From an uncultured Gammaproteobacteria bacterium (lineage in GTDB: Bacteria; Patescibacteriota; Patescibacteriia; Patescibacteriales; UBA12465), in assembly GCA_964639785.1 (NCBI GenBank), contig CAZXEE010000001.1, positions 243,832 through 307,831 on the forward strand: DNA of 64,000 nt, in the 5' to 3' direction. The notes under the pieces are model-generated. The model saw nothing but the letters and a program-made list of their open reading frames with translations. It ran no database searches and was not told the DNA's origin. The position numbers were made by a program, and so were the translations under genes. Every line of letters starts with the position of its first letter. The stretch's first letter is position 1. This document shows, one piece after another, positions 1 through 64,000 of the stretch.

Positions 1-1
1 C

Positions 2-586
2 CAAGCCATGGTCCAGTCCGGATACAAACCGGGTAAGGATATCTCCTTCGGTATGGATATCGGTTCTTCTGAATTCTATGATGAAGACAAGAAATCATAC
101 TATCTGCCTTTGGATAAGAAGAATTTTTCTGCGGCTGAACTCATGGCAATCTATAGTGATTGGGTCAAGAAATATCCGATCGTTTCCATTGAGGATGGTT
201 TAGCTGAGAATGATTGGGATAATTGGCAGGCTATGACCAAGTCTTTAGGCAAGAAAGTCTTGCTGATCGGCGATGACTTGTTCGTGACCAATGCTGAGCG
301 CTTGAAGACCGGTATCGAGCATCACGCCGCTAATGCTGTCTTAATCAAATTGAACCAGATCGGCACTGTATCCGAAACCATGGCTACTATCAAATTAGCC
401 CGGAAGAATGACTACAAGCTGATGATTTCCCACCGGAGCGGTGAGACAGCCGATGATTTCATTGCTGATTTGTCCGTAGCTGTTTCCGCTGAATTCATTA
501 AGTCTGGATCGTTGGCCCGCAGCGAACGTTTGGCTAAATATAACCGCTTGATGGAGATCGAGTTAGAATTAAATAAGAAATGGTAA
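2..586 (+). CDS. eno: Enolase, C-terminal ~195 aa (5' end outside window)
   Basis: Frame is open to the window edge. ...LNQIGTVSET...SHRSGETADDFIADLSVA...GSLARSERLAKYNRLMEIE matches the conserved enolase C-terminus. Confidence 0.9.
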   Translation, partial: QAMVQSGYKPGKDISFGMDIGSSEFYDEDKKSYYLPLDKKNFSAAELMAIYSDWVKKYPIVSIEDGLAENDWDNWQAMTKSLGKKVLLIGDDLFVTNAERLKTGIEHHAANAVLIKLNQIGTVSETMATIKLARKNDYKLMISHRSGETADDFIADLSVAVSAEFIKSGSLARSERLAKYNRLMEIELELNKKW

Positions 587-587
587 T

Positions 588-1469
588 ATGAATAATATCA
601 AACCATCTTCAGAACCTTCACCCATCAAACCCCTCCGCCGTCCGATAGTCCTTTTGCTTTTAGATGGCTGGGGAGTTTCTGAGACTAGGGATAATAATGC
701 TATCCGTCAGGCGGAGATCCCGAACTTCAAGCATTTAGTAGCCCATTATCCGGCTGCTGTCATTTCCGGTAGTGCCAAGAAAGACAGCGCCAATTACACG
801 ATGATCGGGACCAGCTCGACCGACTTGGGAGCGGATTCCTTGTCCAAGGTGATTTCTTCTTGCCAACTCAAGCAGATCAAGATTGCTGAAACAGAAAAAT
901 TCGCTTTAGTCAGCAGTTTTTTCAATAATAGTGAGGAGCAGTTTAGAGGGGAAGATTATGGTTTGGTACCTTCGGTAGTGAAAGAAGCGGGAGATATCAA
1001 TATCAAGATGGCCACCCCGGAAGTTATCAAGCGCTTGAACAAAGCTTTGAAGAGCGACCGTTATGATTTTATCTTGTTGAGCTTGGCTAATATCGATAAT
1101 GTCAGCCATACCGGTGATTTCAAGAAGACTATCAAGGCGATAGAGTTCGTTGACCAGTCTTTAAAGAAGATAGCCCAGTCCGTTTTGAACCATCATGGCA
1201 TCCTGATCATCACCAGCAGCCATGGTTATGCCGAACAGGTTTTTGATTTGCAAACCGATCTGGCCACTACCGAGAATACCGACAATCCGGTGCCTTTTAT
1301 AATTGTCGGTGATGAATATGCCGGTAAGACTATCGGTTTGGAAGAGGCTCCGGCTAATGATCTGAGCTTGTTGGAACCGATCGGTTCGATCTTGGATATT
1401 TCTCCAACTATTCTGCATCTGATGGGGTTGGATATTCCAGAGGGAATGACCGGAGAGAGCTTGATCTAG
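588..1469 (+). CDS. Cofactor-independent phosphoglycerate mutase (iPGM)-like metalloenzyme, short form without the central transferase domain
   Basis: N-terminus PIVLLLLDGWGVSE..NNAI..AEIPNF and C-terminal part ANIDNVSHTGDF...IITSSHGYAEQ resemble the two halves of the iPGM phosphatase domain. Only 293 aa. ATG lies 1 nt after the eno stop. Confidence 0.55.
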   Translation: MNNIKPSSEPSPIKPLRRPIVLLLLDGWGVSETRDNNAIRQAEIPNFKHLVAHYPAAVISGSAKKDSANYTMIGTSSTDLGADSLSKVISSCQLKQIKIAETEKFALVSSFFNNSEEQFRGEDYGLVPSVVKEAGDINIKMATPEVIKRLNKALKSDRYDFILLSLANIDNVSHTGDFKKTIKAIEFVDQSLKKIAQSVLNHHGILIITSSHGYAEQVFDLQTDLATTENTDNPVPFIIVGDEYAGKTIGLEEAPANDLSLLEPIGSILDISPTILHLMGLDIPEGMTGESLI

Positions 1470-1531
1470 TATTTGACAACCTTTCTGGTTGATGGTATTT
1501 TGGGATTAATAGTTCATAAAAACCATTAATC

Positions 1532-1747
1532 ATGGGATCAAATAGCAATAACAGCCTTTCCCACTTTGAGTTGGAGGGCTATGTCTTGGGATCTTTGGGA
1601 TATGACAAGGATCACAGTTCTGGATATTACCAGAAGATGGAATCATATCTGAAACAAAGGGAAGTCTTCCGACAGAATCATCCGGCTCCTCCAGGGTATG
1701 ATATCTCTCAGGATCTTGACCTGTTGGTACCTTGTTCACCTCACTGA
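1532..1747 (+). CDS. Hypothetical small protein (71 aa)
   Basis: ORF followed by a hairpin plus T-tract. No recognisable motif. An overlapping minus-strand ORF is equally featureless. Confidence 0.25.
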   Translation: MGSNSNNSLSHFELEGYVLGSLGYDKDHSSGYYQKMESYLKQREVFRQNHPAPPGYDISQDLDLLVPCSPH

Positions 1748-1771
1748 ATTATTTTACATCATCCACAAAAA

Positions 1772-1797
1772 GGCTCGGATTAACTGGGCCTTTTTTC
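1772..1797 (+). terminator. Intrinsic terminator-like hairpin
   Basis: GGCTCGG-attaa-CTGGGCC (7 bp including 2 G-U pairs) followed by TTTTTT. Confidence 0.45.
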
Positions 1798-1882
1798 TTT
1801 TTATCCTAAGTTGACATTTCGTCGCTTGTCTGGTTTAATAATATTAAATAACTCTGGAAGTCAAAACAAAAAAACACCGTCT

Positions 1883-2155
1883 ATGGATAATAATTGTACT
1901 TTATTAAACGAAAAAGAACTGGATCTCCATTCTCGTCTTCGGGCTGATATGGGTTTGCCCTCGTTGCCCAAAGAGAAGCTTTCCAAAGTCGAAGTAATTT
2001 ATGAAACCATCAAGAATTATTTTGCGCGGATTACTGAAGACTTTACTTTGAAGTATGGGGATGATGTTAACGGACTTTATCGTAAAATAACCGGACAAGA
2101 TCATCCGAGTTATACTGAGTTCGTTAATTTAACTGGAACTTTTTATGGCACTTGA
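1883..2155 (+). CDS. Hypothetical protein (90 aa from the ATG; the ORF track starts at TTG 1811)
   Basis: ATG at 1883 in the same frame. Followed by a strong hairpin terminator. No recognisable domain. Confidence 0.4.
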   Translation: MDNNCTLLNEKELDLHSRLRADMGLPSLPKEKLSKVEVIYETIKNYFARITEDFTLKYGDDVNGLYRKITGQDHPSYTEFVNLTGTFYGT

Positions 2156-2170
2156 AATCAAATCAACAAA

Positions 2171-2203
2171 AAACCCTGGTTAAGAAACCAGGGTTTTATT
2201 TTT
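2171..2203. terminator. Bidirectional intrinsic terminator between convergent genes
   Basis: AAACCCTGGTT-aaga-AACCAGGGTTT is a perfect 11-bp stem, flanked by an A-run and a T-run. Confidence 0.75.
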
Positions 2204-2214
2204 CTCAAAAGATT

Positions 2215-2688
2215 TTAGTAAAACAAGACGTAGGCCAAGAGACTGACAATAATACCTAGGGCGCTGCCGGCCAAGACTTCTTTCTTAGTGTGGCCGATCT
2301 TTTCCAAGAGGTGAGGATATTTCTGATCGAGAACATTATCATTCTTCAAGTCTTTGACTAGGATGTTCAGGACTTCGCCGTGTTGGCTGAGATAATTACG
2401 GAGGCGCAAGGCATCATTGATGATGACGATGGCGATGACGAAACTGACGGCGAATTCAGCGGAGTATAATCCTTCAACCAGGGCAGTGATAGTCATCAAT
2501 GAAACCATCAAAGCACTGTGGCCGGATGGCATGCCGGCGTAGGTAAAGACGAAGAAATCACGGATTTTGAGTTTTTGTTTCTTCTGCTTGATGGAGATCT
2601 TGATGATCTGGGCTGTCGCCGCGGCGACGAACGGAGTCAGGAGGACTAGGTGGTGGGAGATGAAGGTCTTGATGATGATGGCCGTCAT
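2215..2688 (-). CDS. Divergent PAP2 (YuiD-like) family membrane protein
   Basis: Multi-TM 157-aa protein with the GMPSGHSALMVSL motif typical of the divergent PAP2 family. Confidence 0.7.
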   Translation of the reverse strand: MTAIIIKTFISHHLVLLTPFVAAATAQIIKISIKQKKQKLKIRDFFVFTYAGMPSGHSALMVSLMTITALVEGLYSAEFAVSFVIAIVIINDALRLRNYLSQHGEVLNILVKDLKNDNVLDQKYPHLLEKIGHTKKEVLAGSALGIIVSLLAYVLFY

Positions 2689-2691
2689 AGT

Positions 2692-4713
2692 TTAGATATC
2701 TAAGTTAGTAACATTCTTGGCATGGGTCTGGATGAAGTGTTTGCGCGGAGCAACGTCATCGCCCATCAGCATGTCGAATATTTTGTCAGCCAGAGCGGCG
2801 TCATCGACAGTAACTTGCTTGATGATTCTTTTTTCCGGGTCCATAGTGGTATCCCAAAGCTGTTCCGGGTTCATTTCACCTAAACCTTTGTATCTCTGGA
2901 TGTTTATCTTTGCAGCTTTTTTTCCTTTAGTCTCTGTTTCTTCTCCTTCTTCATTGTTTTCTTCCTCTTCTTCATTTTCGTCTTCGCTCTTTTCGACTAT
3001 CTCCTCAGCGGCTCCGCCTAATGATTTGACGATCTCGATCTTCTCTTCGTCGGAGTAGGCATAATGGACTGAAGTGCCTTTCTTGATCTGATAGAGAGGA
3101 GGCAGGGCGATATAGACATGTCCGCCGGTAATCAATTGCGGGAAGTGGCGGAAGAATAAGGTCAGCAATAAAGTGCTGATATGGGAACCGTCGACATCGG
3201 CATCAGTCATGATGATGATGCGGTGGTATCTTAATTTGCTTAAATCCAATTGGTCATCGATATTGGTACCAAGGGCAATAACCAGGTTCTTGATTTCGTT
3301 GTTAGCTAGCATCTTATCCAGACGAGCCTTTTCCACGTTTAGGATCTTACCTCGCAAAGGCAGGATGGCTTGGAACTTGCGATTCCGTCCTTGCTTGGCG
3401 CTGCCTCCAGCGGAGTCTCCCTCAACGATATACAGTTCGCATTCTTCCGGATGGCGGGAAGAGCAATCGGCTAATTTTCCCGGCAAAGTCATGCCTTCCA
3501 GGGCGCCTTTGCGCAAGATAGTAGCCCGGGCAGTCCGAGCGGCTAATCGAGCCTGGGCCGAGAGGACGCATTTTCCAATGATAGCTTCCGCTTCTTTCGG
3601 GTGTTCTTCTAGGAAGGTGCTGAAAGTCTCGCTGAAGATCTGTTCGACATAGGCTTTTACTTCAGCATTACCCAGCTTAGCCTTGGTCTGGCCTTCGAAT
3701 TGAGGGTCGACGATCTTGACGCTGATAATAGCGGTTAAGCCTTCGCGGACATCTTCACCGGTCAGATTATCATCCTTTTCTTTAACTAGATTATGTTTGC
3801 GGGCATAAGAATTCAGGGTTCTGGTCAGGGCGGTCTTGAAGCCCATCAGATGGGTGCCACCTTCCGGGTTATGGATATTGTTAGCGAAGCAGATTGAAGT
3901 CTCGTTATATTGGTCATTATACTGCAAGGCGATCTCTACCCTGGTGTCATGCATGGTCTTGTCGCAATAGAAGATAGTTTCATTCTTGACTGTCTGGTTG
4001 CGGTGCAGGGCTTTGACATATGATTTGATGCCGCCTTCAAAATAGAATTGGTAGTGCTTCGGAGTGTGGCCGTCACGTTCGTCAATTACATTCATAGTAA
4101 TACCTTTGTTCAGGTATGATTGCTGTCTCAGGCGGTCAAGGATCTTGCCCCAATCGAATTCGGTTTCAGTGAATATGGTGTCATCCGGTTGGAAAGTGAT
4201 GACAGTTCCGGTCTTCTTGCTGACTCCAGTCGGAGTTACCTTTTTTTGAGGGATACCGATTTTGTATTCTTGGGTCCAGATATGGCCATCGCGATGGATT
4301 TCAGCTTTCAAGTATTTACTCAAAGCATTGACGACAGAAACGCCGACGCCATGAAGACCGCCGGAAACCTTATATCCGCCGCCGCCGAATTTTCCGCCGG
4401 CATGAAGTTTGGTTAGAACCGTTTCCAAAGCGGAAACTCCAGTTATCTTATGCTTATCAACCGGGATACCGCGGCCGTTATCTTCTACCTTAACCATGCC
4501 ATTTTTCAGCAGGGTAGTATTTACTTCGGTAGCATAACCGGCCATAGCTTCATCGATACAGTTATCAACCACTTCCCAGATCAAGTGATGTAAGCCGGCT
4601 GACGAGGTGGATCCGATATACATGCCCGGACGGCGTCTGACTGGGTCTAAGCCTTCAAGGACGGTAATGGCATCCGCGCCGTAGTTCGATTTCGTTTTAT
4701 TGTTTTCAGACAT
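2692..4713 (-). CDS. gyrB: DNA gyrase subunit B (673 aa from ATG 4713; ORF track extends to 4791)
   Basis: GLDPVRRRPGMYIGS, HLIWEVVDNCIDEA, GGLHGVGVSVVNALS, ELYIVEGDSAGGSAKQGR, IMTDADVDGSHI and QRYKGLGEMNPEQLW motifs. The MSENNK start fits the usual N-terminus. Confidence 0.95.
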   Translation of the reverse strand: MSENNKTKSNYGADAITVLEGLDPVRRRPGMYIGSTSSAGLHHLIWEVVDNCIDEAMAGYATEVNTTLLKNGMVKVEDNGRGIPVDKHKITGVSALETVLTKLHAGGKFGGGGYKVSGGLHGVGVSVVNALSKYLKAEIHRDGHIWTQEYKIGIPQKKVTPTGVSKKTGTVITFQPDDTIFTETEFDWGKILDRLRQQSYLNKGITMNVIDERDGHTPKHYQFYFEGGIKSYVKALHRNQTVKNETIFYCDKTMHDTRVEIALQYNDQYNETSICFANNIHNPEGGTHLMGFKTALTRTLNSYARKHNLVKEKDDNLTGEDVREGLTAIISVKIVDPQFEGQTKAKLGNAEVKAYVEQIFSETFSTFLEEHPKEAEAIIGKCVLSAQARLAARTARATILRKGALEGMTLPGKLADCSSRHPEECELYIVEGDSAGGSAKQGRNRKFQAILPLRGKILNVEKARLDKMLANNEIKNLVIALGTNIDDQLDLSKLRYHRIIIMTDADVDGSHISTLLLTLFFRHFPQLITGGHVYIALPPLYQIKKGTSVHYAYSDEEKIEIVKSLGGAAEEIVEKSEDENEEEEENNEEGEETETKGKKAAKINIQRYKGLGEMNPEQLWDTTMDPEKRIIKQVTVDDAALADKIFDMLMGDDVAPRKHFIQTHAKNVTNLDI

Positions 4714-4781
4714 ATAAAAATAAAAAAATACACCAGAATTGTGATATTTTCCCTTTAGTTTTATTAATTTTCTATAGTTAT

Positions 4782-4810
4782 ATGATAGCAAAAAAAACTA
4801 GCTTTGACAA
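4782..4810 (-). promoter_or_regulatory. Sigma70-type promoter for gyrB
   Basis: Minus strand reads TTGTCA-N17-TATCAT, about 70 nt upstream of ATG 4713. Confidence 0.5.
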
Positions 4811-4949
4811 GCGAAAGTTTCATTTTTATCAGCTTAATTATTGTTGACTAATCTAATATTTTATGTTTAGATATTGTCATATTATCAATCGATAATATCC
4901 CGAACTATCCGGGCAAGATAGGCGGTCATTTAACAAAAAACAAATTGTC

Positions 4950-5633
4950 ATGGCAAACAAATTCATTGTCACCGGCGAACAGTATTACAGCATTACCGGC
5001 CAGCTGTGGGAAATCCAGCGCCAGCTCCGTCTAAAAGATGGTAGCCCGTTTGATCCCGAATTGGTCAAAACAGCCTTGCAGAATATCATCGATCAACGCT
5101 TTGATAATCAGGCTCCAATTAAACCAGAATATCTAGAACTTATTTCTGGAGGAGAAAAGATGATAATTGAAGCTTCGAATGGCAAGGAAATTATAGGACG
5201 GTCTAAGGATACTTCTAAATCCTATGTCGATTCTAACTTTAAAGATTATGGCTTGGAAAAACCGGGAGCGGCTACTGCCAAGACCCAATTGGACGTTTAT
5301 GAGATAGTAAAAGATGCTACTTTCGTCCAAATGCTCGATTCATTGACTTCGGATTGGAATAAGCTGGTTATGAGCCAGGCGCAAATCATTATTTTCTGCA
5401 AAAAGTACAAGGATTGGATTAGGCATGAGGGACATGGAACTTTTTTCTTAGTAAAGAAAGATGCTAAAAGATCAGCTACGATCAATAATTTGTTTGTGGT
5501 TGATGTGGATATGCATTCCGCCGGTCTGAGTTTTGATTATTTTGCAGAATTGCATTTTCGCGTTTACCATCTTGATTATAGTACCATTTGGCACATTACG
5601 CATCTCTATCAATTCGTGGTTCCGCAGCTTTAA
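4950..5633 (+). CDS. Hypothetical protein (227 aa)
   Basis: Long ORF with ordinary composition. A hairpin plus T-run follows at about 5668-5725. No motif recognised. Confidence 0.5.
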   Translation: MANKFIVTGEQYYSITGQLWEIQRQLRLKDGSPFDPELVKTALQNIIDQRFDNQAPIKPEYLELISGGEKMIIEASNGKEIIGRSKDTSKSYVDSNFKDYGLEKPGAATAKTQLDVYEIVKDATFVQMLDSLTSDWNKLVMSQAQIIIFCKKYKDWIRHEGHGTFFLVKKDAKRSATINNLFVVDVDMHSAGLSFDYFAELHFRVYHLDYSTIWHITHLYQFVVPQL

Positions 5634-5783
5634 TTTTTGCCTTTGTTTTTGTAAGCTCTTTTTTTACCCCACCTCCAGATTTTTTGGACTACTAAAGTTC
5701 TTGAAATCTGGGGGATTTTTTATTTGGAAATATTGTCTGATTAGTGGTACAATGAGAGGGCTATTACAATTAATTTTATTAAT

Positions 5784-6710
5784 ATGAAAATATTAGTGAC
5801 CGGCGGCGCCGGCTTTATCGGTTCTAATCTGGTGGACAAGCTGATAGAGGCTGGACATCAGGTGGTGATCATCGATAACTTGTCTACGGGTTTGAAGGAA
5901 TATATCAATCCTCAGGCTCATTTCTATCAGATCGATATCTCCGCTCCGAAGGTGGAAGAGATCTTCGCTCTTCAGAAATTCGATGCTGTTTTCCATCTGG
6001 CTGCTCAGATCAGCGTGGTGAAATCAGTGGAGAGTCCGGAGTTTGATAACCAGGTTAATGTCTTGGGCGGATTGAATATCTTGTCTTGTTGTCTGAAGCA
6101 TAATGTAAAGAAAATTATTTTCGTCTCGACCGGAGGCGCTTTATATGGCGAGGCGGAAGTGATCCCGACCCCGGAAGATTATCCGACTTATCCTTTGTCA
6201 CCTTATGGCATCCACAAGCTGACCTTTGAGAAATACCTGAATTATTATCATCAAGTTTTCGGCCAGCCCTATACTATCTTGCGCTTAGCTAATGTCTATG
6301 GTCCGCGCCAATACAAGGGCGGGGAATGCGGCGTCGTCTCGGTCTTTATCGATAATGCCGTCAATGGTCGCGAGAGCATCATCAACGGCGATGGTTCGAA
6401 GACGCGCGATTTTGTCTATGTCGGCGATGTCGTCTCGGCCCTCCTGAAAGCGATGGACACCGATTATATCGGCGCTGTCAATATTGGAACTGGAGTCGAG
6501 AAGAGCGTCAGTGATGTCGTCCTGGCAATCGAACTGGCATTGGGCAAGAGCATCTCGAAGAAAAATGGTCCGGCCAAGGCGGGCGAACAGGAAAGGAGCT
6601 GTTTGGACAACCGGAAAGCGAAAGAGATTCTAGGTTGGGAGCCGCAGGTCATGCTGGACGAGGGAATCAAGAAAACAATCGCTTGGTCGAAAGAGAAATT
6701 GGAAAAATAA
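5784..6710 (+). CDS. NAD-dependent sugar epimerase/dehydratase (UDP-glucose 4-epimerase-like SDR)
   Basis: N-terminal Rossmann motif MKILVTGGAGFIGSNLV and catalytic YGIHK (YxxxK). 308 aa. Confidence 0.8.
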   Translation: MKILVTGGAGFIGSNLVDKLIEAGHQVVIIDNLSTGLKEYINPQAHFYQIDISAPKVEEIFALQKFDAVFHLAAQISVVKSVESPEFDNQVNVLGGLNILSCCLKHNVKKIIFVSTGGALYGEAEVIPTPEDYPTYPLSPYGIHKLTFEKYLNYYHQVFGQPYTILRLANVYGPRQYKGGECGVVSVFIDNAVNGRESIINGDGSKTRDFVYVGDVVSALLKAMDTDYIGAVNIGTGVEKSVSDVVLAIELALGKSISKKNGPAKAGEQERSCLDNRKAKEILGWEPQVMLDEGIKKTIAWSKEKLEK

Positions 6711-6727
6711 GTCTGAAAAATAAAAAA

Positions 6728-6752
6728 GGGGACCTTTATTGGTCTCCTTTTT
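6728..6752. terminator. Bidirectional terminator between convergent genes
   Basis: GGGGACC-tttatt-GGTCTCC followed by TTTTT, with an A-run upstream. Confidence 0.6.
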
Positions 6753-6760
6753 CTTTTTAT

Positions 6761-7324
6761 TTAAAGAAATTTTTCCATCTCAAATCTAATCGCAGCCTTC
6801 TGCTTTTCTTCCTTTGGTCCCAGATCATCGATTAATTTCTGCAGGCTCTTGATGGCTGATTCGGTGAACAATGGGGTACTGCCGTAGTTTTCTAAGATAA
6901 AATCCTTGGCTTTTTGGTAGTTTGATTTGTACATCACTTCTTCGTGAATGTATGAGGCATAGAAAGATCCAGCTTTTTCGGGACTGATGATTAGCTTAAT
7001 ATTTCGGCCGATCTTTTGCCAGTGCGGCTTGGGTTCCGGTTTTAATTGATAGACAATTTTTTCAAAATTGAAAGCGACCTTGGCCTCATATGTTAAGTAG
7101 GCGCGGATCGCTTTATCATCGATGAATCCAATCTTATCCGGCGATGCTTCCAGGAAGCGAGGGTAAATAACTTTGAACGGTCTCCTTTGCCAGAACATCC
7201 TTTCAATCTGGAAGACGTCCACGCTCTCTTTTAATCCTTTAGCCTCGATTGATTTTTTGATCAGACAGATGGCCAGGAAGATAATCAAGGCGGAAAACAG
7301 AAGATAGAAGATGAGATTTTCCAT
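6761..7324 (-). CDS. Hypothetical membrane-anchored protein (187 aa)
   Basis: N-terminal hydrophobic helix IFYLLFSALIIFLAICLI. No recognised domain. Confidence 0.5.
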   Translation of the reverse strand: MENLIFYLLFSALIIFLAICLIKKSIEAKGLKESVDVFQIERMFWQRRPFKVIYPRFLEASPDKIGFIDDKAIRAYLTYEAKVAFNFEKIVYQLKPEPKPHWQKIGRNIKLIISPEKAGSFYASYIHEEVMYKSNYQKAKDFILENYGSTPLFTESAIKSLQKLIDDLGPKEEKQKAAIRFEMEKFL

Positions 7325-7456
7325 GTTTTTTGTTTTTTGGGGTGTTAATGTTCAATGATTGGTTTTAGATTATAATAATAGTTCGTTTTAGTCAAGGAGT
7401 GTTTTTGTGTTTATGCGGTTTTATGATATTATTAAATGGACTAAGATATTTTTCAT

Positions 7457-8080
7457 ATGGGCCAACAACTTTCCATCTTTTCTTATCAACCGGAAGAAGC
7501 TCCTAAGGGCTTCTATCTGTTTTTTGATACGGAAACGACCGGCTTGCCGCAGAATTATAATGCGCCCTATAGCGACCTGGATAATTGGCCGCGAGTCGTG
7601 CAATTAGCCTGGGTTTTAGCTGATGTTGAGAAGAAAATATTGGAAGAGAAGTCTTTTATCATCAAGCCGGATGGTTTCAGCATTCCGGCGGCTTCAGCGG
7701 CGGTCCATGGCATTGATGATGTCAAGGCTAATGAGATGGGAATTCCTTTAGTCGAAGCGCTGGATGCCTTTAATAAATCTTTGAAGGAGGCTAATCCGAC
7801 TTTGGTGGCCCATAATATTCTGTTCGATATCAATGTCTTGGGAGCGGAGTTCTTGCGGACCGAGATCCAAACTAATTTTATGGATCTGTCTCAAGTCTGT
7901 ACGATGAAGAGCAGTATTGAGTTTTGCGGCTTGCCGAACCGAAAATTCCCTAAATTAGCCGAACTGCATCGTCGCTTATTCGGTAGTGATTTTGAGAATG
8001 CTCATGACGCCCTGGCTGATGTCCTGGCTTGCTATCGCTGCTTCTTCGAGTTGAAAGCGCGGAAGATTATCGAGGGATAA
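7457..8080 (+). CDS. DEDDh 3'-5' exonuclease (DNA polymerase III epsilon-like)
   Basis: Exo I FFDTETTGLP, Exo II AHNILFDINVL and Exo III HDALADVLA motifs. Confidence 0.8.
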   Translation: MGQQLSIFSYQPEEAPKGFYLFFDTETTGLPQNYNAPYSDLDNWPRVVQLAWVLADVEKKILEEKSFIIKPDGFSIPAASAAVHGIDDVKANEMGIPLVEALDAFNKSLKEANPTLVAHNILFDINVLGAEFLRTEIQTNFMDLSQVCTMKSSIEFCGLPNRKFPKLAELHRRLFGSDFENAHDALADVLACYRCFFELKARKIIEG

Positions 8081-8098
8081 TTTTTTTTCTTTAAACTA

Positions 8099-8127
8099 TT
8101 GGCTCTTTCCTGGTTTTTTGTTATAAT
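8099..8127 (+). promoter_or_regulatory. Sigma70-type promoter of the pilus operon
   Basis: TTGGCT-N17-TATAAT, about 30 nt upstream of ATG 8159. Confidence 0.55.
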
Positions 8128-8158
8128 TAAGATATAAGAATATTATTTATTTTCCTGT

Positions 8159-8539
8159 ATGGCGACAACCGATTCACCTAAGAAAATTTTAATTGCTGAT
8201 GATGAAAAGGCGATTGCGAAGGCTTTGACTTTGAAGCTGACTAACGCCGGCTTTGCGGCTGATGTGGCGGTTAATGGCATTGAAGCGATCGACAAAATCA
8301 AGGCGGCTAAATTCGACTTGATCGTCTTGGATTTGATCATGCCGGAAAAAGATGGCTTTGCGGTTTTGGAATATATGCGTGACAACAAGATCAACACTCC
8401 GGTCTTGGTGGCTTCCAACTTAAGCCAAGAGGATGATTTGAAACGGGCCAAAGAATTGGGGGCGGTAGATTATTTTATCAAGTCAAATGTTTCTCTCCAA
8501 GAAATAATCAATAACATTAAGAAAACATTAAAAGTATGA
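8159..8539 (+). CDS. Single-domain response regulator (REC only, CheY-like)
   Basis: KILIADDE...DLIVLDLIMPEKDGF...PVLVASN...K receiver pattern. 126 aa with no output domain. Stop overlaps the pilB start (ATGA). Confidence 0.85.
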   Translation: MATTDSPKKILIADDEKAIAKALTLKLTNAGFAADVAVNGIEAIDKIKAAKFDLIVLDLIMPEKDGFAVLEYMRDNKINTPVLVASNLSQEDDLKRAKELGAVDYFIKSNVSLQEIINNIKKTLKV

Positions 8540-10188
8540 TCCTAAAAATAAGCGATGAGCTTTTGCCAGATATCTTGGTGTCCGAGAGCTATGTCTCGGA
8601 TGAGGACATGAAAAAGGCCGTTGATTTTGCCAAGAAGAACAATACTACCGCTTTGGATTATCTCTTCACTCAGAATATACTGACTAATGATTTATTAGGC
8701 CAGGCTCTCGCGGAATACTATAAGATTCCGTATTTTGATTTGAATACCCATGAGCTGAATCCGGCCCAAGTTTTGAAGTTGCCGGAAGAATTAGCCGTTA
8801 AATATAATATCCTTTTCTTGATGGAGAATAAGGATCAGATCTTGTTGGCCACCGATGATCCGACTCAGCCGGAGATGATTGCCGCTTTGCAGCAAGCTTT
8901 CCCGGGCAAGAAGATATTGTTCGCTTTTTCTTTGCCGGACGATATCAAGAGCAAGTTCGTTTTTTATCGCAAGACTTTGGAAACCCGTTTCGCTTCCATC
9001 TTGCAAGAGAAGAAGCGGGTAGCCCCGGAATTAGTGGACGAGATATTCAAGGACGCTATCTTCTATCGCGCTTCCGATATTCACTTTGAGCCGATGGCTA
9101 CTGAGGTCTTGGTTCGTTTCCGTATTGATGGCGTGCTTCAGGATGCCGGCCGGGTTACTAAGGAATATTATGATAATATCTTGAACTTGATTAAAGTTTT
9201 GGCTCATATCCGGACTGATGAACATCTGTCTGCCCAGGATGGAGCTATTCGTTATGGCGTGGAAGGTGGCGGCAGCGTTGATCTTCGTGTTTCTATCATC
9301 CCGACCGTCAATGGTGAGAAAGTGGTTATCCGTCTCTTATCCCAATATATCAGCAACTTATCCTTTTCTGATTTAGGCTTGTCTTACAATGACCATAAGA
9401 TGTTGGATCATAATATGCATCGGCAGTTCGGTATGATCTTGGTTACCGGTCCGACCGGTTCGGGAAAGACCACTACTTTATATGCCGTCTTGAAGGCCGT
9501 CAAGAATCCGGGCGTCAATATCACAACCATTGAAGATCCGGTGGAGTATAAGATCGCTGGCGTCAACCAGATCCAGGTCAATGAACAGACCAACTTAACC
9601 TTTGCTAAGGGTTTGCGCTCTATCATGCGTCAAGATCCTAATATCATCCTCGTGGGTGAAATCCGAGATAAGGAGACTTCGGAAATCGCGGTTAACGCCG
9701 CCTTAACCGGTCATTTATTATTATCTACTTTTCATGCCAATGATGCCTCGACTGCCGTTCCGCGCTTATTGGATATGGGAGTTGAACCGTTCTTGCTGTC
9801 ATCAACTTTGAAATTGATTATCGCTCAGCGTTTGGTCCGTCGCGTTTGTGAAAACTGCCGCCATGGCGTCGAGGTTTCCAAAGCGGCCTTGGACAAGAAA
9901 TATCCTTATTTAAAAACTTATTTCCCGGAGAAGAGCTATACTTTTTATGAAGGTAAGGGCTGCCAGTCTTGCAATTATACCGGCTTCAAGGGTCGGATAG
10001 CCATCTATGAATTAATTAGCATCTCGACCGCTATCCAGGAATTGATCGTAGCCAAGGCTCCGGCTCAGGAAATCTGGAAGGTGGCCGAAAAGGAAGGTTC
10101 TCGCTCTTTGTTTCTGGATGGTCTGGACAAGGTCCGGACCGGTGTCACCACTCTAGACGAGCTTTTGAGAATTGCTCGGCCATTCTAA
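8536..10188 (+). CDS. pilB: Type IV pilus / type II secretion assembly ATPase (PilB/GspE family)
   Basis: Walker A GPTGSGKTTTLYA, DPNIILVGEIRD, GHLLLSTFHAND and the tetracysteine motif CENC...CQSCNYTGFKGR. Confidence 0.9.
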   Translation: MILKISDELLPDILVSESYVSDEDMKKAVDFAKKNNTTALDYLFTQNILTNDLLGQALAEYYKIPYFDLNTHELNPAQVLKLPEELAVKYNILFLMENKDQILLATDDPTQPEMIAALQQAFPGKKILFAFSLPDDIKSKFVFYRKTLETRFASILQEKKRVAPELVDEIFKDAIFYRASDIHFEPMATEVLVRFRIDGVLQDAGRVTKEYYDNILNLIKVLAHIRTDEHLSAQDGAIRYGVEGGGSVDLRVSIIPTVNGEKVVIRLLSQYISNLSFSDLGLSYNDHKMLDHNMHRQFGMILVTGPTGSGKTTTLYAVLKAVKNPGVNITTIEDPVEYKIAGVNQIQVNEQTNLTFAKGLRSIMRQDPNIILVGEIRDKETSEIAVNAALTGHLLLSTFHANDASTAVPRLLDMGVEPFLLSSTLKLIIAQRLVRRVCENCRHGVEVSKAALDKKYPYLKTYFPEKSYTFYEGKGCQSCNYTGFKGRIAIYELISISTAIQELIVAKAPAQEIWKVAEKEGSRSLFLDGLDKVRTGVTTLDELLRIARPF

Positions 10189-10201
10189 TCTATCTAAAAA
10201 T

Positions 10202-11320
10202 ATGACGGAAAATAATAAAGTCGTTTTGCCGCCTAAGCCGGTTCGTAAGAAGAGCCTGTTTAATTTTGGCTATAGGAAAGAAGAAGATTATTTTTTTGAA
10301 AATCTTTCAATCTTGATGAGCTCTGGCATGCCGGTCAGTGAAGCAGTTATTGCTTTGAGCCGGGAAATGCGGACTCCGAGGATGATCGGACGGATTGAAG
10401 TCCTGGAAAGGGAAATCAATAATGGCGCTTCATTATATATCGCTTTAGAGCAGAGCAAGCTATTGCCTAAACATTTTGGTGACCTGATTCGGGTCGGTGA
10501 AAGCTCCGGTTTGTTAGTAGACAATTTCAATATCATTGTCGGCCAGAGACAGAAAGAGAGAGTCTTCAGCTCCCAGATTAAGGTGGCTATGGCTTATCCG
10601 GTGACTGTTCTGGTTGTGGCTGTTTTGATCGGCGTGGCTATCACTTGGTTCTTGTTGCCGGGATTATCCGGAATTTTTTCTTCCATGCAGATCAAGCTGC
10701 CCTTGATTACCAGGGTTATGATCGATTTCGGAAAATTCGTCTCTCGTTCCGGTTATTGGGTCTTACCGCTCTTTACTGTAGCTGTCTTTGCGATCCTTTA
10801 TTTTGTTTTTGCCTACAAGAAGACTAAGTTTATCGGGGAATATATTATCTTGCATTTGCCGGGAGTCAAGAAGATCATCCAGGACTCTGAGGTGTCACGG
10901 TTCTCTTATCTGTTAGGCAGTTTGCTGGGTGCCGGTCTGCCGATTGATGTGACGATCGGATTCTTGGCCGATTCTTCCAATGTTTTAGCTTACAAGAAAT
11001 TTTATAATTATGCCCGGGAAAAAGTAGTCGATGGTGAATCTTTTGCCCGGATTTTTGCTTCTTATCGCGGCATGGATAAATTGATTCCGGTTCCGATCCA
11101 GCAGACTATAGTCAGCGCGGAAAATTCCGGCCGTTTATCCGAAGCCAGTCTCCATATCTCCAAGATCTTCGAAGCGCGCATGGAGATCAATTACAAGCTT
11201 TTAACTACCATGCTCGAACCGATCCTTTTGGTCGTCGTCTGGTTGGGTGTCTTGGCTATCGCCCTGGCTATCGTGTTGCCGATCTATAGTTTGATCGGCG
11301 GTATGGGCCAACAGATTTAA
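10202..11320 (+). CDS. pilC: Type IV pilus platform protein (PilC/GspF family)
   Basis: Two GspF-like repeats with 3 TM segments (..AYPVTVLVVAVLIGV.., ..LEPILLVVVWLGVLAIALAIVLPIYSL). ATG 10202 preferred over TTG 10172. Confidence 0.85.
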   Translation: MTENNKVVLPPKPVRKKSLFNFGYRKEEDYFFENLSILMSSGMPVSEAVIALSREMRTPRMIGRIEVLEREINNGASLYIALEQSKLLPKHFGDLIRVGESSGLLVDNFNIIVGQRQKERVFSSQIKVAMAYPVTVLVVAVLIGVAITWFLLPGLSGIFSSMQIKLPLITRVMIDFGKFVSRSGYWVLPLFTVAVFAILYFVFAYKKTKFIGEYIILHLPGVKKIIQDSEVSRFSYLLGSLLGAGLPIDVTIGFLADSSNVLAYKKFYNYAREKVVDGESFARIFASYRGMDKLIPVPIQQTIVSAENSGRLSEASLHISKIFEARMEINYKLLTTMLEPILLVVVWLGVLAIALAIVLPIYSLIGGMGQQI

Positions 11321-11328
11321 TCAAATTT

Positions 11329-12777
11329 ATGAAGCTAAGAGCCTTCACACTGATCGAAATGTTATTATCGATGGCGGTCATTGCTATTTTAGCGGCAATC
11401 ATGACGCCAGTCTTTTTGTCTTTCCAGACCAGGAATGATGTCGATATTGCGGCTATGAGCTTAGTGCGGAGCATCCGTCGAGCCGAACAATTATCCCGTA
11501 ACGGGGAAGGCGATTCGGCTTGGGGCGTCAACCTGTCGAGCGGGGCGGTGACGGTTTTCAAAGGCAGTACTTATGCCAGCCGTGATGCCGGCTTCGATGA
11601 GATTTTTTCTATTCCTAATAACATAACCTTTACCGGAACTTCTTCGATAGTTTTCAGTAAGTTGTATGGATTGCCGGCGGCTAGCAGCACGATAGTTCTG
11701 ACGTCGGTTAACAATGAGTCGCGGACTATTACTATCAATGCTCGCGGAGCAGTATCTATGTCCATACCGGCAGCAGCGACTTCGACTTCTCCGGTTACTC
11801 CCGTCACCCCATCCGTTACCTTATCAGTTTCTACGGCATCAATAGCCGAAGCGGCCGGGACAGCGACTTTGACAGCAACGCTTTCAGCTACTACCACCAA
11901 TATCGTGACGGTTAATCTGGTTTATTCCGGCTCCGCTACGGTTACCAGCGATTATACTCGTCCATCTTTGATTACGGTTGCGGCTGGTTCTTTGTCTGGG
12001 ACCGGAACTTTGACGGCGGTCCAGGATGCTCTTTATGAGGGTAATGAAACTATCATTATCGATATCGATTCGGTTGTTAATGGTACGGAATCAGGAAGCC
12101 AGCAGCAGACTGTCACCATCGTTGATGACGATCCGGCTGGATTCATTTGCGGCACCGATCAAGTAACTATTACAACGGTGGCTGACCATACCTGCAATAC
12201 CGCTTATCCGGATTATGATACTTGTACTTATGATACGGTTTTGATCGGTTCCCAGTGCTGGATGAAACAGAATCTCAATATCGGTACTAGGATTGACGGT
12301 TATTCTTACTATCAGACCGATAATGGTACTTTGGAAAAATTCTGTTACAACGAGACTACTAGCTATTGTCAGACTTATGGCGGTTTATATGAATTTGATG
12401 AAGCACTGCAATATTCATCATCTGAAGGCGTTCAAGGCATCTGTCCTTCCGGTTGGCATGTTCCGACTGATGCCGAGTGGACAACCTTGTCTTCTTATCT
12501 GACAGCTAATGGCCAATCGGGAACAGAAGGTACTGCCTTGAAAGCAGTTTCTCCGACCTGGGATGGAACTAATAATTTTGGATTTACGGCTATTTCTGCC
12601 GGTAATTTGAATAGTAGTTATTCTTATGCCAGGTTGACTACTGATGTTTATTTCCGGACTTCTTCGGTTAACAGTACTTATGGCTGGTATCGCCGTTTGT
12701 CATCCGGTTCGGCAGTCGTCACCCGTTATTCCGATCTCAAGACTCTGGGCCTTTCGGTCCGCTGTTTGAAGAATTAA
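11329..12777 (+). CDS. Prepilin-type protein fused to a Calx-beta-like module and a FISUMP (Fibrobacter succinogenes major paralogous, TIGR02145-like) domain
   Basis: N-terminus MKLRAFTLIEMLLSMAVIAILAAI (N-methylation motif). Middle ..TLSVSTASIAEAAGTATLTATL..VTSDYT..YEGNETIIIDI..TVTIVDDD. C-terminus GSQCWMKQNLN..YGGLYEFDEA..CPSGWHVPTDAEWTTL..LSVRCLKN. Confidence 0.7.
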   Translation: MKLRAFTLIEMLLSMAVIAILAAIMTPVFLSFQTRNDVDIAAMSLVRSIRRAEQLSRNGEGDSAWGVNLSSGAVTVFKGSTYASRDAGFDEIFSIPNNITFTGTSSIVFSKLYGLPAASSTIVLTSVNNESRTITINARGAVSMSIPAAATSTSPVTPVTPSVTLSVSTASIAEAAGTATLTATLSATTTNIVTVNLVYSGSATVTSDYTRPSLITVAAGSLSGTGTLTAVQDALYEGNETIIIDIDSVVNGTESGSQQQTVTIVDDDPAGFICGTDQVTITTVADHTCNTAYPDYDTCTYDTVLIGSQCWMKQNLNIGTRIDGYSYYQTDNGTLEKFCYNETTSYCQTYGGLYEFDEALQYSSSEGVQGICPSGWHVPTDAEWTTLSSYLTANGQSGTEGTALKAVSPTWDGTNNFGFTAISAGNLNSSYSYARLTTDVYFRTSSVNSTYGWYRRLSSGSAVVTRYSDLKTLGLSVRCLKN

Positions 12778-12795
12778 TTAGGTTAAATTTAGTTT

Positions 12796-14271
12796 ATGAA
12801 TATTGGTAATAAAAAATTGGCTGGATTTTCCATGATCGAAGCCTTGCTGGCCGGGTCTTTATTGGCTTTGCTGGTCTTTACCTTAGCTAGCGTTTTGATT
12901 TTTGGCCAAGAGAGTTCGCGGATTTCGGGTGATCGGCAGAGAGCGGCAGCTTTAGCGGAAGAAGGATTGGAAGTTGCGCGCAATATGAGTGAGTCATCCT
13001 TTTCTAGCTTGAGTGCTGGATCCCATGGTTTGGCCATATCGGGCAACAAGTGGATATTCTCCGGAACTCAGGATGCGTCTGAAATCTTTACTCGCACTCT
13101 GATTGTTTCTGATGTCGATTCTTATACCAAGGCCGTGACTTCAACTGTCAGCTGGGTGGCTAGTCCGCAGCGGACCGGATCGATTTCTTTGACCGGCCGC
13201 TTCACCAATTGGCGCCGGGCAGCTACGAGCAATTGGGCTAGCACTACTGTCGAAGCGGCTTATTCTCCAAGTAATACTACTAACGGTGTTCGGGTTAGGG
13301 TGGATGGAAACTATGCCTATGTCGCTTTGTCATCGGGAACTAATAATTTTCTCGTAATCAATATCGCTAATCCGGCTAGTCCATCTTTAGTGGGCCAGAC
13401 TACAGTTTCCGGCACCATTACTGATATGGAGGTATCGGGAAATTATGTTTATCTTAGCACTACGAATAATACCGGCGAGTTAACTATAGTCAATGTAACG
13501 ACCAAGACCGCCCCGGCGGTTGTCGGATACTATGATGCTTATTATACCAATGACGGTTTGTCGGTTGATGTAATCGGTACCACCGTTTATCTGGGTCGAG
13601 CTTATAGCAGTAGGAATAGCGCTGGTGAATTTTATGTCATCAATGCTTCTACTCCCGGCTCTCCGGCTTTTTTAGGCGGAGTCGATTTGTCTTATTCGGT
13701 TTATGATATCCAAGTATCTTCTGATAGTTATGCCCATCTGGTTACCGATAGTGATTCTTCTGAGTTCTGGATCATTGATGTTATCAGTCCTAGTTCTATG
13801 AGCTTGGCGGATACGGTTGACATTGTTGGTTCCAATACCGCCTTGAATGCCTCGGCTATTGCCATCTTTGATTCTAATGCTAATGGTATAGAAGATATGG
13901 CAGTGGTGGCTCGAGCCGGCGAGGGTCGGATTTGGATGATAAACGCTTCAAGCCCCACTAACTCTACTCTAGTTTTGGCTAATGGTTATACGGTTACTCC
14001 GGTTGGGACGGCAAATATTAATCATCTAGATGTTTTTAATGCTAATAAATATCTGGCTTTGGCTACCAGTGCAGCCACGGCTGAAGAAGTCATTGTTGAT
14101 ATTACGACCCCAGCTTCGCCGACGCTTCTGAGCTCAACCAATATTGCTGGATCCAGCAACTTTGCTGCCATGGGCTTGGCTTATGCGGCCGGTGTCGATC
14201 GTTTATTGCTTGTCGGCACGCGCTTGTCGGCCAATGCCAATTATGTTTTGGAAATCATTAAGCCTAATTAA
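12796..14271 (+). CDS. Prepilin-type protein fused to an LVIVD-repeat-like beta-propeller
   Basis: N-terminus KKLAGFSMIEALLAGSLLALLVF. Repeated GNYAYVALSS..FLVINIANPASPSLVG and GNYVYLST..LTIVNVTTKTAPAVVG blocks. Confidence 0.65.
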   Translation: MNIGNKKLAGFSMIEALLAGSLLALLVFTLASVLIFGQESSRISGDRQRAAALAEEGLEVARNMSESSFSSLSAGSHGLAISGNKWIFSGTQDASEIFTRTLIVSDVDSYTKAVTSTVSWVASPQRTGSISLTGRFTNWRRAATSNWASTTVEAAYSPSNTTNGVRVRVDGNYAYVALSSGTNNFLVINIANPASPSLVGQTTVSGTITDMEVSGNYVYLSTTNNTGELTIVNVTTKTAPAVVGYYDAYYTNDGLSVDVIGTTVYLGRAYSSRNSAGEFYVINASTPGSPAFLGGVDLSYSVYDIQVSSDSYAHLVTDSDSSEFWIIDVISPSSMSLADTVDIVGSNTALNASAIAIFDSNANGIEDMAVVARAGEGRIWMINASSPTNSTLVLANGYTVTPVGTANINHLDVFNANKYLALATSAATAEEVIVDITTPASPTLLSSTNIAGSSNFAAMGLAYAAGVDRLLLVGTRLSANANYVLEIIKPN

Positions 14272-14274
14272 TTT

Positions 14275-14775
14275 ATGAGAAGAGCCGGTTTTACCTTAAT
14301 CGAATTATCCCTGTACATCGCTTTGGCGGCTGTGGTCCTTTTGGGTTCTTCTTCTATGCTGTCGTTGGTATCGGAAGCGCGGATCAAGGATACGGTTATC
14401 AGTGAGGTGGAACAGCAAAGCGATTCAGCCTTGCAGGTGATAACCCAAGGACTGAGGAATGCTACAGCAGTCAATTCTCCGACAGCCGGAGCTAGCTCCA
14501 CTTCTTTGTCTATCAATACGACGGTATCGGCTAATAATCCGACAGTTTTTAGCTTGTCTGACGGAGCTATTATGATCAAGGAAGGTTCGTCTGATGCTGT
14601 AGCTTTGACTAATTCTAATGTTACTATATCCTCTTTAGTCTTTCAGAATCTGGCTCAGACCTCGGCTAAGAGTAGCGTCCGGGTTTCGTTCTCAGCTTCT
14701 TACAAGAGCAATTCTACCAGGCAGGTTTATCAATATAGCCGGAACTTCTATGGTTCCGGATCCTTACGCCAATAA
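14275..14775 (+). CDS. Minor (pseudo)pilin, prepilin-type N-terminus
   Basis: MRRAGFTLIELSLYIALAAVVLL. 166 aa. 3-nt gaps to the neighbouring genes. Confidence 0.7.
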   Translation: MRRAGFTLIELSLYIALAAVVLLGSSSMLSLVSEARIKDTVISEVEQQSDSALQVITQGLRNATAVNSPTAGASSTSLSINTTVSANNPTVFSLSDGAIMIKEGSSDAVALTNSNVTISSLVFQNLAQTSAKSSVRVSFSASYKSNSTRQVYQYSRNFYGSGSLRQ

Positions 14776-14777
14776 TT

Positions 14778-15176
14778 ATGAAACGGATCAATGATCGACA
14801 ACCAGCTTTTGTTTCGATGGTCAGTGTCCTGATTCTAGGTGCGGTCGGCTTGAGCGTATCTTTGTATATCATCCTGTTCTCCTTAGCTGCTTCCAAGAAT
14901 AGCTTGTCATTATCCCAGTCGGTCCAAGCTCGGACTCTGGCTACGGCTTGTGCGGAAAGCGCACTAGAGAAGATTCGAGAGTCTTCATCCTATACCGGAA
15001 CTACAAATATGTCTTTGGGGAATGGTTCTTGTTCTTATACAGTCAGCAATACCGGCGGAGAAACGCGGACAATCGCTGTGACGGCAACGGTAGCTAGCAC
15101 GGTCAGGCGGATTAGCCTGGCAGTAACCGCTATTACGCCGGTGATTACTACCGGTTCTTGGCAGGAGACGCCCTAA
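14778..15176 (+). CDS. PilX-N-like pilus assembly protein (no canonical cleavage motif)
   Basis: N-terminus QPAFVSMVSVLILGAVGLSVSL resembles PilX N-terminal helices. Position within the pilin gene block. Confidence 0.45.
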   Translation: MKRINDRQPAFVSMVSVLILGAVGLSVSLYIILFSLAASKNSLSLSQSVQARTLATACAESALEKIRESSSYTGTTNMSLGNGSCSYTVSNTGGETRTIAVTATVASTVRRISLAVTAITPVITTGSWQETP

Positions 15177-15235
15177 AACTTAGGATTTGGTTTTTTTCGT
15201 TATTTTATGTATACTATATAGGTATTATAAATTCA

Positions 15236-15260
15236 TTTAGCTGCAAAAGGTCGAGCTAAA
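15236..15260 (+). promoter_or_regulatory. Conserved leader hairpin, copy 1
   Basis: TTTAGCT-gcaaaaggtcg-AGCTAAA, ending 26 nt before the ATG. Identical in all three cassettes. Confidence 0.5.
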
Positions 15261-15285
15261 TAACCTTTAATTTATTAATAAACAT

Positions 15286-15717
15286 ATGAAAAATAAAAAA
15301 GCTTTTACTTTGTTAGAAATCTTGTTAGTAGTCGCTGCGATTGCTATTTTAGCCGGTATCGTCATTTTGGCTATCAACCCGACTAAGCAGTTAGGTGACA
15401 CTAGAAATTCCCAGCGCCGTATCGATGTTAACACCATCTTGAATGCTGTTTATCAATACGCTATCGATAATAATGGCACCTTGCCAGCATCCGTAACTAC
15501 TACTGTCCAGAATATTTGTAAAACTGGCGGCAGCACATCTTCTTGTGCTGATCTATCAGTTTTGACTACCGACGCTAAGTATTTGGTTTCTATTCCAACC
15601 GATCCATCTGGAGCTGAGACTTATGCTAACTACAATATCCAGAGAACTGCTACTGGCCGCATTACTGTTTCCGCTCCAAATGCTGAACAGGGTGCTACCA
15701 TCTCCGTTACTAGATAA
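15286..15717 (+). CDS. Type IV major pilin paralogue 1 (143 aa)
   Basis: MKNKKAFTLLEILLVVAAIAILAGIVILAI prepilin N-terminus. Two conserved Cys. C-terminus GATISVTR. Confidence 0.85.
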   Translation: MKNKKAFTLLEILLVVAAIAILAGIVILAINPTKQLGDTRNSQRRIDVNTILNAVYQYAIDNNGTLPASVTTTVQNICKTGGSTSSCADLSVLTTDAKYLVSIPTDPSGAETYANYNIQRTATGRITVSAPNAEQGATISVTR

Positions 15718-15790
15718 TAAATATGTGATAGAATCTGCCTGCTTTCTTTTCTGAAATCGGGCAGACTGGATTATGTATTTATCATTTTCC

Positions 15791-15815
15791 TTTAGCTGCA
15801 AAAGGTCGAGCTAAA
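15791..15815 (+). promoter_or_regulatory. Conserved leader hairpin, copy 2
   Basis: Same 25-nt sequence as at 15236, 26 nt before ATG 15841. Confidence 0.5.
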
Positions 15816-15840
15816 TAACCTTTAATTTATCAATAAACAT

Positions 15841-16293
15841 ATGAAAAATAAAAAAGCTTTTACTTTGTTAGAAATCTTGTTAGTAGTCGCTGCGATTGCT
15901 ATTTTAGCCGGTATCGTCATCTTGGCTATCAACCCGACTAAGCAGTTAGGTGACACTAGGAATTCCCAGCGCCGTATTGATGTCAACACTATCTTGAATG
16001 CTGTTTATCAATACGCCGTTGATAATAACGGCAATCTGCCGACTATTATCCCGACTTCCACTGCTACCGTTACTTACGGTATCTGTAAGACTAATGCTAC
16101 CCCAACCACCAGTTGTTATGACTTATCAGTTTTGACTGATAATGCTAAATACTTGGTTTCCATTCCAACTGATCCATCTGGAGTTATCAATACCGTTGAT
16201 AGCAATTATCGTATCCAGAGAACCTCTACTGGCCGCGTTACTGTCTGGGCTAATGCTCCGGAACAGGGTGCTACCATTTCCGTTACTCGCTAA
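15841..16293 (+). CDS. Type IV major pilin paralogue 2 (150 aa)
   Basis: First 59 aa identical to paralogue 1. The central loop and the segment after DPSG are divergent. Confidence 0.85.
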   Translation: MKNKKAFTLLEILLVVAAIAILAGIVILAINPTKQLGDTRNSQRRIDVNTILNAVYQYAVDNNGNLPTIIPTSTATVTYGICKTNATPTTSCYDLSVLTDNAKYLVSIPTDPSGVINTVDSNYRIQRTSTGRVTVWANAPEQGATISVTR

Positions 16294-16366
16294 TAAATAT
16301 GCGATAGAATCTGCCTGCTTTCTTTTCTGAAATCGGGCAGACTGGATTATGTATTTATCATTTTCC

Positions 16367-16391
16367 TTTAGCTGCAAAAGGTCGAGCTAAA
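16367..16391 (+). promoter_or_regulatory. Conserved leader hairpin, copy 3
   Basis: Same 25-nt sequence, 26 nt before ATG 16417. Confidence 0.5.
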
Positions 16392-16416
16392 TAACCTTTA
16401 ATTTATCAATAAACAT

Positions 16417-16854
16417 ATGAAAAATAAAAAAGCTTTTACTTTGTTAGAAATCTTGTTAGTAGTCGCTGCGATTGCTATTTTAGCCGGTATCGTCATCTTG
16501 GCTATCAACCCGACTAAGCAGTTAGGTGACACTAGGAATTCTCAGCGCCGTATTGATGTTAACACCATCTTGAATGCTGTTTACCAATACGCTATCGACA
16601 ACAATGGCACTTTGCCAACAGCCGTAACTACTACTGTCAAGAGCGTTTGCAAGACTGATGCCGAAAGCACTTCCACTTGTGCCGATTTGTCAGTTCTAAC
16701 TACTGATGCTAAATACTTGGTTTCCATTCCAACTGATCCATCCGGAGCCGGTACTAATGATTCCAATTACAGCATCTTGAGAACCGCTACCGGTCGTATC
16801 ACTGTTTCTGCTCCAAATGCTGAACAGGGTGCTACTATTTCCGTTACTAGATAA
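16417..16854 (+). CDS. Type IV major pilin paralogue 3 (145 aa)
   Basis: Same N- and C-termini as paralogues 1 and 2, with a divergent centre. Confidence 0.85.
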   Translation: MKNKKAFTLLEILLVVAAIAILAGIVILAINPTKQLGDTRNSQRRIDVNTILNAVYQYAIDNNGTLPTAVTTTVKSVCKTDAESTSTCADLSVLTTDAKYLVSIPTDPSGAGTNDSNYSILRTATGRITVSAPNAEQGATISVTR

Positions 16855-16937
16855 TAAATATGTGATAGAATCTGCTTGATTTTTATGATTATAAAATCAA
16901 GCAGACTTGATCACGTATTTACTCTTATTACTTTTTT

Positions 16938-18470
16938 ATGTCTTTCCGTAAAAAAATCATCATTTTTGTCATCCTGGTTTCATCCGGACTTTTGATTTTT
17001 TTATATTCTTCTCTCTTATTCGTCTTGAATAAGAATTTTTCTTATTTGGAAGATGATGCTGTCGACCGCCGCTTGAAAAGAGTGGAGAGCGTTGCTAATA
17101 CTTATTTTAATTCATTGAAATCCAAAGCTTATGACTGGGGCGAATGGGATGAAGCTTATGATTTCACGGTTGACCAGAACCAGGTTTTTGTCGAGAGTAA
17201 TTTGAATGATATCTCTTTGATAAACTTAGATGTTAATGCCATAGCTTTTGTGGACAATGATGGTAACGTCCAGGGTGTGGCAGCTTATGATTTCGTTACC
17301 GAGAAGACTGATCCGGATTTTCTCAATTTGCTTAAAGGAGAGCTGACCGATCCTTATTTCAAGAAGTATTTTATGTCTAACGATTATCAGCAGGGTATAG
17401 TGCTTTTCTCGGGTGATCGTCCGCCGTTCCTCATGGTTTCCAAGCAGGTTTTGCGTAGCGATAAGAGCGGACCAGCTTTGGGCCATGTCTTCATGGGTCG
17501 CTTCTTAGATGAGGCTTTCGTCAATTATCGTTTTGGCGATATCGCCCTGTATTCCACCATGCTGGAGCGGGTTGATAGCGCTAAACTGCCCAATGATTTT
17601 TTGGAGGCTAGGAACAGACTGATTCTGAATGATAGCTATGTCATTTCTCCTAAAAATTCCCAGAATATTTATGGTTACTCTCTCTTCAAGGATTACAGCA
17701 ATAATCCGGCTTTTGTTTTTCGGATCGAGACCGATCGTCTGCTTTACCAATATGAGATTAATATCCTGATATACATCTCAGTCTTATTATTCGCGATGAT
17801 CCTGATATTCGTCTTGTTCTTCTTGTGGATGATTAATCGGGTGTTTGTCAGCCGTTTGATTAAGATGTTTAATAAGGTGGAGGAATACAAGAAGAATCCG
17901 GATGCGGAGGATATCGATATCAGCATTCCTGGCAAAGATGAATTGTCGGCTTTGTCAGATGAATTTAATAATCTGGTCAAGGAATTGGCTGATTCCCGTA
18001 ACTTCTATCGTAATCTTTTAGTCCGTTTGCCGGATATCGTTATCTTAGCCAAAGCTGGACGGGCTATCTATGTCAATGATGCTTTTGAGGCCGCTACTGG
18101 CTTCAAGAAGGAGGATTTTATGGGCAAGGATGTCTTCAGTTTTGTCAGTCCGGAATATCAGGACGTAGTCAATCAGAACATGAAGATGCGCTTCTCTGGA
18201 GTGGATGTCGAACCTTATATCATCAAGATAGCGACCAGCAAGAAAGATCTCTATGCCCGGGTTAATGCGAAAGTTATCAATTATCAGGGAGACAAAGTGG
18301 ATCTGATCGTGTTGACCGATGTCAGCGCGACGATTGAGAGCCAGAAGAATGTGGAGGAGAAGGTCGATGAATTGGAGCGTTTGAACCGGATTATGATCAA
18401 TCGAGAATTGAAGATGATGGATCTCAAGAAGAAGATTGAAGAATCTGACAATGCTAACCAGAAGAAATAG
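16938..18470 (+). CDS. Membrane sensor protein: CHASE4-like extracytoplasmic domain, HAMP-like linker, PAS domain and coiled coil, with no transmitter domain
   Basis: TM1 IIIFVILVSSGLLIF. YDWGEWDEAYDF..VFVESNL pattern (CHASE4-like). TM2 ILIYISVLLFAMILIFVLFFLW. PAS-like ..ILAKAGRAIYVNDAFEAATGFKKEDFMGKD... No H-box or ATPase motifs. Confidence 0.6.
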   Translation: MSFRKKIIIFVILVSSGLLIFLYSSLLFVLNKNFSYLEDDAVDRRLKRVESVANTYFNSLKSKAYDWGEWDEAYDFTVDQNQVFVESNLNDISLINLDVNAIAFVDNDGNVQGVAAYDFVTEKTDPDFLNLLKGELTDPYFKKYFMSNDYQQGIVLFSGDRPPFLMVSKQVLRSDKSGPALGHVFMGRFLDEAFVNYRFGDIALYSTMLERVDSAKLPNDFLEARNRLILNDSYVISPKNSQNIYGYSLFKDYSNNPAFVFRIETDRLLYQYEINILIYISVLLFAMILIFVLFFLWMINRVFVSRLIKMFNKVEEYKKNPDAEDIDISIPGKDELSALSDEFNNLVKELADSRNFYRNLLVRLPDIVILAKAGRAIYVNDAFEAATGFKKEDFMGKDVFSFVSPEYQDVVNQNMKMRFSGVDVEPYIIKIATSKKDLYARVNAKVINYQGDKVDLIVLTDVSATIESQKNVEEKVDELERLNRIMINRELKMMDLKKKIEESDNANQKK

Positions 18471-18491
18471 GCTTTTGGCCGTGCTCAAATT

Positions 18492-20555
18492 ATGAAGTAT
18501 ATAAATAGCAAGCCGACAATTTTTTTCGTTAATATCTTAGCCAGTTTTTTTCTGGTTTTTAGTTTTTTGTTCGTCTATTTGAGCTTCAATTATTTTGACG
18601 CCGCTTCCAAGGTAGTTTCCAGTCAGTCTAATGATTTCTTGCTGGTGGAAAGTGCCAACAATCTTTTGACCGATTGGAACAGGTCATTATTCATGATGGA
18701 TCGTAGCCTGGAAGATGAAAGTTATCAGCCGACCGTTGAACAGGAGAATTTTTATACGGACCAGTCTAAGCATAATCTGGATATCATGAAGGATTATTAT
18801 GCTTCTTCCAATGAGAAATATAGCCAAAGTCCAGACTTAGCGGAAGTTTTCTTGAATATCGGCAATGATATCAATATGCTGGATTCTTATTCGGCCCAGT
18901 TCTATAATTACATCCGCCAAGGCAATCGGGAAGCGGCTCATTCTCTGCGTCATAAGGAGGTTTATCAACTGCAGAATAGCTTGAATAGCAATATCAATTT
19001 GTTCGTAGATAAGGTTAGGCAGCAGAATTTCGCTTCCGGCCAGCAGATCGTAGCCAAGCAAAGATCCGACACCCGCTGGTTCATATTTATTTTCTTCTTT
19101 TATTTTATTCTGGTCGTCGTAGCCCCGATCCTGATCTATCGGATGATCGGCCGTTATTTCAAGAATTTGCATCAGACTATCTACAAGATAATATCCGGCG
19201 ACTTGTCCCAGCGTCTCAAGGAGGATGCCGGTCCGTTGGAGTTCTGCGAACTAAGCAAGATTTTCAATAAGATGACTAGAAAATTGCAAGATTCAAACTC
19301 TTCGTTGGAAGCTAAGATTAAGGAAAAGGTTATGGCTTTAGATGAGCAATTGGCTCGGAGCAAGGAACAGGAATTATCTCTGGAAGAACAGAAGGAGGAT
19401 ATGGAAAAGACTAAGGCTTCAATTCTGAACGTGTTGGAGGATGTCAACGAAGAAAGGACTCGAGCCGACTCGCTCGCTCAAGATTTGCAGAAATTCAAAT
19501 TGGCCGTAGATAATGCTTCGGATTATATTGCTATTACCAATCGCGAGGGAATCATCCTTTATGCTAACCACGGAGTTGAGAAGATTACCGGATTTAGCAT
19601 TGAAGAAGCTTTGGGAAAAAAGGTTGGAAATAAGCAATTATGGGGTGGAAATATGCCGCTCGAATTTTATAAAGGATTATGGGACACTATCAAGGTCAAG
19701 AAACAGAATTTTGTCGGAGAGTTTAATAATCGACGAAAGAACGGGGAGGATTTTGTGGCTGCTATCAGTATCTCTCCGATCCTGAATGCTGCCGGCGATG
19801 TCGAATTCTTCGTCTCTATCGGACGCGATATTACCGTAGCCAAGAGAATCGATATGGCCAAGACGGAATTCGTTTCTTTGGCCTCGCATCAGCTCCGGAC
19901 TCCGCTGACATCGGTTAAGTGGCATGCTGAGATGTTGCTTGATGGCGATGCCGGTCCTTTGGGAGAAGAGCAGAAGGATTTCACCCAGGAAATTTACAAC
20001 AGCAATGAAAGGATGATCGATCTGGTTGATTCTCTTTTGGATGTTTCCCGTTTGGATTTAGGAACCTTAAAGGTTGAAGGTTTGCCGACCGATATTTTGG
20101 AATTGGTCAAAGGTTTGGTAGGCGAGGTCGGACCATTGATTGCCAAGAAAAAAGTTAAATTATTTGAGAAATATGACCAGAAATTGCCGATTATTGAGTT
20201 GGACAAGAAACTTTCATATATGATCATCCAAAACTTGCTGACTAATGCGGTCAAGTATAGCCGTTCCGGCGGAGAAGTGACGATTGAGATCAAGAATGAT
20301 GGAGCTAAGCAGATTCTAGTCAAAGTAACCGACCAGGGCTATGGTATCCCGCTTCAAGATCAAGATCGGATTGCTTCTAAATTGTTCCGAGCTGACAATG
20401 CCCGGAAGATGGAGCCGGATGGCAATGGCTTAGGATTATACATTGTCAAATCGATTGTCAATCAAGCCGGCGGAAAATTCTGGTTCGAATCTAAGGAGAA
20501 TGAAGGTTCTACCTTCTTCGTTTCCTTGCCGATTAAACTACCTAAGAAAAAATAA
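18492..20555 (+). CDS. Sensor histidine kinase (TM sensor, HAMP, coiled coil, PAS, HisKA, HATPase_c)
   Basis: H-box FVSLASHQLRTPLTSV, N-box LLTNAVKYS, and G-boxes DQGYGIP and GNGLGLYIVKSIV. Confidence 0.9.
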   Translation: MKYINSKPTIFFVNILASFFLVFSFLFVYLSFNYFDAASKVVSSQSNDFLLVESANNLLTDWNRSLFMMDRSLEDESYQPTVEQENFYTDQSKHNLDIMKDYYASSNEKYSQSPDLAEVFLNIGNDINMLDSYSAQFYNYIRQGNREAAHSLRHKEVYQLQNSLNSNINLFVDKVRQQNFASGQQIVAKQRSDTRWFIFIFFFYFILVVVAPILIYRMIGRYFKNLHQTIYKIISGDLSQRLKEDAGPLEFCELSKIFNKMTRKLQDSNSSLEAKIKEKVMALDEQLARSKEQELSLEEQKEDMEKTKASILNVLEDVNEERTRADSLAQDLQKFKLAVDNASDYIAITNREGIILYANHGVEKITGFSIEEALGKKVGNKQLWGGNMPLEFYKGLWDTIKVKKQNFVGEFNNRRKNGEDFVAAISISPILNAAGDVEFFVSIGRDITVAKRIDMAKTEFVSLASHQLRTPLTSVKWHAEMLLDGDAGPLGEEQKDFTQEIYNSNERMIDLVDSLLDVSRLDLGTLKVEGLPTDILELVKGLVGEVGPLIAKKKVKLFEKYDQKLPIIELDKKLSYMIIQNLLTNAVKYSRSGGEVTIEIKNDGAKQILVKVTDQGYGIPLQDQDRIASKLFRADNARKMEPDGNGLGLYIVKSIVNQAGGKFWFESKENEGSTFFVSLPIKLPKKK

Positions 20556-20557
20556 AT

Positions 20558-21301
20558 ATGCCAGACAAGAAAATTATCATTGCTAACTGGAAGATGAAGA
20601 TGCCATATCGGAAGGCTTCTGCTTCACTGAAAAAGTTTAGCTCTTTACCGATTCCATCAAGCATCCAAGCGGCTATCTGTCCGGACTTCATCAGTTTGCC
20701 GGCAGCCGCTGCAATCTTATCTAAAACCAAATTGGGGTTAGGAGCCCAGGACGCTGCTTGGGTGGACAGGGGCGCTTATACTGGAGAAGTGTCTCCGGTT
20801 GATTTGAAAAGTTTGGGAGTGAAATATGTCATTTTGGGCCATAGCGAGAGAAGGCAATACCTGTTTGAGTCCGATGAGCTGATCAATCAGAAATTAAAAG
20901 CAGTTCTAGCTGTTAAAGGCTTGGTCCCGGTTTTGTGTGTGGGAGAAAAGATTAGAGGAAAGAATCCGAAGGCCATCTTGTTTAAGCAATTGGAAGGCGC
21001 CTTGAAAGATATTAAATTGTCATCCAATCAATCTATTATTGTCGCCTATGAACCGATTTGGGCTATCGGCACCGGACGAGTGGTCAGCCCAGCTGAAGTT
21101 ACCTTGGCCCATCTTCTGATTAAGGGATTTTTGACCAAGAGATTTTCTCCGAGCCAGTGCTGGGTAATCTATGGTGGTAGTGTAGATGCCAAGAATTCAG
21201 CTAATTTTCGTGATATTATGGTGGTAGACGGACTTCTAGTTGGCGGCGCTAGCCTTGATCCGAAAGATTTTTTGACGATTTGCCGGAATATGCTAAAATA
21301 G
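20558..21301 (+). CDS. tpiA: Triosephosphate isomerase
   Basis: IIANWKMK, ILGHSERR, VAYEPIWAIGTG and YGGSV motifs. Confidence 0.9.
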   Translation: MPDKKIIIANWKMKMPYRKASASLKKFSSLPIPSSIQAAICPDFISLPAAAAILSKTKLGLGAQDAAWVDRGAYTGEVSPVDLKSLGVKYVILGHSERRQYLFESDELINQKLKAVLAVKGLVPVLCVGEKIRGKNPKAILFKQLEGALKDIKLSSNQSIIVAYEPIWAIGTGRVVSPAEVTLAHLLIKGFLTKRFSPSQCWVIYGGSVDAKNSANFRDIMVVDGLLVGGASLDPKDFLTICRNMLK

Positions 21302-21308
21302 GTTTCAT

Positions 21309-22103
21309 ATGTACGATATCATTCCTTTGATTCTCATCTTAATCAGCCTGATCATCATTATCGTGATCATTGTTCGCAAATTTCCGCAATTGGCGATTTT
21401 AGATGTGGAGAATATGCCCTCGGAGAAAGAAGGGAAGATCAAGGAGCAGATTATCAAGAGTCGCTTGGAACGGGATTTCACTAAATGGAATGTCCGGGTA
21501 GCCGATTTCTTGAAGGCGGCAGGCAAGCGTTTGAATTTTTTCAGTGCTTGGTTGGAGAGATTAAAAGAATTGAAAGAGAAGCGCCAGGAAGAGAAGAAGC
21601 TGTCTCAGATCAGCCAAGAAGAGAAGATCAGATTATTCATGGATCAGGCTCAAGAGTTGGTAAAGAAAGAAGATCAGGAATCATTGTCTGAGGCAGAAGC
21701 TAAGCTGATTGAAATCGTCAGCCTGGATCAGAAATATTTGCCGGCTTTTATCGAGCTGGGTGAAGTCTATGCTAAGCTCAAGAAGTATGCTGAAGCTAAA
21801 CAGACTTTCATTTATGCTTTGCGTTTGTTGGAATTGAAGAATGACCCTAAGACTGAAGCGGAAATCAACTATCAATTGTCTTTGGCTAATGAGAATCTGG
21901 ATAACCTTGACGAAGCTAGGGATAATATTATAGAATCATTAAGGATCGAGCCTAACCATCCGCGCTACTTGAATACTTTGCTGGATTTAGCTATTATGCA
22001 GAAGGACAAGGCTCTGGCCCAAGAAACCTTAGACCGTCTAGTGGAAGTTAATTCGGAGAATCAGAAGATAGGCGAGTGGCAGGCCACGATTGATAATTTA
22101 TAA
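21309..22103 (+). CDS. Membrane-anchored TPR-repeat protein
   Basis: N-terminal TM IIPLILILISLIIIIVII. C-terminal TPR-like helices (..LGEVYAKLKKYAEAKQTFIYAL.., ..NLDEARDNIIESLRIEPNH..). Confidence 0.6.
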   Translation: MYDIIPLILILISLIIIIVIIVRKFPQLAILDVENMPSEKEGKIKEQIIKSRLERDFTKWNVRVADFLKAAGKRLNFFSAWLERLKELKEKRQEEKKLSQISQEEKIRLFMDQAQELVKKEDQESLSEAEAKLIEIVSLDQKYLPAFIELGEVYAKLKKYAEAKQTFIYALRLLELKNDPKTEAEINYQLSLANENLDNLDEARDNIIESLRIEPNHPRYLNTLLDLAIMQKDKALAQETLDRLVEVNSENQKIGEWQATIDNL

Positions 22104-22110
22104 TTTGTTT

Positions 22111-22183
22111 GCCGTTGTAGCTCAGCTGGTAGAGCATCTCCATGGTAAGGAGAAGGTCACCGGTTCAATCCCGGTCAACGGCT
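22111..22183 (+). tRNA. tRNA-Thr (anticodon GGT)
   Basis: Manual cloverleaf. Acceptor GCCGTTG/CAACGGC, D arm GCTC..GAGC, anticodon stem TCTCC/GGAGA with loop ATGGTAA, T arm ACCGG-TTCAATC-CCGGT. Confidence 0.9.
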
Positions 22184-22193
22184 CAGTATAGAA

Positions 22194-22226
22194 AGAATCA
22201 AGTTTTAGCTTGGTTCTTTTTGTTTT
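22194..22226 (+). terminator. Intrinsic terminator after tRNA-Thr
   Basis: AGAATCAAG-ttttag-CTTGGTTCT followed by a TTTTTGTTTTT tract. Confidence 0.65.
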
Positions 22227-22229
22227 TGT

Positions 22230-22258
22230 TTGACTTTTATTTAAATTCGTGTTAATAT
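22230..22258 (+). promoter_or_regulatory. Sigma70-type promoter
   Basis: TTGACT-N17-TAATAT upstream of the 22332-24064 gene trio. Confidence 0.55.
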
Positions 22259-22331
22259 ATCCCCAGGTATTCAAAAGAAAACAGACAGATGATATACTGG
22301 AAATAACTAATTAATCTATCTAATAAATCAT

Positions 22332-22628
22332 ATGGATTCAGTAAATAATAACCAATTAGAACAGGTCTTATCCGGCTTGTCTGAAGAAGAAAAGATCGAT
22401 GTCTTGAAAAAGATGGGGGCTGTCTCATACCAGAAGATCTTGCTCCGGGCTATGGATATCTTGAGTGAAGACAAGAAGACGGTCTTAGAATATCTGATGT
22501 CCCAGGATTCTTTTTCCCAGGAGGCCTTGATGGAATTTTTGCAGAAAGAAATACCTGACCTGGAAGCTATCGTCGAAGAAGAAACCAAGAAAACCGCCGA
22601 TGACTTTGTCGCTATCCTAACTAAGTAA
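22332..22628 (+). CDS. Hypothetical small acidic protein (98 aa)
   Basis: ORF with no recognised domain. First gene of a tightly packed trio. Confidence 0.5.
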   Translation: MDSVNNNQLEQVLSGLSEEEKIDVLKKMGAVSYQKILLRAMDILSEDKKTVLEYLMSQDSFSQEALMEFLQKEIPDLEAIVEEETKKTADDFVAILTK

Positions 22629-22632
22629 CAGT

Positions 22633-22812
22633 ATGGAGGATAATAATATTAGGAAGGAAAAAAATATCGAGACCGCCAAGGAGTACTTGTCCGAGCTCAA
22701 TTCTTCTTTACAAGAAATCGTAGCCGATAGCCGGCAGAAGATGGGCAATATCCTAAAGAAGCAAGAAGAGAAGAAGGTTAGCGATATTCTAAATGAATTA
22801 AAAGGAATGTAA
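22633..22812 (+). CDS. Hypothetical 59-aa protein (below the ORF-track cutoff)
   Basis: ATG 22633 to TAA 22810-22812 encodes MEDNNIRKEKNIETAKEYLSELNSSLQEIVADSRQKMGNILKKQEEKKVSDILNELKGM. It fills the gap exactly, 4 nt after the previous stop and 1 nt before the next ATG. Confidence 0.45.
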   Translation: MEDNNIRKEKNIETAKEYLSELNSSLQEIVADSRQKMGNILKKQEEKKVSDILNELKGM

Positions 22813-22813
22813 T

Positions 22814-24064
22814 ATGCCTAATTTTGAAAATAAGAACAAACAGGAAGAGATCAATGTCTTTCCTACGTCTGAACTTAGCCCGGAGAAGGATCCGCTTAGT
22901 CCGGAAAATTCTTGGGAAGACATCAAGAATGAAGTTGAGAGCCGAGGCGAAGCTGCTGTCAGCGAATCCCTGGGCAATATTAACCGTGACTTTGAGAATT
23001 TTTTGATGGCTACCAAATCAGAGGCCGGTCCGGCTGCCGAGTTGGAAACTATCAAGGCTGAAGCTGAGGCTAAAGTAGCGGAAAAGAAAGGCGACTTTAA
23101 GGGAAAGCTTGAGTCTTTGGAGGAAGCTCCTGATAATAAGGCAGAGAGCCAGGAAGACCATTTGAATTCAGTTAAGGCTAATTATGCTGAGGCTAAGGCT
23201 TTAGAGAAGGAATTGAAAGACTGCAAGGATCCAGTTAAGAAATTCGAATTGGAATATCGTTTGAAAGACAAGAAGGATGCTTTGGAAAAATCGGAAGCGG
23301 CCTATAAGAGCTCTTTGGGCGAGAAGGTCAAGGAAGGTTTCAAGAATGATCCAGAGATGAACCAGGCCAAGGCCTTGAAAGAAATCATCTTGCCAGGACT
23401 TAATACTTTAGAACAAGAGAAGATCAATGCGCTTCCAGTCAAAGAAAAGAATTTGATTCAGAAAGCTTTGCAGATAGCCGGTAAGCATTTGCCAAAAGGA
23501 AAATTAGCTCGGACTCTGACTGTGGCCAGTGCTATTGCCGTGGCTAGCGTAGCTTTAGGTCCGGCTGCCGCCGGCAGTCTGCCGGTTTATCTTGGCGCCA
23601 AGATCGGGCGTTCATTGGCCGGTTCTTTCGTGGGTGAGAAAGTCAGTGAAATGGTAGAGCATGGAATGAATAAGAAATCAGAAAAGCGCCAGGCGGAGAA
23701 TCTGGAGAAGATGAATTTTAGCAAAGAAGATATTGATAACTCAGTGGATGAGTTAGTAAAAATGGGAGAAGCTGAGTTGAAGAGCCAGAAAGTCCAAGAT
23801 AAGATCAAAAAGTTCGTTAAGATCGGTACTCACATCGCTGTGGCTGGTGCCACTATGGCCGGATTGGAATTAGCCGAAATGGGAATCCATCATGCTGTGG
23901 CTGGAGCGGCTGAAGCCAGCGTTGAGGCCGGTTCGCATGCCGCTGGAGCTTCTACTTTAGCAGCTGAAGCCTTCGTGGTCAGCAGTAAACACGCTGGTTT
24001 AGATTTAGCAGTTGATAAGACTGTGGAAAAGGCGGTTGACCTCCATTTAGAAGATGCTATTTAA
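22814..24064 (+). CDS. Hypothetical protein with a coiled-coil N-terminal half and an Ala/Gly-rich hydrophobic C-terminal half (416 aa)
   Basis: KE-rich helical region followed by LTVASAIAVASVALGPAAAGSLPVYLGA and IAVAGATMAGLELAEMGIHHAVAGAA segments. Confidence 0.55.
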   Translation: MPNFENKNKQEEINVFPTSELSPEKDPLSPENSWEDIKNEVESRGEAAVSESLGNINRDFENFLMATKSEAGPAAELETIKAEAEAKVAEKKGDFKGKLESLEEAPDNKAESQEDHLNSVKANYAEAKALEKELKDCKDPVKKFELEYRLKDKKDALEKSEAAYKSSLGEKVKEGFKNDPEMNQAKALKEIILPGLNTLEQEKINALPVKEKNLIQKALQIAGKHLPKGKLARTLTVASAIAVASVALGPAAAGSLPVYLGAKIGRSLAGSFVGEKVSEMVEHGMNKKSEKRQAENLEKMNFSKEDIDNSVDELVKMGEAELKSQKVQDKIKKFVKIGTHIAVAGATMAGLELAEMGIHHAVAGAAEASVEAGSHAAGASTLAAEAFVVSSKHAGLDLAVDKTVEKAVDLHLEDAI

Positions 24065-24086
24065 TTGATTTTAGAGTTTTATTTAT

Positions 24087-24113
24087 AAAAAGGGCCAATT
24101 TGGCTCTTTTTTG
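24087..24113 (+). terminator. Intrinsic terminator
   Basis: AGGGCCA-att-TGGCTCT followed by TTTTTTG. Confidence 0.55.
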
Positions 24114-24122
24114 TTTGTTTTA

Positions 24123-24151
24123 TTGACAAAAATAATAAAATATGATATAAT
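24123..24151 (+). promoter_or_regulatory. Perfect-consensus sigma70 promoter
   Basis: TTGACA-N17-TATAAT. The -10 overlaps the ORF-track start at 24151, which argues for ATG 24208 as the real start. Confidence 0.7.
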
Positions 24152-24207
24152 TGGCCTACAATGAATGTTGTTTAAAAACTGAATATAAACAAAAAAAACC
24201 ATATAAC

Positions 24208-25251
24208 ATGAACCAAAATTCTAAGGTTGATTTCAGCACTAAGAAGCTGGACGCCATCAGTATCTATTTGACCATCGGAGTTTCCGTGGTCGTCGGCCTC
24301 TTGGCCGCCATTCCGTTTTATTTCTTCCTTGGAGCCGCTTATAGCCTTCTAGGCTTTATCCTGGCGATGATCGTTTCCGCTTTTATCATTTTTGCTTATT
24401 CTTTCGTTAACGTCCAGAAAGTTCCTGAAAACCATGTTTGGTTGATTGAATTCTGGGGCGGTTTCCATGTCATCTGGGCAGCCGGCGGACATTTCTACTT
24501 TCCGCTGTTCAGTTGGATTGAGATGCGAGAAGAAATCTTTTTGGGAGAAGAGGAGATAGAATTATTTCCTAGCCAAGGAGATCTGATCGACTTGGAAGAT
24601 ACTTCTTGTCACTTTGATGCCTATTTAGTTATCAAGGTAAAAGATCCTTATCTGGCCGTTTATAATATTGCCAATTTCAAGGAAGCAGTTAGAATCCAAG
24701 TGGCCGGATTGCTTCGGTCTCATTTGAGTAAATCCACCCTAGACCAGGCCAATGAAATGAAGTTGGAATTAGATCTTCCTCGCATTATTTCCGAGGCCAA
24801 AGATGGCAAAGATTGGAAGGCGACAAGATTCTACATCAACATTCTGGAAGATTGGGGTGTGGAGCTTTGCAAGATGTTCGTTGACGATCTTGATATGTCA
24901 GCTGATGATATTGCTAAGCGTAAGCAGAAACAAGACGCCAAGATTGCCGAAGAAACTGCTCAGAACCGAAAACGGGTTAAGATTATCGAAGCCGAAGGCG
25001 AAGCCGAAGCTATTAAGCTGGTGGCTCAAGCTATGCAGGAAAAACTGCAGAAAGAAGGTTTGGGCGTCGCTCAGCAGATTGAGGCCTTGGTAAAACAAGG
25101 ACTCACAGTTGAAGCCGCTACCGCCCTGGTTACTGACAGATTCAAATGGAGCCAGATCGGTGACAAGTCATTGATTATCGAAGGTAGTTCAGGCGCAGCT
25201 GGAGAAGGTGCCAAGTTTGGCGCCGGTATGAAAAAAAGTAATGAAATTTAA
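24208..25251 (+). CDS. SPFH/Band-7 (stomatin/prohibitin/HflK-C-like) membrane protein
   Basis: Two N-terminal TM helices, then VPENHVWLIEFWGGF.. and ..RKRVKIIEAEGEAEAIKLVAQA.., typical of SPFH domains. Confidence 0.75.
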   Translation: MNQNSKVDFSTKKLDAISIYLTIGVSVVVGLLAAIPFYFFLGAAYSLLGFILAMIVSAFIIFAYSFVNVQKVPENHVWLIEFWGGFHVIWAAGGHFYFPLFSWIEMREEIFLGEEEIELFPSQGDLIDLEDTSCHFDAYLVIKVKDPYLAVYNIANFKEAVRIQVAGLLRSHLSKSTLDQANEMKLELDLPRIISEAKDGKDWKATRFYINILEDWGVELCKMFVDDLDMSADDIAKRKQKQDAKIAEETAQNRKRVKIIEAEGEAEAIKLVAQAMQEKLQKEGLGVAQQIEALVKQGLTVEAATALVTDRFKWSQIGDKSLIIEGSSGAAGEGAKFGAGMKKSNEI

Positions 25252-25269
25252 AGTTAGGAGGATTAAACA

Positions 25270-26157
25270 ATGGCAACAATGAAAAAGCGCCCTAACTTTA
25301 AAGGTCAGGGCCAAGTTACGACAAGAAAACCAGTGGAAGAGGAAAAGACAGATAATGTTTCCCAATCCAAATGGTATCAGAAATTTTTTGAAGAGGGTAC
25401 TTTAGCGCATAAGTTTTTCAAGGTATTCCTTTCATTCCTTATCGCCTGGTTCGTATTATGGTTATCGAATAAGCTGTGGTTTGACCATCATTCTTTTTCG
25501 GTCAATGACCATTATGATTTCTGGGCCAAGACCGCTTGTGTCTTTATTGCTGGCGGGTTGATCTTGTTGGTGGTTGATGCGGTCTTTCAGACTGATGGCA
25601 ATTCGACTAAGCTGGCTGTCTTATTATTATTTTTTGTAACTGTTGCTGGGCATTATTTTCCAGCACCTTATTACAAGGATGGCAAACCGACAGTCTATGT
25701 GAACAGCCGTACCGGCGATGTCTATCAGAACGCTTATGCCGATATCAAGCATGATGCTCGGACTAACCGTGATTATTTTCTTCACCCGCGTTCTAATGAC
25801 ACTTGCTGGAATGATGCTCCTGCCAATGTTGAGCTTCTGTCTTTTGATGATAGTGATAATGAGGTGATCGGATCTAATTCTGGTTATAATCCGCCGTCAG
25901 AGGAGCTGGTCTATTACGTTGGAATATTCAATTTCAACTTGAGGGCTGGAGAAACCTTGAACCATTGGATAGCTTTCAGAGAACCGGTTCATATTGAATT
26001 ACTCTCGGATAATTATGATTACAAGATCATCTATTCCGAAAGCGAGCAATATCATGATGGTCCCGGTGTAGTTATACCTGATCGTTCTGGCACCAGATTT
26101 TTCCTAAAGGCCGGAAGTACGAATCAAAGTATTGTTATGAAAGTAACTCCGTTGTAA
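25270..26157 (+). CDS. Hypothetical membrane protein (3 TM plus a beta-rich C-terminal domain), co-operonic with the SPFH gene
   Basis: Preceded by one of the few clear Shine-Dalgarno sites (AGGAGG, 8 nt before the ATG). TM helices FKVFLSFLIAWFVLWL, CVFIAGGLILLVV and LAVLLLFFVTVAG. Confidence 0.6.
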   Translation: MATMKKRPNFKGQGQVTTRKPVEEEKTDNVSQSKWYQKFFEEGTLAHKFFKVFLSFLIAWFVLWLSNKLWFDHHSFSVNDHYDFWAKTACVFIAGGLILLVVDAVFQTDGNSTKLAVLLLFFVTVAGHYFPAPYYKDGKPTVYVNSRTGDVYQNAYADIKHDARTNRDYFLHPRSNDTCWNDAPANVELLSFDDSDNEVIGSNSGYNPPSEELVYYVGIFNFNLRAGETLNHWIAFREPVHIELLSDNYDYKIIYSESEQYHDGPGVVIPDRSGTRFFLKAGSTNQSIVMKVTPL

Positions 26158-26170
26158 AAAGAAACCTATA

Positions 26171-26198
26171 AAGGGGGTGATAACACCCCCTTTTTTTA
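26171..26198 (+). terminator. Intrinsic terminator
   Basis: AAGGGGGTG-ataa-CACCCCCTT followed by TTTTTT. Confidence 0.8.
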
Positions 26199-26251
26199 TT
26201 TTCTAAAATATGGTTTAATATAAATAGCTTTTAATCAATATTATTAATAAT

Positions 26252-26617
26252 ATGCGCAAAAAATTAATCTTATTAATTTTGCCGATGCTTTTTACTTTTT
26301 TGGTAGCTTTTCCGGTAATTGCTGCTAGCACTAATAATACTAGCGTTGTCAGCCTGAACAATCCTCTTGCCGCTGCTGGAGTAACCACTCCGCAACAATT
26401 GATTGGTAAAGTGATTAGCGCCATCTTGGGAGTTATCGGTTCCGTTGCTTTATTGATGTTTGTCTATGGCGGTTTTGTTTGGATGACAGCAGCTGGAAAT
26501 GAGAAGAAGGTTAGTCAGGGCAGGGACGTATTGATGTGGGCTGCCATCGGTTTAGTTATCATCTTTATCTCCTACGCCGCTGTCAAATTCTTGATTGGGG
26601 AAGTGATCGGAGTTTAA
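26252..26617 (+). CDS. Small TrbC/VirB2-like (type IV secretion pilin-like) membrane protein
   Basis: Signal peptide, ..NPLAAAGVTTPQQLIGKVI.., then two TM helices separated by MTAAGNEKKVSQGRD. This layout is typical of VirB2-like pilins common in CPR genomes. Confidence 0.5.
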   Translation: MRKKLILLILPMLFTFLVAFPVIAASTNNTSVVSLNNPLAAAGVTTPQQLIGKVISAILGVIGSVALLMFVYGGFVWMTAAGNEKKVSQGRDVLMWAAIGLVIIFISYAAVKFLIGEVIGV

Positions 26618-26644
26618 GCTGAAAAGGAAAATAGGTTGTTCTAT

Positions 26645-26672
26645 TTGACAATCTATTTTTATTGTGTAAAAT
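26645..26672 (+). promoter_or_regulatory. Sigma70-type promoter of tRNA-Tyr
   Basis: TTGACA-N16-TAAAAT, 23 nt upstream of the tRNA 5' end. Confidence 0.65.
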
Positions 26673-26694
26673 ATATATGTCATTTTGATATATT

Positions 26695-26777
26695 GGGTCG
26701 ATACCAAAGCGGTCAACTGGGGCAGACTGTAAATCTGCTGGCATCAGCCTTCGTAGGTTCGAATCCTACTCGGCCCA
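26695..26777 (+). tRNA. tRNA-Tyr (anticodon GTA), long variable arm
   Basis: Acceptor GGGTCGA/TCGGCCC, anticodon stem GCAGA/TCTGC with loop CTGTAAA, long variable arm, T arm GTAGG-TTCGAAT-CCTAC. Confidence 0.9.
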
Positions 26778-26780
26778 CTG

Positions 26781-26809
26781 AAGAGCTTGGAATATTCCAA
26801 GCTCTTTTT
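26781..26809 (+). terminator. Intrinsic terminator after tRNA-Tyr
   Basis: AAGAGCTTGG-aatatt-CCAAGCTCTT followed by TTTATTT. Confidence 0.8.
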
Positions 26810-26861
26810 ATTTGACCGAAACGGTTTTTTTTGGTTTAATTAAGGTATTAATCATAATCAT

Positions 26862-26972
26862 ATGCCTCATTTAATCGATTCGAATAAGATCGGCCGCAGC
26901 CTGATGAAGATTATCGGCGTTTTGCTTTTAGTCTTGCTAGCGGTCGGTATTGCTTTATATCTAATCAAGTAG
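26862..26972 (+). CDS. Possible 36-aa single-TM peptide
   Basis: MPHLIDSNKIGRSLMKIIGVLLLVLLAVGIALYLIK. Ends 4 nt before the mutM ATG. Only ORF logic supports it. Confidence 0.25.
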   Translation: MPHLIDSNKIGRSLMKIIGVLLLVLLAVGIALYLIK

Positions 26973-26976
26973 CTAT

Positions 26977-27855
26977 ATGCCTGAATTGCCGGAAGTGGAA
27001 ACTATCAGACGGGATCTGGAGACTTATCTCTTGAAAAAGAAGATCAAGACAGTTGAAGTCTTGGCGCCTAAGTCGATTTTTCCTGCGTCCCAGAAATTTG
27101 TTTCAACTTTGTCGGGGCAGTCTTTTTTGGGAATTGATCGGATTGGGAAGCTATTGATATTCCGTTTGTCTGATAAGAAGCATTTCTTGCTGGTCCATTT
27201 GAAGATGACTGGGCAGTTGGTCTATTCTTTCCACAACAAGCTGTTAGCCGGAGGCCATAGCTTGAAGGCTGAGAGCCTGTCGGGTTATGTCGGTGGAGAA
27301 TTGCCTAATCGGTCAACCAGAGTCTGGTTTTCTTTGGCTGATGGCAGCCGGCTCTTTTTCAATGATCAGCGCCGTTTCGGATATATGAAGCTGGTGGATT
27401 TGGAAGAAGTGGAGAGGGTCAAACAGGGATATGGGATCGAGCCGTTGACCCCAAACTTTACTGAAAAGAATTTTGTTCTGGCTATTAAAGGCCGGACCAA
27501 AAACATCAAAGCCTTATTATTAGATCAGACGCTGATTTCCGGGTTAGGTAATATTTATGCCGATGAGGCCTTATTTGCTGCCGGTATCCGGCCGAGCCGT
27601 CGAGCTTCCAGCCTGACCAAGGCTGAGATAGCGCGTTTGTATGGGGTGATAGAGGGATTAATTAGGCAAGCTATCAAGTATCGAGGGACGACTTTCAATA
27701 ATTATGTTGATGCCCAGGGAAAAAAGGGTAATTTTGTGAAGAAATTGCAGGTTTATGGCCGTTCTAAACAGGAATGCTTGAAATGCGGCGGTTTGATCAA
27801 AAAGACGAAAGTAGCCGGAAGAGGGACTCATTTTTGTCCCAATTGTCAAAAATAG
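26977..27855 (+). CDS. mutM: Formamidopyrimidine-DNA glycosylase
   Basis: N-terminal MPELPEVE and a C-terminal zinc finger CLKCGG...GRGTHFCPNCQ. Confidence 0.9.
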   Translation: MPELPEVETIRRDLETYLLKKKIKTVEVLAPKSIFPASQKFVSTLSGQSFLGIDRIGKLLIFRLSDKKHFLLVHLKMTGQLVYSFHNKLLAGGHSLKAESLSGYVGGELPNRSTRVWFSLADGSRLFFNDQRRFGYMKLVDLEEVERVKQGYGIEPLTPNFTEKNFVLAIKGRTKNIKALLLDQTLISGLGNIYADEALFAAGIRPSRRASSLTKAEIARLYGVIEGLIRQAIKYRGTTFNNYVDAQGKKGNFVKKLQVYGRSKQECLKCGGLIKKTKVAGRGTHFCPNCQK

Positions 27856-27863
27856 GCCGGAAA

Positions 27864-27892
27864 TTGACTTTCCTCGAACTATATTATATATT
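27864..27892 (+). promoter_or_regulatory. Sigma70-type promoter upstream of rpmG
   Basis: TTGACT-N17-TATATT. Confidence 0.45.
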
Positions 27893-27969
27893 AGAAGTAT
27901 AATAAATTTATATAACAACAAAACCATAGATGCTAGATGGCTTTTATGTTTTTAGTGTTAACAGAGATT

Positions 27970-28125
27970 ATGTCGCAAGACAACATGATTAAGTTGGAAT
28001 GCACCGAGTGCAAGACTATCAATTATCATTCTCATAAGAATAAGAAGATCTTAAAGGAGAGATTGGAAATGAATAAGTTTTGTAACGTCTGCCGCAAGCA
28101 CACTTTGCACAAGGAAACCAAATAA
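27970..28125 (+). CDS. rpmG: 50S ribosomal protein L33
   Basis: ..[40 protein letters not shown] fits the L33 pattern. ATG 27970 is preferred over 27937. Confidence 0.85.
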
Positions 28126-28154
28126 TAATTTAAGATGTCTATCACTCTAAAAAT

Positions 28155-29324
28155 ATGGACAACAAACTAAGCAAGCCGTTTTTGCTCTTGTTGGTCGTTT
28201 TTGTTTTAGCTGCCTGCTATCTGGTCTTCAAGCCGTTCTTGATCGAGATCGTTATTGCAGCCGTTCTGGTTTCTATCCTTTACAAGCCGTATGACAAGAT
28301 CAGGCGTCTTTTGGGCAATAGCCGGAATGCCGCTGCCTTGATTATGTGCTTGTCGGTCATTATCTTGATCGTTCTGCCTTTGTCGGAAGGGATGATCCTG
28401 GCTGGGAGAAAATCAGTTACAGCCTATAACGACGTTGTCCAGTTCTTTGGCCAGAATAATGAAGTTATCCAGAGTAAATATCTGAGACAATTGGATTTTG
28501 TCGGTTTAGATAATAGCAATGTAGAGAATTTCGTGATAGACATCGTCAAGCGCTCCAGCGATTGGATGGTGGGAGCGGCAACCTTTATCTTGAAGGGAAC
28601 TACCAGCTTCTTCGTTTCCTTGTTCTTTATCATCTTCGCTATGTTCTTTTTCTTTAGGGACGGCGAACGGATGCTGCGGAAACTGATGCTCTGGTCTCCG
28701 CTTCAGGACAAGTACAATTTGCGTCTTTTCAAGAAGTTCAAAGATGTCAGCTATTCGACTATCATTTCAACTTTCGTAACAGCTTTTGCCCAAGGCATCG
28801 TCGGTGCCATCGGTTATGCGATAATTGGTGTTCCGGCTTTTTTCCCAGGTATCTTGATAGCTTTCACTTCGCTTTTGCCATATATCGGTTCGATGCTGAT
28901 CTATATCCCGACTGGTATCTATCTGCTTATCACCGGTCAGATCTGGCAAGGTATATTCATCCTGTTGTGGGGGGCGATAGTTATCGGTAATACTGATAAT
29001 ATTATCCGGACCTATATGATCCAGGGTAAGGCTCATGTCAATCCGGTTTTCGTTTTCTTTTCTATCTTGGGGGGCGTTTCCTTGTTCGGTTTCTGGGGCG
29101 TAGTTATCGGTCCGTTAATCATCTCTATCGCTATCACCGTTTTCCATATCTATGAATTGGAGTATGGCTTGGTGCCGGAAGAGGAGGTTAAGGAGATTGT
29201 TGCTTCAGACAAGATTGATCAGAAACGGATAATGGAGAAAAATAAACAGGAGGAGGCAGAAGCTGCAAAAGAAAGGAAGGAAGAATTGAAAGAGAAGAAA
29301 GAAAAGGAAAAGGAGAAAAAATAA
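28155..29324 (+). CDS. AI-2E family transporter (PerM/UPF0118) with a Lys/Glu-rich tail
   Basis: Multi-TM protein with ..FVTAFAQGIVGAIGYAIIGVPAFFPGILIAFTSLLPYIGS.. typical of the family. The C-terminus is KE-rich. Confidence 0.75.
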   Translation: MDNKLSKPFLLLLVVFVLAACYLVFKPFLIEIVIAAVLVSILYKPYDKIRRLLGNSRNAAALIMCLSVIILIVLPLSEGMILAGRKSVTAYNDVVQFFGQNNEVIQSKYLRQLDFVGLDNSNVENFVIDIVKRSSDWMVGAATFILKGTTSFFVSLFFIIFAMFFFFRDGERMLRKLMLWSPLQDKYNLRLFKKFKDVSYSTIISTFVTAFAQGIVGAIGYAIIGVPAFFPGILIAFTSLLPYIGSMLIYIPTGIYLLITGQIWQGIFILLWGAIVIGNTDNIIRTYMIQGKAHVNPVFVFFSILGGVSLFGFWGVVIGPLIISIAITVFHIYELEYGLVPEEEVKEIVASDKIDQKRIMEKNKQEEAEAAKERKEELKEKKEKEKEKK

Positions 29325-29337
29325 TCAGATTATTTAT

Positions 29338-29408
29338 ACGGGATTCGTATAGTGGTAGTACAGCGGACTCCAAACCCGCTGGCGGGGGTTCGATTCCTCC
29401 ATCCCGTG
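29338..29408 (+). tRNA. tRNA-Trp (anticodon CCA)
   Basis: Acceptor ACGGGAT/ATCCCGT, anticodon loop CTCCAAA (the 31-39 pair is an A-C mismatch), T arm GGGGG-TTCGATT-CCTCC. Confidence 0.8.
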
Positions 29409-29417
29409 CAATATCAA

Positions 29418-29448
29418 AGAGACACAGCGACGCTGTGTCTCTTTTTTT
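29418..29448 (+). terminator. Intrinsic terminator after tRNA-Trp
   Basis: AGAGACACAG-cgacg-CTGTGTCTCT followed by TTTTTT. Confidence 0.85.
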
Positions 29449-29452
29449 ATGT

Positions 29453-29481
29453 TTGACAATTTCAGAGATATTGGATATTAT
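29453..29481 (+). promoter_or_regulatory. Sigma70-type promoter of an ORF-less transcription unit
   Basis: TTGACA-N17-TATTAT, directly after the tRNA-Trp terminator. Confidence 0.6.
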
Positions 29482-29487
29482 TGAGCT

Positions 29488-29734
29488 AACAGTGGTGGAG
29501 ATTAACCGGATCCACCATCTCCTCATAAGAGGCGACATGCTTAAGGTTATTATCAGTTTTTAAAATTGTTCTAAGTAGCGGCAAGCGAACAGGCAAGCAA
29601 AGGGGGGTCTGAACGGATAAGGCTCATATCCTAATACTCTTCGCCCTTTTATCAATATTTTTTAAACTGATGATTTTTAAATCGGACCACCGAAATTTAT
29701 AAAGCAAAGCTTTGTAGAAATCGGTGGTTTTTTC
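29488..29734 (+). ncRNA. Candidate structured small RNA (~245 nt), class unknown
   Basis: Bounded by its own promoter and by the long hairpin CCACCGA...TCGGTGG plus TTTTTT (29687-29734). No ORF longer than 8 codons. Internal helices include ATCAGTTT/AAACTGAT long-range pairing, GGATA-N7-TATCC and AAAGGG/CCCTTT. Confidence 0.4.
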
Positions 29735-29741
29735 TTTGTCA

Positions 29742-29770
29742 TTGACATTATTAATATATCGTGGTATTAT
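29742..29770 (+). promoter_or_regulatory. Sigma70-type promoter for the 29797 gene
   Basis: TTGACA-N17-TATTAT, the same hexamers as the promoter at 29453. Confidence 0.6.
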
Positions 29771-29796
29771 TAAAGGTCCTTTAAAATGTTGTAGAA

Positions 29797-30093
29797 ATGA
29801 AAAAAGAAGTTAAAAAATCGGAACCAAGGAAGTTATCTCTGGATGAGGTAACCACCCTTGAACGCTGGAGGTATGCCAGAAGCATGGCTACTGATCCGGT
29901 GGAAGTCAAAAAGCTCGATACGATCGCCAGGATAATTGCTCAGAATGATGTTAAGTCTGCCGTTATCTTTATCCGGGGGCACTGGTCCATCAGTCCGGAC
30001 CTCATATTGATCGTTTTCGGAGTCTTGGTCAGAAGCCAATATATTCTGGCTAAAAAGCTAAGGAAGGAAATTAAGTTTTCCTTTGTCGTTTAA
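29797..30093 (+). CDS. Hypothetical protein (98 aa)
   Basis: ORF between a consensus promoter and a hairpin terminator. No motif recognised. Confidence 0.5.
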   Translation: MKKEVKKSEPRKLSLDEVTTLERWRYARSMATDPVEVKKLDTIARIIAQNDVKSAVIFIRGHWSISPDLILIVFGVLVRSQYILAKKLRKEIKFSFVV

Positions 30094-30112
30094 AAACAGG
30101 ATATTTCTTCAA

Positions 30113-30145
30113 AAGGTCTGGATTCGTCCAGACTTTTCTTTTTTA
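30113..30145 (+). terminator. Intrinsic terminator
   Basis: GGTCTGGA-ttcg-TCCAGACT followed by TTTCTTTTTT. Confidence 0.75.
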
Positions 30146-30153
30146 GCCTGGTA

Positions 30154-30182
30154 TTAACATTTTATTATTATTGGGCTATAAT
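30154..30182 (+). promoter_or_regulatory. Sigma70-type promoter of kup
   Basis: TTAACA-N17-TATAAT, about 38 nt upstream of ATG 30220. Confidence 0.55.
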
Positions 30183-30235
30183 CATACAGTATTTCGTTTC
30201 ATATCATTTTTGAATCTCTATGAGTATTAGTAGCG

Positions 30236-30265
30236 AAAAGGCCGCCAAAAGGCCGCCAAAAGGCC
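30236..30265 (+). repeat. 11-bp tandem repeat (AAAAGGCCGCC x2.7) at the 5' end of kup
   Basis: Units at 30236-30246 and 30247-30257, with a partial third at 30258-30265. Confidence 0.95.
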
Positions 30266-30272
30266 TTTTAAT

Positions 30273-32162
30273 TTGTTATTGATAGTCGGCGCCTTAGGCG
30301 TCGTTTTTGGCGATATCGGAACCTCTCCTTTGTATGCCCTGACTGAGACTTTCTTCGGCCACCATCCTTTGGCTCGCAGTTTGGATAATGTTATGGGTGT
30401 CTTATCGCTGATCTTCTGGACCCTGATGATTGTCGTTACTATCAAATATATCTATCTGATCATGCGGGCTGACAACAAAGGGGAAGGGGGAATCTTTGCC
30501 TTGTTAGCTTTGTTGCGCCAAGGAAGGGTTAAGAAGGTCCTGGGATTGAGCGTAACGGTAGTCGTACTTATGGGCGCTACTTTGCTCTATGGCGATGGCA
30601 TGATTACTCCAGTCATTTCGGTCTTGTCGGCAGTGGAGGGTTTCAAAGTCTTGTCGCCTAACTTTTCTCCTTTTGTCGTTCCGGTGACTATCGCCATTCT
30701 CGTGTTGTTATTTTCCATCCAAAAGAAGGGAACAGGCAAGGTTGGCGGTTGGTTTGGTCCGATTATGGTTGTCTGGTTTGTAACCTTAATATTGTTAGGT
30801 CTACCTAAAATCATACAGCAGCCACAAGTTTTATGGGCTATTAACCCGATTTATGCTTTGAAATTTATCGGTCAGCATGGCTGGTTGACGCTCTTCGTTT
30901 TGAGCTCTATAGCTTTGTGTATTACTGGTTGCGAAGCTCTTTATGCTGATATGGGGCATTTCAATCGCCAGACCATTACTTGGGCTTGGACAGTATTAGT
31001 TTATCCGGCGTTGATTATCAATTATTTCGGTCAGGGCGCTTTATTGTTGTCAGGTGATGCTATTCCAAGCAATAATATTTTTTATGCCTTAGCTCCGCAA
31101 TGGGCTTTCTTGGGCGTGGTTGTAATAGCTACTGTGGCGACTATTGTTGCTAGCCAAGCTTTGATTTCCGGTGTTTATTCTCTCACTAGTCAAGCGGTTG
31201 CTTTGGGCTTATTCCCGAAGATCAAAATTATCCACACTAATCCGGATGTCGAAGGACAGATCTATGTTCCGGCTATGAATAAGGTCTTGGCTGTCGGTTG
31301 TATTATTTTGGCCTTGGTGTTCAGGACTTCGAGTGGCCTGGCAGCAGCCTATGGCATTGCAGTTACCGGTACCATGGTCATTACGACTTTAGTCTTTTAT
31401 CTTATCGTCCGGTATCTGTGGCACTGGTCTTGGTGGATGATCGCTCCGGTATTTTCTTTTTTGATAATTTTTGATTTGTCATTCTTTGCCAGTACTGTCT
31501 TGAAATTCTGGCAGGGCGGTTTCATTTCGATTCTGATTGCGGCCGCCTTATTCTTGATCATGTCGACTTGGGATTGGGGCCGGAAGATATCTCGAGCAGC
31601 CCATCTGTCCTTGCCGGGATTCTCGATTGCAGAATTGACTGAATTCCAGAATGATCCGAGCCAGAAATTTTTGAACCGTTCTATCGTCGTCATGTCCTCA
31701 CGTCCGATAACCAGAAGGCAGGATCGGATTCCGGCAGCTTTGAATTCATTTTTTTCTAAGTGGGGCTTGTTGTTGCCTAAGCATATCATCTTCTTGAATG
31801 TTTCATTCTTGAACAGCCCGCATGCCCGGAAAGCTGATCGTTACAGTATTATCAATTTCCAGCCGGATTCCAGCCGCGGCCGGATCATTTCCATCCAAGC
31901 CTTTTATGGTTACATGCAGCAGCCCAATATCCGCCATCTGTTAGTGGAGTTGAAACGGGACGGGAAGATCAAGATTCCGGCTGAAGCCCAGAAATGGCTG
32001 GTAATGGTCGCTCGAGACCGCTTCATTCTCCGTCCGCGCAATATCTTCAAGCGGATCAGGATTAATATTTTAAATGCCATGATCAGTTACACCAAGCCGA
32101 CTGTCAATTATTATGGCCTGAGCTATGACCACAAGGTGGATATCGAGACGATTAATATATAG
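30273..32162 (+). CDS. kup: KUP/HAK/KT potassium uptake transporter. As sequenced it starts at TTG; the ATG at 30220 is out of frame.
   Basis: GVVFGDIGTSPLYAL near the N-terminus, ~12 TM segments, GCEALYADMGHF, and a cytoplasmic C-terminal domain. Confidence 0.85.
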   Translation: MLLIVGALGVVFGDIGTSPLYALTETFFGHHPLARSLDNVMGVLSLIFWTLMIVVTIKYIYLIMRADNKGEGGIFALLALLRQGRVKKVLGLSVTVVVLMGATLLYGDGMITPVISVLSAVEGFKVLSPNFSPFVVPVTIAILVLLFSIQKKGTGKVGGWFGPIMVVWFVTLILLGLPKIIQQPQVLWAINPIYALKFIGQHGWLTLFVLSSIALCITGCEALYADMGHFNRQTITWAWTVLVYPALIINYFGQGALLLSGDAIPSNNIFYALAPQWAFLGVVVIATVATIVASQALISGVYSLTSQAVALGLFPKIKIIHTNPDVEGQIYVPAMNKVLAVGCIILALVFRTSSGLAAAYGIAVTGTMVITTLVFYLIVRYLWHWSWWMIAPVFSFLIIFDLSFFASTVLKFWQGGFISILIAAALFLIMSTWDWGRKISRAAHLSLPGFSIAELTEFQNDPSQKFLNRSIVVMSSRPITRRQDRIPAALNSFFSKWGLLLPKHIIFLNVSFLNSPHARKADRYSIINFQPDSSRGRIISIQAFYGYMQQPNIRHLLVELKRDGKIKIPAEAQKWLVMVARDRFILRPRNIFKRIRINILNAMISYTKPTVNYYGLSYDHKVDIETINI

Positions 32163-32172
32163 GAATAGCAAA

Positions 32173-32198
32173 AACCCTCGGAAAGTCTGAGGGTTTTT
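32173..32198 (+). terminator. Intrinsic terminator after kup
   Basis: CCCTC-ggaaagtct-GAGGG followed by TTTTT. Confidence 0.6.
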
Positions 32199-32243
32199 AT
32201 ATTAGAGGCGAAAGATGGTATAATATGGGTATAATATAATCAT

Positions 32244-32618
32244 ATGAACTTAGCTCCGAAGAGAAGTTTCTTGGCCTGGGGGTTGCTGTTATTGGCCGTC
32301 TTGGCTTTGATTTATTTCATCAGTCCGCATCGGGCTGATTATCTGCGGTATCTTAGGGAGCCGCAAGCGGGTATCGCTCTCCACCAACCCCTAACCCTAG
32401 AAGACGTTCCCATGATCCAATCCTGGATGACCTTTGATTATCTTAATCGGGTTTTCGGTTTGCCGGCTTATTACCTAGCGGCTGTCTTGGAGATTAATGA
32501 TGAGAATTATCCGAATCTGGTTATCCAGCATTATGTCAGTGACCAGGGGTTGGATCTACAGTCGTTTTCAGCTCGAGTCCAGGCGGTGATAACTGATTAT
32601 CTAAGTTCAAAGCCATGA
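32244..32618 (+). CDS. Hypothetical membrane-anchored protein (124 aa)
   Basis: N-terminal TM FLAWGLLLLAVLALIYFI. Its stop overlaps the next start (ATGA at 32615). Confidence 0.5.
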   Translation: MNLAPKRSFLAWGLLLLAVLALIYFISPHRADYLRYLREPQAGIALHQPLTLEDVPMIQSWMTFDYLNRVFGLPAYYLAAVLEINDENYPNLVIQHYVSDQGLDLQSFSARVQAVITDYLSSKP

Positions 32619-33223
32619 GTTCTATCTTAGCTCTAGCTTTATCTTATGTTTTGCTCTATAAATACCTGGCGCTATTTATCATGATTTTCGGGGCGGCTTT
32701 GGTTTTGCCGATCCCGTCCAATGTCGTCATGATCGCGGTTGGCGTGTTCTGCAATCAGGGCTATATGGATCCGCTGGCTTCTTTTGCGGTGATTTTTCTG
32801 GCTAATGTCCTGGGTGACTTAGCTGGTTATTTTTTGACTAGGCATTACGGCCAATCCCTTTGGCAGAGATTCATCCGTCGCCAGCCCGCCTATCTCGTTA
32901 ATCTGGAAAGATACATCAAGAGTTCGGTCGGTTGGACGATTGTCATTACGCGCTTCATCAATACTATCGGATTCGTGGTTAATCTTTTTTGCGATTTGGT
33001 TAAGTTGCCTTTCAAAAAATTTTTGGGCTGGGACATCATCGGCAATATATTGGGAATTTCATTGATGATGGTCATCGGTTTCGTCTTCAGCAAATATTGG
33101 GGGCAGGCTGCTGATTTTGCCAATCTATTCAGTCTCGGATTGCTGTTTATCTTGATAGTTTCAGTGATTATCAAGATTACCTCCTGGAATCGTCATCGGC
33201 CGCCGGAAATGGCAGTGAAATAA
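32615..33223 (+). CDS. DedA/SNARE-associated (VTT domain) family membrane protein
   Basis: ..LVLPIPSNVVMIAVG.. and ..FLANVLGDLAGYFLTRHYG.. fit the DedA pattern. Confidence 0.6.
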   Translation: MSSILALALSYVLLYKYLALFIMIFGAALVLPIPSNVVMIAVGVFCNQGYMDPLASFAVIFLANVLGDLAGYFLTRHYGQSLWQRFIRRQPAYLVNLERYIKSSVGWTIVITRFINTIGFVVNLFCDLVKLPFKKFLGWDIIGNILGISLMMVIGFVFSKYWGQAADFANLFSLGLLFILIVSVIIKITSWNRHRPPEMAVK

Positions 33224-33253
33224 AAAGCTCCCGCTATCAGCGAGAGCTTTTTT
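33223..33253. terminator. Bidirectional terminator between convergent genes
   Basis: AGCTCCCGCT-atc-AGCGAGAGCT (one mismatch), flanked by an A-run and a T-run. Confidence 0.7.
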
Positions 33254-33265
33254 GGTTCCAGTTAA

Positions 33266-33673
33266 TTATTGTTTGTTCATCTCTTCCAAGAGGGCGGTGA
33301 ATTCCGGCAGCTTGGATCTGTTTTCGTTTGGGATAATATCTTCGAGCTTCATCTCGATACTGGCTGTCGCATCTTGGAGCAGGTTCTTGCCGGCTGAGGT
33401 AATTGTGGCATATCGGGCTCGGGCATCGGATTCATCCAGGTCCCGTTCGATGATACCTAGTTTCTCTAAAGGCAAGAGCATGCGGGTGATGCCGGAAGCG
33501 GTTAGTCCCATTTTCTCGGCCAGGTCGATACGGCGCAGTTTCTGGTTTGGAGCTTCATTAAGATATGACAGAATCATGAAGTCGGTAAAGTCCAGGCCGT
33601 GGACGCTGAGACGGCGAGCTAGGATGGCGTTAGTTTTGATGAGTGAAAAAAGGAAGGGAATGGTGTTTTTCAT
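33266..33673 (-). CDS. MarR family transcriptional regulator (135 aa from ATG 33673)
   Basis: ..LDFTDFMILSYLNEAPNQKLRRIDLAEKMGLTASGITRMLLPLEKLGIIERD.. is a winged-HTH MarR pattern. Confidence 0.8.
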   Translation of the reverse strand: MKNTIPFLFSLIKTNAILARRLSVHGLDFTDFMILSYLNEAPNQKLRRIDLAEKMGLTASGITRMLLPLEKLGIIERDLDESDARARYATITSAGKNLLQDATASIEMKLEDIIPNENRSKLPEFTALLEEMNKQ

Positions 33674-33694
33674 AGGTTTTGGTTGATTTATTAA

Positions 33695-33738
33695 TTGATA
33701 TATCAAGTATATAGCTATGTTATTGATATGTCAAGTAT
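33695..33738. promoter_or_regulatory. Two direct copies of a palindromic 16-mer, candidate MarR operators
   Basis: TTGATATATCAAGTAT (33695-33710; the core TTGATATATCAA is a perfect palindrome) and TTGATATGTCAAGTAT (33723-33738), in the divergent intergenic region. Confidence 0.5.
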
Positions 33739-33830
33739 TTGATGAAATGGGAAAAATTCCTTTATTGTGTTAATATGTGGAATGCAGTGATTAGTTAAGA
33801 ATATAAAAATAATCAATTTAATTATTCAAT

Positions 33831-34457
33831 ATGAAAAATAAGATTCAAATATTGCATATCCATGGCGGGGGAACTTTCAAGAGTCGGGCTGATTATTTGT
33901 CATTCTTGCGCGAAGCGCCGGTATCGATAGAGAAGAAGGTTCGTTGGAGCGGCGAGTGGTTGGAAAAGAAATTAGGTCCTGATTTTGAAATTATCAAACC
34001 CTCAATGCCTTTGAAAGAAAATGCTCGCTATTCTGATTGGAAAATCTATTTCGAAAGATTTTTTCCTTACTTGCATAGCAATATTATCCTAATTGGCAAT
34101 TCTTTGGGCGGGATATTTTTGGCTAAGTATCTGTCGGAGAATAAATTTCCTAAGAAGATATTATCTGTTTACTTAGTCTGTCCGCCTTTTGATGGCAGCC
34201 TGTCCGATGAAGCCTTGGTCGGAGGTTTCAAGTTGGGGTCGGATCTGTCATTGATCGAAAAGAATTGTCGGAATGTTAATCTGTTGTTTTCCCAGAATGA
34301 TGATGTCGTGCCAGTCGCTCATGCCGAGAAATATGCTCGGAAACTGAAGAATTCTAATATCCTGGTTTTTCCGCATATCAAGGGCCATTTCAAGGTAGCT
34401 GAGTTCCCGGAGATAGTAAAAATGATCAAGGATGATGTCAAAAAGCTAAGAAAATAG
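33831..34457 (+). CDS. Alpha/beta-fold serine hydrolase (YdeN/RBBP9-like)
   Basis: ILHIHGGG.., nucleophile elbow GNSLGG, and late ..D..H residues. 208 aa. Confidence 0.55.
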   Translation: MKNKIQILHIHGGGTFKSRADYLSFLREAPVSIEKKVRWSGEWLEKKLGPDFEIIKPSMPLKENARYSDWKIYFERFFPYLHSNIILIGNSLGGIFLAKYLSENKFPKKILSVYLVCPPFDGSLSDEALVGGFKLGSDLSLIEKNCRNVNLLFSQNDDVVPVAHAEKYARKLKNSNILVFPHIKGHFKVAEFPEIVKMIKDDVKKLRK

Positions 34458-34472
34458 GGTAATTTTAAGCAC

Positions 34473-34501
34473 TTGACTTAGTTTTAGGTTTGTTGTACCA
34501 T
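34473..34501 (+). promoter_or_regulatory. Sigma70-type promoter of an ORF-less unit
   Basis: TTGACT-N17-TACCAT. Confidence 0.4.
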
Positions 34502-34507
34502 TTGGTT

Positions 34508-34655
34508 TATGAATTTGGTTCTTTCTGAAGAATATAAAGATTGTAGGATTGATAGCTAGTACTGATGGTCTGGGTGCGGCCATACAGTCGTAAGAGGATG
34601 AAGCGAAAGTCCGCTAGTGATACAATCCGCCTCCCTGGAAACAGGGAGGTTTTTT
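34508..34655 (+). ncRNA. Candidate structured small RNA (~150 nt), class unknown
   Basis: Closing helix GGATTG..CAATCC extended by ATAGCTAG/CTAGTGAT. Inner hairpin ACTG-ATGGTC-tgggtgc-GGCCAT-a-CAGT. Strong terminator CCTCCCTG-gaaa-CAGGGAGG plus TTTTTT. About 130 nt of AT-rich DNA separates it from the next ATG. Confidence 0.4.
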
Positions 34656-34783
34656 ATTTTTTAAAGGAATTGAATAATAATATTTAGCATAATTTTTGAA
34701 ATAATATCTTCGGTTGTTGGTTATTTTTCATTAAAATGCTATAATATAATCTGAACCCAAGATAATAATTAAATCCAGTTTAT

Positions 34784-34987
34784 ATGAAAAAAAATGAGAG
34801 CTTGATAGACCGTTTTGCCCGGATCGTCATCGCTTTGCTGGTGATGTTCGTGGCTTATGTGATGTTGACCGGTTTCTGGCAGTGGGTAGCTTATGCCTTT
34901 TCCGCTTTCCTGGCTATCAGCGCCGGTACCGGAGTCTGTCTGATTTATAAATTGCTCGGTATCAACACCAACAAATTAGATTATTAA
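34784..34987 (+). CDS. DUF2892 (YgaP-TM-like) small membrane protein
   Basis: ..IDRFARIVIALLVMFVAY...LAISAGTGVCLIYKLLGINT fits the DUF2892 pattern. Confidence 0.6.
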   Translation: MKKNESLIDRFARIVIALLVMFVAYVMLTGFWQWVAYAFSAFLAISAGTGVCLIYKLLGINTNKLDY

Positions 34988-35002
34988 TCTGAAACTTCTA
35001 TT

Positions 35003-35033
35003 AAAAAACCCTATTCTGAGAATAGGGTTTTTT
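35003..35033. terminator. Bidirectional terminator
   Basis: AAAAAACCCTATTC-tgag-AATAGGGTTTTTT. Confidence 0.8.
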
Positions 35034-35043
35034 ATTTATTCGA

Positions 35044-36792
35044 TTAAGCATTCAATATCAGCCACTCATCTTCTTTTTCTTTGATAGCCATTTTGGTTTC
35101 TTCCAGTTCTTTAACCTTGATAGGGTCATAGCTGCTGGGATTCTTAAGGAAGAAATCAATCAGTTTCTTTTCTTTGTTTTTTAATTTTTCCAGATCTCTT
35201 TCCAGGCTTTTAGTCATCTTCTGGTTTTCTTTTTTTTCTAAGTATCTGTTCCTGGCCTCTTCGTTCTTATTATTATTGGAATTACTCTCGGCTATTTCTC
35301 GCTCCAATTGTTTTTCTAATCTGTCGACATATTCTTCATAGCTTTCCATCAGCTGCTTGGCCTGTCCGTTCTTGATTTCCACCAATCCGGTAGCCAGCAG
35401 ATTGGTAAAGGTTCGGTCATGGCTGGTGAAGATGATGGTGCCGTTCCATCTTTGTAAAGCTGAGCCGAGAGCTTCAGTGGTTTCAAAGTCGAGGTGGCAG
35501 GTCGGTTCATCCAAAATGAAGATATCCGGTTTGGATAATAGCAGTCCGGCGAGAAGCAGGCGGGATTTTTCGCCGCCGGATAGGACGCCGATCGGTTTCT
35601 TCAGCTCTTCATCTTTGAAAAGGAAATCTCCAGCCATCTTCAAGACTGATTCGGTCTTGATTTCGGCGGCAGCTGAGCGCCTAAGGTAGGTTCCGACCTG
35701 TTCCTTGTCGTTTAAGGTAATGATAGCTTCTTGGCCGTGATAGGCGATGCGGCTATCAGTTGAGAGCCGGAAAGAGCCGGAAACGACCGGTAAAGATCCG
35801 ATTATCGTCCGGATAAAGGTAGTTTTGCCTTGGCCGTTTAAACCGAGGATAGATATCTTTTCGCTGGATCGGCAATCGATATTGATGTCTGAAACTATGG
35901 CTTGGCCGTCATAGCCGATAGCCAGGTCGTTCGTCCGCAGGGCGATATTGTGGCGCTTGATGGTTGGCGGGATATTGATCCGGGTGATACCGGCGCGATG
36001 TTCGATAGTGATCCGTTTGTTTTCCATTTTGCTGATCTTCTTGATGACTGCCTGCGCTTGCTTGGCTTTAGTAGCCTTGAATCGGAAGCGATCAACGAAC
36101 TCCTGCATATGTTTCTGTTGGCGGTCCAGGCTTTCATTGGCTTTGATCAGGGCAGCCAGCTTTTGTTCCTTGAAAGCGAGATAGGCTTCAATGTTGCCGG
36201 AATAGTGGTAGCAGCCGGTGGCGGATATGTCTAGAGTTTCATGACAGGTCCGTTTGAGGAATTCTCGGTCATGGGAGATGATGAGGAAGCTGCCTTTATA
36301 TGACTTCAGATAGTTTTCTAGTAATAATAAAGTGTTCAAGTCCAGATAGTTAGTTGGTTCATCGAGCAGGAAGAGGTTCGGTTCGTTTAAGAGCATGGCC
36401 GTCAGTTTCAAGCGCATGCGCCAGCCACCGGAAAGATTATCAGCTGGTCCGTTCAATTTGTCTTCGCCTAATTGGAACTTGGAGGCCAGTTTCTTGATAG
36501 TCCATTCTTCGCGCCCGCTGATCCGCTTGAGATAGTCTAGGGCGCTTTCTGAAATTTCGAATCTTTCCTCTTGTTTCAAGTAGCCGATCCGAGCTTCGCT
36601 CCCGATCATAATCTGTCCGTTATCGGCTGTTTCTTCGTTAGTGAGGATACGGAAGAGGGTGGATTTTCCGGCGCCGTTCTTGCCGATGACTCCGATCTTC
36701 TGGCGGGTGGAGACGGTAAAAGTGAGGCCGGAAAATATTTTCTGGCCGCTATAGCTTTTACTCAGATTGTTGACTTGGAGTAATATAGACAT
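35044..36792 (-). CDS. ABC-F family ATPase (two ABC domains, no TM; 582 aa from ATG 36792)
   Basis: Walker A GKNGAGKST and GLNGQGKTT. Signatures LSGGWRMRL and LSGGEKSRL. Coiled-coil C-terminal tail. Confidence 0.85.
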   Translation of the reverse strand: MSILLQVNNLSKSYSGQKIFSGLTFTVSTRQKIGVIGKNGAGKSTLFRILTNEETADNGQIMIGSEARIGYLKQEERFEISESALDYLKRISGREEWTIKKLASKFQLGEDKLNGPADNLSGGWRMRLKLTAMLLNEPNLFLLDEPTNYLDLNTLLLLENYLKSYKGSFLIISHDREFLKRTCHETLDISATGCYHYSGNIEAYLAFKEQKLAALIKANESLDRQQKHMQEFVDRFRFKATKAKQAQAVIKKISKMENKRITIEHRAGITRINIPPTIKRHNIALRTNDLAIGYDGQAIVSDINIDCRSSEKISILGLNGQGKTTFIRTIIGSLPVVSGSFRLSTDSRIAYHGQEAIITLNDKEQVGTYLRRSAAAEIKTESVLKMAGDFLFKDEELKKPIGVLSGGEKSRLLLAGLLLSKPDIFILDEPTCHLDFETTEALGSALQRWNGTIIFTSHDRTFTNLLATGLVEIKNGQAKQLMESYEEYVDRLEKQLEREIAESNSNNNKNEEARNRYLEKKENQKMTKSLERDLEKLKNKEKKLIDFFLKNPSSYDPIKVKELEETKMAIKEKEDEWLILNA

Positions 36793-36867
36793 AGTCGATA
36801 CTATTAATTTAAGCGTAATAACGGATATTTTGCAAATAGTGCCGCTTTTTACTATACTGATAGGACT

Positions 36868-38166
36868 ATGAAACAAAAGGATGCCTTAGCGATACTTGAA
36901 GCAGGCCATAATGTCCTCTTGACCGGTCCAGCCGGCAGCGGCAAGACTTTTTTGTTGAACAAATATATCGCTTATCTGAAGAAAAAGGGCATCGGAGTGG
37001 CTGTTACCGCCTCAACCGGCATTGCGGCGACGCATATCGGCGGCCGGACTATCCACTCTTGGGCCGGAATCGGGATCAAGGATCATCTGACTCCGCGCGA
37101 TATCCAGAGTTTGACTAAGAGATCATATCTCAAGAAACAATTTGCGCAGACGGAGGTGTTGGTGATCGATGAAGTTTCCATGCTCCACGCCCATCGCTTG
37201 GATATGGTTGATAGGGTTTGCCAGGCTTTTAAGAAGAATTTTCTGCCTTTCGGTGGCATCCAGGTAGTGATGTCCGGAGATTTTTTCCAATTGCCACCGG
37301 TGTCTTCTGGGGGAGATGAAGCAGAGTTTGTCTACAAAGCAGATGTCTGGTCTGAGATGGATTTGCGGATTTGCTATCTGGATGAACAGCATCGTCAGAA
37401 CGATCAGAAGATGACTAAGATCTTGCAGAGTTTTCGGCAGAATGCGGTCGATGAAGAAGTGGTCCGGATGCTTGAAGCCAGGATTAACCAGAAGCCGAAA
37501 AGCAGTTTGCGCCCAGTCCGTCTCTTTACCCATAATATCGATGTCGATGCGATCAATGAGGCTGAGCTGGCCAAGATTGCAGCGCCGGAGTTTAGCTATC
37601 GGATGTCAGGCGATGGAGAAAAGAAATTAGTGGAATCTCTCAAGAAGAATTGCTTGGCGCCGGAAACCTTGATTTTGAAGAAGGGCGCTTTAGTGATGTT
37701 CGTCAAGAACAAGTTCAAAGATGAGCGGGCAGTCTATGTTAACGGCAGTATGGGAATAGTGGTCGGTTTCGATGAGAATGATTTTCCCATCGTCCGTCTC
37801 AATTCCGGCCAAGAGGTTCTGGTGACACCGGATAGCTGGACTATTGATGACGAGCATCAGATACTAGCCAAGATTACCCAGCTTCCGCTCCGGCTGGCTT
37901 GGGCTATTACGGTTCATAAGAGCCAGGGAATGACCCTGGAGATGGCTGAAATCGACCTGAGCCGCTCTTTCGGCTATGGTATGGGTTATGTGGCCTTGTC
38001 TCGTCTAACTAGCCTAGAGGGGCTGTATTTGCTGGGAATCAATCAGATGGCCTATCAGCTTGATCCTCAGGTTTTCGCTTATGACAAGGAGCTTTTGGCC
38101 TTGTCGCGGCAAGCCAAGGCCGATATCCCATCAAAAGTGCGGAAGAAACAAGGAGTCCTGGTTTAA
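36868..38166 (+). CDS. PIF1/RecD-like superfamily 1 DNA helicase
   Basis: Walker A GPAGSGKTF, VLVIDEVSML, GDFFQLPPV and AITVHKSQGMT motifs. Confidence 0.75.
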   Translation: MKQKDALAILEAGHNVLLTGPAGSGKTFLLNKYIAYLKKKGIGVAVTASTGIAATHIGGRTIHSWAGIGIKDHLTPRDIQSLTKRSYLKKQFAQTEVLVIDEVSMLHAHRLDMVDRVCQAFKKNFLPFGGIQVVMSGDFFQLPPVSSGGDEAEFVYKADVWSEMDLRICYLDEQHRQNDQKMTKILQSFRQNAVDEEVVRMLEARINQKPKSSLRPVRLFTHNIDVDAINEAELAKIAAPEFSYRMSGDGEKKLVESLKKNCLAPETLILKKGALVMFVKNKFKDERAVYVNGSMGIVVGFDENDFPIVRLNSGQEVLVTPDSWTIDDEHQILAKITQLPLRLAWAITVHKSQGMTLEMAEIDLSRSFGYGMGYVALSRLTSLEGLYLLGINQMAYQLDPQVFAYDKELLALSRQAKADIPSKVRKKQGVLV

Positions 38167-38254
38167 TTGGGGAGGGGTGAAAGAAAATTGCCAATATCCG
38201 GCAATTTTTAGTTTTTGCTGGGATGTGATAAAATAAGAAGGTAATTTAAATACT

Positions 38255-39175
38255 ATGTCTGAAATTCTTTTAGAGGCGCTTTTAGATAGTGTCAAGATGA
38301 TTCCGTTTCTGCTCATCGTTTATATCGGTATCGAATTAATTGAATATAAGTTCAGTAATCGGATCAGGGAGGGCGTCCAGAGGGCCGGTTCGGCCGGACC
38401 CTTGGTTGGAGCTTTGGCTGGCACCTTGCCTCAATGCGGTTTTTCCGTCGTGGCAACTGCTTTGTATACCCAGAGACTGGCAACGATCGGAACTCTGATG
38501 GCTGTCTATATCGCGACTTCCGATGAGGCTATCCCTATTATCTTGTCCCAGCCGGACAAGATCGGAGTCATCTGGCCTTTGCTTTTAATTAATTTTATCG
38601 TAGCGGTTATTTTCGGTTATCTGTTGGATTTGATATTCAGGAAAAGGAATCGGAAGATCTTGTCTCATGCCGAAGCCTATAGCCATGGCCATGATGAAAA
38701 GGGGCATGACCATCATTCAATATTGGATGAAACCGCTTGCTGTGGCCATAGTGCCAGTTGCTCCGCCAAAAAATTCAATGTCGAGGAAATATTCTTGCAT
38801 CCGATAATCCATACCGCCAAGATTTTCGTTTTTATCTTTATCATTTCTTTTTTGATCAATCTGGTTTTTTTCAAATTGAATGATGAAGCTCTGACTAGTA
38901 TCTTTCTGCATAATAGTTTTTGGCAACCGTTTATAGCCGCCTTGTTCGGATTGATCCCTAATTGTGCCGCTTCGGTGGGGATCACGGAATTATATCTCCG
39001 GGGAGTGATCTCTTTCGGTTCGGTCATTGCCGGCTTATGCGCTAGCGGCGGCTTGGGTATCTTGATCCTGTTCCGAGAAGAAAAGGACAAGAGGCAGGTT
39101 TTCCAAATAATCGGTTTGCTTTTTGGGATCAGTGTCATTTCCGGATTATTGATCCAATATTTCTTTAAATTCTAA
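38255..39175 (+). CDS. Putative 10-TM heavy-metal permease (ArsP_2-like) with a His/Cys-rich loop
   Basis: ..GTLPQCGFSVVATALY.. and ..LIPNCAASVGITELY.. pseudo-repeat. Central loop HAEAYSHGHDEKGHDHHSILDETACCGHSASC. Confidence 0.5.
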   Translation: MSEILLEALLDSVKMIPFLLIVYIGIELIEYKFSNRIREGVQRAGSAGPLVGALAGTLPQCGFSVVATALYTQRLATIGTLMAVYIATSDEAIPIILSQPDKIGVIWPLLLINFIVAVIFGYLLDLIFRKRNRKILSHAEAYSHGHDEKGHDHHSILDETACCGHSASCSAKKFNVEEIFLHPIIHTAKIFVFIFIISFLINLVFFKLNDEALTSIFLHNSFWQPFIAALFGLIPNCAASVGITELYLRGVISFGSVIAGLCASGGLGILILFREEKDKRQVFQIIGLLFGISVISGLLIQYFFKF

Positions 39176-39186
39176 TATTTACTCTT

Positions 39187-40107
39187 ATGATTAACATTTT
39201 CCATCGCACTATCAAAGAAGAGAAATTGGTCCGTTTGGACCGTTTCAAGGTAGCTTCTTGGGTTAATTTATGTGAGCCGACAGAGGCCGAGATGGATGAG
39301 GTGGTGGAGATGTTGGGAGTTGATCGGAGCTTGATTACTGATTCTCTGGATATCAATGAGATGCCTCGTTTGGAAATGGAAAAGAAGGTCGCTTATATCT
39401 ATGTCCGCGTTCCGGAGAAGGTTAATGGCAATATTATTACTGTTCCATTATTAATTGCTGTCGGCCAGGATTTCGTCTTGACGGTATCCAGCCGGAAATG
39501 CAGCCTGCTTAATGATTTTATCTCCGGCAAAGTTAATTTTTATACCACTCAGAAGACAAAGTTCTTCTTGCAACTCTTCTTTGCTATCAATGAGAAATAC
39601 AACAACCTGCTGATCGATATGAACAAGCGGCTTCGGAACATCAAGGTCCGCTTGGAGCGCGTGGATGCCAAGGACTTGGTCCAATTCGTGGATTTCGAGC
39701 AGGTCTTGAATGATTTCTTGTCGGCCCTGGTTCCGACTGATTCCATCCTGCAGAAGATTTTGACCGGCCGTTATATCGAGCTATATGAGAAAGACAAGGA
39801 TTTGATTGAAGATATTTCTTTGGGTAATACCCAGCTGATTGAAGTCAGTAAGTCGTCTTTGCGCTATGCGGTTAACATCCGGGACACTTATTCCAATATC
39901 GCCACTCATGATTTGAATCGGATCATGAAGATCTTAACCGTGCTGACTATTTTACTCACTATCCCAAATGTTATTTTTGGTTTCTTCGGAATGAACGTGT
40001 TGATCCCCGGAATGGACTTGTCTCATTCTTATCTCTGGATTATCGGTTCGACTGTCGTGTTATTAGTTACACTTTTGTTCGTGTTTATAAAAAACAAGTG
40101 GCTCTAA
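39187..40107 (+). CDS. corA: CorA family Mg2+/Co2+ transporter
   Basis: C-terminal two TM helices with the FGFFGMNV (GMN) signature. Confidence 0.85.
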   Translation: MINIFHRTIKEEKLVRLDRFKVASWVNLCEPTEAEMDEVVEMLGVDRSLITDSLDINEMPRLEMEKKVAYIYVRVPEKVNGNIITVPLLIAVGQDFVLTVSSRKCSLLNDFISGKVNFYTTQKTKFFLQLFFAINEKYNNLLIDMNKRLRNIKVRLERVDAKDLVQFVDFEQVLNDFLSALVPTDSILQKILTGRYIELYEKDKDLIEDISLGNTQLIEVSKSSLRYAVNIRDTYSNIATHDLNRIMKILTVLTILLTIPNVIFGFFGMNVLIPGMDLSHSYLWIIGSTVVLLVTLLFVFIKNKWL

Positions 40108-40111
40108 ATAT

Positions 40112-40333
40112 ATGGCTAACGACCCTTTGCATGGTATTACCCTCAAGCAGATGATGACCGACCTGGTAGAATGGTGCGGTTGGGAAGACTTGGCGCGGCG
40201 GATAAGGATTAATTGTTTCGCTAATGACCCGAGTCTCAACTCCAGCCTGAAGTTCTTGCGGCGTACTCCTTGGGCCAGGGAAAAAGTGGAACGTCTGTAT
40301 CTGGAAATGTCTAAGCGCCATCGATTAGAATAA
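40112..40333 (+). CDS. VF530/DUF2132 family small DNA-binding protein
   Basis: DPLHGITLKQMMTDLVEWCGWEDL...NSSLKFLRRTPWAREKVERLYL matches the family pattern. Confidence 0.7.
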   Translation: MANDPLHGITLKQMMTDLVEWCGWEDLARRIRINCFANDPSLNSSLKFLRRTPWAREKVERLYLEMSKRHRLE

Positions 40334-40347
40334 TAATATCTAAAGAT

Positions 40348-40932
40348 ATGAATTACACTATCAAGATTCAAAAAGCTATCAAGTTTGCGGCTAAAACCCA
40401 CGATCTGTACCAAAAGCAGACGCGGAAAGGCAAAAATATCGCTTATATCACCCATCCTTTGACGGTTGGGATCATCTTGTCTTTGGCCGGTGCTTCAGAA
40501 GATGTCATCGTGGCCGGAATCTTGCATGACACCGTAGAGGACAGTATTGAAGAGAAAAAGGTGACAGCTGAAATGCTGACTGAAAGATTCGGTGCTGAAG
40601 TGGCTGAGATAGTGCTTAGTGTAACGGAAAGCGACAAAGCCTTGTCTTGGGATGAAAGAAAATTGGAAGCCTTGGATCGAATCTGCGGCTATTCCCATGA
40701 TTCTCTATTAGTGAAATCAGCGGATATCATCAGTAATATGTCCGAGACCCTGGATGATTATCTGCGCTATGGCGATGAAGTTTTCTCCAGATTTAGCGTA
40801 TCCAAAGAAAAAGTCATTGCTCATCAATTGAAAGCGATTAATGCCATCGCTATCTGTTGGAAAAAAAATCCTCTAGCGCCGGATTTATACCGGATTGCTA
40901 AAGGATTGGAAAGCTTATCTAAAATCGTCTAA
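40348..40932 (+). CDS. HD-domain (p)ppGpp hydrolase-like protein (small alarmone hydrolase type)
   Basis: ..YITHPLTVGIIL...VAGILHDTVEDS.. is a RelA/SpoT-type HD motif. 194 aa with no synthetase domain. Confidence 0.7.
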   Translation: MNYTIKIQKAIKFAAKTHDLYQKQTRKGKNIAYITHPLTVGIILSLAGASEDVIVAGILHDTVEDSIEEKKVTAEMLTERFGAEVAEIVLSVTESDKALSWDERKLEALDRICGYSHDSLLVKSADIISNMSETLDDYLRYGDEVFSRFSVSKEKVIAHQLKAINAIAICWKKNPLAPDLYRIAKGLESLSKIV

Positions 40933-40935
40933 GCG

Positions 40936-41436
40936 TTATTCAATCTTCACTATCTTATATCTCACTACCCGATCGGCCAGCTCGACTTCAGCTGAGTCGC
41001 CGATTCTTTTTCCGATCAGGGCTTGGCCCAAAGGAGAATTATGGGAAATGATCCCGGCTCCGGGGTTAGTTTCTTTTGATCCTAGGATCTGGTATCTTTT
41101 TAATTTTCCGTTTATCTCAACGATGACCGAATGGCCTAATTGGACCGAGTCTTTTTTGTCCGATGGTTCGATGATTTCAGCTCTTTTTAACAGGTCTTCG
41201 ATTTCCAGGATTCGATAATTGATGCCACGCAAACGGCTTTTGGCTAATTGGTATCCGGCATTTTCTGAAAAGTCGCCCATTAGAGCCAATCTTTTGACTT
41301 CTTCTCCGGCTCGCGGCCGGCTGACCTTAGTCAATCTTTCCAATTTTTCCTTGAGTTCCAAATACTTGGCCGCAGTGATGTGCGGATCGGATTTAGTGCG
41401 GGGTAGTTTGTCGGCTCTTCTGGTTGGTACTTGCAT
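40936..41436 (-). CDS. greA: Transcription elongation factor GreA
   Basis: Coiled-coil N-terminus with ..GDFSENAGYQLAK... C-terminal ..GIISHNSPLGQALIGKRIGD... Confidence 0.85.
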   Translation of the reverse strand: MQVPTRRADKLPRTKSDPHITAAKYLELKEKLERLTKVSRPRAGEEVKRLALMGDFSENAGYQLAKSRLRGINYRILEIEDLLKRAEIIEPSDKKDSVQLGHSVIVEINGKLKRYQILGSKETNPGAGIISHNSPLGQALIGKRIGDSAEVELADRVVRYKIVKIE

Positions 41437-41547
41437 AGTTTTAGTGTTTATCCCTTCTATTATACCATATAAAATTTCTCTCTCAAAAACTGGCTAATCT
41501 GGGCCGGTATTGCTATAATATAAGTAAGATAATTAAGCTATACCAAT

Positions 41548-42093
41548 ATGAAAAAACTTCTTTTTGGTTCCTTGCTGCTTTCGCTCTTGGTCCTTTCCGG
41601 TTGCGGCCAGAAGCCGATTATTAACATTCCAAGCGTTGAGCCGATTCCTAACATCCCGTTGGCTACTTCGACTTCGAATGAACCGGTTCCTCTGGATCTG
41701 GTTTCTCCGGACGGATCAATCCTGGCAACCACTACCGATTCCTGCCAGGAAAATAGAGGAACTTGGCTGAAAGAATACCGGGAATGTGAGAACATCGGTT
41801 CGGATTGGTGCTTGCGCCATGGTGGCGTTTTCAATGAATGTGGTTCAGCTTGCCGTCATCAGCCCCAGGCTACTGTCTGCACCTTGCAATGCGTGCCATT
41901 CTGCAGTTTGGCGGAGGTTAAATCAGAACCGCAAACCTTGCTCAATATCGGTGAAGTTAAACCTGACGGTGAATGCGCCCCTTGTCCGCAATATGCCGCT
42001 CCGAAACCGGGATGGTGCCGAGATGGAATAATTATCCAGCCAGAGAAGGATAGTTGCGGTTGCGTTGGCCGACCGGTCTGCCGGACGAAATAA
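41548..42093 (+). CDS. Cysteine-rich lipoprotein (181 aa)
   Basis: Lipobox LLVLSGC. 14 further Cys in the mature part. Confidence 0.6.
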   Translation: MKKLLFGSLLLSLLVLSGCGQKPIINIPSVEPIPNIPLATSTSNEPVPLDLVSPDGSILATTTDSCQENRGTWLKEYRECENIGSDWCLRHGGVFNECGSACRHQPQATVCTLQCVPFCSLAEVKSEPQTLLNIGEVKPDGECAPCPQYAAPKPGWCRDGIIIQPEKDSCGCVGRPVCRTK

Positions 42094-42107
42094 TAATATT
42101 TGGAAAT

Positions 42108-42141
42108 AAAAAAAGACCCGATCTCCTCGGGCCTTTTTTTA
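42108..42141. terminator. Bidirectional terminator
   Basis: AGACCCGA-tctcc-TCGGGCCT flanked by an A-run and a T-run. Confidence 0.7.
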
Positions 42142-42900
42142 TTTGTCATTATCAACGAAGAATTCATAGCCTCCGATCAAGACTGGGGTGGAGAGGAAGT
42201 ACCAGATGATGATGTCATCTAGAGGGAAGACTTGGCCCTCGACCTTAATCGGGAGAAGATAATTTCCCGGCCAGAACCAGCTGCCGAGCCGGAGCGAGAC
42301 TAATTCATAGAAAAAGAAAACTAAGGCAAAGAAAATAGTTGGCAGGATGGTTTTCTTGAGTAATTTGGGATTTTGCCAGAATATCAGGATGCCGGGGACT
42401 ATCAGGATAATGACGGCTATCGTGGCGTAATTAGAGGCGACTAACTGTCGGTTGTAGAAAAAGAGGCTATAGACTAGGGAAGCGAATACTAGGTAGAGCG
42501 CTATCAGGTATTTGAATTTCTGGTTGGCTGTTTCTTTCCGGTCCTTGTCAATGAAGTATTCATAGAAGCAGAGGACCCAGAAGAAATTCAAGAAAGCGAA
42601 GAGCATGTTCTCGAGCGGGATCAATTCGAAGGGTCGCTCAAAGATCGAAGCTACATCCCAGACATTCATGAGGCGGGCCATCAATTCGACCGGCGGAGCG
42701 AAGAGCAGGGCGGAGAGCAGGGAAAAGACAAGTATCTTGCCGCGGGAGTTTCTTAGCCAAAAGAAATTGATGAGGCTGGGCGGTAACAAGACAATGATGA
42801 TAGACAAAATATATACTGGTTTGATAATCAGAACAAAAATCAAGGCCAAGATGATATAGAGAGCCAAGGAAGCTAGTCTGATTTTCTTTTTATGTTCCAT
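42139..42900 (-). CDS. Lycopene-cyclase-domain-like polytopic membrane protein
   Basis: Two repeats carrying ..FELIPLENMLFAFLNFFW.. and ..VFPLDDIIIWYFLSTP.., resembling the PxE(E/D) motif of the CrtYc/d lycopene cyclase domain. Confidence 0.45.
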   Translation of the reverse strand: MEHKKKIRLASLALYIILALIFVLIIKPVYILSIIIVLLPPSLINFFWLRNSRGKILVFSLLSALLFAPPVELMARLMNVWDVASIFERPFELIPLENMLFAFLNFFWVLCFYEYFIDKDRKETANQKFKYLIALYLVFASLVYSLFFYNRQLVASNYATIAVIILIVPGILIFWQNPKLLKKTILPTIFFALVFFFYELVSLRLGSWFWPGNYLLPIKVEGQVFPLDDIIIWYFLSTPVLIGGYEFFVDNDK

Positions 42901-42975
42901 ATGTTCATATTATAGCTTAGATTGGGTGATAAAAAAACACTCCTGGCCTAGGAGTGTTTTTAAGTGATTAATTAT

Positions 42976-43257
42976 TTACATGCTAAGGGTGTAAGCCTTC
43001 TTCATTCTGGCCATGGCTGTGATCCTGTTTATCACGTCTGGTCCAGCGTTGATTGGCACTCCTCCCTTAGGTAAGATGTAACGAACTTTTTGTTTCCCTG
43101 AGAATAATCTTTTGAAGTAGGGAATTTTTAGACTGAATTTTCCATCGTTCTCTTGAGCGATGAGATTGTGGTTGTCATTTTTTAAGCTGATACCCATCTG
43201 TCTGGATGAGCTAGTTAGCACCACGCGGCTAACTATTATTTCCGGTTGCTTAATCAT
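42976..43257 (-). CDS. Hypothetical 93-aa protein (ORF track extends to 43407)
   Basis: A consensus minus-strand promoter lies inside the extended ORF, so ATG 43257 (MIKQPEII...) is the likely start. No motif recognised. Confidence 0.45.
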   Translation of the reverse strand: MIKQPEIIVSRVVLTSSSRQMGISLKNDNHNLIAQENDGKFSLKIPYFKRLFSGKQKVRYILPKGGVPINAGPDVINRITAMARMKKAYTLSM

Positions 43258-43299
43258 AAAATTTTTTTTAGTTTTTAATGTTTTATTATTTATAACCAT

Positions 43300-43328
43300 A
43301 TTATAGCAAGCGTCAAAAAAGCTGTCAA
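43300..43328 (-). promoter_or_regulatory. Perfect-consensus sigma70 promoter (minus strand)
   Basis: Minus strand reads TTGACA-N17-TATAAT, about 40 nt upstream of ATG 43257. Confidence 0.65.
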
Positions 43329-43354
43329 GAGTGTCAACACCTTCAAAGAAAAGC

Positions 43355-43383
43355 TTGACTATTCCTTGACAATGCCCTATAAT
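43355..43383 (+). promoter_or_regulatory. Sigma70-type promoter of the LexA-like gene
   Basis: TTGACT-N17-TATAAT, 28 nt upstream of ATG 43412. Its -35 lies 27 bp from the divergent -35. Confidence 0.65.
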
Positions 43384-43411
43384 ATAATCATATAAATAAC
43401 TATCCAAAAAT

Positions 43412-44041
43412 ATGCATCAAATCCAGGAAAAACTCTTAGAATTATCTAAAAAAATGAGTTTGCGCGGCAAATCCCTCCGGGAAATCGGGGAAATGGTGGG
43501 AGTGGATAACCAGCCCCAGAAGATCAAGCATCATTTGGCCCAATTAGAGAAGAAGGGCTTTATCGATCTCTTGGGTGGCGGTTCCGATGTCCGCCGGGTG
43601 GAAAAGTCTATCGGCGGCTTGATACCGGTACCGATCCTGGGAACGGCCAATTGCGGCGAGGCTAGCATGTTTGCGGATGACAATGTCGAAGGCTATCTCA
43701 AGGTTTCTCCGAGCATGTTGAAGAAGAAAAGCAATATCTTCGCTATCCGAGCTACCGGTTTTTCGATGAATAAAGCCAATGTTAATGGGGAAAGCATCGA
43801 TCAGGGCGATTTCGTGATAGTTGATAGCGAGAACAAGAATCCCCATAATGGCGATTATGTCCTATCAATAATTGATGGCGTGGCCAATATCAAGAAGATC
43901 AATATCGATGAAAAGCGGAAACAGATCGTGCTTTTATCAGAATCATCTAAAGATTATGCTCCGATCTATATCCATGCGGCTGATTCCGATTGCTACCATG
44001 TCGGTGGCAAGGTATTGCAGGTTATCAAGAAACCGAGGTAA
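43412..44041 (+). CDS. LexA-like repressor (wHTH plus S24 peptidase domain)
   Basis: N-terminal ..SLREIGEMVGV..IKHHLAQLEKKGFI... S24 part ..AIRATGFSMN.. (Ser nucleophile) and ..GVANIKK.. (Lys). Confidence 0.7.
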   Translation: MHQIQEKLLELSKKMSLRGKSLREIGEMVGVDNQPQKIKHHLAQLEKKGFIDLLGGGSDVRRVEKSIGGLIPVPILGTANCGEASMFADDNVEGYLKVSPSMLKKKSNIFAIRATGFSMNKANVNGESIDQGDFVIVDSENKNPHNGDYVLSIIDGVANIKKINIDEKRKQIVLLSESSKDYAPIYIHAADSDCYHVGGKVLQVIKKPR

Positions 44042-44118
44042 TATTTGCTGTTATTCGGTATTGAGCATTTAAATTTTTTTAAAAAATGGCTATTTTTAAC
44101 TAAATTAATTATCCACAG

Positions 44119-44144
44119 ATGTTTTCCTGATGTCAGGAAGACAT
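44119..44144. promoter_or_regulatory. Inverted repeat upstream of dinD, candidate operator
   Basis: ATGTTTTCCTGA-tg-TCAGGAAGACAT (core TTCCTGA/TCAGGAA is perfect), 18 nt before ATG 44162. Confidence 0.4.
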
Positions 44145-44161
44145 AAGATGTTAACAAAAAT

Positions 44162-45019
44162 ATGAAATTGGATAATATAATAAATTATTTTAATAATTTT
44201 AATAAATTTGTTTACGAGGTTGATGGTCTTGAGTTTTGGTTTGCTAGGGACTTACAAAATCTATTAGGTTACTCTAAATGGGAGAACTTTTTAAATGCTA
44301 TTGAAAAGGCAAAAAATGCTTGTATTAATTCAGGTATAAAAACTGATGACCATTTTGCTAATACTGTTAGAGCGGTTAATATGCCAAATGGTGGTATTAA
44401 AGAAGTGGAAGATTTATTTCTTACCAGATATGCTTGTTATTTAATAGCTCAGAATAGTGATCCAGCAAAAGAACAAGTAGCTTTTGCGATGAGTTATTTT
44501 GCTATTCAAACCAGAAAACAAGAATTATTAGAAAAAAGATTAGGAGAGTTGGAGAGATTGCAAGCTCGGGAAAAATTAAGTAATTCAGAAAAAGAGTTAT
44601 CTGGCATGATTTATGAAAGGGGTGTAGATGGCCAGGGTTTTGCATTAATTAAGAGCAAAGGTGACCAAGCTTTGTTTGGCGGATATAGCACTGGAGATAT
44701 GAAGAAGAGATTAGGTATTCCAAGTAATAGGGCTTTGGCCGATTTTTTGCCAACCATTACTATAAAAGCTAAAGATTTTGCTAATGAAATTACTGTCTTT
44801 AATCTAAAGAAAGAAGGCTCAATAAGAAGTATGTTAGGAGTTAGTGGAGAACATGAAAAAAACAATCGTGATGTTAGAAATTTATTAATTCAGAAAGGAA
44901 TTACTCCAGAAACCTTACCCATTGAAGAAGATGTTCAGAAATTGAAAAGAAAAATTAAGAGTGATGATCGATTAATTTTAAAAACTGCTAAAAAAATCAA
45001 AGCCAAAGGCAAAAATTAA
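44162..45019 (+). CDS. dinD: DNA-damage-inducible protein D homologue
   Basis: ..FWFARDLQNLLGYSKWENF...KAKNACINSG...TRYACYLIAQNSDPAKEQVAFAMSYFAIQTRKQEL closely parallels the E. coli DinD sequence as remembered. Confidence 0.75.
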   Translation: MKLDNIINYFNNFNKFVYEVDGLEFWFARDLQNLLGYSKWENFLNAIEKAKNACINSGIKTDDHFANTVRAVNMPNGGIKEVEDLFLTRYACYLIAQNSDPAKEQVAFAMSYFAIQTRKQELLEKRLGELERLQAREKLSNSEKELSGMIYERGVDGQGFALIKSKGDQALFGGYSTGDMKKRLGIPSNRALADFLPTITIKAKDFANEITVFNLKKEGSIRSMLGVSGEHEKNNRDVRNLLIQKGITPETLPIEEDVQKLKRKIKSDDRLILKTAKKIKAKGKN

Positions 45020-45164
45020 TTAGGTTTTGGCTCTTAGTGTTAGAGTTTTATTTAAATTTGACTTAAATTGAGATATGTGATAACTTTGATTAGTTATAAA
45101 CAGATTCGAATCTATAGTCATTATCTTTAAGTGGCCTACAGAAGTCGGGTCACTTAATTTTTTT

Positions 45165-46679
45165 ATGAAAGAAAACAAAGAAAAAGAACAAAAAGATCCT
45201 GGTTTTTCCGAATTGGGCATCAAGCCGAATATTTTGGCAGTTTTAGAAAAGATGAAATTTTCTACTCCAACTCCTATTCAGAGAGAAGCTATTCCGGTAG
45301 CTATTTCCGGTCAAGACGTCATTGGCGTGGCTCAGACCGGAACCGGTAAGACCTTGGCTTTCGGAATCCCGATGGTCCAGTGCTTGTCAGCTTCACGCGG
45401 CAAGGGCTTGATTTTGCTTCCTACCAGAGAATTAGCCCTCCAAGTAGAAGAGAATTTACGCCGTTTCACTATTCCTTTCGGCTTGAAGATCGTTTCCTTG
45501 ATCGGCGGCCAGGCGATTTCCAATCAGATTTTCGCTTTGAAGCGGAGACCGGATATCATCGTGGCCACTCCTGGACGCTTAATCGACCATCTCAAGAGAA
45601 AAACGGTTAATCTATCTGACGTCAAAGTCTTGGTGTTGGATGAGGCTGATATGATGTTTGATATGGGTTTTGCGCCTCAGATCGAGGAAGTATTGGCTAG
45701 CGTTCCAAAAGCGCGCCAGACCATGCTTTTTTCCGCTACCATGCCTCCGGCTATCGTCAAATTAGCTGCCAAGCATCTGCAGACCCCGATCCATATCGAG
45801 ATGGCTCCATCCGGAACTACTGCCAAGCTGGTTGACCAGGAGATGTATATCATCAGGAAAGATGACAAGTTTGCGCAATTGGAAAAGATTTTGAATAAAT
45901 ATTCCGGATCAGTCCTGATCTTCACCCGTACCAAGCATGGCGCTTCTAACCTGACCAAGACCCTTTTGAAGGCCGGTCAGAAAGCGGTAGAAATCCATTC
46001 TAATCTGTCATTCGGCCGTCGCCGTTTGGCTTTGGCTGATTTCAAATCCAAGAAGAGTCGGATATTGGTAGCGACCGATATCGCTGCTCGAGGAATCGAT
46101 GTTTCCGGTATTGAATTAGTAGTGAACTACAACTTGCCGGATAATTCCGAGGACTATGTCCACCGCATCGGCCGTACCGGTCGAGCCGGACTGACCGGCA
46201 AAGCGATCTCTTTTGCTACTCCAGATCAAATGAAAGATATTCGAAGCATCGAGCGTGTAATCAACAAGACTTTTACTCTTAACAAATTAGCTGAACCAGA
46301 TAAATCAGCCTCAGTTTTTTCTTCCCATTCCCGTTCTGGCCGTCGCCAGAGTTTTAATCGGAACAACAAGCCGGCTGATTATTTCAGCGGTTCCAGGCCG
46401 AGTAAGTCTCGCAGTTTTGGCCAGAAGCCAATGAGAAGTGAACGCCCAGCTAGAGCTGTTGATCGTCCGGTCGTTCCCAAGAAAAAGGAAGACTCAAGCG
46501 ATCCTTTTAGCCGTTATTTTGAGATACCGGAAGGACGTCCAGAAAGGAAGAGAAGCGATCGTTCTGGCTATAAAGGCGGGCAGGTTAGCAGCTACAAGGG
46601 GCAAGGCGGTTTCAAGAAGAATAAGGCTCGTGGTGGGTCATATCAAGGCCGTTCCAAGAGTTTTGGCCGCCGTCCCTAG
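45165..46679 (+). CDS. DEAD-box RNA helicase with an Arg/Gly/Ser-rich tail
   Basis: Q-motif FSTPTPIQ, AQTGTGKT, PTRELA, DEAD, SAT and HRIGRTGRAG motifs. Confidence 0.9.
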   Translation: MKENKEKEQKDPGFSELGIKPNILAVLEKMKFSTPTPIQREAIPVAISGQDVIGVAQTGTGKTLAFGIPMVQCLSASRGKGLILLPTRELALQVEENLRRFTIPFGLKIVSLIGGQAISNQIFALKRRPDIIVATPGRLIDHLKRKTVNLSDVKVLVLDEADMMFDMGFAPQIEEVLASVPKARQTMLFSATMPPAIVKLAAKHLQTPIHIEMAPSGTTAKLVDQEMYIIRKDDKFAQLEKILNKYSGSVLIFTRTKHGASNLTKTLLKAGQKAVEIHSNLSFGRRRLALADFKSKKSRILVATDIAARGIDVSGIELVVNYNLPDNSEDYVHRIGRTGRAGLTGKAISFATPDQMKDIRSIERVINKTFTLNKLAEPDKSASVFSSHSRSGRRQSFNRNNKPADYFSGSRPSKSRSFGQKPMRSERPARAVDRPVVPKKKEDSSDPFSRYFEIPEGRPERKRSDRSGYKGGQVSSYKGQGGFKKNKARGGSYQGRSKSFGRRP

Positions 46680-46735
46680 GAAAATAGGTTTGGTTTGTGG
46701 TATAATTACATCATTAATCATCAATATTCAAATAT

Positions 46736-47494
46736 ATGGGCTACATTAGTGATATCCAACTTTTTCGCGATATAAATAAGAATCCCGATGTCTATGGCCA
46801 GCATATTGACGAAGAGACTAAGCAGGAGATAGAAAGGGAAGAGAAAGAAAAAATTGATTCTGGCGTTGTCGAGCCTAAAGCTGAAAAGCTGGGACCGACA
46901 GCAGCTAACTTCGAGCAGGTCTTTACTACTATTTCCGATTTCCATTTGAAGTCGGAGTTCTCTGATGATGATCCGGAGTATGAATTATTGCAATCTCGTA
47001 AGAAGGTGACTGTTGAGTTCTTGTCTAAGATTTTGGAAGATGTGAAGCGCTATGTCGGCACCGTCAACAGTTTTAACTTTATTCGTGATAACCAGGAAGA
47101 GGCTCGGAGCCGGGAGGAGTATTTGGATAATATCAAGGATATCGATACCGAACGCCGGGCTGTCCATAATCGTCTGATTTCTGATTTGAAAATTATGATC
47201 AGGTTGGTAAACACGAACTTCAATCTTAACTTTGATCCGAAGCTCCGTTTCGAAGCAGAGCGCCAGATGCCCGATCGGAAGAATCTGTCTGATGAAGAAT
47301 TGAAAGCCGCTTTAGATAAGAGGGAATATGTTGCTTTTGAAAAAAAGAATTTCCTGTTTGAAAATTTGCCTTCAGATCCTCAGAATGAAAGAGACTTCAT
47401 AAAGGAATGGTCCTTCGGTCTCTATCATGATTTGACCAAACTCAATGACGATTTGAAACTAGTATTGAATAAAAAAGAAAAAGACCGGGATTAG
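46736..47494 (+). CDS. Hypothetical protein (252 aa)
   Basis: Charged, helical-looking ORF. The hairpin AGACCGGGA-ttag-TTCCTGGTCT overlaps the stop. Confidence 0.5.
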   Translation: MGYISDIQLFRDINKNPDVYGQHIDEETKQEIEREEKEKIDSGVVEPKAEKLGPTAANFEQVFTTISDFHLKSEFSDDDPEYELLQSRKKVTVEFLSKILEDVKRYVGTVNSFNFIRDNQEEARSREEYLDNIKDIDTERRAVHNRLISDLKIMIRLVNTNFNLNFDPKLRFEAERQMPDRKNLSDEELKAALDKREYVAFEKKNFLFENLPSDPQNERDFIKEWSFGLYHDLTKLNDDLKLVLNKKEKDRD

Positions 47495-47529
47495 TTCCTG
47501 GTCTTTTTAGTTTTTGGCAAACCGTTAAG

Positions 47530-47796
47530 TTAATTGGTTAGCTTGAGGATCACCGGACGGATGATGTTTTCATAGACGTCGTCCGAGGCGATTTCAGTCG
47601 AAGGAGCTACGATCTCTTCCAGCTTCAGCGAAGTTATAAATTCTTCAATCAAGGTTTCAATCTTTTTAGGATTCTTCGGCTCTTTCTTTAAGAGCTGATT
47701 CCCGTTTTGATCAAAGACCAGATTAGATATTCGCTGCGCTTGTTTAATCAAGCTTTTATTTCGGCCAACCTTTTCGACAATAGGTTTAAAGTCCAT
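47530..47796 (-). CDS. Hypothetical protein (88 aa)
   Basis: ORF with its own promoter. No motif recognised. Confidence 0.45.
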   Translation of the reverse strand: MDFKPIVEKVGRNKSLIKQAQRISNLVFDQNGNQLLKKEPKNPKKIETLIEEFITSLKLEEIVAPSTEIASDDVYENIIRPVILKLTN

Positions 47797-47825
47797 TTCT
47801 GACAGTTTTGTAGGTTTGTGTCTCT

Positions 47826-47853
47826 ATATTACATGAAATTAGAAAATTGTCAA
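47826..47853 (-). promoter_or_regulatory. Sigma70-type promoter (minus strand)
   Basis: Minus strand reads TTGACA-N16-TAATAT, about 30 nt upstream of ATG 47796. Confidence 0.55.
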
Positions 47854-47863
47854 TATAGGTAAT

Positions 47864-47892
47864 AAAAAAAGGCCTTTTGTGGGCCTTTTTGA
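47864..47892. terminator. Hairpin terminator for the 47899-48210 gene
   Basis: AAAAAGGCC-ttttgtg-GGCCTTTTT. Confidence 0.6.
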
Positions 47893-47898
47893 TTTTTT

Positions 47899-48210
47899 TC
47901 ACATGATTTTTCCCAGTAATTTTTTTATCCAGCTTTTTTTGGGTGGCGGGACAATCAGTGATGGGACAACATACTTGAGAAAAATCGCTTTATTATCCAG
48001 CGTTTTAGCTTTTTGGCTGTCGACAATGGATTTTTCTTCCAATTTTTGGCGATATTCAACCATCTTGCTGTTCATTTCCCGGTATTGTTCAGGATTGAAG
48101 AAATTCTGGCCCTGGCAACTGAAGTGCAATTGCTTGATTTCTCTGGCTAATTTCAGGAGTTCGGGATCTTTCCGAATCTTACTGAGATTCTCTTTGGTTT
48201 CTGTCATCAT
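47899..48210 (-). CDS. Hypothetical protein (103 aa from ATG 48210)
   Basis: MMTETKENLSKIRKDPELLKLAREIK... is a plausible charged protein. The overlapping plus-strand ORF is F/W/C-rich junk. Minus-strand TTTACA-N17-TATCAT lies upstream. Confidence 0.45.
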   Translation of the reverse strand: MMTETKENLSKIRKDPELLKLAREIKQLHFSCQGQNFFNPEQYREMNSKMVEYRQKLEEKSIVDSQKAKTLDNKAIFLKYVVPSLIVPPPKKSWIKKLLGKIM

Positions 48211-48271
48211 TTTTTGGTTTAATGTACTTAGTTGGTATGATACAATAAAAATGAGGAGTTGTAAAGGGCAG

Positions 48272-48300
48272 TTGACCAAAAGCGCTTTTAGCTCTATTAT
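48272..48300 (+). promoter_or_regulatory. Sigma70-type promoter of alaS
   Basis: TTGACC-N17-TATTAT, 35 nt upstream of the ATG. Confidence 0.6.
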
Positions 48301-48335
48301 TTTACTATATTATTAATTAATCCATTATAACCGAT

Positions 48336-50123
48336 ATGATTACCAGCCGCGAACTGCGCCAGAAATATTTAGATTTCTTCAAATCCAAAGGACATACTAT
48401 CATCTCCTCGGCTTCTTTGATTCCCGAGAATGATCCGACCGTCCTTTTCACGACTGCCGGCATGCATCCGTTAGTTCCATATCTCTTGGGAGAGAAGCAT
48501 CCGGGCGGGGTCCGTCTGACTGATGCCCAGAAATGTATCCGGACTGGCGATATCGATGAAGTGGGTGATACTACGCACCATACTTTTTTTGAGATGATGG
48601 GTAATTGGTCTTTGGGTGATTATTTCAAGCAAGATTCTATCAGGTTCAGCTTTGAGTTTTTGACTTCGAAAGAATGGCTAGGAATCGACATCAACCGTTT
48701 GGCGGTTTCAGTCTTTGTCGGTGATGACGATGCTCCATTCGATGAAGAAGCCTACAATCTTTGGAAAGAATTAGGTATTACGGAAAAGCGCATTGCCAAG
48801 CTGCCAAAGAAGAATAATTGGTGGGGTCCAGCCGGGACTTCCGGTCCTTGCGGTCCGGATAGCGAGATTTTCTATTGGGTTGGTGATCCGAATCAGGTGC
48901 CAGACAGCTTCAATGATGACAATGACCTCTGGGTGGAGATTTGGAATAATGTTTTTATGCAATATAATAAGGATGTATCAGGACAATTCGAGCCGCTGAC
49001 TCAGAAGAATGTGGACACCGGCTTGGGCCTGGAAAGGGTCTTGGCGGTCTTAAACGGCTTAGATGATAATTACAAAACAGAATTATTTAGCCATTTGATC
49101 AAGGAAGTAGAAGTGCTGAGCGGCCGCCAATATGGCGAAGATGCTGAGACTACCAGGATGATGCGGATCGTGGCTGACCATTTGAAAGCCGCCGCTTTTA
49201 TCATTGGTGACGACAAAGGCATTGCGCCTTCCAATAATGACCAGGGTTACGTGGTCCGGAGATTGATCCGTCGGGCAATCCGTTTCGGCCGCCAATTGGG
49301 CATCGGAGAGGATTCTTGGATCAGCCGGATGGCGATGATCGTCATTGAAGACTATGCTGATATCTATGATGAATTGAGACGCAACCAGGCCTTTATCCTC
49401 GAACAATTCGGCAAGGAAGAGGCCAAGTTCAACCGGACTTTGGAGAATGGCTTGAAAGAATTCGAGAAGATCCAGGCAGAAAATGGCGTCGTGAGCGGCC
49501 ATGATGCTTTCAACTTGTTCCAATCATTCGGTTTTCCTTTGGAAATGACTGAAGAATTGGCCCGGGAAAAGTCTTGGACTGTCGATCAGGAAGTTTTTGC
49601 AACTGAATTGAAGAAACATCAGGATTTGTCTCGGACTGCTTCAGCTGGAAAATTCAAAGGCGGTTTGGCTGATTCCGGCGAAGAGACTACCAAGTTACAC
49701 ACTACCGCTCATTTGCTTTTGGCGGCTCTTCGGAAAGTCTTGGGAGATCATGTCTTCCAGAAAGGCAGCAATATTACTCCGGAGAGATTACGCTTAGATT
49801 TTTCTCATCCGGACAAGATGACCCCAGAACAGATCAAGGCCGTAGAGGATATGGTCAATGTGGAAATCCAGAAAGCTTTGCCGGTCAATTGTGAACAGAT
49901 GCCTTTAGCTGAAGCCAAGGCCAAAGGCGCAATGGGCGTCTTCGAATCTAAGTATGGCGAAGAGGTGAAGGTCTACAAGATTGGTGAAAGCGATCAGGTC
50001 TTTTCATATGAAATCTGTGGCGGACCGCACGTCGAGAATATTTCTGTCTTGGGCCATTTCAAGATCTTGAAAGAAGAGAGTAGCAGTTCCGGTGTCAGAC
50101 GTATCAAGGCGGTATTGGAATAG
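48336..50123 (+). CDS. alaS: Alanyl-tRNA synthetase, short form (595 aa)
   Basis: SRELRQKYLDFFKSKGH..SSASLIP.NDPTVLFTTAGM, ..FFEMMGNWSLGDY.., and editing-domain motifs HTTAHLL and CGGPHV. No sequence is left for a C-Ala domain. Confidence 0.85.
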   Translation: MITSRELRQKYLDFFKSKGHTIISSASLIPENDPTVLFTTAGMHPLVPYLLGEKHPGGVRLTDAQKCIRTGDIDEVGDTTHHTFFEMMGNWSLGDYFKQDSIRFSFEFLTSKEWLGIDINRLAVSVFVGDDDAPFDEEAYNLWKELGITEKRIAKLPKKNNWWGPAGTSGPCGPDSEIFYWVGDPNQVPDSFNDDNDLWVEIWNNVFMQYNKDVSGQFEPLTQKNVDTGLGLERVLAVLNGLDDNYKTELFSHLIKEVEVLSGRQYGEDAETTRMMRIVADHLKAAAFIIGDDKGIAPSNNDQGYVVRRLIRRAIRFGRQLGIGEDSWISRMAMIVIEDYADIYDELRRNQAFILEQFGKEEAKFNRTLENGLKEFEKIQAENGVVSGHDAFNLFQSFGFPLEMTEELAREKSWTVDQEVFATELKKHQDLSRTASAGKFKGGLADSGEETTKLHTTAHLLLAALRKVLGDHVFQKGSNITPERLRLDFSHPDKMTPEQIKAVEDMVNVEIQKALPVNCEQMPLAEAKAKGAMGVFESKYGEEVKVYKIGESDQVFSYEICGGPHVENISVLGHFKILKEESSSSGVRRIKAVLE

Positions 50124-50208
50124 GATTTTTACTCAAGGTTGTTAATATCCGTCTCTAGTCTTTTTGTGGTATAATTAAGTTATAGAAAATAATCAATAAA
50201 ATATCATT

Positions 50209-51708
50209 ATGAAACATTCCCAAAAGGCCTTTACTCTCATTGAGCTTTTGGTGGTTATTGCTATCATCGGTATCTTGGCGACCGTTTCGATCGTGGTCCT
50301 GGCAAATGCTCGGGCTAAATCGCGGGACGCCAAAAGGGTAGGTGATATCAAACAGATCCAAACAGCCTTAGAGCTGTTTTTTAATGATAATAACCGCTAT
50401 CCGACTATTGAAGAATGGAATACCGGCAAAATATTTTCTACTTCGACTGGGGCTACTTCAACTTATATGGAGATTATCCCATCAGCTCCGACTCCTTATG
50501 ACGGTTCTTGTAATGAAGCTCAGAACTCTATTTCTTATCAGCCGACTGAAGACGGTTCTTCTTATTCAATTTCTTTCTGTCTGGGCAATACCACTGGAGC
50601 TTTAGCTCCGGGGCCGAAATGCTTGACCCCAGGAGGAGTCGTCGACGTGGATTGTTCTCCAGCTCCGGTAGTTTTGACTTGTAATGAAGATCCGAGCGAT
50701 TGCTCTATTCAATATGTGGGCAATCCCGGCTTTACCAGCTCTTATGGCCTTTATACTTCAATTTCTGTTTATGGTGGCACTCCTTATCTGGCCTATGCTA
50801 ACGGCGGCAGTTCTCTCAAGGCGACGGTTGTGAAGTATAACGGTTCAGCTTGGGAAGATGTCGGTAATGCCAATTTTTCGGCTGGTTCAGCTACTTTTGT
50901 TTCCTTGGCCTTTTCTGGTAATACTCCATATGTGGCTTATCAGGACTCGGCTTATTCATATAAGGCGACGGTTATGAAGTATAATGGTTCGATTTGGGAA
51001 AATGTCGGCGATCCGGGATTTTCAGCTAATAAAGTGGGACAAGATTTTTCTTTCGCAATTAGCAACGGCACCCCATACGTAGCTTACCCTGACAATACAA
51101 ATCCTGGTAACGTGACCGTCATGAAGTATAACGGTTCGGCCTGGGAACTTGTTGGCGCTCAAGGCTTTTCTCCCTTGGCCGGAATAGTATCTTTAGCAGT
51201 TGATAATAATACGCCTTATGTAGCTTTTTCTGATAGTAGTAATGGTTGGAGAGCGACCGTCATGAAGTATAACGGTTCAGCTTGGGAAAATGTCGGTACT
51301 CCTGGTTTCTCTGTCGGGCAAGCCAGTTATATCAACTTGTTAATTTCCAATGGAACTCCTTATATAGCTTATGTCGACAGTGGAAATTATTGGAAAATAA
51401 CAGTCAAAAAATATAATGGTTCGGCCTGGGAAAATGTTGGCAACGCAGGTTTTAGTGGCCAATATTCCAGTGAGGCGGTCATGTCGTTTTATAATAATAC
51501 GCCTTATGTGGCTTATATGGATGGTTCGACCGGAAAGGCTAATATTATGAAATATAACGGTTCGGCTTGGGTGACTGTCGGTGCTTCTAATTTTTCAGCT
51601 GGTATCGCTGAGCATATTTCTCTGGATGTCTATAATGGCGCGGCTTATATTTCTTTCAAGGATGGCGCTTATGGCAACAGAATAACAGTAATGAAATTTG
51701 ATAAATAA
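50209..51708 (+). CDS. Prepilin-type (GspG/PilA-like N-terminus) protein fused to seven tandem ~47-aa repeats
   Basis: MKHSQKAFTLIELLVVIAIIGILATVSIVVLANARAKSRDAKR... A Cys-containing linker follows. Then repeats of TPYVAY.D....KATVMKYNGSAWENVG.PGFS. Confidence 0.75.
   Translation: MKHSQKAFTLIELLVVIAIIGILATVSIVVLANARAKSRDAKRVGDIKQIQTALELFFNDNNRYPTIEEWNTGKIFSTSTGATSTYMEIIPSAPTPYDGSCNEAQNSISYQPTEDGSSYSISFCLGNTTGALAPGPKCLTPGGVVDVDCSPAPVVLTCNEDPSDCSIQYVGNPGFTSSYGLYTSISVYGGTPYLAYANGGSSLKATVVKYNGSAWEDVGNANFSAGSATFVSLAFSGNTPYVAYQDSAYSYKATVMKYNGSIWENVGDPGFSANKVGQDFSFAISNGTPYVAYPDNTNPGNVTVMKYNGSAWELVGAQGFSPLAGIVSLAVDNNTPYVAFSDSSNGWRATVMKYNGSAWENVGTPGFSVGQASYINLLISNGTPYIAYVDSGNYWKITVKKYNGSAWENVGNAGFSGQYSSEAVMSFYNNTPYVAYMDGSTGKANIMKYNGSAWVTVGASNFSAGIAEHISLDVYNGAAYISFKDGAYGNRITVMKFDK
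50713..51705 (+). repeat. Seven in-frame tandem repeats, period ~141-150 bp
   Basis: The recurrent DNA block ATGAAGTATAAYGGTTCRGCYTGGGAA occurs near 50827, 50971, 51121, 51262, 51406 and 51547. Confidence 0.85.
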
Positions 51709-51716
51709 TTATCTAT

Positions 51717-52376
51717 ATGAAAAATATTAAATACTTTATCGTCTTAGCTTTATTCTTTCCCTTGATAACTTCGGCCAAGGATAATATTTTGTTATCCGTT
51801 CCGTTCACCGTCCAGGCGCCGGAACAGGAATGGAAGGATAGCCGTTTCCAGGATGCCTGCGAAGAGGCTAGCGTTTTGATGGCGGTTAAATGGACTAAAG
51901 GTGAGAAGATCACATTAGACAAAGCCGGACGCCGAGCTATCCATAATGAGATTATCAAGATGGCTGATTATCAGCAGAAGAAATACAAGAATTATCACGA
52001 TACTTCGGCCGCGGATACTGCCAGCAGATTATTGAGCGGTTATTTCAAGTATGATAAATGGGAGGTCAAGAAAGATATCACTATCAAAGAAATCATTTCT
52101 TATTTAGAGAAGGGAAAAGTAGTTATCGTTCCGACTGATGGCCGTCTGCTCAAGAATCCTTACTTTACTGCACCGGGTCCGGAACGCCATATGGTCCTGA
52201 TCAAGGGGTATGATTACAAGACTAAGCGTTTTATCACTAATGATCCTGGAACTAAAAGAGGGGAAAACTATCGTTATCCGGAAAAAGTCTTATACTCAGC
52301 TATTGTGGATTATCCGACTGGTTATCATGAAAAGATTTTGAAAATCAAGAAAAACGCTATAATTATCAGCAAATAG
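51717..52376 (+). CDS. Secreted C39-like (Peptidase_C39_2-type) cysteine peptidase homologue
   Basis: Signal peptide. LSVPFTVQAPE...QDACEEASVLMAV (candidate Cys) and later ..ERHMVLIKGYD.. (candidate His). Confidence 0.5.
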   Translation: MKNIKYFIVLALFFPLITSAKDNILLSVPFTVQAPEQEWKDSRFQDACEEASVLMAVKWTKGEKITLDKAGRRAIHNEIIKMADYQQKKYKNYHDTSAADTASRLLSGYFKYDKWEVKKDITIKEIISYLEKGKVVIVPTDGRLLKNPYFTAPGPERHMVLIKGYDYKTKRFITNDPGTKRGENYRYPEKVLYSAIVDYPTGYHEKILKIKKNAIIISK

Positions 52377-52396
52377 GGCCAAAAAGCCCTATTTTT
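52374..52396 (+). terminator. Intrinsic terminator overlapping the stop codon
   Basis: TAGGGC-caaaaa-GCCCTA followed by TTTTT. Confidence 0.6.
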
Positions 52397-52544
52397 GGTA
52401 TATTCTTGAAAATGGCTTGAATATTGCGGTCTTTTTTTAGAAATGCTATAATTATATTAAGAAATTTAAAAAATGTTCATAATTAACAAAGTCTTGGAAA
52501 TCTAATCCGAATTATTTCTTATTAGATTTTCAGGTTCAAATTTT

Positions 52545-52826
52545 ATGGCTAAAATGACAAAATCACAGTTGATGGCTGCTTTGTCCGAAAAAAGCGGATT
52601 AGCAAAGAAGCAAGTTGTAAGCTTCATGGAAATGTTATCAACTATGGCTTATAAAGAAGTTAAGTCTAGTGGAGAATTCGTATTACCAGGTTTCGGTAAA
52701 TTGGTTAAGATCCAGAGAAAAGCTAGAACTGGTCGTAACCCATTGACCGGTGCTGAGATCCAGATCCCAGCTAAGACTGTCGTAAAATTCAAGGTCGCTA
52801 AGGCTGTTAAGGATGCTATCCTTTAA
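52545..52826 (+). CDS. hup: HU/IHF family nucleoid protein
   Basis: ..MTKSQLMAALSEKSGL.KKQV...FGKL.....KARTGRNPLTGAEIQIPAK.VVKFK. Confidence 0.9.
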   Translation: MAKMTKSQLMAALSEKSGLAKKQVVSFMEMLSTMAYKEVKSSGEFVLPGFGKLVKIQRKARTGRNPLTGAEIQIPAKTVVKFKVAKAVKDAIL

Positions 52827-52845
52827 TTCCAAATAGTGACTCTCT

Positions 52846-52884
52846 AAAAGCGAAGACCAACGGAATCTGGTCTTCGCTTTTTTA
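52846..52884 (+). terminator. Intrinsic terminator after hup
   Basis: AAAAGCGAAGACCA-acggaatc-TGGTCTTCGCTTTTTT. Confidence 0.85.
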
Positions 52885-52963
52885 TTTGTCCAATTGACAT
52901 CATCCGTTTCCGGTTGTAAGGTAAGGGTAATTAGTCCTTTTAAACCCTTTAAAACTTTGTATC

Positions 52964-53563
52964 ATGGAAAAGACCAAGAAGAACCAATTGTGGCGTTTGC
53001 CATTATTGATCTTATCGTTAGCCGTCCTGGCTTATAGTATCGCTTTCTTGTTCTGGGGCTTGGTTCCTTGCGTCGGCAAGATCCAATTCTTCGCGGAAGT
53101 CGATTCTAAGTACATTATTCCCGGTTGGTCGCAAACTGTCAGTCTGCCGTTCATCTATTGGTTTATCTGGAATGCCGTCTTCATTTTTATTTCGACAAGC
53201 GTCATTGTCCTGACTGTTCATCACCTGGGCAAGCGACAAGTTGAAAAACCATTGTTGGTTTGGAAGTTTGGGTTGTCTATCGGCCTTTCAGTCGGATTGC
53301 TGATGGCCTTTACTATTGATCCGCTGGTCGGGTTGATCTTGGCGGCCATTATCTGGTTTGCTTTCCGGGAGGAGACAGATCTTCTGGGTAGTATGATTAT
53401 CGGCCTGGTGTTATCTTTCATATTCGGATTCTTGTTCGGCTTCATCTATTCCGTTTTGATCATCTTGTTGTTGGTGATAATCCTGGGAGTCATCTTGGCA
53501 CTTAAGGCCTTCACTGAATCAAGATTGTTTAAAAAGATCAGGGCCTGGGTAGAAGGGGAATAG
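52964..53563 (+). CDS. Hypothetical polytopic membrane protein (199 aa)
   Basis: Five or six hydrophobic helices. A hairpin plus T-run follows at about 53584-53612. Confidence 0.55.
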   Translation: MEKTKKNQLWRLPLLILSLAVLAYSIAFLFWGLVPCVGKIQFFAEVDSKYIIPGWSQTVSLPFIYWFIWNAVFIFISTSVIVLTVHHLGKRQVEKPLLVWKFGLSIGLSVGLLMAFTIDPLVGLILAAIIWFAFREETDLLGSMIIGLVLSFIFGFLFGFIYSVLIILLLVIILGVILALKAFTESRLFKKIRAWVEGE

Positions 53564-53627
53564 CAATCCAAAAGAAAATTTTCAAAGCCATCCAAAGGGG
53601 TGGCTTTTTTATTTTATCCGTTGAGTT

Positions 53628-53654
53628 GAACTATCCGGAATTTCCGGATGGTTC
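53628..53654. repeat. 13-bp inverted repeat
   Basis: GAACTATCCGGAA-t-TTCCGGATGGTTC (one G-T position). Confidence 0.6.
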
Positions 53655-53814
53655 AAGAAAGGATGGTATGGATTTTTGTGGAGCGTGGTAAAAATTTAGT
53701 AGTCAAGGAATTCTTGACCACTGCTTTACTGATTATAATTTGGTGTTCAGACTGAAGACATTAGTCTCTCCCGGCGTACTATTTGGCAGGGACAGTTCCT
53801 GGTTTTTGGATACC

Positions 53815-53843
53815 AAAAAACTATCCTCGTCGGATAGTTTTTT
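53815..53843. terminator. Bidirectional terminator
   Basis: AAAAAACTATCC-tcgtc-GGATAGTTTTTT. Confidence 0.8.
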
Positions 53844-53850
53844 GTCCATC

Positions 53851-54126
53851 TTATAACTTGATATTTTTCCACTCCTTGATATACTGTCCTATACCGTGTT
53901 CGTTTAGTTTGTTCTGGAGCTTGGTGTTCTTGTGGAGGTAGATGATGAGGGAGCTCAGATTGATGAAATAGCGGTTGCCCTTGACCTTGAATTCGAGATC
54001 CTTCTTGATGGCCCGACGGATGGTCTTGGTCTGGACTCCGCCGATCTTGGCGGCCTCGGAGACCGAGAGCCAGAGGGGGTTCTCGACGTTAATTTCGGTT
54101 TTGGGGCTGTTGATAGCTTTCTCCAT
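53851..54126 (-). CDS. Small helix-turn-helix DNA-binding protein (excisionase/MerR-type HTH_17-like)
   Basis: ..WLSVSEAAKIGGVQTKTIRRAIKKDLEFKVKGNRYFI.. fits the excisionase-family HTH pattern. 91 aa. Confidence 0.55.
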   Translation of the reverse strand: MEKAINSPKTEINVENPLWLSVSEAAKIGGVQTKTIRRAIKKDLEFKVKGNRYFINLSSLIIYLHKNTKLQNKLNEHGIGQYIKEWKNIKL

Positions 54127-54206
54127 ATGGGTGAGAAAAAAGTGAAATTTTTATCTATTTTTTTAGTTCGATTTTAGTCCTGGTTTTTTGGGTCAAAGCT
54201 CTCCTG

Positions 54207-54299
54207 GACTTAAGTCGGAAAGAGGCAGGAATCAAGGTTTGAAAAAGCTTTGATTTTTTCAATTTTTAGGGACTTAAGTCTAGGAATTTTTAGACTTAA
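54207..54299. promoter_or_regulatory. Repeated palindrome GACTTAAGTC (two perfect copies plus one half-site)
   Basis: Perfect copies at 54207-54216 and 54271-54280. GACTTAA at 54293-54299. They lie between the divergent HTH and sigma genes. Confidence 0.45.
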
Positions 54300-54349
54300 A
54301 CCAGTATTTATTCATATTAGCACAGTTATTGTTTTAGTCAAATGATCGC

Positions 54350-54377
54350 TTGATTTTCTCCTTTGTTATGATAGAAT
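54350..54377 (+). promoter_or_regulatory. Sigma70-type promoter of the sigma-factor gene
   Basis: TTGATT-N16-TAGAAT, about 50 nt upstream of ATG 54429. Confidence 0.4.
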
Positions 54378-54428
54378 TCCTACTGTAACATTTTGGCAAA
54401 TTCATCGTATTATTAATTGGAAAATAAA

Positions 54429-54998
54429 ATGACCAGTCGTAACCCCGTACAAAAATTTAAAGAGAGGAATTTATTTTCCCGCTTGAAAAAGAAGGACAAG
54501 GATGCTTTTATTGAAGCCTACGATTTGTATGTTGATGACATCCATCGCTTTGTCTATTTCAAGATCGGAAACAAGGAAGAGGCCAACGATTTGACCTCCA
54601 TCATCTTTTTGAAAACTTGGGAGTACATCAAGAATAATTCGCTCACCGATAGCCGGACATTGCGCGCCCTCTTATATAAGGTGGCTCGCACTTCCATCAT
54701 CGATTACTATCGTCAGAACCAGGCAGTCTCATCACTCGATGATGAGAACCATCCGATCGATGTCGTCGATGAAGGCCAGAGCGTGATCGAACAGATTAAT
54801 CTGAATTCTGATTTGGAAATCATCCGGAAGAAATTGCCGGAGCTCAAGATGGAATATCGCGAGGTGATCATCATGCGCTTCATCAATGACTTGGAGCTGG
54901 AAGAGATCGCTGAGATCACCGGCAAGACCAAGGGCAATGTCCGGGTTCTCCTGTTCCGCGCCTTGAAGGCGCTCAGGGAATCGATCGAAGAAAAATAA
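54429..54998 (+). CDS. ECF-type sigma-70 family sigma factor (alternative TTG start at 54417)
   Basis: Region 2 ..FIEAYDLYVDDIHRFVYFKIGNKEEANDLTSIIFLKTW... Region 4 ..YREVIIMRFINDLELEEIAEITGKTKGNVRVLLFRALKAL.. Confidence 0.85.
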   Translation: MTSRNPVQKFKERNLFSRLKKKDKDAFIEAYDLYVDDIHRFVYFKIGNKEEANDLTSIIFLKTWEYIKNNSLTDSRTLRALLYKVARTSIIDYYRQNQAVSSLDDENHPIDVVDEGQSVIEQINLNSDLEIIRKKLPELKMEYREVIIMRFINDLELEEIAEITGKTKGNVRVLLFRALKALRESIEEK

Positions 54999-55008
54999 AA
55001 ATAATATT

Positions 55009-55743
55009 ATGACCGACAGGGAACTGATCAAAAAATTGAATAACCTGAATAACGTTAAACCCGATGAAAGCTGGAAAGCTAGTCACCGGGAGATTTTGCT
55101 TTCCCAGGTCGAGAATACTAGTGGTGATTTCCATGTTTCCAAGATGGAGAATGTCTGGATGCTGACTCGCAACTTCTTGGCTTCCGTACCGCAGTTCGCT
55201 TACGCCTCTTTAGCTATCGTTGTCTTCTTGGCTACTGGAATCTTCTTTGGCGATAGATTGCCGGTCGGTCCTAACAATTCCTTATTCATCGCCCGGACCA
55301 TCAGCGAGAGAGCTAAGTTGAGCACTATGTCCGATGGAGAAGCTAAGAGCCGTTTGACTGTCCAATATGCTTCCGAGCATGCCCAGGACATCGCCAACAC
55401 TTTGTCAGAGAACAAGAGCGATGCTAACCAGGATGAAGTAGCTAAATTGAATACCACTTTCAAGACTGAGATCGCTAAGGTAAAAGAGAACTTGCCAGCT
55501 GCGAAGAATACTGATGATGAAGTCGTGACCATCGCTGAGTCTGATGTCGCTACCACCGGCTTATCCGTCTATGCTAATCCAGAGACTGGTGATAATAAAG
55601 GAGTGGTTGCTAGCTCAACACCGGTTGAGACCAAGAAAGATCCGAAGACTATTTTAGATGAAGCTGAGAAATTATTTGACGCCAAGGATTATTCCGGCGC
55701 TTTGGATAAATTGAAAGAGGCAGACGAGGTCATCAAGCAATAA
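55009..55743 (+). CDS. Membrane-anchored protein, putative anti-sigma factor
   Basis: Lies directly after the sigma gene. Short cytoplasmic N-terminus, single TM FAYASLAIVVFLATGIFF, and an acidic extracytoplasmic part. Confidence 0.4.
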   Translation: MTDRELIKKLNNLNNVKPDESWKASHREILLSQVENTSGDFHVSKMENVWMLTRNFLASVPQFAYASLAIVVFLATGIFFGDRLPVGPNNSLFIARTISERAKLSTMSDGEAKSRLTVQYASEHAQDIANTLSENKSDANQDEVAKLNTTFKTEIAKVKENLPAAKNTDDEVVTIAESDVATTGLSVYANPETGDNKGVVASSTPVETKKDPKTILDEAEKLFDAKDYSGALDKLKEADEVIKQ

Positions 55744-56063
55744 TCAATAGGACTTTGAAAATAAGCCGACGAGAATTGGTTTTTTATCGTTATCGTTAGT
55801 ATGGATCTGGAGCGAGATTGGTTCAGTCTCCCTGCAAATCCATATTAGTTCTGGAATTCGTTCCGGGATTGATCGGATTAACGAAACCGCGCAAGGTCGA
55901 TTTTCGATGTTAATCGAAAAGGTTTTGTTCTTAACACAATTCGCTCGTTGGATCTTAAAGATTTCCAATCTTTCCTAAGAAGGTATCTTCCATTTCACTT
56001 TAGCTTAAGGTGAAGTCGGGACCATTGGCTTTTAGGGAAGGAGTAAACCAACTAAGCTTTTTT

Positions 56064-56163
56064 CCGCGCGCTTATACATATAAGATGTATGTACTAAAGT
56101 CAGCGCTGGAGGCAAAAATTATTCCCATGATTTTTTCCCCTGCTTATATCTATAAGCGCGCGG
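56064..56163. repeat. 13-bp perfect inverted repeat enclosing ~75 nt
   Basis: CCGCGCGCTTATA (56064-56076) and TATAAGCGCGCGG (56151-56163). Each arm also belongs to a local palindrome: CTTATACATATAAG at 56071 and CTTATATCTATAAG at 56143. Confidence 0.85.
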
Positions 56164-56317
56164 GGAAGCGGGATTCCGGTTGATTTGCTGCCTACCCCTA
56201 TCAAGGCTTAATCATCCTGATATTAGCTACGGCTGATAGAGAGATAGATTATTCCGGATCGGGAAGGAGGAAAAGATCTTTGAGACTTATCTGACGAGTC
56301 AATTTCCTTCACGAAGA

Positions 56318-56341
56318 TAATATCCATCTATATGGATATTA
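56318..56341. promoter_or_regulatory. Perfect 10-bp inverted repeat just upstream of the surface-protein ATG
   Basis: TAATATCCAT-ctat-ATGGATATTA, ending 22 nt before ATG 56364 and overlapping a possible GATAAT -10 element. Confidence 0.45.
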
Positions 56342-56363
56342 CCCAAGTGACTTAAATCAAATT

Positions 56364-59300
56364 ATGAAAAACTTACGCAAATTCTTTGCAGTAAGCGTCA
56401 TGGCTTTGACTATCTTCGCTATGTCCGGTATTAGCCCAGTAAAGGCTAGTGCACAGGCTGGTGATTTAATCAAGAAAGACGGTTTATCAACCGTTTATTA
56501 CCTTGGTGCTGATGGCAAGAGATATGTATTCCCTAACGATGCTACCTATTTCTCATGGCATAAGGATTTTTCAGGTGTAGTAACTGTTTCTGCAACTGAA
56601 TTATCTTCTTATCCTTTAGGTGCAAACATCGTAATTCGTCCTGGTACTAAATTAGTAAAGATCACTACTGATCCTTCTGTTTATGCTGTCGAAGCTAACG
56701 GTGTTTTGAGAAAGATCCAGAGTGAATCTGACGCTATTGCTCTTTACGGCTCTAACTGGGCTAAGAGAGTAGTTGACGTTGCTGATTCATTCTTCACCAA
56801 CTACACTATCGGTACTCCATTACCTACAGGAACTGTTCCTGCTGGTTCATTGGTAAAGACTGCTGGTGCTGCAACTATCTACTACTTCGATGGTTCTACC
56901 TATCGCAGTATCGCTACCGAAGCTGCTTTCAACGCTAACAGATTCGATTTCAGCAATGTTATCACTGTTTCCGCTATCGGCACTTTAGGTACTCCAGTTG
57001 CTGGTGCTGAAGAAATGATCACCAAGGATTCACAGGGTGGTGCTACTGGCCCAGTTGTTACTGGTTCAAACTTAATGGTTTCATTAAGCTCCGCTACCCC
57101 AGCTGCTGCTTCTGTTCCACAGAACGGCGCTCGTGTTCCTTTCACCAAAGTTAACCTGACCGCAGCTAATGACGGTGCTGTTTCAGTAAATTCTATTACT
57201 GTAAAGAGAATCGGTCTTTCTAGCTACACTAACGTTGACAAGGTTTGGGCAGAAAAGGATGGTGTTGTTGTTGCTGCCAAGAAATCAATGAACTCCAATG
57301 ACGAATCAATCTTGACTTTCGTTCCAGCTTTAACTGTTGGTGCTGGTCAGACTGTTTCTTTGGACATCATTGCTTCTTTGACTGGTACTGGTGCTGGTAA
57401 CATCGGCTTAGGTGTCGCTTCCGCTTCAATGGTTAGCGCTTCCGCAGCTTCTGTAACTGGTTCTTTCCCAGTTAATGGTAACTTAATGTCACCAACTTCT
57501 TACAACGTTGTTAATTTATACATTTCATCAACTTCAACTGCAGCTACTACTGTAAAGGTTGGTGATGAAAAAGTAGAATTAGCTAAGGTTGGTTTAGATT
57601 TCAATGGTACTGCTAAAGATGCTGTAGTTAAATCTATCACTTTGAAGAACTCAGGTGTTGAAGATTTGGCTTCTGCTGCTATGAATCTTTACTTAGAATA
57701 CAATGGTAATAAGGTTTCCGAATCTACCGTTGTTAGTGGTCGTTACGTAACCTTCAACATGCCAGCCGCTGGTTTCGACATGTTAAAGGATGATGGTCAG
57801 AAATTGTTCTACGTTAAAGGTGATGTAGTTTCAAAAGCAAACACTGCTTCTGATAGCTTTACCTTCACTGTAAACAAGAGCACTGATGTTGTAGTTATTG
57901 AAAAAGCTACTGGTTTCGGTGCTAACGTTTACACCACTTCTAATGGTTCTACCGTTGCTGATGCTTATCCAATCTCTAGCGTTACTATTGACGCTGGTGC
58001 TTTGTCTGTTTCTAAGAAAACAACTTCCCCTTCTGATACCACTATCATCAAGGGTTCTGATAACGTTGTTTTATTAGCAAACATCAGAGCTGATGAAGCT
58101 ATCGTAGCTGACGGTTTGAAATTGATCTACGGTTCTAACGGTTCTAACGCTACTACCACTGATCAATTCGAGAATGTAAGAGTTTACGTTAATGGTAATC
58201 TTTTAGATTCTTTCGATCCTGCTTCCAGCACCAGCGCTTTGATCACTAAATCAATTGACAGCAATGTTTCATTGAATAAGGGTGATAACGAAGTTAAGGT
58301 AATGGTAAAGGCTAAATCTAATGCTACTGCAGCTTCTGCTTTCATGGCTAAATTAGATGGCACTACTATCTTTGCTGGAATGAATGGTGAATATGTAAGC
58401 TCTGGTAATGCAATTGCTAACCCAAGTGGTTCTGCAACCGGTGCTATCTTCACTGTTCAGGGTGCAAACTTGACCACTGTTAGAAATGATGGTTACTCCA
58501 ATGGTAAGATCATCGTTCGTGGTGGAAGTGATGTATCTTTGGGCAAATTTACTTTAAAGGCTGGCAATGACAGCGTTAAAGTAACTTCTATCGCTTTGGC
58601 TTCAAGCACTGGTACCACTTCAGCTTCTTATATCTCTGATATGAAGTTGTTTGTTGATGGTGTCCAGGTTGGTAATACCGTTGACTTCGGTTCAACTGGT
58701 GCTACCTTCTCTAGCTTGAATTTCACCATTGCTAAAGATGCTACTAAGAGCATTGAATTGAAAGGTTCTTTCGATTCTTCCGCTGCTGGTGCAGCTAATG
58801 GTTTCCAGACTGTTATGACCATTAATGCACAGGATTCCAGAGGCACTACTGTCACTGGTCCTTCCATCACTGGTACTACTGTTCAGTTCGCTATTTCAGA
58901 ACAGGGTTCTTTGAACCTGGCTGTTAATGGTGATACTCCAAGTGCCGGTATGTTAGCTACCAATGCTTCCGAGCATGAAGTTGCTCAATTCAAATTTACC
59001 TCTATCGATGATAGCGCTAATTTGACTGAGATCACTTTAGGTAACTATGCTACCTCTGGTGCTGCAATCACTACCTCTACCGATTCTAGAATTTCTGCTA
59101 TCAAATTATATGATGGCACCACTTTAATCGATAGCTTTGTTCCAGTTAATGGAGAAGGTACCTTCACTATTAGTGATAACAAGGTTAGTCTTGCTGCTAA
59201 CACCCAGAAAGTATTGTCTGTTAAGGTTGTTTTAAACAACATCGTTAATGACAATACCGCTACTGACAAAGACTTGAGATTTATGATCACTGATTATCAA

Positions 59301-59861
59301 TACAAGACTTCTGCCGGTACTTTGGTTGATACTCCAAACCAGACCGTTATTGCTAATAACTTCCGTATCAGAAAGACTGTTCCAACTGTAGCTATCTTAG
59401 CTTTACCTGATACCACCTTAAATGCTGGTAACAAGGTTGTTTCTAAGTTTACAGTTACTGCTGATGCTAATGCTGATGTAACTTTGAGAAAAGTCGTATT
59501 AACTTACGCTACTACCTCTCAGGCTACTATCGCTACTTTAGCTTCTAACTCAGTTAAGGTTAACGGTTCTACTAAGGCTGCTTCTTCTACTGTTGATGCT
59601 GCTTTAAAGACTGTTACTTTAGCTTTCGGTACTGAAGAAGTTATCGCTGCTGGTACTACCAAGACTTTTGAAATCTTGGCTACTGTCGGCGTTTCTGGTC
59701 AGGGCTCTGATTCCATCACTACTTCAATCGTAGAGGATGCTTCTTATGCCACTACCGGTAGCTTCGAATGGTCTGATAATGCTTCTATTTCTACTCCTAC
59801 CTGGTCAAATGGTCACACTGTTAAAGGTTTGACTACTGATACTCAGGTATTGTCTAAATAG
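56364..59861 (+). CDS. Large secreted surface protein, S-layer-like (1165 aa)
   Basis: Signal peptide MKNLRKFFAVSVMALTIFAMSGISPVKASA. No Cys. Thr/Ser/Ala/Val/Gly-rich beta-type sequence. Strong bias to T-ending codons. Very strong terminator. Confidence 0.6.
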   Translation: MKNLRKFFAVSVMALTIFAMSGISPVKASAQAGDLIKKDGLSTVYYLGADGKRYVFPNDATYFSWHKDFSGVVTVSATELSSYPLGANIVIRPGTKLVKITTDPSVYAVEANGVLRKIQSESDAIALYGSNWAKRVVDVADSFFTNYTIGTPLPTGTVPAGSLVKTAGAATIYYFDGSTYRSIATEAAFNANRFDFSNVITVSAIGTLGTPVAGAEEMITKDSQGGATGPVVTGSNLMVSLSSATPAAASVPQNGARVPFTKVNLTAANDGAVSVNSITVKRIGLSSYTNVDKVWAEKDGVVVAAKKSMNSNDESILTFVPALTVGAGQTVSLDIIASLTGTGAGNIGLGVASASMVSASAASVTGSFPVNGNLMSPTSYNVVNLYISSTSTAATTVKVGDEKVELAKVGLDFNGTAKDAVVKSITLKNSGVEDLASAAMNLYLEYNGNKVSESTVVSGRYVTFNMPAAGFDMLKDDGQKLFYVKGDVVSKANTASDSFTFTVNKSTDVVVIEKATGFGANVYTTSNGSTVADAYPISSVTIDAGALSVSKKTTSPSDTTIIKGSDNVVLLANIRADEAIVADGLKLIYGSNGSNATTTDQFENVRVYVNGNLLDSFDPASSTSALITKSIDSNVSLNKGDNEVKVMVKAKSNATAASAFMAKLDGTTIFAGMNGEYVSSGNAIANPSGSATGAIFTVQGANLTTVRNDGYSNGKIIVRGGSDVSLGKFTLKAGNDSVKVTSIALASSTGTTSASYISDMKLFVDGVQVGNTVDFGSTGATFSSLNFTIAKDATKSIELKGSFDSSAAGAANGFQTVMTINAQDSRGTTVTGPSITGTTVQFAISEQGSLNLAVNGDTPSAGMLATNASEHEVAQFKFTSIDDSANLTEITLGNYATSGAAITTSTDSRISAIKLYDGTTLIDSFVPVNGEGTFTISDNKVSLAANTQKVLSVKVVLNNIVNDNTATDKDLRFMITDYQYKTSAGTLVDTPNQTVIANNFRIRKTVPTVAILALPDTTLNAGNKVVSKFTVTADANADVTLRKVVLTYATTSQATIATLASNSVKVNGSTKAASSTVDAALKTVTLAFGTEEVIAAGTTKTFEILATVGVSGQGSDSITTSIVEDASYATTGSFEWSDNASISTPTWSNGHTVKGLTTDTQVLSK

Positions 59862-59894
59862 TTAGTTTTCTCGATTTATTCGTAGATCGTGAAT

Positions 59895-59925
59895 AAAAAA
59901 GAGCGGGCTTCGGCCCGCTCTTTTT
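59895..59925 (+). terminator. Strong intrinsic terminator
   Basis: AAAAAGAGCGGGC-ttcg-GCCCGCTCTTTTT. Confidence 0.9.
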
Positions 59926-59980
59926 GTTTTTATGAAATTGAGCTAGAATGATTTCATATAATAAATTAAGCTTATATATT

Positions 59981-60844
59981 ATGTCTGGATCATTAAAGAT
60001 CGGTTTTATCGGTCAGGGTTTCATCGGGAAGAATTATGCTGATGATTTTGAGAATCGCGGCTTTGAGATTGTCCGTTATTCTCGTCGTTTGGATAGTGAA
60101 GAAAATCGGAAAAAATTGGCTGAGTGTGATATTGTCTTTATCGCTGTGCCTACCCCGACTACCCCTGATGGTTTTAGTTTTGATACGATTAGCGGAGTGC
60201 TGTCTTTAGTTGGATCAGGAAAATCAGCTGTTATCAAGTCGACTATTTTGCCTGGAACTTGTGAAAAGCTGCAAGCTAAATATCCGGATAAATATATATT
60301 TCATTCACCTGAATTCTTGACTGAAGTTAAAGCTGCTTTTGATGCTGCTAATCCGACTCGAAATATAGTGGGATATCCGATTGATAATGAGGAATACAGG
60401 AGAAGGGCTGAAGAGATATTGAGCGTTTTGCCGGATTCTCCGCTTAATTTCATTTGTAAGGCTAAAGAAGCAGAATTAGTTAAATATGCTAGTAACTGCT
60501 TTTTGTTTATGAAAGTTATCTATGCCAATATCCTTTATGATCTAGCGCAAAAAGAGGGAAGTGATTGGCAAAAAATCAGATCTGGGATGTCTTCTGACCC
60601 AAGGATAGGTTCGAGCCATTTAGACCCGGTTCATGCTTCGGGAACGGATATTAATACTGGCCGTGGAGCCGGTGGACACTGCTTTATAAAGGATTTTGCA
60701 GCTCTAAGGCTCTATGCTGAAGAAATGGGCCTAGACAAGGCTTCTTTAGACTTCTTAAAGGCCGCTGAAGCTAAGAATATTGAATTATTGAAGGGAAGTG
60801 AAAAAGATTTAGATCTTCTGAGGGGGGTTTATGGTGAAATTTAG
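59981..60844 (+). CDS. UDP-glucose/GDP-mannose dehydrogenase family protein, short form (287 aa from ATG 59981)
   Basis: N-terminal Rossmann motif KIGFIGQGFIGKN, SPEFLTE, and catalytic-Cys context GGHCFIKD. No C-terminal UDP-binding domain. Confidence 0.6.
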   Translation: MSGSLKIGFIGQGFIGKNYADDFENRGFEIVRYSRRLDSEENRKKLAECDIVFIAVPTPTTPDGFSFDTISGVLSLVGSGKSAVIKSTILPGTCEKLQAKYPDKYIFHSPEFLTEVKAAFDAANPTRNIVGYPIDNEEYRRRAEEILSVLPDSPLNFICKAKEAELVKYASNCFLFMKVIYANILYDLAQKEGSDWQKIRSGMSSDPRIGSSHLDPVHASGTDINTGRGAGGHCFIKDFAALRLYAEEMGLDKASLDFLKAAEAKNIELLKGSEKDLDLLRGVYGEI

Positions 60845-60945
60845 CAATTTTTATTGGGTTTTTTAAGTGTTTTTGTTTAAATACTTTTGATTTTTTGAAA
60901 TTAAGAGTATTTTTTGTTATTTTGGCTATTTTTTAATAATTTAAG

Positions 60946-60974
60946 TTGAATTTTATTTGGTAAAATGGTAGAAT
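60946..60974 (+). promoter_or_regulatory. Sigma70-type promoter of the glycan cluster
   Basis: TTGAAT-N17-TAGAAT. Confidence 0.45.
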
Positions 60975-61026
60975 TGCTATGTCGTATTGTTTTGTTAAGG
61001 TCGATAAATTTGGTTAAAATAAGCTG

Positions 61027-62340
61027 ATGTTAACTAGAATTTTTGCAAAAATTGAGAGATTTATCCCTAAAAAATGGCGTTGGGTTTTGAACCATGAAGG
61101 ATTCAAGCGTTATTTTGCTAATACCGGATGGATGTTTTTTGGCCAAATGTTCAACTTAGGTTTGTCTTTTTGCATAGGCATCTGGATGGCTCGATATTTG
61201 GGGCCTGAAAATTATGGTATTTTGAATTATGTATTAGCTTTTGTTGGACTTTTTGCTTTTATAGCGGATCTGGGTGTTAATAGTATTTTAAATAGAGAAT
61301 TAGTAAAATTTCCCGAGAAGAGAGATGAGCTTTTAGGGACGGCTTTGCGTTTGAAGATCGGGGGCGGAATAGTTGCTTTTTTGGTGACGGTTTGCGTGGT
61401 ATTTTTTACAAATGCTTCGCCTATGATAAGAGGGTTGGTTATTTTGTATTCTCTGACCTTTGTCCTTCAGGCTGTTAATGTCATTAGTACCTTTTTCCAG
61501 GCTAGAGTAGAAGCTAAAAACAATGTTCGTTCTCAAATTATTTCTTCTTCAATTTCATCGGTTCTGAAGATTTTCATGATCTTATCCGGTTTTGGGGTTA
61601 TTTGGTTGATGCTCATTTATGTTTTGGATTCCATTTGGTTGGGAATTGCCTTAATGGTGGCTTATCGCCGATCAGGGCTAGAAATAAGATCTTGGAATTT
61701 TAGTTGGATAGTTGCCAAAAGAATGTTGTCTGATTCTTGGTTGTTAATGTTAACCAGTGTTTCCATTTCTATCTATATGAGGATTGATCAGGTTATGATT
61801 AAGCAGATGGTTAATGAGACAGCTGTTGGTTTGTATTCGGCTGCCACAAAGCTCTCAGAGGTTTGGTATGTTATTCCTATGACAATTTGTCCATCATTAT
61901 TTTCGGCTATAGTAAATTCTAGAAAGATTGACAAGAATTTATATTTTAGCAGATTAAAAAAGCTTTTTTTCTTGATGTTATTTTTAGCGATAGTCGTCGC
62001 AACCTCTATTACGTTATTAGCAAAACCGATAATCTCTATATTATTTGGAAGTGCATATATGGGATCAGTTTCTGCTTTGCGTATTTATGTTTGGTCGGTT
62101 ATCGGTACGTTTTTAGGTGTGGTTATTGGTCAGTATTTAATTACGGAAAATTATAGTAAGATTTATTTTCTGATTACTGTTTTTGGAGCGATCGCTAATG
62201 TCATTTTAAATATTCTGTTGATTCCAAAAATGGGAATAAATGGCGCAGCCTTAGCAACAGTCGTTTCTTATCTTGTTGTTGTGTTATCCTTGTTATTTTT
62301 TAGAAAAACTAGAACTGATTTTTTGAAAATGTTATTTTAA
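61027..62340 (+). CDS. Polysaccharide flippase (Wzx/MOP superfamily)
   Basis: 437 aa with about 12-14 TM helices. The layout is typical of polysaccharide biosynthesis (Wzx) proteins. Confidence 0.65.
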   Translation: MLTRIFAKIERFIPKKWRWVLNHEGFKRYFANTGWMFFGQMFNLGLSFCIGIWMARYLGPENYGILNYVLAFVGLFAFIADLGVNSILNRELVKFPEKRDELLGTALRLKIGGGIVAFLVTVCVVFFTNASPMIRGLVILYSLTFVLQAVNVISTFFQARVEAKNNVRSQIISSSISSVLKIFMILSGFGVIWLMLIYVLDSIWLGIALMVAYRRSGLEIRSWNFSWIVAKRMLSDSWLLMLTSVSISIYMRIDQVMIKQMVNETAVGLYSAATKLSEVWYVIPMTICPSLFSAIVNSRKIDKNLYFSRLKKLFFLMLFLAIVVATSITLLAKPIISILFGSAYMGSVSALRIYVWSVIGTFLGVVIGQYLITENYSKIYFLITVFGAIANVILNILLIPKMGINGAALATVVSYLVVVLSLLFFRKTRTDFLKMLF

Positions 62341-62360
62341 TATTAAATTAATTCCTATTT

Positions 62361-63032
62361 ATGTTTAAAAAATTAAAATCCAAAGTAATATTTTATTTGC
62401 CAATAATTAAGATTTTATTCAGTCAGCCTAAATATATTAAATATATTTTTTCTTGGGGTAGATCACCTTTATCTAATGAGGTTCCCTGGGTTAACTTTGA
62501 TTTAAAAGAATGGCTTGACCGAAATCTTAATAAGGAAATGATAGTTTTTGAATATGGTAGTGGTGGTTCAACTTTATATTATTCAAAAAGAGTTAAGAAG
62601 GTCGTGACTGTTGAGCATGATCAATCTTGGTATGAAATAGTTAAAAAGCATTTGGTCGCGAAGAAAATAATGAATGTGGATATTTATTGTTGTCCACCAG
62701 AAAAAAATATTAATGGTGAAACCTTTGTTTCTCTAAGTAGTGATAAAAATTATGAAGGTCAAAACTTTAATAAATACGTAGAAAAAATTAAAGAATACCC
62801 TGATAATTATTTTGATTTAATAGTGGTTGATGGTCGAGCAAGAAATAGTTGTATGAACAATGTTTTATCCAAAATAAAAGATGGTGGTTATATATTACTT
62901 GATAATTCGGAACGGGAAGAATATGGGCCAGCTATTAATTTATTAGATAAATTTGATGTTATGGTATTTTTTGGTCCAGGTTTTTATTGCAATGGTCCAT
63001 GGGAGGCTAGAGTTTGGAAGATAAAGAAGTAG
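62361..63032 (+). CDS. Putative class I SAM-dependent methyltransferase
   Basis: Motif I-like VFEYGSGGST, later DLIVVDG and GGYILLDN. Confidence 0.45.
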   Translation: MFKKLKSKVIFYLPIIKILFSQPKYIKYIFSWGRSPLSNEVPWVNFDLKEWLDRNLNKEMIVFEYGSGGSTLYYSKRVKKVVTVEHDQSWYEIVKKHLVAKKIMNVDIYCCPPEKNINGETFVSLSSDKNYEGQNFNKYVEKIKEYPDNYFDLIVVDGRARNSCMNNVLSKIKDGGYILLDNSEREEYGPAINLLDKFDVMVFFGPGFYCNGPWEARVWKIKK

Positions 63033-63048
63033 TTATTAAATAAAATAT

Positions 63049-63735
63049 ATGAAAAATATATTGGATAAGATCTATTCAGCCTATAATCAAAAAACTTTTA
63101 AAAAAGAGGATAATGTTGTTTTCAAATTTTTTGATAATTTAAAAATTAATGAAAATAATATTGAATATTTAGAGGTTGGTTCTGGTTTGTGTAGATTTCC
63201 AATGATGGTTAGAGACAAATATAAAAATTTTAATATTAAGTGCCTGGAAAAGAATGTTGACCTGGTCAATTTAGGCGTGAATAATGGATTGAATGCCACC
63301 GTCGGGGATATAGTCGAATTATCTTTTAATGATGAAAAATTTAATGTTATCCATTGTTCTCATGTCATTGAACATCTAGATTATAAAAGTATTGTTAGTT
63401 CTTTGGATGAAATGTTTAGGGTTTTAAAGTCTGGTGGATATTTAATATTAAGGAGTCCTTTGATGTATCCCGGCTTTTATTTCGACATAGATCATGTCAG
63501 GCCTTATCCCCCGGAATCTATACTTAATTATTTCAACAATAGGCAGCAGCAGAGGGTTGGATCTTATAAGATCTTCGAAGTTTTAAGGTGGTATAGAAGA
63601 GAAGCCGCTTCGTTTTATAATTCAAATTGTGGCATTGTTAAAATATTTAATTATCTTTTAAAGCTGTTTTGGTTAGTGATTGGTTTCCCGAGGTCTAAAC
63701 CGAATGGTTATATTTTGGTAATAAAAAAGAATTAA
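63049..63735 (+). CDS. Class I SAM-dependent methyltransferase
   Basis: YLEVGSGLCRF (motif I), FNVIHCSHVIEHL and LKSGGYLILRSP. Confidence 0.65.
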   Translation: MKNILDKIYSAYNQKTFKKEDNVVFKFFDNLKINENNIEYLEVGSGLCRFPMMVRDKYKNFNIKCLEKNVDLVNLGVNNGLNATVGDIVELSFNDEKFNVIHCSHVIEHLDYKSIVSSLDEMFRVLKSGGYLILRSPLMYPGFYFDIDHVRPYPPESILNYFNNRQQQRVGSYKIFEVLRWYRREAASFYNSNCGIVKIFNYLLKLFWLVIGFPRSKPNGYILVIKKN

Positions 63736-63736
63736 T

Positions 63737-64000
63737 ATGAAATTAGCCCCAATAGCTTTGTTTGTTTATAACCGACTCTGGCATACTCAAAAAACAATTG
63801 AAGCTTTACAAAAAAATACTCTAGCTTTAGATAGTGATCTTATCATTTTTTCTGATGGTCCAAAGGATAATTTGGATAGTAAAAAAAGTGTTTTGGAGTT
63901 GCGGGAATATTTAAAAATCATATCTGGTTTTAAGAATGTTAAAATTATTACTAGAGAAAAAAATTATGGTTTAGGCAAATCTATTATAGCTGGTGTTTCT
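63737..64000 (+). CDS. Glycosyltransferase (GT2-like), N-terminal 88 aa; runs off the window
   Basis: MKLAPIALFVYNRLWHTQKTIEALQKN...LIIFSDGPK...NYGLGKSIIAGVS. ATG lies 1 nt after the previous stop. The frame is open to the window end. Confidence 0.6.
   Translation, partial: MKLAPIALFVYNRLWHTQKTIEALQKNTLALDSDLIIFSDGPKDNLDSKKSVLELREYLKIISGFKNVKIITREKNYGLGKSIIAGVS

What the first reader, a model, noticed from the sequence alone, without database searches (positions are those of the whole stretch)
8099..20555. Type IV pilus locus flanked by two-component signalling genes (REC-PilB coupling, sensor pair downstream)
Every gene from the TTGGCT-N17-TATAAT promoter at 8099 to 20555 is on the plus strand, with gaps of -4 to 110 nt. 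In order they are:
- a REC-only response regulator, whose stop overlaps the pilB start in ATGA at 8536-8539
- the PilB ATPase
- the PilC platform protein
- four prepilin-like genes
- three major-pilin paralogues
- a CHASE4-like/HAMP/PAS membrane sensor with no transmitter domain
- a HAMP/PAS histidine kinase

No PilD peptidase, PilM/N/O/Q or PilT retraction ATPase is present in the window. A single-domain receiver translationally coupled to the extension ATPase suggests that pilus assembly is gated by phosphorylation. In a small-genome, possibly episymbiotic bacterium, such a pilus would be a candidate host-contact or DNA-uptake organelle. The domain calls rest on motifs; the functional link between the parts is inference.
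Basis: partly seen in the sequence, partly recalled or inferred. Interest (0 to 1): 0.8.

Follow-up and report, generated by a model that had tools for sequence, protein, structure and literature searches.

The report
Signal-gated pilus operon in CPR bacterium
A 12.5-kb gene cluster in a small-genome Patescibacteria (CPR) bacterium encodes a minimal type IV pilus bracketed by a one-domain response regulator, whose stop codon overlaps the start of the pilus motor gene, and by two membrane sensors; the layout recurs across CPR lineages, which suggests that these likely symbionts switch pilus assembly by phosphorylation in response to outside signals.

Summary
Every gene and domain call was confirmed by HMM searches. 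The ATGA overlap between the receiver (REC) and PilB and the TTGGCT-N17-TATAAT promoter are at the stated coordinates. No PilD, PilM/N/O/Q or PilT is found in any ORF of at least 110 aa in the window.

The organism is a CPR bacterium close to Candidatus Falkowbacteria.

- In 11 of 12 contexts fetched through PilB homologues (56-91% identity, several CPR classes), a REC-only gene sits directly upstream of PilB, often with the same 4-nt overlap. Seven further genome-scan loci show the same adjacency.
- Downstream follow PilC, four minor pilins, the major pilin(s) and a PAS histidine kinase.
- The kinase moves between the two ends of the locus but stays attached to it.
- A Calditrichota MAG encodes a natural PilB-REC fusion.
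- The transmitter-less CHASE4-PAS protein corresponds to the N-terminal half of a fused CHASE4 kinase found beside REC-PilB in another lineage.

Best reading: sensor kinase phosphorylates REC, and phosphorylated REC modulates PilB. This resembles the Xanthomonas regulator EmvR. Phosphotransfer, binding, the sign of the effect and the signal are all inferred. I found no description of this coupling in CPR in the searchable literature. It is a new variant of a known kind, of moderate interest.

The parts
8099..8127 (+). Promoter-like site TTGGCT-N17-TATAAT with TG extended -10, upstream of REC
   Evidence: ties for the top score (10 of 12) in 7300-22300; the -35 TTGGC and TGnTATAAT are conserved in L081, L083 and L170 while flanking intergenic sequence diverges.
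8159..8539 (+). Single-domain response regulator (REC only, 126 aa); its stop overlaps the pilB start (ATGA 8536-8539)
   Evidence: Response_reg 1.9e-22, no other domain. D14, D15, D58, S86 and K108 are present, and D15/D58/K108 are invariant in orthologues; overlap confirmed.
8536..10188 (+). PilB-type extension ATPase (550 aa)
   Evidence: T2SSE 6.5e-119 plus MshEN; best matches are PilB and GspE, both below the equivalog cut-offs; closest solved structures are PilF and PilB. Walker A 305-312, Asp box, Walker B 371-378, His box, and tetracysteine C438/C441/C476/C479.
10202..11320 (+). PilC platform protein (372 aa from ATG 10202; the ORF list starts it at TTG 10172)
   Evidence: T2SSF x2, 2.7e-36; orthologues are 372 aa and start 13-15 nt after pilB. 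ATG at 10202.
11329..12777 (+). Minor pilin 1: GspH/FimU-class pilin carrying Calx-beta and FISUMP (Fib_succ_major) C-terminal modules (482 aa)
   Evidence: N_methyl, Calx-beta, Fib_succ_major; the AF2 pilin head matches FimU 4ipu and EpsH 2qv8; orthologues are 144 aa (no module) or 370 aa (FISUMP only).
12796..14271 (+). Minor pilin 2 with LVIVD-repeat / beta-propeller body (491 aa)
   Evidence: LVIVD 7.6e-15, Beta_propel; weak PilV and ComGE N-terminal hits; the position is conserved, and the body is LVIVD or fn3 in relatives.
14275..14775 (+). Minor pilin 3 (166 aa)
   Evidence: N_methyl 7e-05; orthologues at the same position in all related loci.
14778..15176 (+). Minor pilin 4 (132 aa), pilin-like N-terminus lacking Glu5 (GspK/ComGG-like)
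   Evidence: sequence PAFVSMVSV; weak ComGG hit, E 0.02; conserved position in relatives.
15286..16854 (+). Three tandem major-pilin paralogues (15286-15717, 15841-16293, 16417-16854). The N-terminal 62 aa are identical, the central part varies, and the C-terminal tail is conserved
   Evidence: N_methyl in each; 555-576-bp tandem units; 64-91% identity to pilins of distant CPR loci; a promoter-like site (TATACT -10, aligned with TGTGTATAAT in L170 and L083) and a 5'-UTR hairpin lie before pilA1, and a hairpin follows each copy.
16938..18470 (+). Membrane sensor CHASE4-TM-(HAMP)-PAS with a C-terminal coiled-coil stub; no transmitter (510 aa)
   Evidence: CHASE4 8.5e-25 and PAS; no HisKA or HATPase; about 10 clusters of 362-510 aa, most 473-510 aa; further end-to-end relatives of 511-536 aa; collinear with the N-terminal half of the fused L009 kinase.
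18492..20555 (+). Sensor histidine kinase: 2 TM, unknown extracytoplasmic domain, HAMP, coiled coil, PAS, HisKA (H466), HATPase_c (687 aa)
   Evidence: HAMP, PAS_9, HisKA 5.2e-18, HATPase_c 3.5e-25. H, N, G1 and G2 boxes. TM segments at 7-25 and 192-210.

Best explanation
**What it is (shown).** This is the Patescibacteria-type minimal type IV filament operon. It encodes PilB, PilC, four core minor pilins and the major pilin, here triplicated. Two of the minor pilins carry adhesin-like modules. It has no retraction ATPase and no PilM/N/O of its own. It is wired to a dedicated two-component pathway.

**Proposed mechanism (inferred).**
1. The membrane kinase (18492-20555) detects an extracytoplasmic cue, probably together with the transmitter-less CHASE4-PAS co-sensor (16938-18470).
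2. The kinase autophosphorylates on H466 and transfers the phosphoryl group to D58 of the 126-aa receiver.
3. The receiver has no output domain. It acts by protein-protein contact on the extension ATPase PilB, whose gene its stop codon overlaps. Pilus assembly is thereby switched post-translationally.
4. The filament tip, formed by the minor-pilin complex with its FISUMP/Calx-beta and beta-propeller modules, then makes contact with a surface or host.

**Shown:** gene content, domain integrity, catalytic residues, conserved linkage of REC and kinase with the pilus genes, and the existence of fusion forms.

**Inferred:** phosphotransfer partner, REC-PilB binding, direction of the effect (activation or repression), the signal, and the role of the pilus.
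For: **Domains and residues.**

**REC sits immediately upstream of PilB.**
- Eleven of 12 PilB-anchored look-ups or their equivalents: P0007, P0003, P0009, P0020, P0030, P0055, P0096, P0052, P0019, plus L170 and L171 reached via the CHASE4 protein.
- Genome-scan loci L001-L004 and L007-L009.
- PilB loci of the PilB-PilT-PilC type, both non-CPR and other CPR, lack it.

**Overlap.** The 4-nt ATGA overlap is kept in the window clade, L085 and L089. Gaps are 6-40 nt in most others.

**Kinase.** It is always in the locus but changes side: upstream as HK-REC-PilB in L002-L004 and L007-L009, downstream of the pilin in L001, L085-L089, L173, L174 and the window. The association has therefore survived rearrangement.

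**Rosetta-stone forms.**
- L024 encodes MshEN-T2SSE-linker-Response_reg in one 811-codon frame.
- L009 has one 908-aa CHASE4-HAMP-PAS-PAS-HisKA-HATPase kinase. L007 has the same thing as a CHASE4-HAMP-PAS protein plus a soluble PAS-PAS kinase, beside REC-PilB.

**Precedent.**
- The single-domain regulator EmvR binds PilB and represses its ATPase; its Asp59 is the phosphorylation site (PMC11973254).
- The REC-only DrdR binds PilB and PilT and stimulates them (PMC13507683).

**Genomic economy.** Patescibacteria carry only about 5 two-component systems per genome (PMC7137472), so dedicating one to this locus is notable.
Against: - There is no direct evidence of phosphotransfer or of REC-PilB contact. 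A complex prediction could not be run.
- One sampled relative (L172, Uhrbacteria) has a divergent PilD gene instead of REC upstream of PilB, and only an HK-REC pair downstream.
- Many relatives carry a second single-domain REC right after the kinase (L001, L085, L086, L088, L089). That REC could be the real cognate partner. The window lacks it.
- REC homologues of 44-51% identity occur in HK-REC contexts without PilB (L092, L094). The 120-aa receiver tree does not cleanly separate a PilB-dedicated orthogroup.
- In Synechocystis it is the PATAN domain, not the REC domain, that binds PilB1, and CheY-type regulators did not bind (bioRxiv 10.1101/2021.06.11.447907).
- Tight spacing also links the kinase to tpiA, so spacing by itself says little.
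Confidence: 0.6

Rival explanations
1. The two-component genes report on the pilus rather than gate it. The kinase senses pilin pool or filament state, as PilS does. The receivers act as a phosphate sink or on a target other than PilB, for example PilC, cell division or metabolism.
For: - The kinase lies directly after the major pilin gene in the window and most relatives.
- A second REC follows the kinase in many loci, recalling the paired PilG/PilH or CheY/sink designs.
- PatA-type regulators in Synechocystis also contact PilC (bioRxiv 10.1101/2021.06.11.447907).
Against: - The kinases carry classical extracytoplasmic ligand-binding modules that vary between lineages: CHASE4, CHASE, dCache, MASE3. 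They have 2 TM segments, not the 6-TM pilin-sensing PilS membrane domain.
- The conserved, often overlapping junction is REC-PilB specifically.
- A PilB-REC fusion exists.
Confidence: 0.2
2. The filament is a Com-like or T2SS-like pseudopilus used mainly for DNA uptake or secretion rather than an adhesive pilus. The signalling genes would then time competence.
For: - Gene content matches the comG layout: ATPase, platform, four minor pilins, one major pilin, and no PilT or PilM/N/O in this or any related locus.
- There are weak ComGD/ComGE/ComGG/GspG/GspH hits, and mp1 has a GspH/FimU fold.
- CPR bacteria depend on imported nucleotides and are naturally competent (background; PMC12206443).
Against: - All ComG and Gsp equivalog scores are far below their cut-offs, and PilB scores highest.
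- Large surface-binding modules sit on two minor pilins: FISUMP, Calx-beta, LVIVD propeller.
- In TM7x, mutants of the PilT-less T4P-2, which carries a beta-propeller minor pilin, lost host binding but kept wild-type competence (PMC12206443). Orthology of that system to this locus was not established.
Confidence: 0.2
3. The linkage is historical only. REC, the kinase and the pilus genes are co-inherited neighbours in streamlined genomes with strong strand bias, and have no functional connection.
For: - About 89% of window genes are co-directional, and housekeeping tpiA follows the kinase by 2 nt.
- L172 lacks the upstream REC.
Against: - Flanking genes differ completely between CPR classes while REC...HK travels with the pilus genes.
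- The kinase has moved from one end to the other and stayed attached.
- Fusion proteins exist.
- REC and PilB are both hit by nonsense codons in L170 while neighbouring genes are intact. This is anecdotal.
Confidence: 0.07

Closest known systems
EmvR (Xanthomonas oryzae pv. oryzicola) and DrdR (X. campestris): output-less response regulators acting on PilB
   Same: - The regulators consist only of REC domain(s).
- EmvR has a phosphorylatable Asp (Asp59), binds PilB and changes its ATPase activity. It takes its signal from a sensor kinase (PMC11973254, PMC13507683).
- The window REC has the same catalytic residue set.
   Different: - EmvR and DrdR are orphan genes, not linked to pilB. Here the REC gene overlaps pilB and the kinase is in the same locus across a whole radiation.
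- Sequence similarity is only generic REC-level.
- Interaction is untested here, and the sign is unknown: EmvR represses, DrdR activates.
Saccharibacteria (TM7x) type IV pili T4P-1 / T4P-2
   Same: - CPR host.
- T4aP-like PilB and PilC.
- A PilT-less second system (T4P-2) with a beta-propeller minor pilin (PilX2), involved in host binding.
- Several pilin loci (PMC12206443).
   Different: - The TM7x loci as described contain PilM/N/O. No response regulator or kinase is mentioned: zero occurrences of 'response regulator', 'histidine kinase' or 'two-component' in the paper.
- Environmental Saccharimonadia (L002-L004) do carry the REC-PilB type.
PilS-PilR two-component control of pilin transcription (Pseudomonas, Myxococcus, Geobacter; also seen here in Acidobacteriota loci as pilB-pilT-pilC-HK-RR)
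   Same: A kinase and a response regulator are encoded next to pilB, pilC and pilA (L015, L017, L018, L022 and others).
   Different: - PilR is an NtrC-type sigma54 activator of about 450 aa with AAA+ and DNA-binding domains. The window REC is 126 aa with no output domain.
- PilS has a multi-TM pilin-sensing domain. The window kinase has 2 TM plus HAMP-PAS.
- Control here must be post-transcriptional.
Bacillus/Streptococcus ComG competence pseudopilus operon
   Same: An ATPase, a platform protein, four minor pilins and one major pilin in one operon. No retraction ATPase and no PilM/N/O. Monoderm-type envelope.
   Different: - Scores to the ComGA/GB/GC-GG equivalogs are all below cut-off.
- Gene order puts the major pilin last.
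- The minor pilins carry large adhesin-like modules.
- There is an embedded two-component system.
Modular type IV pilins of Streptococcus sanguinis (PilB vWA, PilC lectin)
   Same: A pilin N-terminal module is fused to a bulky C-terminal binding domain, giving the filament adhesive properties (PMC8179133, title and abstract seen).
   Different: - The grafted modules differ (Calx-beta + FISUMP; LVIVD propeller).
- The function of FISUMP is unknown, and no solved structure matched it by sequence or Foldseek.

Membership tests
Type IV filament system, T4aP-like | PilB/GspE-family hexameric extension ATPase with Walker A/B, Asp and His boxes and a Zn tetracysteine | tested here: met
   The NCBIfam PilB equivalog scores 488 bits, below its 675 cut-off. 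This makes it a family member but not a curated equivalog.
Type IV filament system, T4aP-like | PilC/GspF polytopic platform protein | tested here: met
   T2SSF x2, 2.7e-36.
Type IV filament system, T4aP-like | Major pilin and a core set of four minor pilins with a class III signal peptide (G/A-F-T-L-x-E) | tested here: met
   N_methyl is found in five of the seven pilin-like genes. The -1 residue is Ala in the major pilins and mp1. mp4 lacks Glu5, like GspK/ComGG. mp1 has a FimU/GspH fold.
Type IV filament system, T4aP-like | Prepilin peptidase PilD (Peptidase_A24) | tested here: not met
   None is found in any ORF of at least 110 aa in the 64-kb window. It may be encoded elsewhere in the genome. 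It is adjacent in L172 and lies in locus one of TM7x.
Type IV filament system, T4aP-like | PilM/PilN/PilO alignment proteins and the PilT retraction ATPase | tested here: not met
   They are absent from the window and from all related REC-type loci within +/-10 kb. Other CPR loci of the PilB-PilT-PilC type do have PilT (L010, L011, L027, L071).
Type IV filament system, T4aP-like | Outer-membrane secretin PilQ | tested here: not met
   No secretin domain is found in the window. None is expected for CPR cells, which lack an outer membrane (PMC7137472).
Two-component phosphotransfer system | Kinase with HisKA phospho-acceptor His and HATPase_c N/G1/G2 boxes | tested here: met
   H466; N box 581-589; DxGxG 614-619; GxGLG 644-649.
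Two-component phosphotransfer system | Receiver with acidic pocket, phospho-acceptor Asp, and T/S and K switch residues | tested here: met
   D14, D15, D58, S86, K108. D15, D58 and K108 are invariant in 21 related receivers.
Two-component phosphotransfer system | Specific phosphotransfer from this kinase to this receiver | not testable with these tools
   The only support is genomic linkage. HK-REC are directly adjacent in L002-L004 and L006-L009.
PilS-PilR pilin-transcription system | NtrC-type regulator with sigma54 AAA+ and DNA-binding output; multi-TM PilS | tested here: not met
   REC is 126 aa with no output domain. The kinase has 2 TM segments.
Pil-Chp / chemosensory control (PilG/PilH, ChpA, PilJ) | CheA-type kinase, CheW and MCP alongside CheY-like regulators | tested here: not met
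   No CheA, CheW or MCP signal domains are found in any window ORF.
EmvR-like PilB-binding single-domain regulators | Physical binding to PilB that alters its ATPase activity | not testable with these tools
Indirect support comes from the conserved overlap with pilB and the PilB-REC fusion in L024.
c-di-GMP-binding MshEN-type PilB | RLGxx(L/V/I)(L/V/I)xxG... motifs in the N-domain | tested here: inconclusive
   The Pfam MshEN domain hits. By eye, the N-terminal sequence lacks the Arg-Leu-Gly starts. No GGDEF or EAL protein is found in the window. No formal motif scan was done.

The most novel reading that the evidence does not exclude
The REC-PilB...HK module is a radiation-wide 'sense-and-grab' circuit. 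CPR episymbionts read a host-derived or environmental ligand through lineage-specific extracytoplasmic sensors (CHASE4, CHASE, dCache, MASE3). They then directly switch the pilus extension motor through a dedicated output-less receiver. This would trigger extension of a non-retractile adhesive pilus whose tip modules (FISUMP, Calx-beta, propeller, fn3) set host specificity. It would be one of only about five signalling pathways these reduced genomes keep, and a primary determinant of host recognition.
Probability: 0.3. Interest if true: 0.75.

Novelty: new variant of a known kind. Interest (0 to 1): 0.55.

Why it matters
How ultrasmall CPR/Patescibacteria find and attach to hosts is an open question. 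Type IV pili are the only attachment organelles shown experimentally so far (TM7x, TM7i), and nothing is known about how they are regulated.

This locus type links a pilus motor to a sensor kinase through a one-domain receiver. It does so conservatively across many CPR classes, in genomes that keep only a handful of two-component systems.

That yields a concrete, testable circuit: ligand, then kinase, then REC~P, then PilB. It also yields candidate sensor domains for host cues. The variable modular tip pilins are candidates for host-range determinants.

If the circuit proves real, the EmvR/DrdR-type 'receiver acts directly on PilB' mechanism, currently a Xanthomonas curiosity, would become a widespread and ancient mode of pilus control.

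Tried and rejected
1. **Genome-collection scan with a PilB alignment.** It was still useful as a contrast set: non-CPR PilB-PilT-PilC loci lack the REC.
2. **Metagenome scan with REC alignments.** The first alignment was too divergent (error). The second used generic REC motifs and returned mostly ordinary OmpR-type regulators. Only L090 and L091 (at least 50% identity) were informative, and both are followed by PilB. This spent the single metagenome scan.
3. **REC-PilB complex prediction.** Not possible. The structure tool takes one chain, the two genes are in different frames, and the natural fusion (L024) is not an allowed input.
4. **Separating a PilB-dedicated REC orthogroup by identity and NJ tree.** Only partly successful. 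Upstream RECs average 46% identity to each other against 35% to post-kinase RECs, but some post-kinase or unlinked RECs nest among them.
5. **Fold of the FISUMP module.** No PDB match by sequence or Foldseek. The Calx-beta segment was modelled with low confidence.
6. **Reading the CHASE4 protein as a truncated pseudogene.** Rejected. Its length and C-terminal tail are conserved in about 10 close clusters and more distant 511-536-aa relatives. The next gene starts with its own N-terminal TM segment.
7. **Reading the CHASE4 protein and the kinase as recent paralogues.** Rejected. Only a PAS-level match was found.
8. **Literature.** No paper in the searchable library combines CPR/Patescibacteria pili with a response regulator or kinase. 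The library is incomplete, so prior description cannot be excluded.

Full report
**1. Observation**

The ORF map matches the finding. All genes are on the + strand.

| Gene | Coordinates | Evidence |
|---|---|---|
| REC, 126 aa | 8159-8539 | Pfam Response_reg only, 1.9e-22 |
| PilB | 8536-10188 | T2SSE 6.5e-119 plus MshEN-type N-domain |
| PilC | 10172/10202-11320 | T2SSF x2 |
| Minor pilin mp1 | 11329-12777 | N_methyl + Calx-beta + Fib_succ_major |
| Minor pilin mp2 | 12796-14271 | LVIVD/beta-propeller |
| Minor pilin mp3 | 14275-14775 | N_methyl |
| Minor pilin mp4 | 14778-15176 | no Pfam hit; pilin-like N-terminus lacking Glu5 |
| Major pilins x3 | 15286-15717, 15841-16293, 16417-16854 | N_methyl each |
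| CHASE4 + PAS sensor | 16938-18470 | no HisKA or HATPase |
| Histidine kinase | 18492-20555 | HAMP-PAS-HisKA-HATPase_c |

- The ATGA overlap at 8536-8539 is in the sequence.
- TTGGCT-17-TATAAT at 8099, with a TG extended -10, ties for the top score (10 of 12) in the region. Its two hexamers are conserved in three relatives whose flanking intergenic sequence has diverged.
- Pfam scans of all other window ORFs of at least 110 aa found no Peptidase_A24, PilM/N/O/Q, PilT-like ATPase, CheA/CheW/MCP or GGDEF/EAL. A permissive rescan of the unannotated ORFs found none either.

Small corrections:
- The largest gap is 123 nt, not 110.
- PilC most likely starts at ATG 10202, as in orthologues.
- HAMP in the CHASE4 protein is called only in orthologues.
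- The tight co-directional run continues into tpiA (+2 nt), a TPR gene and tRNA-Thr. About 89% of window genes are on the + strand. Strand and spacing therefore do not delimit the unit.

**2. Organism**

- PilB's best hits are all Patescibacteria/CPR. They run at 81-91% identity for a few metagenomic relatives and about 56-60% across many CPR groups.
- The CHASE4 protein's named relatives are Candidatus Falkowbacteria.
- The contig PFAQ01000041.1 of a Falkowbacteria MAG is syntenic from gyrB to the TPR gene.
- A CPR-typical T4SS_pilin family protein also lies in the window.

**3. Neighbourhood conservation**

I fetched contexts for nine PilB homologues chosen without regard to neighbours, plus two contexts via the CHASE4 protein.

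- REC-only genes of 113-126 aa lie immediately upstream of PilB in L081/L082, L083/L084, L085, L086, L087, L088, L089, L170, L173 and L174.
- The one exception is L172 (Uhrbacteria). There a divergent PilD gene occupies that position, and an HK-REC pair follows the minor pilins.
- In the genome-collection scan, loci L001-L004 and L007-L009 show the same REC-PilB-PilC-mp1-mp2-mp3-mp4-pilin order. L006 shows HK-REC-PilC-mp1-4 with PilB displaced.
- By contrast, about 70 PilB loci from other phyla, and CPR loci of the PilB-PilT-PilC type (L010, L011, L027, L071), have no REC at that position.
- The 4-nt ATGA overlap recurs in the window clade, L085 and L089. Most others have 6-40-nt gaps.
- A PAS-HisKA-HATPase kinase is present in every locus that extends far enough. 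Its position differs: directly upstream as HK-REC-PilB (L002-L004, L007-L009), or after the major pilin (window, L001, L085-L089, L173, L174).
- The kinase's extracytoplasmic module also differs: CHASE4, CHASE, dCache, MASE3 or none.
- Flanking housekeeping genes differ entirely between classes.

The conserved unit is therefore REC + PilB + PilC + four minor pilins + major pilin + kinase. Its survival through rearrangement argues for a functional link.

**4. Fusion evidence**

- In L024 (a Calditrichota MAG), one uninterrupted 811-codon frame encodes MshEN-T2SSE, a Lys/Pro-rich linker and a C-terminal Response_reg domain (5e-31) with intact catalytic residues. This is a Rosetta-stone link between a receiver and PilB.
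- In L009, the kinase beside REC-PilB is a single 908-aa CHASE4-HAMP-PAS-PAS-HisKA-HATPase protein.
- In L007, the same region is two overlapping genes: a 511-aa CHASE4-HAMP-PAS protein without a transmitter, and a soluble PAS-PAS-HisKA-HATPase kinase. The latter is 63% identical to the C-terminal part of the L009 protein.
- The window's 510-aa CHASE4-PAS protein aligns end-to-end with the L007 protein. The match includes a conserved C-terminal coiled-coil tail: ELERLNRIMINRELKMMDLKKKI in the window against EIERMNQVMVDREIKMVELKEKI in L007.
- This form is a conserved family. About 10 close clusters run from 362 to 510 aa, most of them 473-510 aa. Further end-to-end relatives of 511-536 aa appear among 596 strong hits, most of which are N-terminal modules of longer proteins.

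It is best read as a stand-alone co-sensor that works with the adjacent kinase, not as a decayed gene. That partnership is inferred.

**5. Integrity of the signalling parts**

- REC keeps D14, D15, D58, S86 and K108. D15, D58 and K108 are invariant in 21 related receivers.
- The kinase keeps H466 and the N, G1 and G2 boxes.
- REC has only generic receiver similarity to solved structures.
- PilB is closest to T4aP PilB/PilF structures. It has all ATPase motifs and the tetracysteine.

**6. The filament**

- The gene set is minimal and ComG-like in content: no PilT, PilM/N/O or PilD in this or any related locus. It nevertheless scores best as PilB/T4aP, and below all equivalog cut-offs.
- The AF2 model of mp1 has mean pLDDT 76. 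Its pilin head matches the minor pilins FimU and EpsH, which places it in the GspH/FimU class.
- The C-terminal cargo of mp1 varies even among close relatives: none (144 aa, L081), FISUMP (370 aa, L083 and L170), or Calx-beta + FISUMP (482 aa, window).
- N_methyl + FISUMP pilins recur in Patescibacteria.
- mp2 carries an LVIVD propeller, or fn3 in some relatives.
- The major pilin is unusually conserved across CPR, at 64-91% identity. Here it is triplicated in 555-576-bp tandem units that differ mainly in the central region.
- These features favour an adhesive, surface- or host-contact filament. In TM7x, the PilT-less T4P-2, with a beta-propeller minor pilin, contributes to host binding but not to competence or twitching (PMC12206443). 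Orthology to that system was not testable.

**7. Mechanism**

The best-supported model runs as follows. The kinase, with the CHASE4 co-sensor, detects an external cue. It phosphorylates REC D58. REC~P then acts directly on PilB, or on the PilB-PilC motor, to gate extension.

Direct action is required because REC has no output domain. Experimental precedent exists for REC-only regulators that bind PilB and change its ATPase activity: EmvR represses (PMC11973254) and DrdR activates (PMC13507683).

Caveats:
- The second post-kinase REC in many relatives could be the true cognate partner.
- L172 lacks the upstream REC.
- Related RECs occur without PilB (L092, L094).
- In Synechocystis it is the PATAN domain, not REC, that binds PilB1 (bioRxiv 10.1101/2021.06.11.447907).

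I put about 0.6 on the gating model. Confidence that this is a conserved pilus-plus-two-component module is above 0.9.

**8. Novelty**

- The TM7x pilus paper does not mention response regulators or kinases.
- A 2024 review of PilB cofactors has no CPR entry and no REC-only PilB partner.
- No paper in the searchable library combines CPR pili with two-component terms.
- The individual genes are annotated in many MAGs, and the mechanism type is known from Xanthomonas.

This is therefore a new variant of a known kind: a radiation-wide, operon-encoded version. It is not a new category. Interest is moderate (0.55). It gives a directly testable handle on how CPR symbionts regulate their attachment organelle.

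Noticed in passing
L170:2664-4693 (Ca. Falkowbacteria MAG GCA_002778645.1, contig PFAQ01000041.1; syntenic to window 8159-10188): The REC orthologue has a GTG start, the phospho-acceptor Asp replaced by Ala (LIVLALIVP), and an in-frame TAG at the Gln90 position. The PilB orthologue has an in-frame TAA at Gln46. Both ORFs are otherwise intact and highly conserved, and the neighbouring genes are full length. This could be recent joint inactivation, a strain variant, an assembly error or read-through.
   Followed up: partly
L024:456-2888 (Calditrichota MAG JAJRSN010000361.1): A natural single-frame fusion of MshEN-T2SSE (PilB) with a C-terminal receiver domain, joined by a Lys/Pro-rich linker. 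How common such fusions are was not surveyed.
   Followed up: partly
window 11329-12777; L081:12778-13212; L083:12794-13906: The first minor pilin gains and loses C-terminal modules between close relatives: 144 aa bare, 370 aa with FISUMP, 482 aa with Calx-beta + FISUMP. The FISUMP domain models at pLDDT above 90 but has no solved structural match.
   Followed up: partly
window 15177-16937: The three pilin copies sit in 555-576-bp tandem units. A promoter-like site and a 5'-UTR hairpin (TTTAGCT...AGCTAAA) precede pilA1. The site reads TATACT at the -10 in the window, aligned with TGTGTATAAT in L170 and L083; L171 carries the hairpin. Each copy is followed by a hairpin (TCTGCCTGC...GGGCAGA) without a T-run. 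The prepilin -1 residue is Ala (KKAFTLLE), where other CPR pilins have Gly.
   Followed up: partly
window 50209-52376: An orphan modular pilin (499 aa). It has a GspG-like N-terminus with Ala at -1, followed by several ~48-aa TPYVAY...KYNGSAWE repeats that suggest a beta-propeller. A Peptidase_C39-like protein follows immediately.
   Followed up: partly
window 26252-26617: A small protein matches the T4SS_pilin family (PF18895, 2.7e-11). It lies next to an SPFH/Band-7 protein and unannotated membrane-protein-like ORFs. This may be a separate surface system.
   Followed up: no
L087:16918-17232; L174:14334-14696; L088:1482-2855: Genes for the diversity-generating-retroelement accessory protein bAvd sit inside the REC-type pilus loci of two relatives, between pilin genes. 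A bAvd plus reverse transcriptase pair lies 8 kb upstream in a third. This hints that pilus tip proteins may be DGR targets in some CPR. No reverse transcriptase was found in the window.
   Followed up: no
L083:9243-10004 and L084:3526-4287: An 89%-identical relative has two tandem REC genes upstream of pilB. The extra copy is 67% identical to the window REC. The window has only one.
   Followed up: partly
L172:2797-8863 (Uhrbacteria MAG JAZDEQ010000032.1): A second compact filament system lies next to the REC-less version of the locus: a 442-aa T2SSE, a T2SSF and four small proteins, with a divergent pilin gene and PilD.
   Followed up: no
window 43412-45019: A LexA-like S24 peptidase/repressor is followed by a BRO-N domain protein, downstream of three unannotated minus-strand ORFs. 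This may be a mobile-element or prophage remnant.
   Followed up: no

Follow-up and report, generated by a model that had tools for sequence, protein, structure and literature searches.

A candidate stand-alone small RNA gene of narrow distribution beside ORF98 and kup in a Candidatus Falkowbacteria genome

A short ORF-poor unit at positions 29453–29734 of the 64-kb stretch of DNA analysed here (the window) may be a stand-alone, species-specific gene for a small non-coding RNA. Its host is an uncultured Candidatus Falkowbacteria (CPR/Patescibacteria) with a genomic G+C content of 42%, and we put the probability of this reading at about 0.45. At the level of sequence, the unit has what marks an sRNA gene, namely a promoter of its own, an intrinsic terminator of its own and no credible ORF. 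Transcription would begin at about 29488 from a near-consensus promoter of the sigma-70 type and end at about 29733, where a very stable intrinsic terminator would halt RNA polymerase. The resulting RNA, about 245 nt long, would open with a 5' hairpin, continue with a G+C-richer central domain of loose structure and close with a 3' terminator hairpin and a U-tail. The class of the promoter, the strength of the terminator, the non-coding character of the unit and its independence of the neighbouring ORF98 can be read directly from the DNA; from these we infer that the unit is probably transcribed, and any function would likewise be deduced from them. The unit belongs to no described RNA family, and there is no indication that its RNA is conserved and elaborately folded in the manner of a riboswitch or a ribozyme. 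It is an orphan with no sign of conserved structure or function, an unverified candidate among lineage-specific sRNA genes.

On the plus strand, the genes run in the order fpg, L33, the AI-2E transporter gene (28155–29324), tRNA-Trp with its terminator, the unit, ORF98 and kup (Table 1). The closest relatives of the AI-2E transporter are found in Falkowbacteria or Patescibacteria MAGs (72–84% amino-acid identity). Promoter 1 of the unit begins 9 nt past the tRNA-Trp terminator (hairpin 29416–29444), and the unit illustrates how genes are punctuated in this genome, by near-consensus promoters and strong terminators. Throughout the window, the next promoter is often found within about 10 nt of a strong intrinsic terminator.

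Table 1. Positions in the window of the unit's features and of those next to it
Feature	Position	Strand	Details
tRNA-Trp (CCA)	29338–29409	+	ARAGORN; Rfam tRNA 58.1 bits
Intrinsic terminator of tRNA-Trp, 13-pair stem then T-run	29416–29448	+	−19.6 kcal/mol, z = −6.5
Synteny breakpoint, window vs strain L065	29446–29452	.	homology starts at 29446, 7 nt upstream of the −35 box
Promoter 1 (probable): −35 TTGACA 29453–29458, 17-nt spacer, −10 TATTAT 29476–29481	29453–29481	+	11/12 matches
5' hairpin (predicted): 8 pairs (GUGGUGGA/UCCACCAU), 11-nt loop	29492–29518	+	pair probability 0.99; alone z = −1.56, not significant
Central domain (predicted), closed by AT-rich long-range helix	29549–29674	+	arms 29549–29566/29657–29674, 83% complementary; inverted repeat I3
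Intrinsic terminator of the unit: 19-pair hairpin, 2x2 internal loop, then T6 (29728–29733)	29685–29733	+	−24.1 kcal/mol, z = −7.6; inverted repeat I2
Promoter 2 (for ORF98; outside the unit, its right-hand limit): TTGACA-17-TATTAT, extended −10 TG	29742–29770	+	conserved before ORF98 homologues, L063/L064
ORF98, neighbour of the unit	29797–30093	+	codon-usage score 0.19, within gene range

Near-consensus promoters are rare in the window and not randomly placed there. Counting both strands, there are 10 sites with at least 11/12 matches, as against 1.5 ± 1.2 expected from 100 dinucleotide shuffles (about sevenfold), and a comparison of coordinate lists places each of the remaining nine at or just upstream of the start of an ORF or a tRNA. 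Because such sites are rare and all the others adjoin gene or tRNA starts, promoter 1 is probably genuine, and its spacing predicts a transcription start at about 29488 and a transcript reaching to about 29733, roughly 246 nt. The hairpin of the unit's terminator occupies 29685–29729, with CCACCGA (29687–29693) pairing with TCGGTGG (29721–29727). It does not appear in the output of a simple terminator scan, which probably missed it because of the internal loop. Both elements had been pointed out in an earlier annotation made from the letters alone (the sequence-only reading), which placed the promoter directly after the tRNA-Trp terminator and the long hairpin terminator about 245 nt downstream, and both are borne out here.

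The left-hand limit of the unit emerges from comparison with other assemblies. Two loci, L001 and L002, match the window at 100% identity, and the only other copy of the unit is in a second strain, L065/L066 (Logan SRR16642448, found by cluster look-up), which is 98.0% identical over 5.66 kb. Left of the breakpoint, the window carries the AI-2E transporter gene and tRNA-Trp, and L065 carries MazG-like and cupin genes (1–1030). Since homology starts at 29446 and the DNA to its left is different in L065, the unit forms the left end of the ORF98–kup block and is unrelated to tRNA-Trp; judging from this alignment, it is co-inherited with the block on its right and not with the tRNA gene on its left. 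The L065 copy shows zero differences (100% identity), so it gives no covariation. Nor does this identity speak for selection, since the two strains also agree at about 99.9% of positions over most of the flanking 5.6 kb, recombination patches aside. They diverge in a mosaic, in which long stretches of about 99.9% identity are interrupted by patches that are roughly 7–11% diverged (for instance in the 3' two-thirds of ORF98 and around 34840–35092).

The arrangement in L065 also bears on the possibility that the unit is mainly a terminator or 3'-UTR module of the gene upstream, with promoter 1 being secondary or incidental. In that strain, no terminator stands in the 22 nt that separate the end of the cupin gene from the −35 box of promoter 1, and the unit's terminator is the first one downstream of the cupin operon. 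We nevertheless consider this explanation improbable, since tRNA-Trp in the window has a strong terminator of its own, which would make an extra 245 nt and a second terminator superfluous, and since a near-consensus promoter of the class that adjoins genes would be left unexplained. The two strains also differ at a gene for a VTT-domain protein (32615–33223, 202 aa), which is called as 75 aa in L065 (4177–4404); a 1-nt insertion opposite about 32829 probably shifts its frame in that strain.

On the right, the unit is bounded by promoter 2, whose −10 box reads TATTGT in strain L065. In the two loci that harbour homologues of ORF98 (L063, 337–741; L064, 3001–3201), DNA homology to the window starts at about 29726–29732 and takes in promoter 2 and ORF98, and the DNA upstream holds an ordinary gene and a terminator but no unit. 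Because promoter 2 and ORF98 are conserved there without the unit, promoter 2 belongs to ORF98 and the unit is not the leader of this gene; the sequence-only reading had come to the same view from the second promoter with the same hexamers, which it took to drive the next gene. We give a very slim chance to a cis-regulatory leader (riboswitch or attenuator) that would control read-through transcription of ORF98 and of kup, the gene of a K+ transporter. In its favour, the unit lies upstream of both genes on the same strand and accompanies them in both strains, riboswitches often control K+ transporter genes in other phyla, and the succession of a domain closed by a helix, a terminator and then a transporter gene resembles the layout of riboswitch and T-box leaders. 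Unlike such leaders, however, the unit gives no riboswitch or T-box match in Rfam even at E ≤ 10, and inspection revealed no plausible antiterminator, with about 5 alternative pairs set against a terminator of −24 kcal/mol. Moreover, a separate promoter precedes ORF98 and another kup, both of them retained in relatives without the unit, and riboswitch aptamers are normally widely conserved, whereas the unit is an orphan.

ORF98 itself is a real gene of a very rare protein family. An exhaustive HMMER search of 1.84 billion representatives yielded only two homologues that cover most of its length, P0122 (41% identity) and P0123 (51%), and a third protein, P0124 (1527 aa), with a short local match. 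ORF98 is without a match in Pfam and PHROG, and its PADLOC hit is non-significant (E = 0.058). The family shares the motif EV.T.EKWRYA...IF(I/V)R..W. Between the two strains, the 3' two-thirds of ORF98 are about 9–11% diverged amid identical flanks, a pattern suggestive of a recombination patch. Further downstream, an 11-nt tandem duplication (AAAAGGCCGCC, 2.7 copies, 30236–30265) lies just after the ATG of kup (30220) and shifts the frame. The longest kup ORF in the window thus starts at a TTG (30273) and encodes 629 aa, as compared with 640–643 aa in relatives, which start with MDTDKK..KKPLNLL; L065 has one repeat unit fewer and a full-length Kup of 643 aa. Assemblies from two samples (L001, L002) contain the duplication. 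It could be a recent mutation that inactivates Kup or truncates its N terminus, or a reversible one.

Within the predicted transcript, two small ORFs can be found, a 10-codon ATG ORF (29670–29702) and a 23-codon GTG ORF (29492–29563), and the earlier statement that no ORF exceeds 8 codons has to be corrected in this respect. Gene-like codon usage is seen in no frame on either strand, all scores being −0.15 or lower (gene mean 0.36, 5th percentile 0.11). Could the unit nevertheless be a gene for a small protein, encoded by the almost leaderless GTG ORF or by the ATG ORF? Shine-Dalgarno sequences are almost absent from the genes of this Falkowbacteria genome across the whole window, so a missing ribosome-binding site does not speak against a tiny ORF in the unit, and the GTG follows the predicted start of transcription by about 4 nt. 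Such a start would be out of line with the leaders that follow other promoters in the window (16–31 nt), the 23-codon ORF would leave a 3' UTR of about 170 nt, neither ORF has homologues, and the codon usage is not that of a gene. Taken together, these points make a small-protein gene decidedly improbable.

The composition of the unit is a different matter. Its body has a G+C content of 0.39 and its core 0.45, as against 0.20–0.33 in most spacers of the window, which sets the unit apart from ordinary spacer DNA. Frame +3 stays open for about 57 codons but for one internal TGA, reaches a TAA inside the terminator stem and includes a hydrophobic stretch. The translation of the longest near-open frame has no homologue among 5.8 billion proteins, and tblastx of the unit against all related loci gave nothing.

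Folding of the predicted transcript supports some of the proposed elements and weakens others. The sequence-only reading had described two mutually exclusive 5' hairpins; both are present in the sequence, but in the ensemble GGUGGA/UCCACC forms with a pair probability of 0.99 and the alternative GGAGAU/AUCUCC with a probability of about 0. The long-range helix AUCAGUUU/AAACUGAU, which was said to enclose a domain, is predicted with a pair probability of 0.99. Of the two helices proposed inside this domain, both can be drawn but are weak in the ensemble, GGAUA/UAUCC (hairpin 29615–29631) having a pair probability of 0.73 and AAAGGG/CCCUUU only 0.18, and the interior of the unit as a whole is poorly defined (ensemble diversity 38.9). 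The z-score of the whole unit (−3.96) is mostly due to the terminator hairpin. When the terminator is left out, the body (29488–29682) has z = −1.68 and 13 of 200 shuffles fold as well; for the helix-closed core domain, the values are z = −1.71 and 15 of 200. Unlike the promoter and the terminator, therefore, the internal structure of the unit is not beyond chance. The suggestion of a structured RNA thus holds for a stand-alone, ORF-less unit running from promoter to terminator, but not for the structure, given the folding of the body, the lack of any Rfam family and the lack, in the sequences searched, of a homologue diverged enough to reveal covariation.

No known RNA family accounts for the unit. 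At gathering thresholds, Rfam 15 recognizes only three tRNAs in the whole window and no family on the unit. When the region 29300–29900 was searched at E ≤ 10, the best overlaps were snoR19 (23.9 bits, gathering threshold 60), TEG147 (19.4 against 56) and tmRNA (7.2 against 47), all of which are noise or matches to the terminator only. The earlier failure to recognize SRP RNA, 6S RNA, tmRNA or RNase P is thereby upheld, as none of them rises above noise even at E ≤ 10. The unit is similar in size range to 6S RNA and large SRP RNA and, like them, has a stand-alone promoter and terminator; it differs in matching no covariance model, in 5' and 3' ends that form no 6S-like rod and in the absence of the SRP helix-8 motif. 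In addition, one would expect relatives to share a housekeeping RNA in recognizable form, whereas the unit is missing at the locus in every related locus examined.

The distribution of the unit is indeed narrow. In about 200 kb of related CPR loci, which cover the flanks of selected genes, blastn, nhmmer and a covariance model built from the core of this one sequence (R1) detected no homologue, R1 matching only itself over about 197 kb of CPR DNA. Neither the 64-kb window nor the related loci contain a further copy, and three patterns taken from the unit had 0 matches in viral contigs. A metagenome scan with one 19-mer gave 40 matches, all attributable to chance, with unrelated and mostly high-GC flanks; the best of them (L044/L029) falls inside a minus-strand ORF. 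The sequence-only reading had named a lack of conservation and covariation in relatives as grounds for rejecting its proposal, and such a lack is what the available sequences show, the identical L065 copy being the sole further instance among the CPR loci, viral contigs and metagenome 19-mer matches.

The flanks of the unit are more widely shared. The order fpg–L33–AI-2E–tRNA-Trp, or at least AI-2E followed by tRNA-Trp, is found in the loci of seven relatives, and tRNA-Trp is the last element on the left that is common to other Falkowbacteria. Among the AI-2E/tRNA-Trp relatives (L003–L017), the left flank is common only up to the 3' end of the tRNA, with no homologue of the unit beyond it; alignments of L003, L004, L005 and L014 lose homology just past this point, and the DNA downstream differs in each genome. 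In the closest kup relatives (L020–L022, 78–82% identity), homology begins only at the kup promoter, about 30153, and continues onward from there. Downstream of tRNA-Trp in L005 (6035–6750), a gene from about 6035 seems to be split into overlapping ORFs (6035–6256 and 6054–6491); from its translation we take it to resemble a short-chain dehydrogenase, and a pseudogene and an assembly error are both conceivable.

These observations bring in the main rival to an sRNA gene, a transcribed relic, in which the promoter and terminator were left behind by a cassette whose ORF has decayed or been deleted at a rearrangement-prone junction, and the RNA is without function. Several findings are consistent with it: the unit is restricted to one species-level lineage, gene order at the junction varies between near-identical strains and among all Falkowbacteria relatives, the G+C content is like that of coding sequence, frame +3 is interrupted by just one internal stop, and the folding is not significant. 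Pseudogene-like decay is also seen nearby, in the frameshifts of kup (window) and VTT (L065) and possibly in the L005 gene. Yet a promoter with 11/12 matches and a 19-pair terminator remain intact in a sequence with several stops in each frame, when neutral decay should erode both; furthermore, the best frame lacks any protein homologue, tblastx retrieves nothing, and the codon-usage scores are as poor as those of wrong frames. On balance, we find a relic somewhat unlikely.

If the sRNA gene is functional, its RNA most likely acts as a regulator in trans. Genes for bacterial sRNAs lie between other genes as independent units, with a sigma-70 promoter at one end and a Rho-independent terminator at the other, and they are often lineage-specific. 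The unit resembles them in its near-consensus promoter, its strong intrinsic terminator with a U-tail, its length of about 245 nt, its lack of a credible ORF, its intergenic position and its narrow phylogenetic distribution. It differs in having no identified target or seed region and no known RNA chaperone context. A search for target complementarity found nothing convincing, the match to the start of kup being 9 nt long, yet 12 of 65 genes have matches of at least 9 nt, and target prediction with RNAduplex returned unrealistic full-length duplexes. That the unit is a functional, recently evolved trans-acting RNA, co-inherited with ORF98–kup and possibly acting on K+ homeostasis or on ORF98, therefore strikes us as unlikely in this specific form.

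A number of other assignments were considered and rejected. The RNA of a type III toxin-antitoxin system does not fit, as 29453–29734 contains no tandem repeat and ORF98 has no match to a toxin family. For a type I toxin-antitoxin system or a cis-antisense RNA, only AT-rich matches of 9–10 nt to ORF98 and the 9-nt match to kup were available, of a length that is unexceptional among the 65 genes. A MITE or interspersed repeat is contradicted by the single copy in the window and related loci, the sole MITE-like trait being an 18-nt imperfect inverted repeat. No att-site repeat of the tRNA 3' end, as in an integrated element, occurs in the window. Finally, an origin by duplication of the kup 5' region was dismissed, as 154 of 500 shuffles reached the score of the local alignment, which is thus not significant.

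As far as we know, CPR/Patescibacteria are ultra-small bacteria with reduced genomes, and their RNA-based regulation is essentially unexplored; our literature search found no sRNA for Falkowbacteria. If transcribed and functional, the unit would exemplify a lineage-specific sRNA of this group. An orphan without conservation, a detectable target or exceptional structure raises no new question by itself, and the unit is of practical value as a clean candidate to which metatranscriptome reads can be mapped, together with a second, similar ORF-less unit at 34473–34660. The latter begins with a promoter-like sequence, TTGACT-17-TACCAT (9/12), followed over about 150 nt by a strong terminator (GCCTCCCTGGAAACAGGGAGGT plus T6, 34629–34650). 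A separate TATAAT box lies between this second unit and the gene for a YgaP-like membrane protein (34784–34987). Its fold has z = −3.5 with the terminator included, Rfam gives nothing on it at E ≤ 10, and it is identical in strain L065, with no differences. Elsewhere in the window, three pilin-like paralogues of 143–150 aa, each with an N-terminal methylation motif, are arranged in tandem with 123-nt spacers (15286–16854), and a type IV secretion pilin-like gene is located at 26252–26617.

What the first reader, a model, noticed from the sequence alone, without database searches (positions are those of the whole stretch)
30154..30282. 11-bp tandem duplication uncouples kup from its ATG start
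The promoter TTAACA-N17-TATAAT (30154-30182) is followed by ATG 30220. That reading frame passes through AAAAGGCCGCC AAAAGGCCGCC AAAAGGCC (30236-30265) and stops at TGA 30280-30282, giving the 20-aa peptide MSISSEKAAKRPPKGLLICY. The kup frame is open only from 30234 and has no ATG; its first start codon is TTG 30273. Removing one 11-bp unit (11 = 2 mod 3) puts ATG 30220 in frame and yields MSISSEKAAKRPFNLLLIVGALGVVFGDIGTSPLY, a normal Kup N-terminus. The locus is therefore one of three things:
- a recent duplication or frameshift allele
- a slipped-strand on/off switch
- a sequencing or assembly error
Basis: seen in the sequence. Interest (0 to 1): 0.6.

Follow-up and report, generated by a model that had tools for sequence, protein, structure and literature searches.

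The report
Frameshifting 11-bp duplication in kup
One strain of an uncultured groundwater-type (Patescibacteria) bacterium carries a real 11-base tandem duplication that cuts its potassium transporter gene off from its start codon, while a sister strain still has the intact gene: an ordinary strain-specific frameshift mutation.

Summary
ATG 30220 opens a 20-codon ORF that ends at TGA 30280-82. AAAAGGCCGCC is present 2.7 times, perfectly, at 30236-30265. The kup frame is closed by TAG 30228-33, and its first start is TTG 30273 (629 codons).

A conspecific strain (Logan assembly of SRR16642448, 98.3% identical over 7.7 kb) has exactly one unit fewer. It encodes a 643-aa Kup that begins MSISSEKAAKRPFNLLLIVG.

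All 33 related loci examined have an in-frame ATG 20-26 codons before the GDIGTSPLY motif. All 27 closest homologues are 637-651 aa long. A second assembly (Logan SRR8925725) reproduces the 3-unit allele over 7,890 identical bases, and the longest internal repeat (19 nt) is too short to confuse an assembler.

The best reading is therefore a recent, real slipped-strand duplication between two pre-existing AAAAGGCC octamers. It probably gives a null or strongly hypomorphic kup allele. Residual expression by reinitiation at the TTGA stop/start overlap is possible, and so is easy reversion.

An evolved phase-variation switch is not supported: there are only 2-3 units, sister species have no such repeat, and only two alleles are known. 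Programmed frameshifting and an assembly artefact are unlikely. This is ordinary biology and of low interest.

The parts
30112..30137 (+). Terminator-like hairpin followed by a T-run, closing the upstream orf98 unit. It marks kup as a separate transcription unit.
   Evidence: 11-pair stem, then CTTTTTT. The hairpin reads the same in the two strains in the printed stretch.
30154..30182 (+). Sigma-70-type promoter-like site of kup (TTAACA-N17-TATAAT).
   Evidence: 11 of 12 positions match. The site is identical in strain L034. The same TTAACA-N17-TATAAT arrangement lies upstream of kup in the 81%-identical relative L001.
30220..30282 (+). Remnant of the native kup start: the ancestral ATG and codons 1-12, then frameshifted codons and TGA. 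It now forms a 20-codon upstream ORF.
   Evidence: In L034 the same ATG opens the full 643-codon kup.
30236..30265 (+). Perfect tandem array AAAAGGCCGCC x2.7. The sister strain has x1.7, so one 11-bp unit is the insertion (aligned as 30236-30246).
   Evidence: Tandem Repeats Finder; the only 11-bp indel in a 7.7-kb strain alignment; unique in the window.
30273..32162 (+). Body of kup, 629 codons from the first available start (TTG). It is intact and holds the whole conserved K_trans core and the C-terminal domain, but lacks the 14-residue basic N-terminal tail.
   Evidence: Gene callers of NCBI/Logan data also call this 629-aa product. There are 11 synonymous and 2 non-synonymous codon differences from L034.
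30279..30282 (+). TTGA: the stop codon of the 20-codon ORF overlaps an in-frame kup TTG. The other TTG (30273) lies 7 nt upstream of the stop. This is a possible termination-reinitiation site.
   Evidence: Read directly from the sequence. The mechanism is inferred from work on overlapping gene pairs (PMC6728339, PMC10666635).
30222..30287 (+). Predicted mRNA hairpin. Codons 1-9 pair with the stretch that holds TTG 30273 and TTG 30279. The inner stem AAAAGGCC/GGCCTTTT flanks the repeat.
   Evidence: z = -2.2 for the window allele and -3.1 for the 2-unit allele; the hairpin is present in the window species, weaker in L001 and L002, and absent in L003-L013. One search lists the inner stem as terminator-like.

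Best explanation
This is a real, recent, strain-specific frameshift allele of the potassium transporter gene kup in a Patescibacteria (Falkowbacteria-like) genome.

**Origin.** The ancestral 5' coding sequence read ...GCG AAAAGGCC GCC AAAAGGCC TTTT..., with two 8-bp direct repeats 11 bp apart next to a hairpin-prone palindrome. Replication slippage between the two octamers copied GCC+AAAAGGCC a second time. That added 11 bp (2 mod 3) after codon 12.

**Consequence for the reading frame.** Ribosomes that start at the native ATG 30220 now stop after 20 codons. The remaining 629 codons of kup are intact but can only begin at TTG 30273 or TTG 30279.

**Likely consequence for function (inferred).** This organism starts genes almost exclusively at ATG and shows almost no SD-like motifs upstream of its starts. 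The TTGs lie in a GC-rich, base-paired stretch. The basic N-terminal tail present in every relative is lost. I therefore infer a null or strongly reduced-function allele. Some truncated Kup could still be made by termination-reinitiation at the TTGA overlap. The allele can revert by loss of one unit.

**Shown versus inferred.** Shown: the duplication, the ancestral allele, reproducibility in a second assembly, and conservation of the ATG start. Inferred: the slippage mechanism, the loss of function, and the leaky expression.
For: 1. **The predicted ancestral allele exists.** The 90%-identity cluster of the window's 629-aa product holds one other member, P0121 (643 aa), with N-terminus MSISSEKAAKRPFNLLLIVG. 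Its contig (Logan SRR16642448, locus L034) is 98.3% identical to window 29446-37161. The alignment has 118 SNPs and only three indels, one of which is exactly AAAAGGCCGCC at 30236.
2. **Polarity.** The outgroups L001 and L002 (81% and 78% identical) and 31 further loci all have a single ORF with an ATG 20-26 codons before GDIGTSPLY. L002 (MDTNKKVLKKPFNLLL) is collinear with the 2-unit allele. The 3-unit state is therefore derived. The 27 closest database homologues are 637-651 aa, against 629 here.
3. **Not an assembler artefact.** The Logan assembly of SRR8925725 is identical to the window over 7,890 bp, including the 3 units. The longest repeated substring in the array is 19 nt, below the k-mer sizes assemblers use (reasoning).
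4. **Recent.** The repeat is 100% perfect. The rest of kup has no further lesion. It differs from L034 at 11 synonymous and 2 non-synonymous codons, so the gene was under purifying selection for most of the divergence.
5. **Poor alternative starts.** Of 49 long ORFs, 43 start with ATG and almost none has an SD-like motif. The next in-frame ATG is codon 41 (30393), beyond the GDIGTSPLY motif. The TTGs lie in the 3' arm of a predicted hairpin.
6. **The lost tail is universal.** The last in-frame Met upstream of the GDIGTSPLY motif, together with the upstream ATG that one search shows for the three loci whose last Met is internal, puts an N-terminal tail on every relative. The tails counted carry 1-5 Lys/Arg, mostly 2-5. 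The TTG product has none.
Against: - No read-level data could be examined. A minority or majority 2-unit subpopulation in the same sample cannot be excluded.
- The NCBI contig and the Logan contig may derive from the same reads. If so, there are two assemblies but possibly only one dataset.
- Loss of function is inferred, not shown. The TTG-start ORF keeps the entire Pfam core (profile positions 2-440), and homology to solved HAK5 structures begins only at residue 17. A truncated protein could therefore work if it is translated.
- The species is known from only four contigs, so allele frequencies are unknown.
Confidence: 0.8

Rival explanations
1. Evolved slipped-strand (phase-variable) ON/OFF switch. 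The 11-bp repeat would be a contingency tract whose copy number flips kup between in-frame (2 units) and out-of-frame (3 units) at high frequency.
For: The unit length is not a multiple of 3, and the tract sits in the first 15 codons. Both an ON (2-unit) and an OFF (3-unit) allele exist in nature in strains that are 98.3% identical. With 19 nt of self-overlap, the 3-unit allele should lose a unit more easily than the 2-unit allele gained one (inference).
Against: - The tract has only 1.7 to 2.7 copies. Known contingency tracts usually have many units (own knowledge).
- The 11-bp periodicity is absent from the sister species. L001, L037, L097 and L002 have an in-frame 12-bp-period, imperfect AAAAAGGTTTYGAAAAAGCC instead.
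- A single change between strains that differ by 118 SNPs in 7.7 kb needs no elevated rate.
- No other such tract occurs in 64 kb.
Confidence: 0.07
2. Sequencing or assembly error. The genome would really have two units and an intact kup.
For: The source is a metagenome-assembled genome. The two contigs that carry the 3-unit allele (NCBI 546,729 bp and Logan SRR8925725) may come from the same reads.
Against: - Two different assembly pipelines give the identical sequence over 7.9 kb.
- An exact 11-bp insertion is not a typical short-read error.
- The array's longest internal repeat (19 nt) cannot create a de Bruijn cycle at k of 21 or more (reasoning).
- The surrounding genes in the window are intact.
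Confidence: 0.05
3. The allele is still functionally expressed. Either ribosomes that terminate at TGA 30280-82 reinitiate at the overlapping TTG (TTGA) or at TTG 30273, or a low-level -1 slip at A_AAG (30237-40) or A_AAA_G (30258-62) moves ribosomes from the ATG frame into the kup frame. Kup would then still be made, at a reduced level. This concerns the consequence of the mutation, not its origin, and it is compatible with the best explanation.
For: - The kup frame is -1 relative to the ATG frame and is open from 30234. Both Lys-codon slip sites lie inside that overlap.
- A stop/start overlap of -4 type or a very short distance is what termination-reinitiation coupling requires (PMC6728339, PMC10666635).
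- Translation of the 20-codon ORF would melt the hairpin that buries the TTGs.
- The TTG product retains the whole conserved core.
- kup has no second lesion.
Against: - TTG is rarely or never a start in this genome.
- No canonical X XXY YYZ heptamer is present.
- None of the 33 relatives has a two-frame architecture, so nothing has been selected for recoding.
- Tetranucleotide slips give at most a few percent in E. coli reporters (own knowledge, not verified here).
- The basic tail is lost in the reinitiation product.
Confidence: 0.25

Closest known systems
Short tandem-duplication frameshift mutations from slipped-strand mispairing at short direct repeats (Streisinger model; for example the CTGG x3 gain/loss hotspot in E. 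coli lacI, from own knowledge)
   Same: - The duplicated unit is perfect.
- It is bounded by a pre-existing direct repeat (AAAAGGCC...AAAAGGCC).
- Its length is not a multiple of 3.
- It produces an early stop.
- It is reversible by loss of one unit.
- Both states are seen in natural strains.
   Different: Nothing essential differs. The unit is longer (11 bp), the tract sits next to a palindrome (AAAAGGCCTTTT), and the host is an uncultured Patescibacteria lineage.
Simple-sequence-repeat contingency loci (phase variation in Haemophilus, Neisseria, Campylobacter)
   Same: An intragenic repeat near the 5' end whose copy number sets the reading frame. In-frame and out-of-frame alleles both exist.
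   Different: There are only 2-3 units, the tract is not conserved in sister species, no within-population variation has been shown, and the target is a housekeeping-type K+ transporter rather than a surface or restriction-modification gene.
Translational coupling by termination-reinitiation at overlapping stop/start codons (ATGA/TGATG gene pairs; PMC6728339, PMC10666635)
   Same: The new 20-codon ORF ends in TTGA, which overlaps an in-frame kup TTG, and 7 nt after another. This is the geometry that allows reinitiation.
   Different: Here the geometry arose by accident from a mutation. The start codon is TTG, not ATG. No coupling has been measured.
KUP/HAK/KT potassium transporters (E. coli Kup, B. 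subtilis KimA, plant HAK5)
   Same: Full K_trans and K_trans_C domains. The GDIGTSPLY motif is present. There are strong matches to solved HAK5 structures.
   Different: In this strain the gene lacks its ATG and its basic N-terminal tail. The sister strain has the normal 643-aa form.

Membership tests
KUP/HAK/KT potassium transporter gene | K_trans membrane domain plus K_trans_C domain | tested here: met
   PF02705 at E = 2.3e-172 (profile positions 2-440 of 454) and PF22776 at E = 4.5e-16; matches solved HAK5 chains at E about 1e-88.
KUP/HAK/KT potassium transporter gene | Uninterrupted ORF from an ATG, with a short basic N-terminal tail before TM1, as in relatives | tested here: not met
   In the window the ATG is out of frame and the first in-frame start is TTG, 12 codons before GDIG. 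All 33 relatives, and the sister strain, have an ATG 20-26 codons before the motif.
Slipped-strand tandem-duplication frameshift allele | Perfect tandem copy of a segment bounded by a pre-existing direct repeat, and absent from the ancestral allele | tested here: met
   The 2-unit allele in L034 has AAAAGGCC-GCC-AAAAGGCC. The window has one extra GCC+AAAAGGCC. Outgroups are in frame.
Slipped-strand tandem-duplication frameshift allele | Real in the DNA of the organism, not an assembly product | tested here: inconclusive
   A second assembly (Logan SRR8925725) is identical over 7,890 bp. The raw reads could not be inspected, and the two assemblies may share reads.
SSR contingency (phase-variation) locus | Repeat unit not divisible by 3, inside the 5' coding region or promoter | tested here: met
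   An 11-bp unit within codons 6-16.
SSR contingency (phase-variation) locus | Long tract (many units) that confers hypermutability | tested here: not met
   2.7 copies in the window and 1.7 in the sister strain.
SSR contingency (phase-variation) locus | Copy number varies within populations or among near-identical strains, with several states | tested here: inconclusive
   Two states are seen on four contigs of two strains that are 98.3% identical. There are no read-level data and no further conspecific contigs.
SSR contingency (phase-variation) locus | Repeat tract maintained in orthologues | tested here: not met
   L001, L002, L037 and L097 lack the 11-bp period. More distant relatives have no repeat.
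Programmed -1 ribosomal frameshift | Canonical slippery heptamer X XXY YYZ in the overlap | tested here: not met
   Only the tetranucleotide sites A_AAG (30237-40) and A_AAA_G (30258-62) are present.
Programmed -1 ribosomal frameshift | Two-frame architecture conserved in relatives | tested here: not met
   All 33 relatives and the sister strain encode Kup in one frame.
Translational coupling by termination-reinitiation | Stop of the upstream ORF overlaps, or lies within a few nt of, the downstream start | tested here: met
   TTGA at 30279-82, and TTG 30273 lies 7 nt upstream of the TGA. The criterion comes from PMC10666635 and PMC6728339.
Translational coupling by termination-reinitiation | Downstream translation depends on upstream translation | not testable with these tools
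   This needs reporter constructs with and without the upstream ATG or stop.

The most novel reading that the evidence does not exclude
The AAAAGGCCGCC tract is a genuine reversible genetic switch. It would turn the K+ transporter on and off in populations of an ultra-small Patescibacteria symbiont. As far as I know, no contingency locus has been described in this radiation (own knowledge, not searched). The adjacent conserved hairpin would promote slippage.
Probability: 0.07. Interest if true: 0.5.

Novelty: new member of a known kind. Interest (0 to 1): 0.18.

Why it matters
The main value is for annotation and quality control. The 629-aa "TTG-start" Kup in public protein sets is a frameshift remnant. 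It should be labelled a disrupted gene, or at best a truncated allele, and the true product of the species is the 643-aa protein.

The locus is also a clean natural example of a slipped-strand duplication with both alleles preserved, in a lineage where gene loss is thought to shape tiny genomes. If read data showed the two alleles coexisting, it would become a small case study of reversible gene inactivation in Patescibacteria. As it stands, no new mechanism or open question is involved.

Tried and rejected
- **Metagenome pattern scan.** I scanned JGI metagenome contigs for the two flanks with a 0-30-nt gap, which would catch the 0.7-, 1.7- and 2.7-copy alleles. It found nothing.
- **Protein-guided metagenome scan.** It returned 65 loci, but none was conspecific; the best were 81-88% identical. 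These loci served only as outgroups.
- **Genome-representative scan.** The closest genome was 81% identical, so the window's own species is not a representative there.
- **Literature search.** A search for the two run accessions found no paper. A search for the tetranucleotide-frameshift paper failed, so that point rests on my own knowledge.
- **Rfam.** The whole window gave only three tRNAs. There is no riboswitch or leader in front of kup, for example no c-di-AMP riboswitch.
- **Conserved regulatory hairpin.** The 5' coding hairpin is strong in this species (z = -3.1 and -5.6), weaker in L001 and L002, and absent in L003-L013. Part of it follows simply from Lys (AAA/AAG) and Phe (TTT) codons. 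I dropped it as an explanation and kept it as a side note.
- **Alternative genetic code (UGA = Gly in some Patescibacteria).** Rejected. ORFs are long under table 11, the 20-codon ORF's TGA is followed directly by TAG, and that frame is not the kup frame anyway.
- **Transcriptional slippage.** Rejected. No homopolymer longer than A4/T4 lies in the overlap.
- **3-unit allele as the ancestral state.** Rejected by the outgroup comparison.
Full report
**1. The observation**

- TTAACA-N17-TATAAT lies at 30154-30182, matching 11 of 12 consensus positions.
- ATG 30220 opens MSISSEKAAKRPPKGLLICY, which stops at TGA 30280-82. TAG follows immediately.
- The frame that encodes Kup reads EY**RKGRQKAAKRPFNLLLIVGALGVVFGDIGTSPL. 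It is closed by two TAG codons (30228-33). Between them and TTG 30273 there is no ATG, GTG or TTG.
- Tandem Repeats Finder reports AAAAGGCCGCC, period 11, 2.7 copies, 100% identity, at 30236-30265.
- This is the only perfect array with period 7-20 and at least 2.5 copies in the 64-kb window. Composition-preserving shuffles give 0.07 per window.
- The 629-codon ORF from TTG 30273 is a KUP/HAK/KT potassium transporter: PF02705 at E = 2e-172, plus PF22776.

**2. The organism and its relatives**

The closest genomes are metagenome-assembled Patescibacteria, labelled Falkowbacteria or "Patescibacteria group", at 81% and 78% protein identity (L001, L002). A second tier lies at 66-73%.

I examined 33 related loci: 13 from the genome collection, 19 from the metagenome collection, and the sister strain (L034). 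In all of them the kup ORF runs uninterrupted from an ATG that lies 20-26 codons before the GDIGTSPLY motif. In three loci the script picked an internal Met, and one search shows their true upstream ATG. The N-terminal tails carry 1-5 Lys/Arg residues, mostly 2-5.

The 27 closest proteins in a 5.8-billion-protein search are 637-651 aa long. Only the window's product is 629 aa.

**3. The decisive result**

The 90%-identity cluster that contains the window's 629-aa product has exactly one other member, P0121, of 643 aa.

P0121 is encoded on a Logan contig of run SRR16642448 (L034) and on one further contig. L034 aligns to window 29446-37161 at 98.3% identity, with 118 SNPs and only three indels:
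- AA at 30092;
- AAAAGGCCGCC at 30236;
- a T in a T6 run inside the neighbouring VTT/DedA gene.

The promoter-like site, the 5' UTR and the ATG are identical in the two strains. The 2-unit, in-frame allele therefore exists in a conspecific strain. Because the outgroups are in frame and collinear with it (L002 MDTNKKVLKKPFNLLL against MSISSEKAAKRPFNLLL), the 3-unit allele of the window is the derived state.

**4. Is it real?**

The 629-aa product is found on two contigs: an NCBI contig of 546,729 bp, presumably the source of the window, and contig 9025 of the Logan assembly of SRR8925725. The Logan contig is identical to the window over all 7,890 bases fetched, including the three units.

The longest repeated substring in the array is 19 nt, shorter than assembler k-mers, so a graph cycle cannot have added a unit (reasoning). 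An exact 11-bp insertion is also not a typical read error. I could not inspect reads, and I do not know whether the two assemblies share reads. I give an artefact about 5%.

**5. Mechanism of origin (inferred)**

The 2-unit allele reads GCG-AAAAGGCC-GCC-AAAAGGCC-TTTT: two octamers 11 bp apart. The second octamer is part of the 12-bp palindrome AAAAGGCCTTTT. The whole stretch lies inside a predicted long hairpin.

Mispairing of the nascent second octamer on the first template octamer re-copies GCC+AAAAGGCC. That gives exactly the window sequence. This is the classical slipped-strand route to short tandem duplications. The product has 19 nt of self-overlap, so it should lose a unit more readily than the parent gained one.

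**6. Consequence (inferred)**

- Translation from the native ATG now ends after 20 codons.
- In this genome 43 of 49 long ORFs begin with ATG. The six TTG "starts" in that list are simply the first start codon of the open frame. Almost none of the 49 has an SD-like motif. De novo initiation at a TTG in a GC-rich, base-paired stretch is therefore unlikely to be efficient.
- The next in-frame ATG is codon 41 (30393), beyond the GDIGTSPLY motif.
- A TTG-initiated protein would keep the whole conserved core. The Pfam match starts at residue 4, and homology to solved HAK5 structures starts at residue 17 of the full-length protein. It would lose the basic tail that every relative has. That tail is expected to help orient TM1 under the positive-inside rule (own knowledge).
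- The rest of kup shows no second lesion. It differs from the sister strain at 11 synonymous and 2 non-synonymous codons. The gene was therefore under purifying selection for most of the divergence, and the frameshift is young.
- I conclude that this is a null or strongly hypomorphic allele.

**7. Possible leakiness**

Two routes could still give some Kup.

(a) Termination-reinitiation. The new ORF ends in TTGA, where TGA overlaps an in-frame kup TTG (30279), and another TTG (30273) lies 7 nt upstream. Overlaps or very short distances are what coupling requires (PMC6728339, PMC10666635). Translation of the short ORF would also open the hairpin that buries the TTGs.

(b) A -1 slip. The kup frame is -1 relative to the ATG frame and is open from 30234. 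A_AAG (30237-40) and A_AAA_G (30258-62) lie in the overlap. There is no canonical heptamer, and relatives have no two-frame architecture, so this could only be unselected, low-level slippage.

I give about 25% that the allele retains useful function by either route.

**8. Phase variation**

In favour: the unit is 2 mod 3, the tract lies in the first 15 codons, and ON and OFF alleles both exist.

Against:
- there are only 1.7 and 2.7 copies;
- sister species have no 11-bp periodicity, and instead carry an imperfect, in-frame, 12-bp-period AAAAAGGTTTYGAAAAAGCC;
- one change between strains separated by 118 SNPs in 7.7 kb needs no special rate;
- no other such tract lies in the window;
- no further conspecific contigs could be found to sample more alleles.

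I rate an evolved switch at about 7%. In the weak sense of a reversible mutational hotspot, it is compatible with the best explanation.

**9. Comparison with known things, and verdict**

This is a textbook slipped-strand tandem-duplication frameshift in a well-known transporter gene, in an uncultured lineage. Both alleles are preserved in public data.

It is a new instance of a known kind. It is useful for annotation: the public 629-aa protein is a frameshift remnant and the species' true product is 643 aa. It would be mildly interesting as a natural, probably reversible, gene inactivation in a reduced genome.

Interest is low (0.18).

Noticed in passing
window 28155-29446; L034 1-1020: Synteny with the sister strain ends at about 29446, just 3' of tRNA-Trp(CCA) at 29338-29409. 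The window carries an AI-2E-family transporter plus the tRNA. The other strain carries a 92-aa ORF and a cupin-like ORF, has no tRNA, and shows no DNA similarity to anywhere in the window. This looks like a tRNA-adjacent strain-variable cassette.
   Followed up: partly
window 29797-30093 (orf98): This 98-aa ORF has no Pfam match and its own promoter-like (29742-29770) and terminator-like (30112-30137) sites. It is 8.75% divergent between the two strains, against roughly 0-1.5% for its neighbours. The 8 non-synonymous changes all fall in the last 25 residues, and a 2-bp indel lies at 30092.
   Followed up: partly
window 32831-32836 (VTT/DedA gene 32615-33223); L034 about 4392: The sister strain has T7 where the window has T6. 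This truncates its VTT/DedA-family gene to 75 aa, against 202 aa here. Each strain therefore carries a different frameshifted membrane-protein gene within 3 kb. The T7 could be real or a homopolymer error in that assembly.
   Followed up: no
window 32217-32237: A second 11-bp tandem near-duplication, GGTATAATATG x1.9, gives two TATAAT boxes just upstream of ATG 32244 (orf124, no Pfam match). No indel separates the two strains here.
   Followed up: no
whole window: Only 7 of 49 long ORFs have any SD-like motif within 22 nt upstream of the start, and 43 of 49 begin with ATG. This genome appears to initiate translation largely without an SD, on A/U-rich leaders.
   Followed up: partly
window 30222-30287; L034 1795-1849; L001 and L002 kup 5' ends: The first 22 or so codons of kup fold into a long hairpin that includes the start codon. 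For the 2-unit allele, z = -3.1 against dinucleotide shuffles and -5.6 against mononucleotide shuffles. The hairpin is weaker in the two closest species and absent in more distant relatives. It may be a clade-specific translational control element, or a by-product of Lys and Phe codons.
   Followed up: partly
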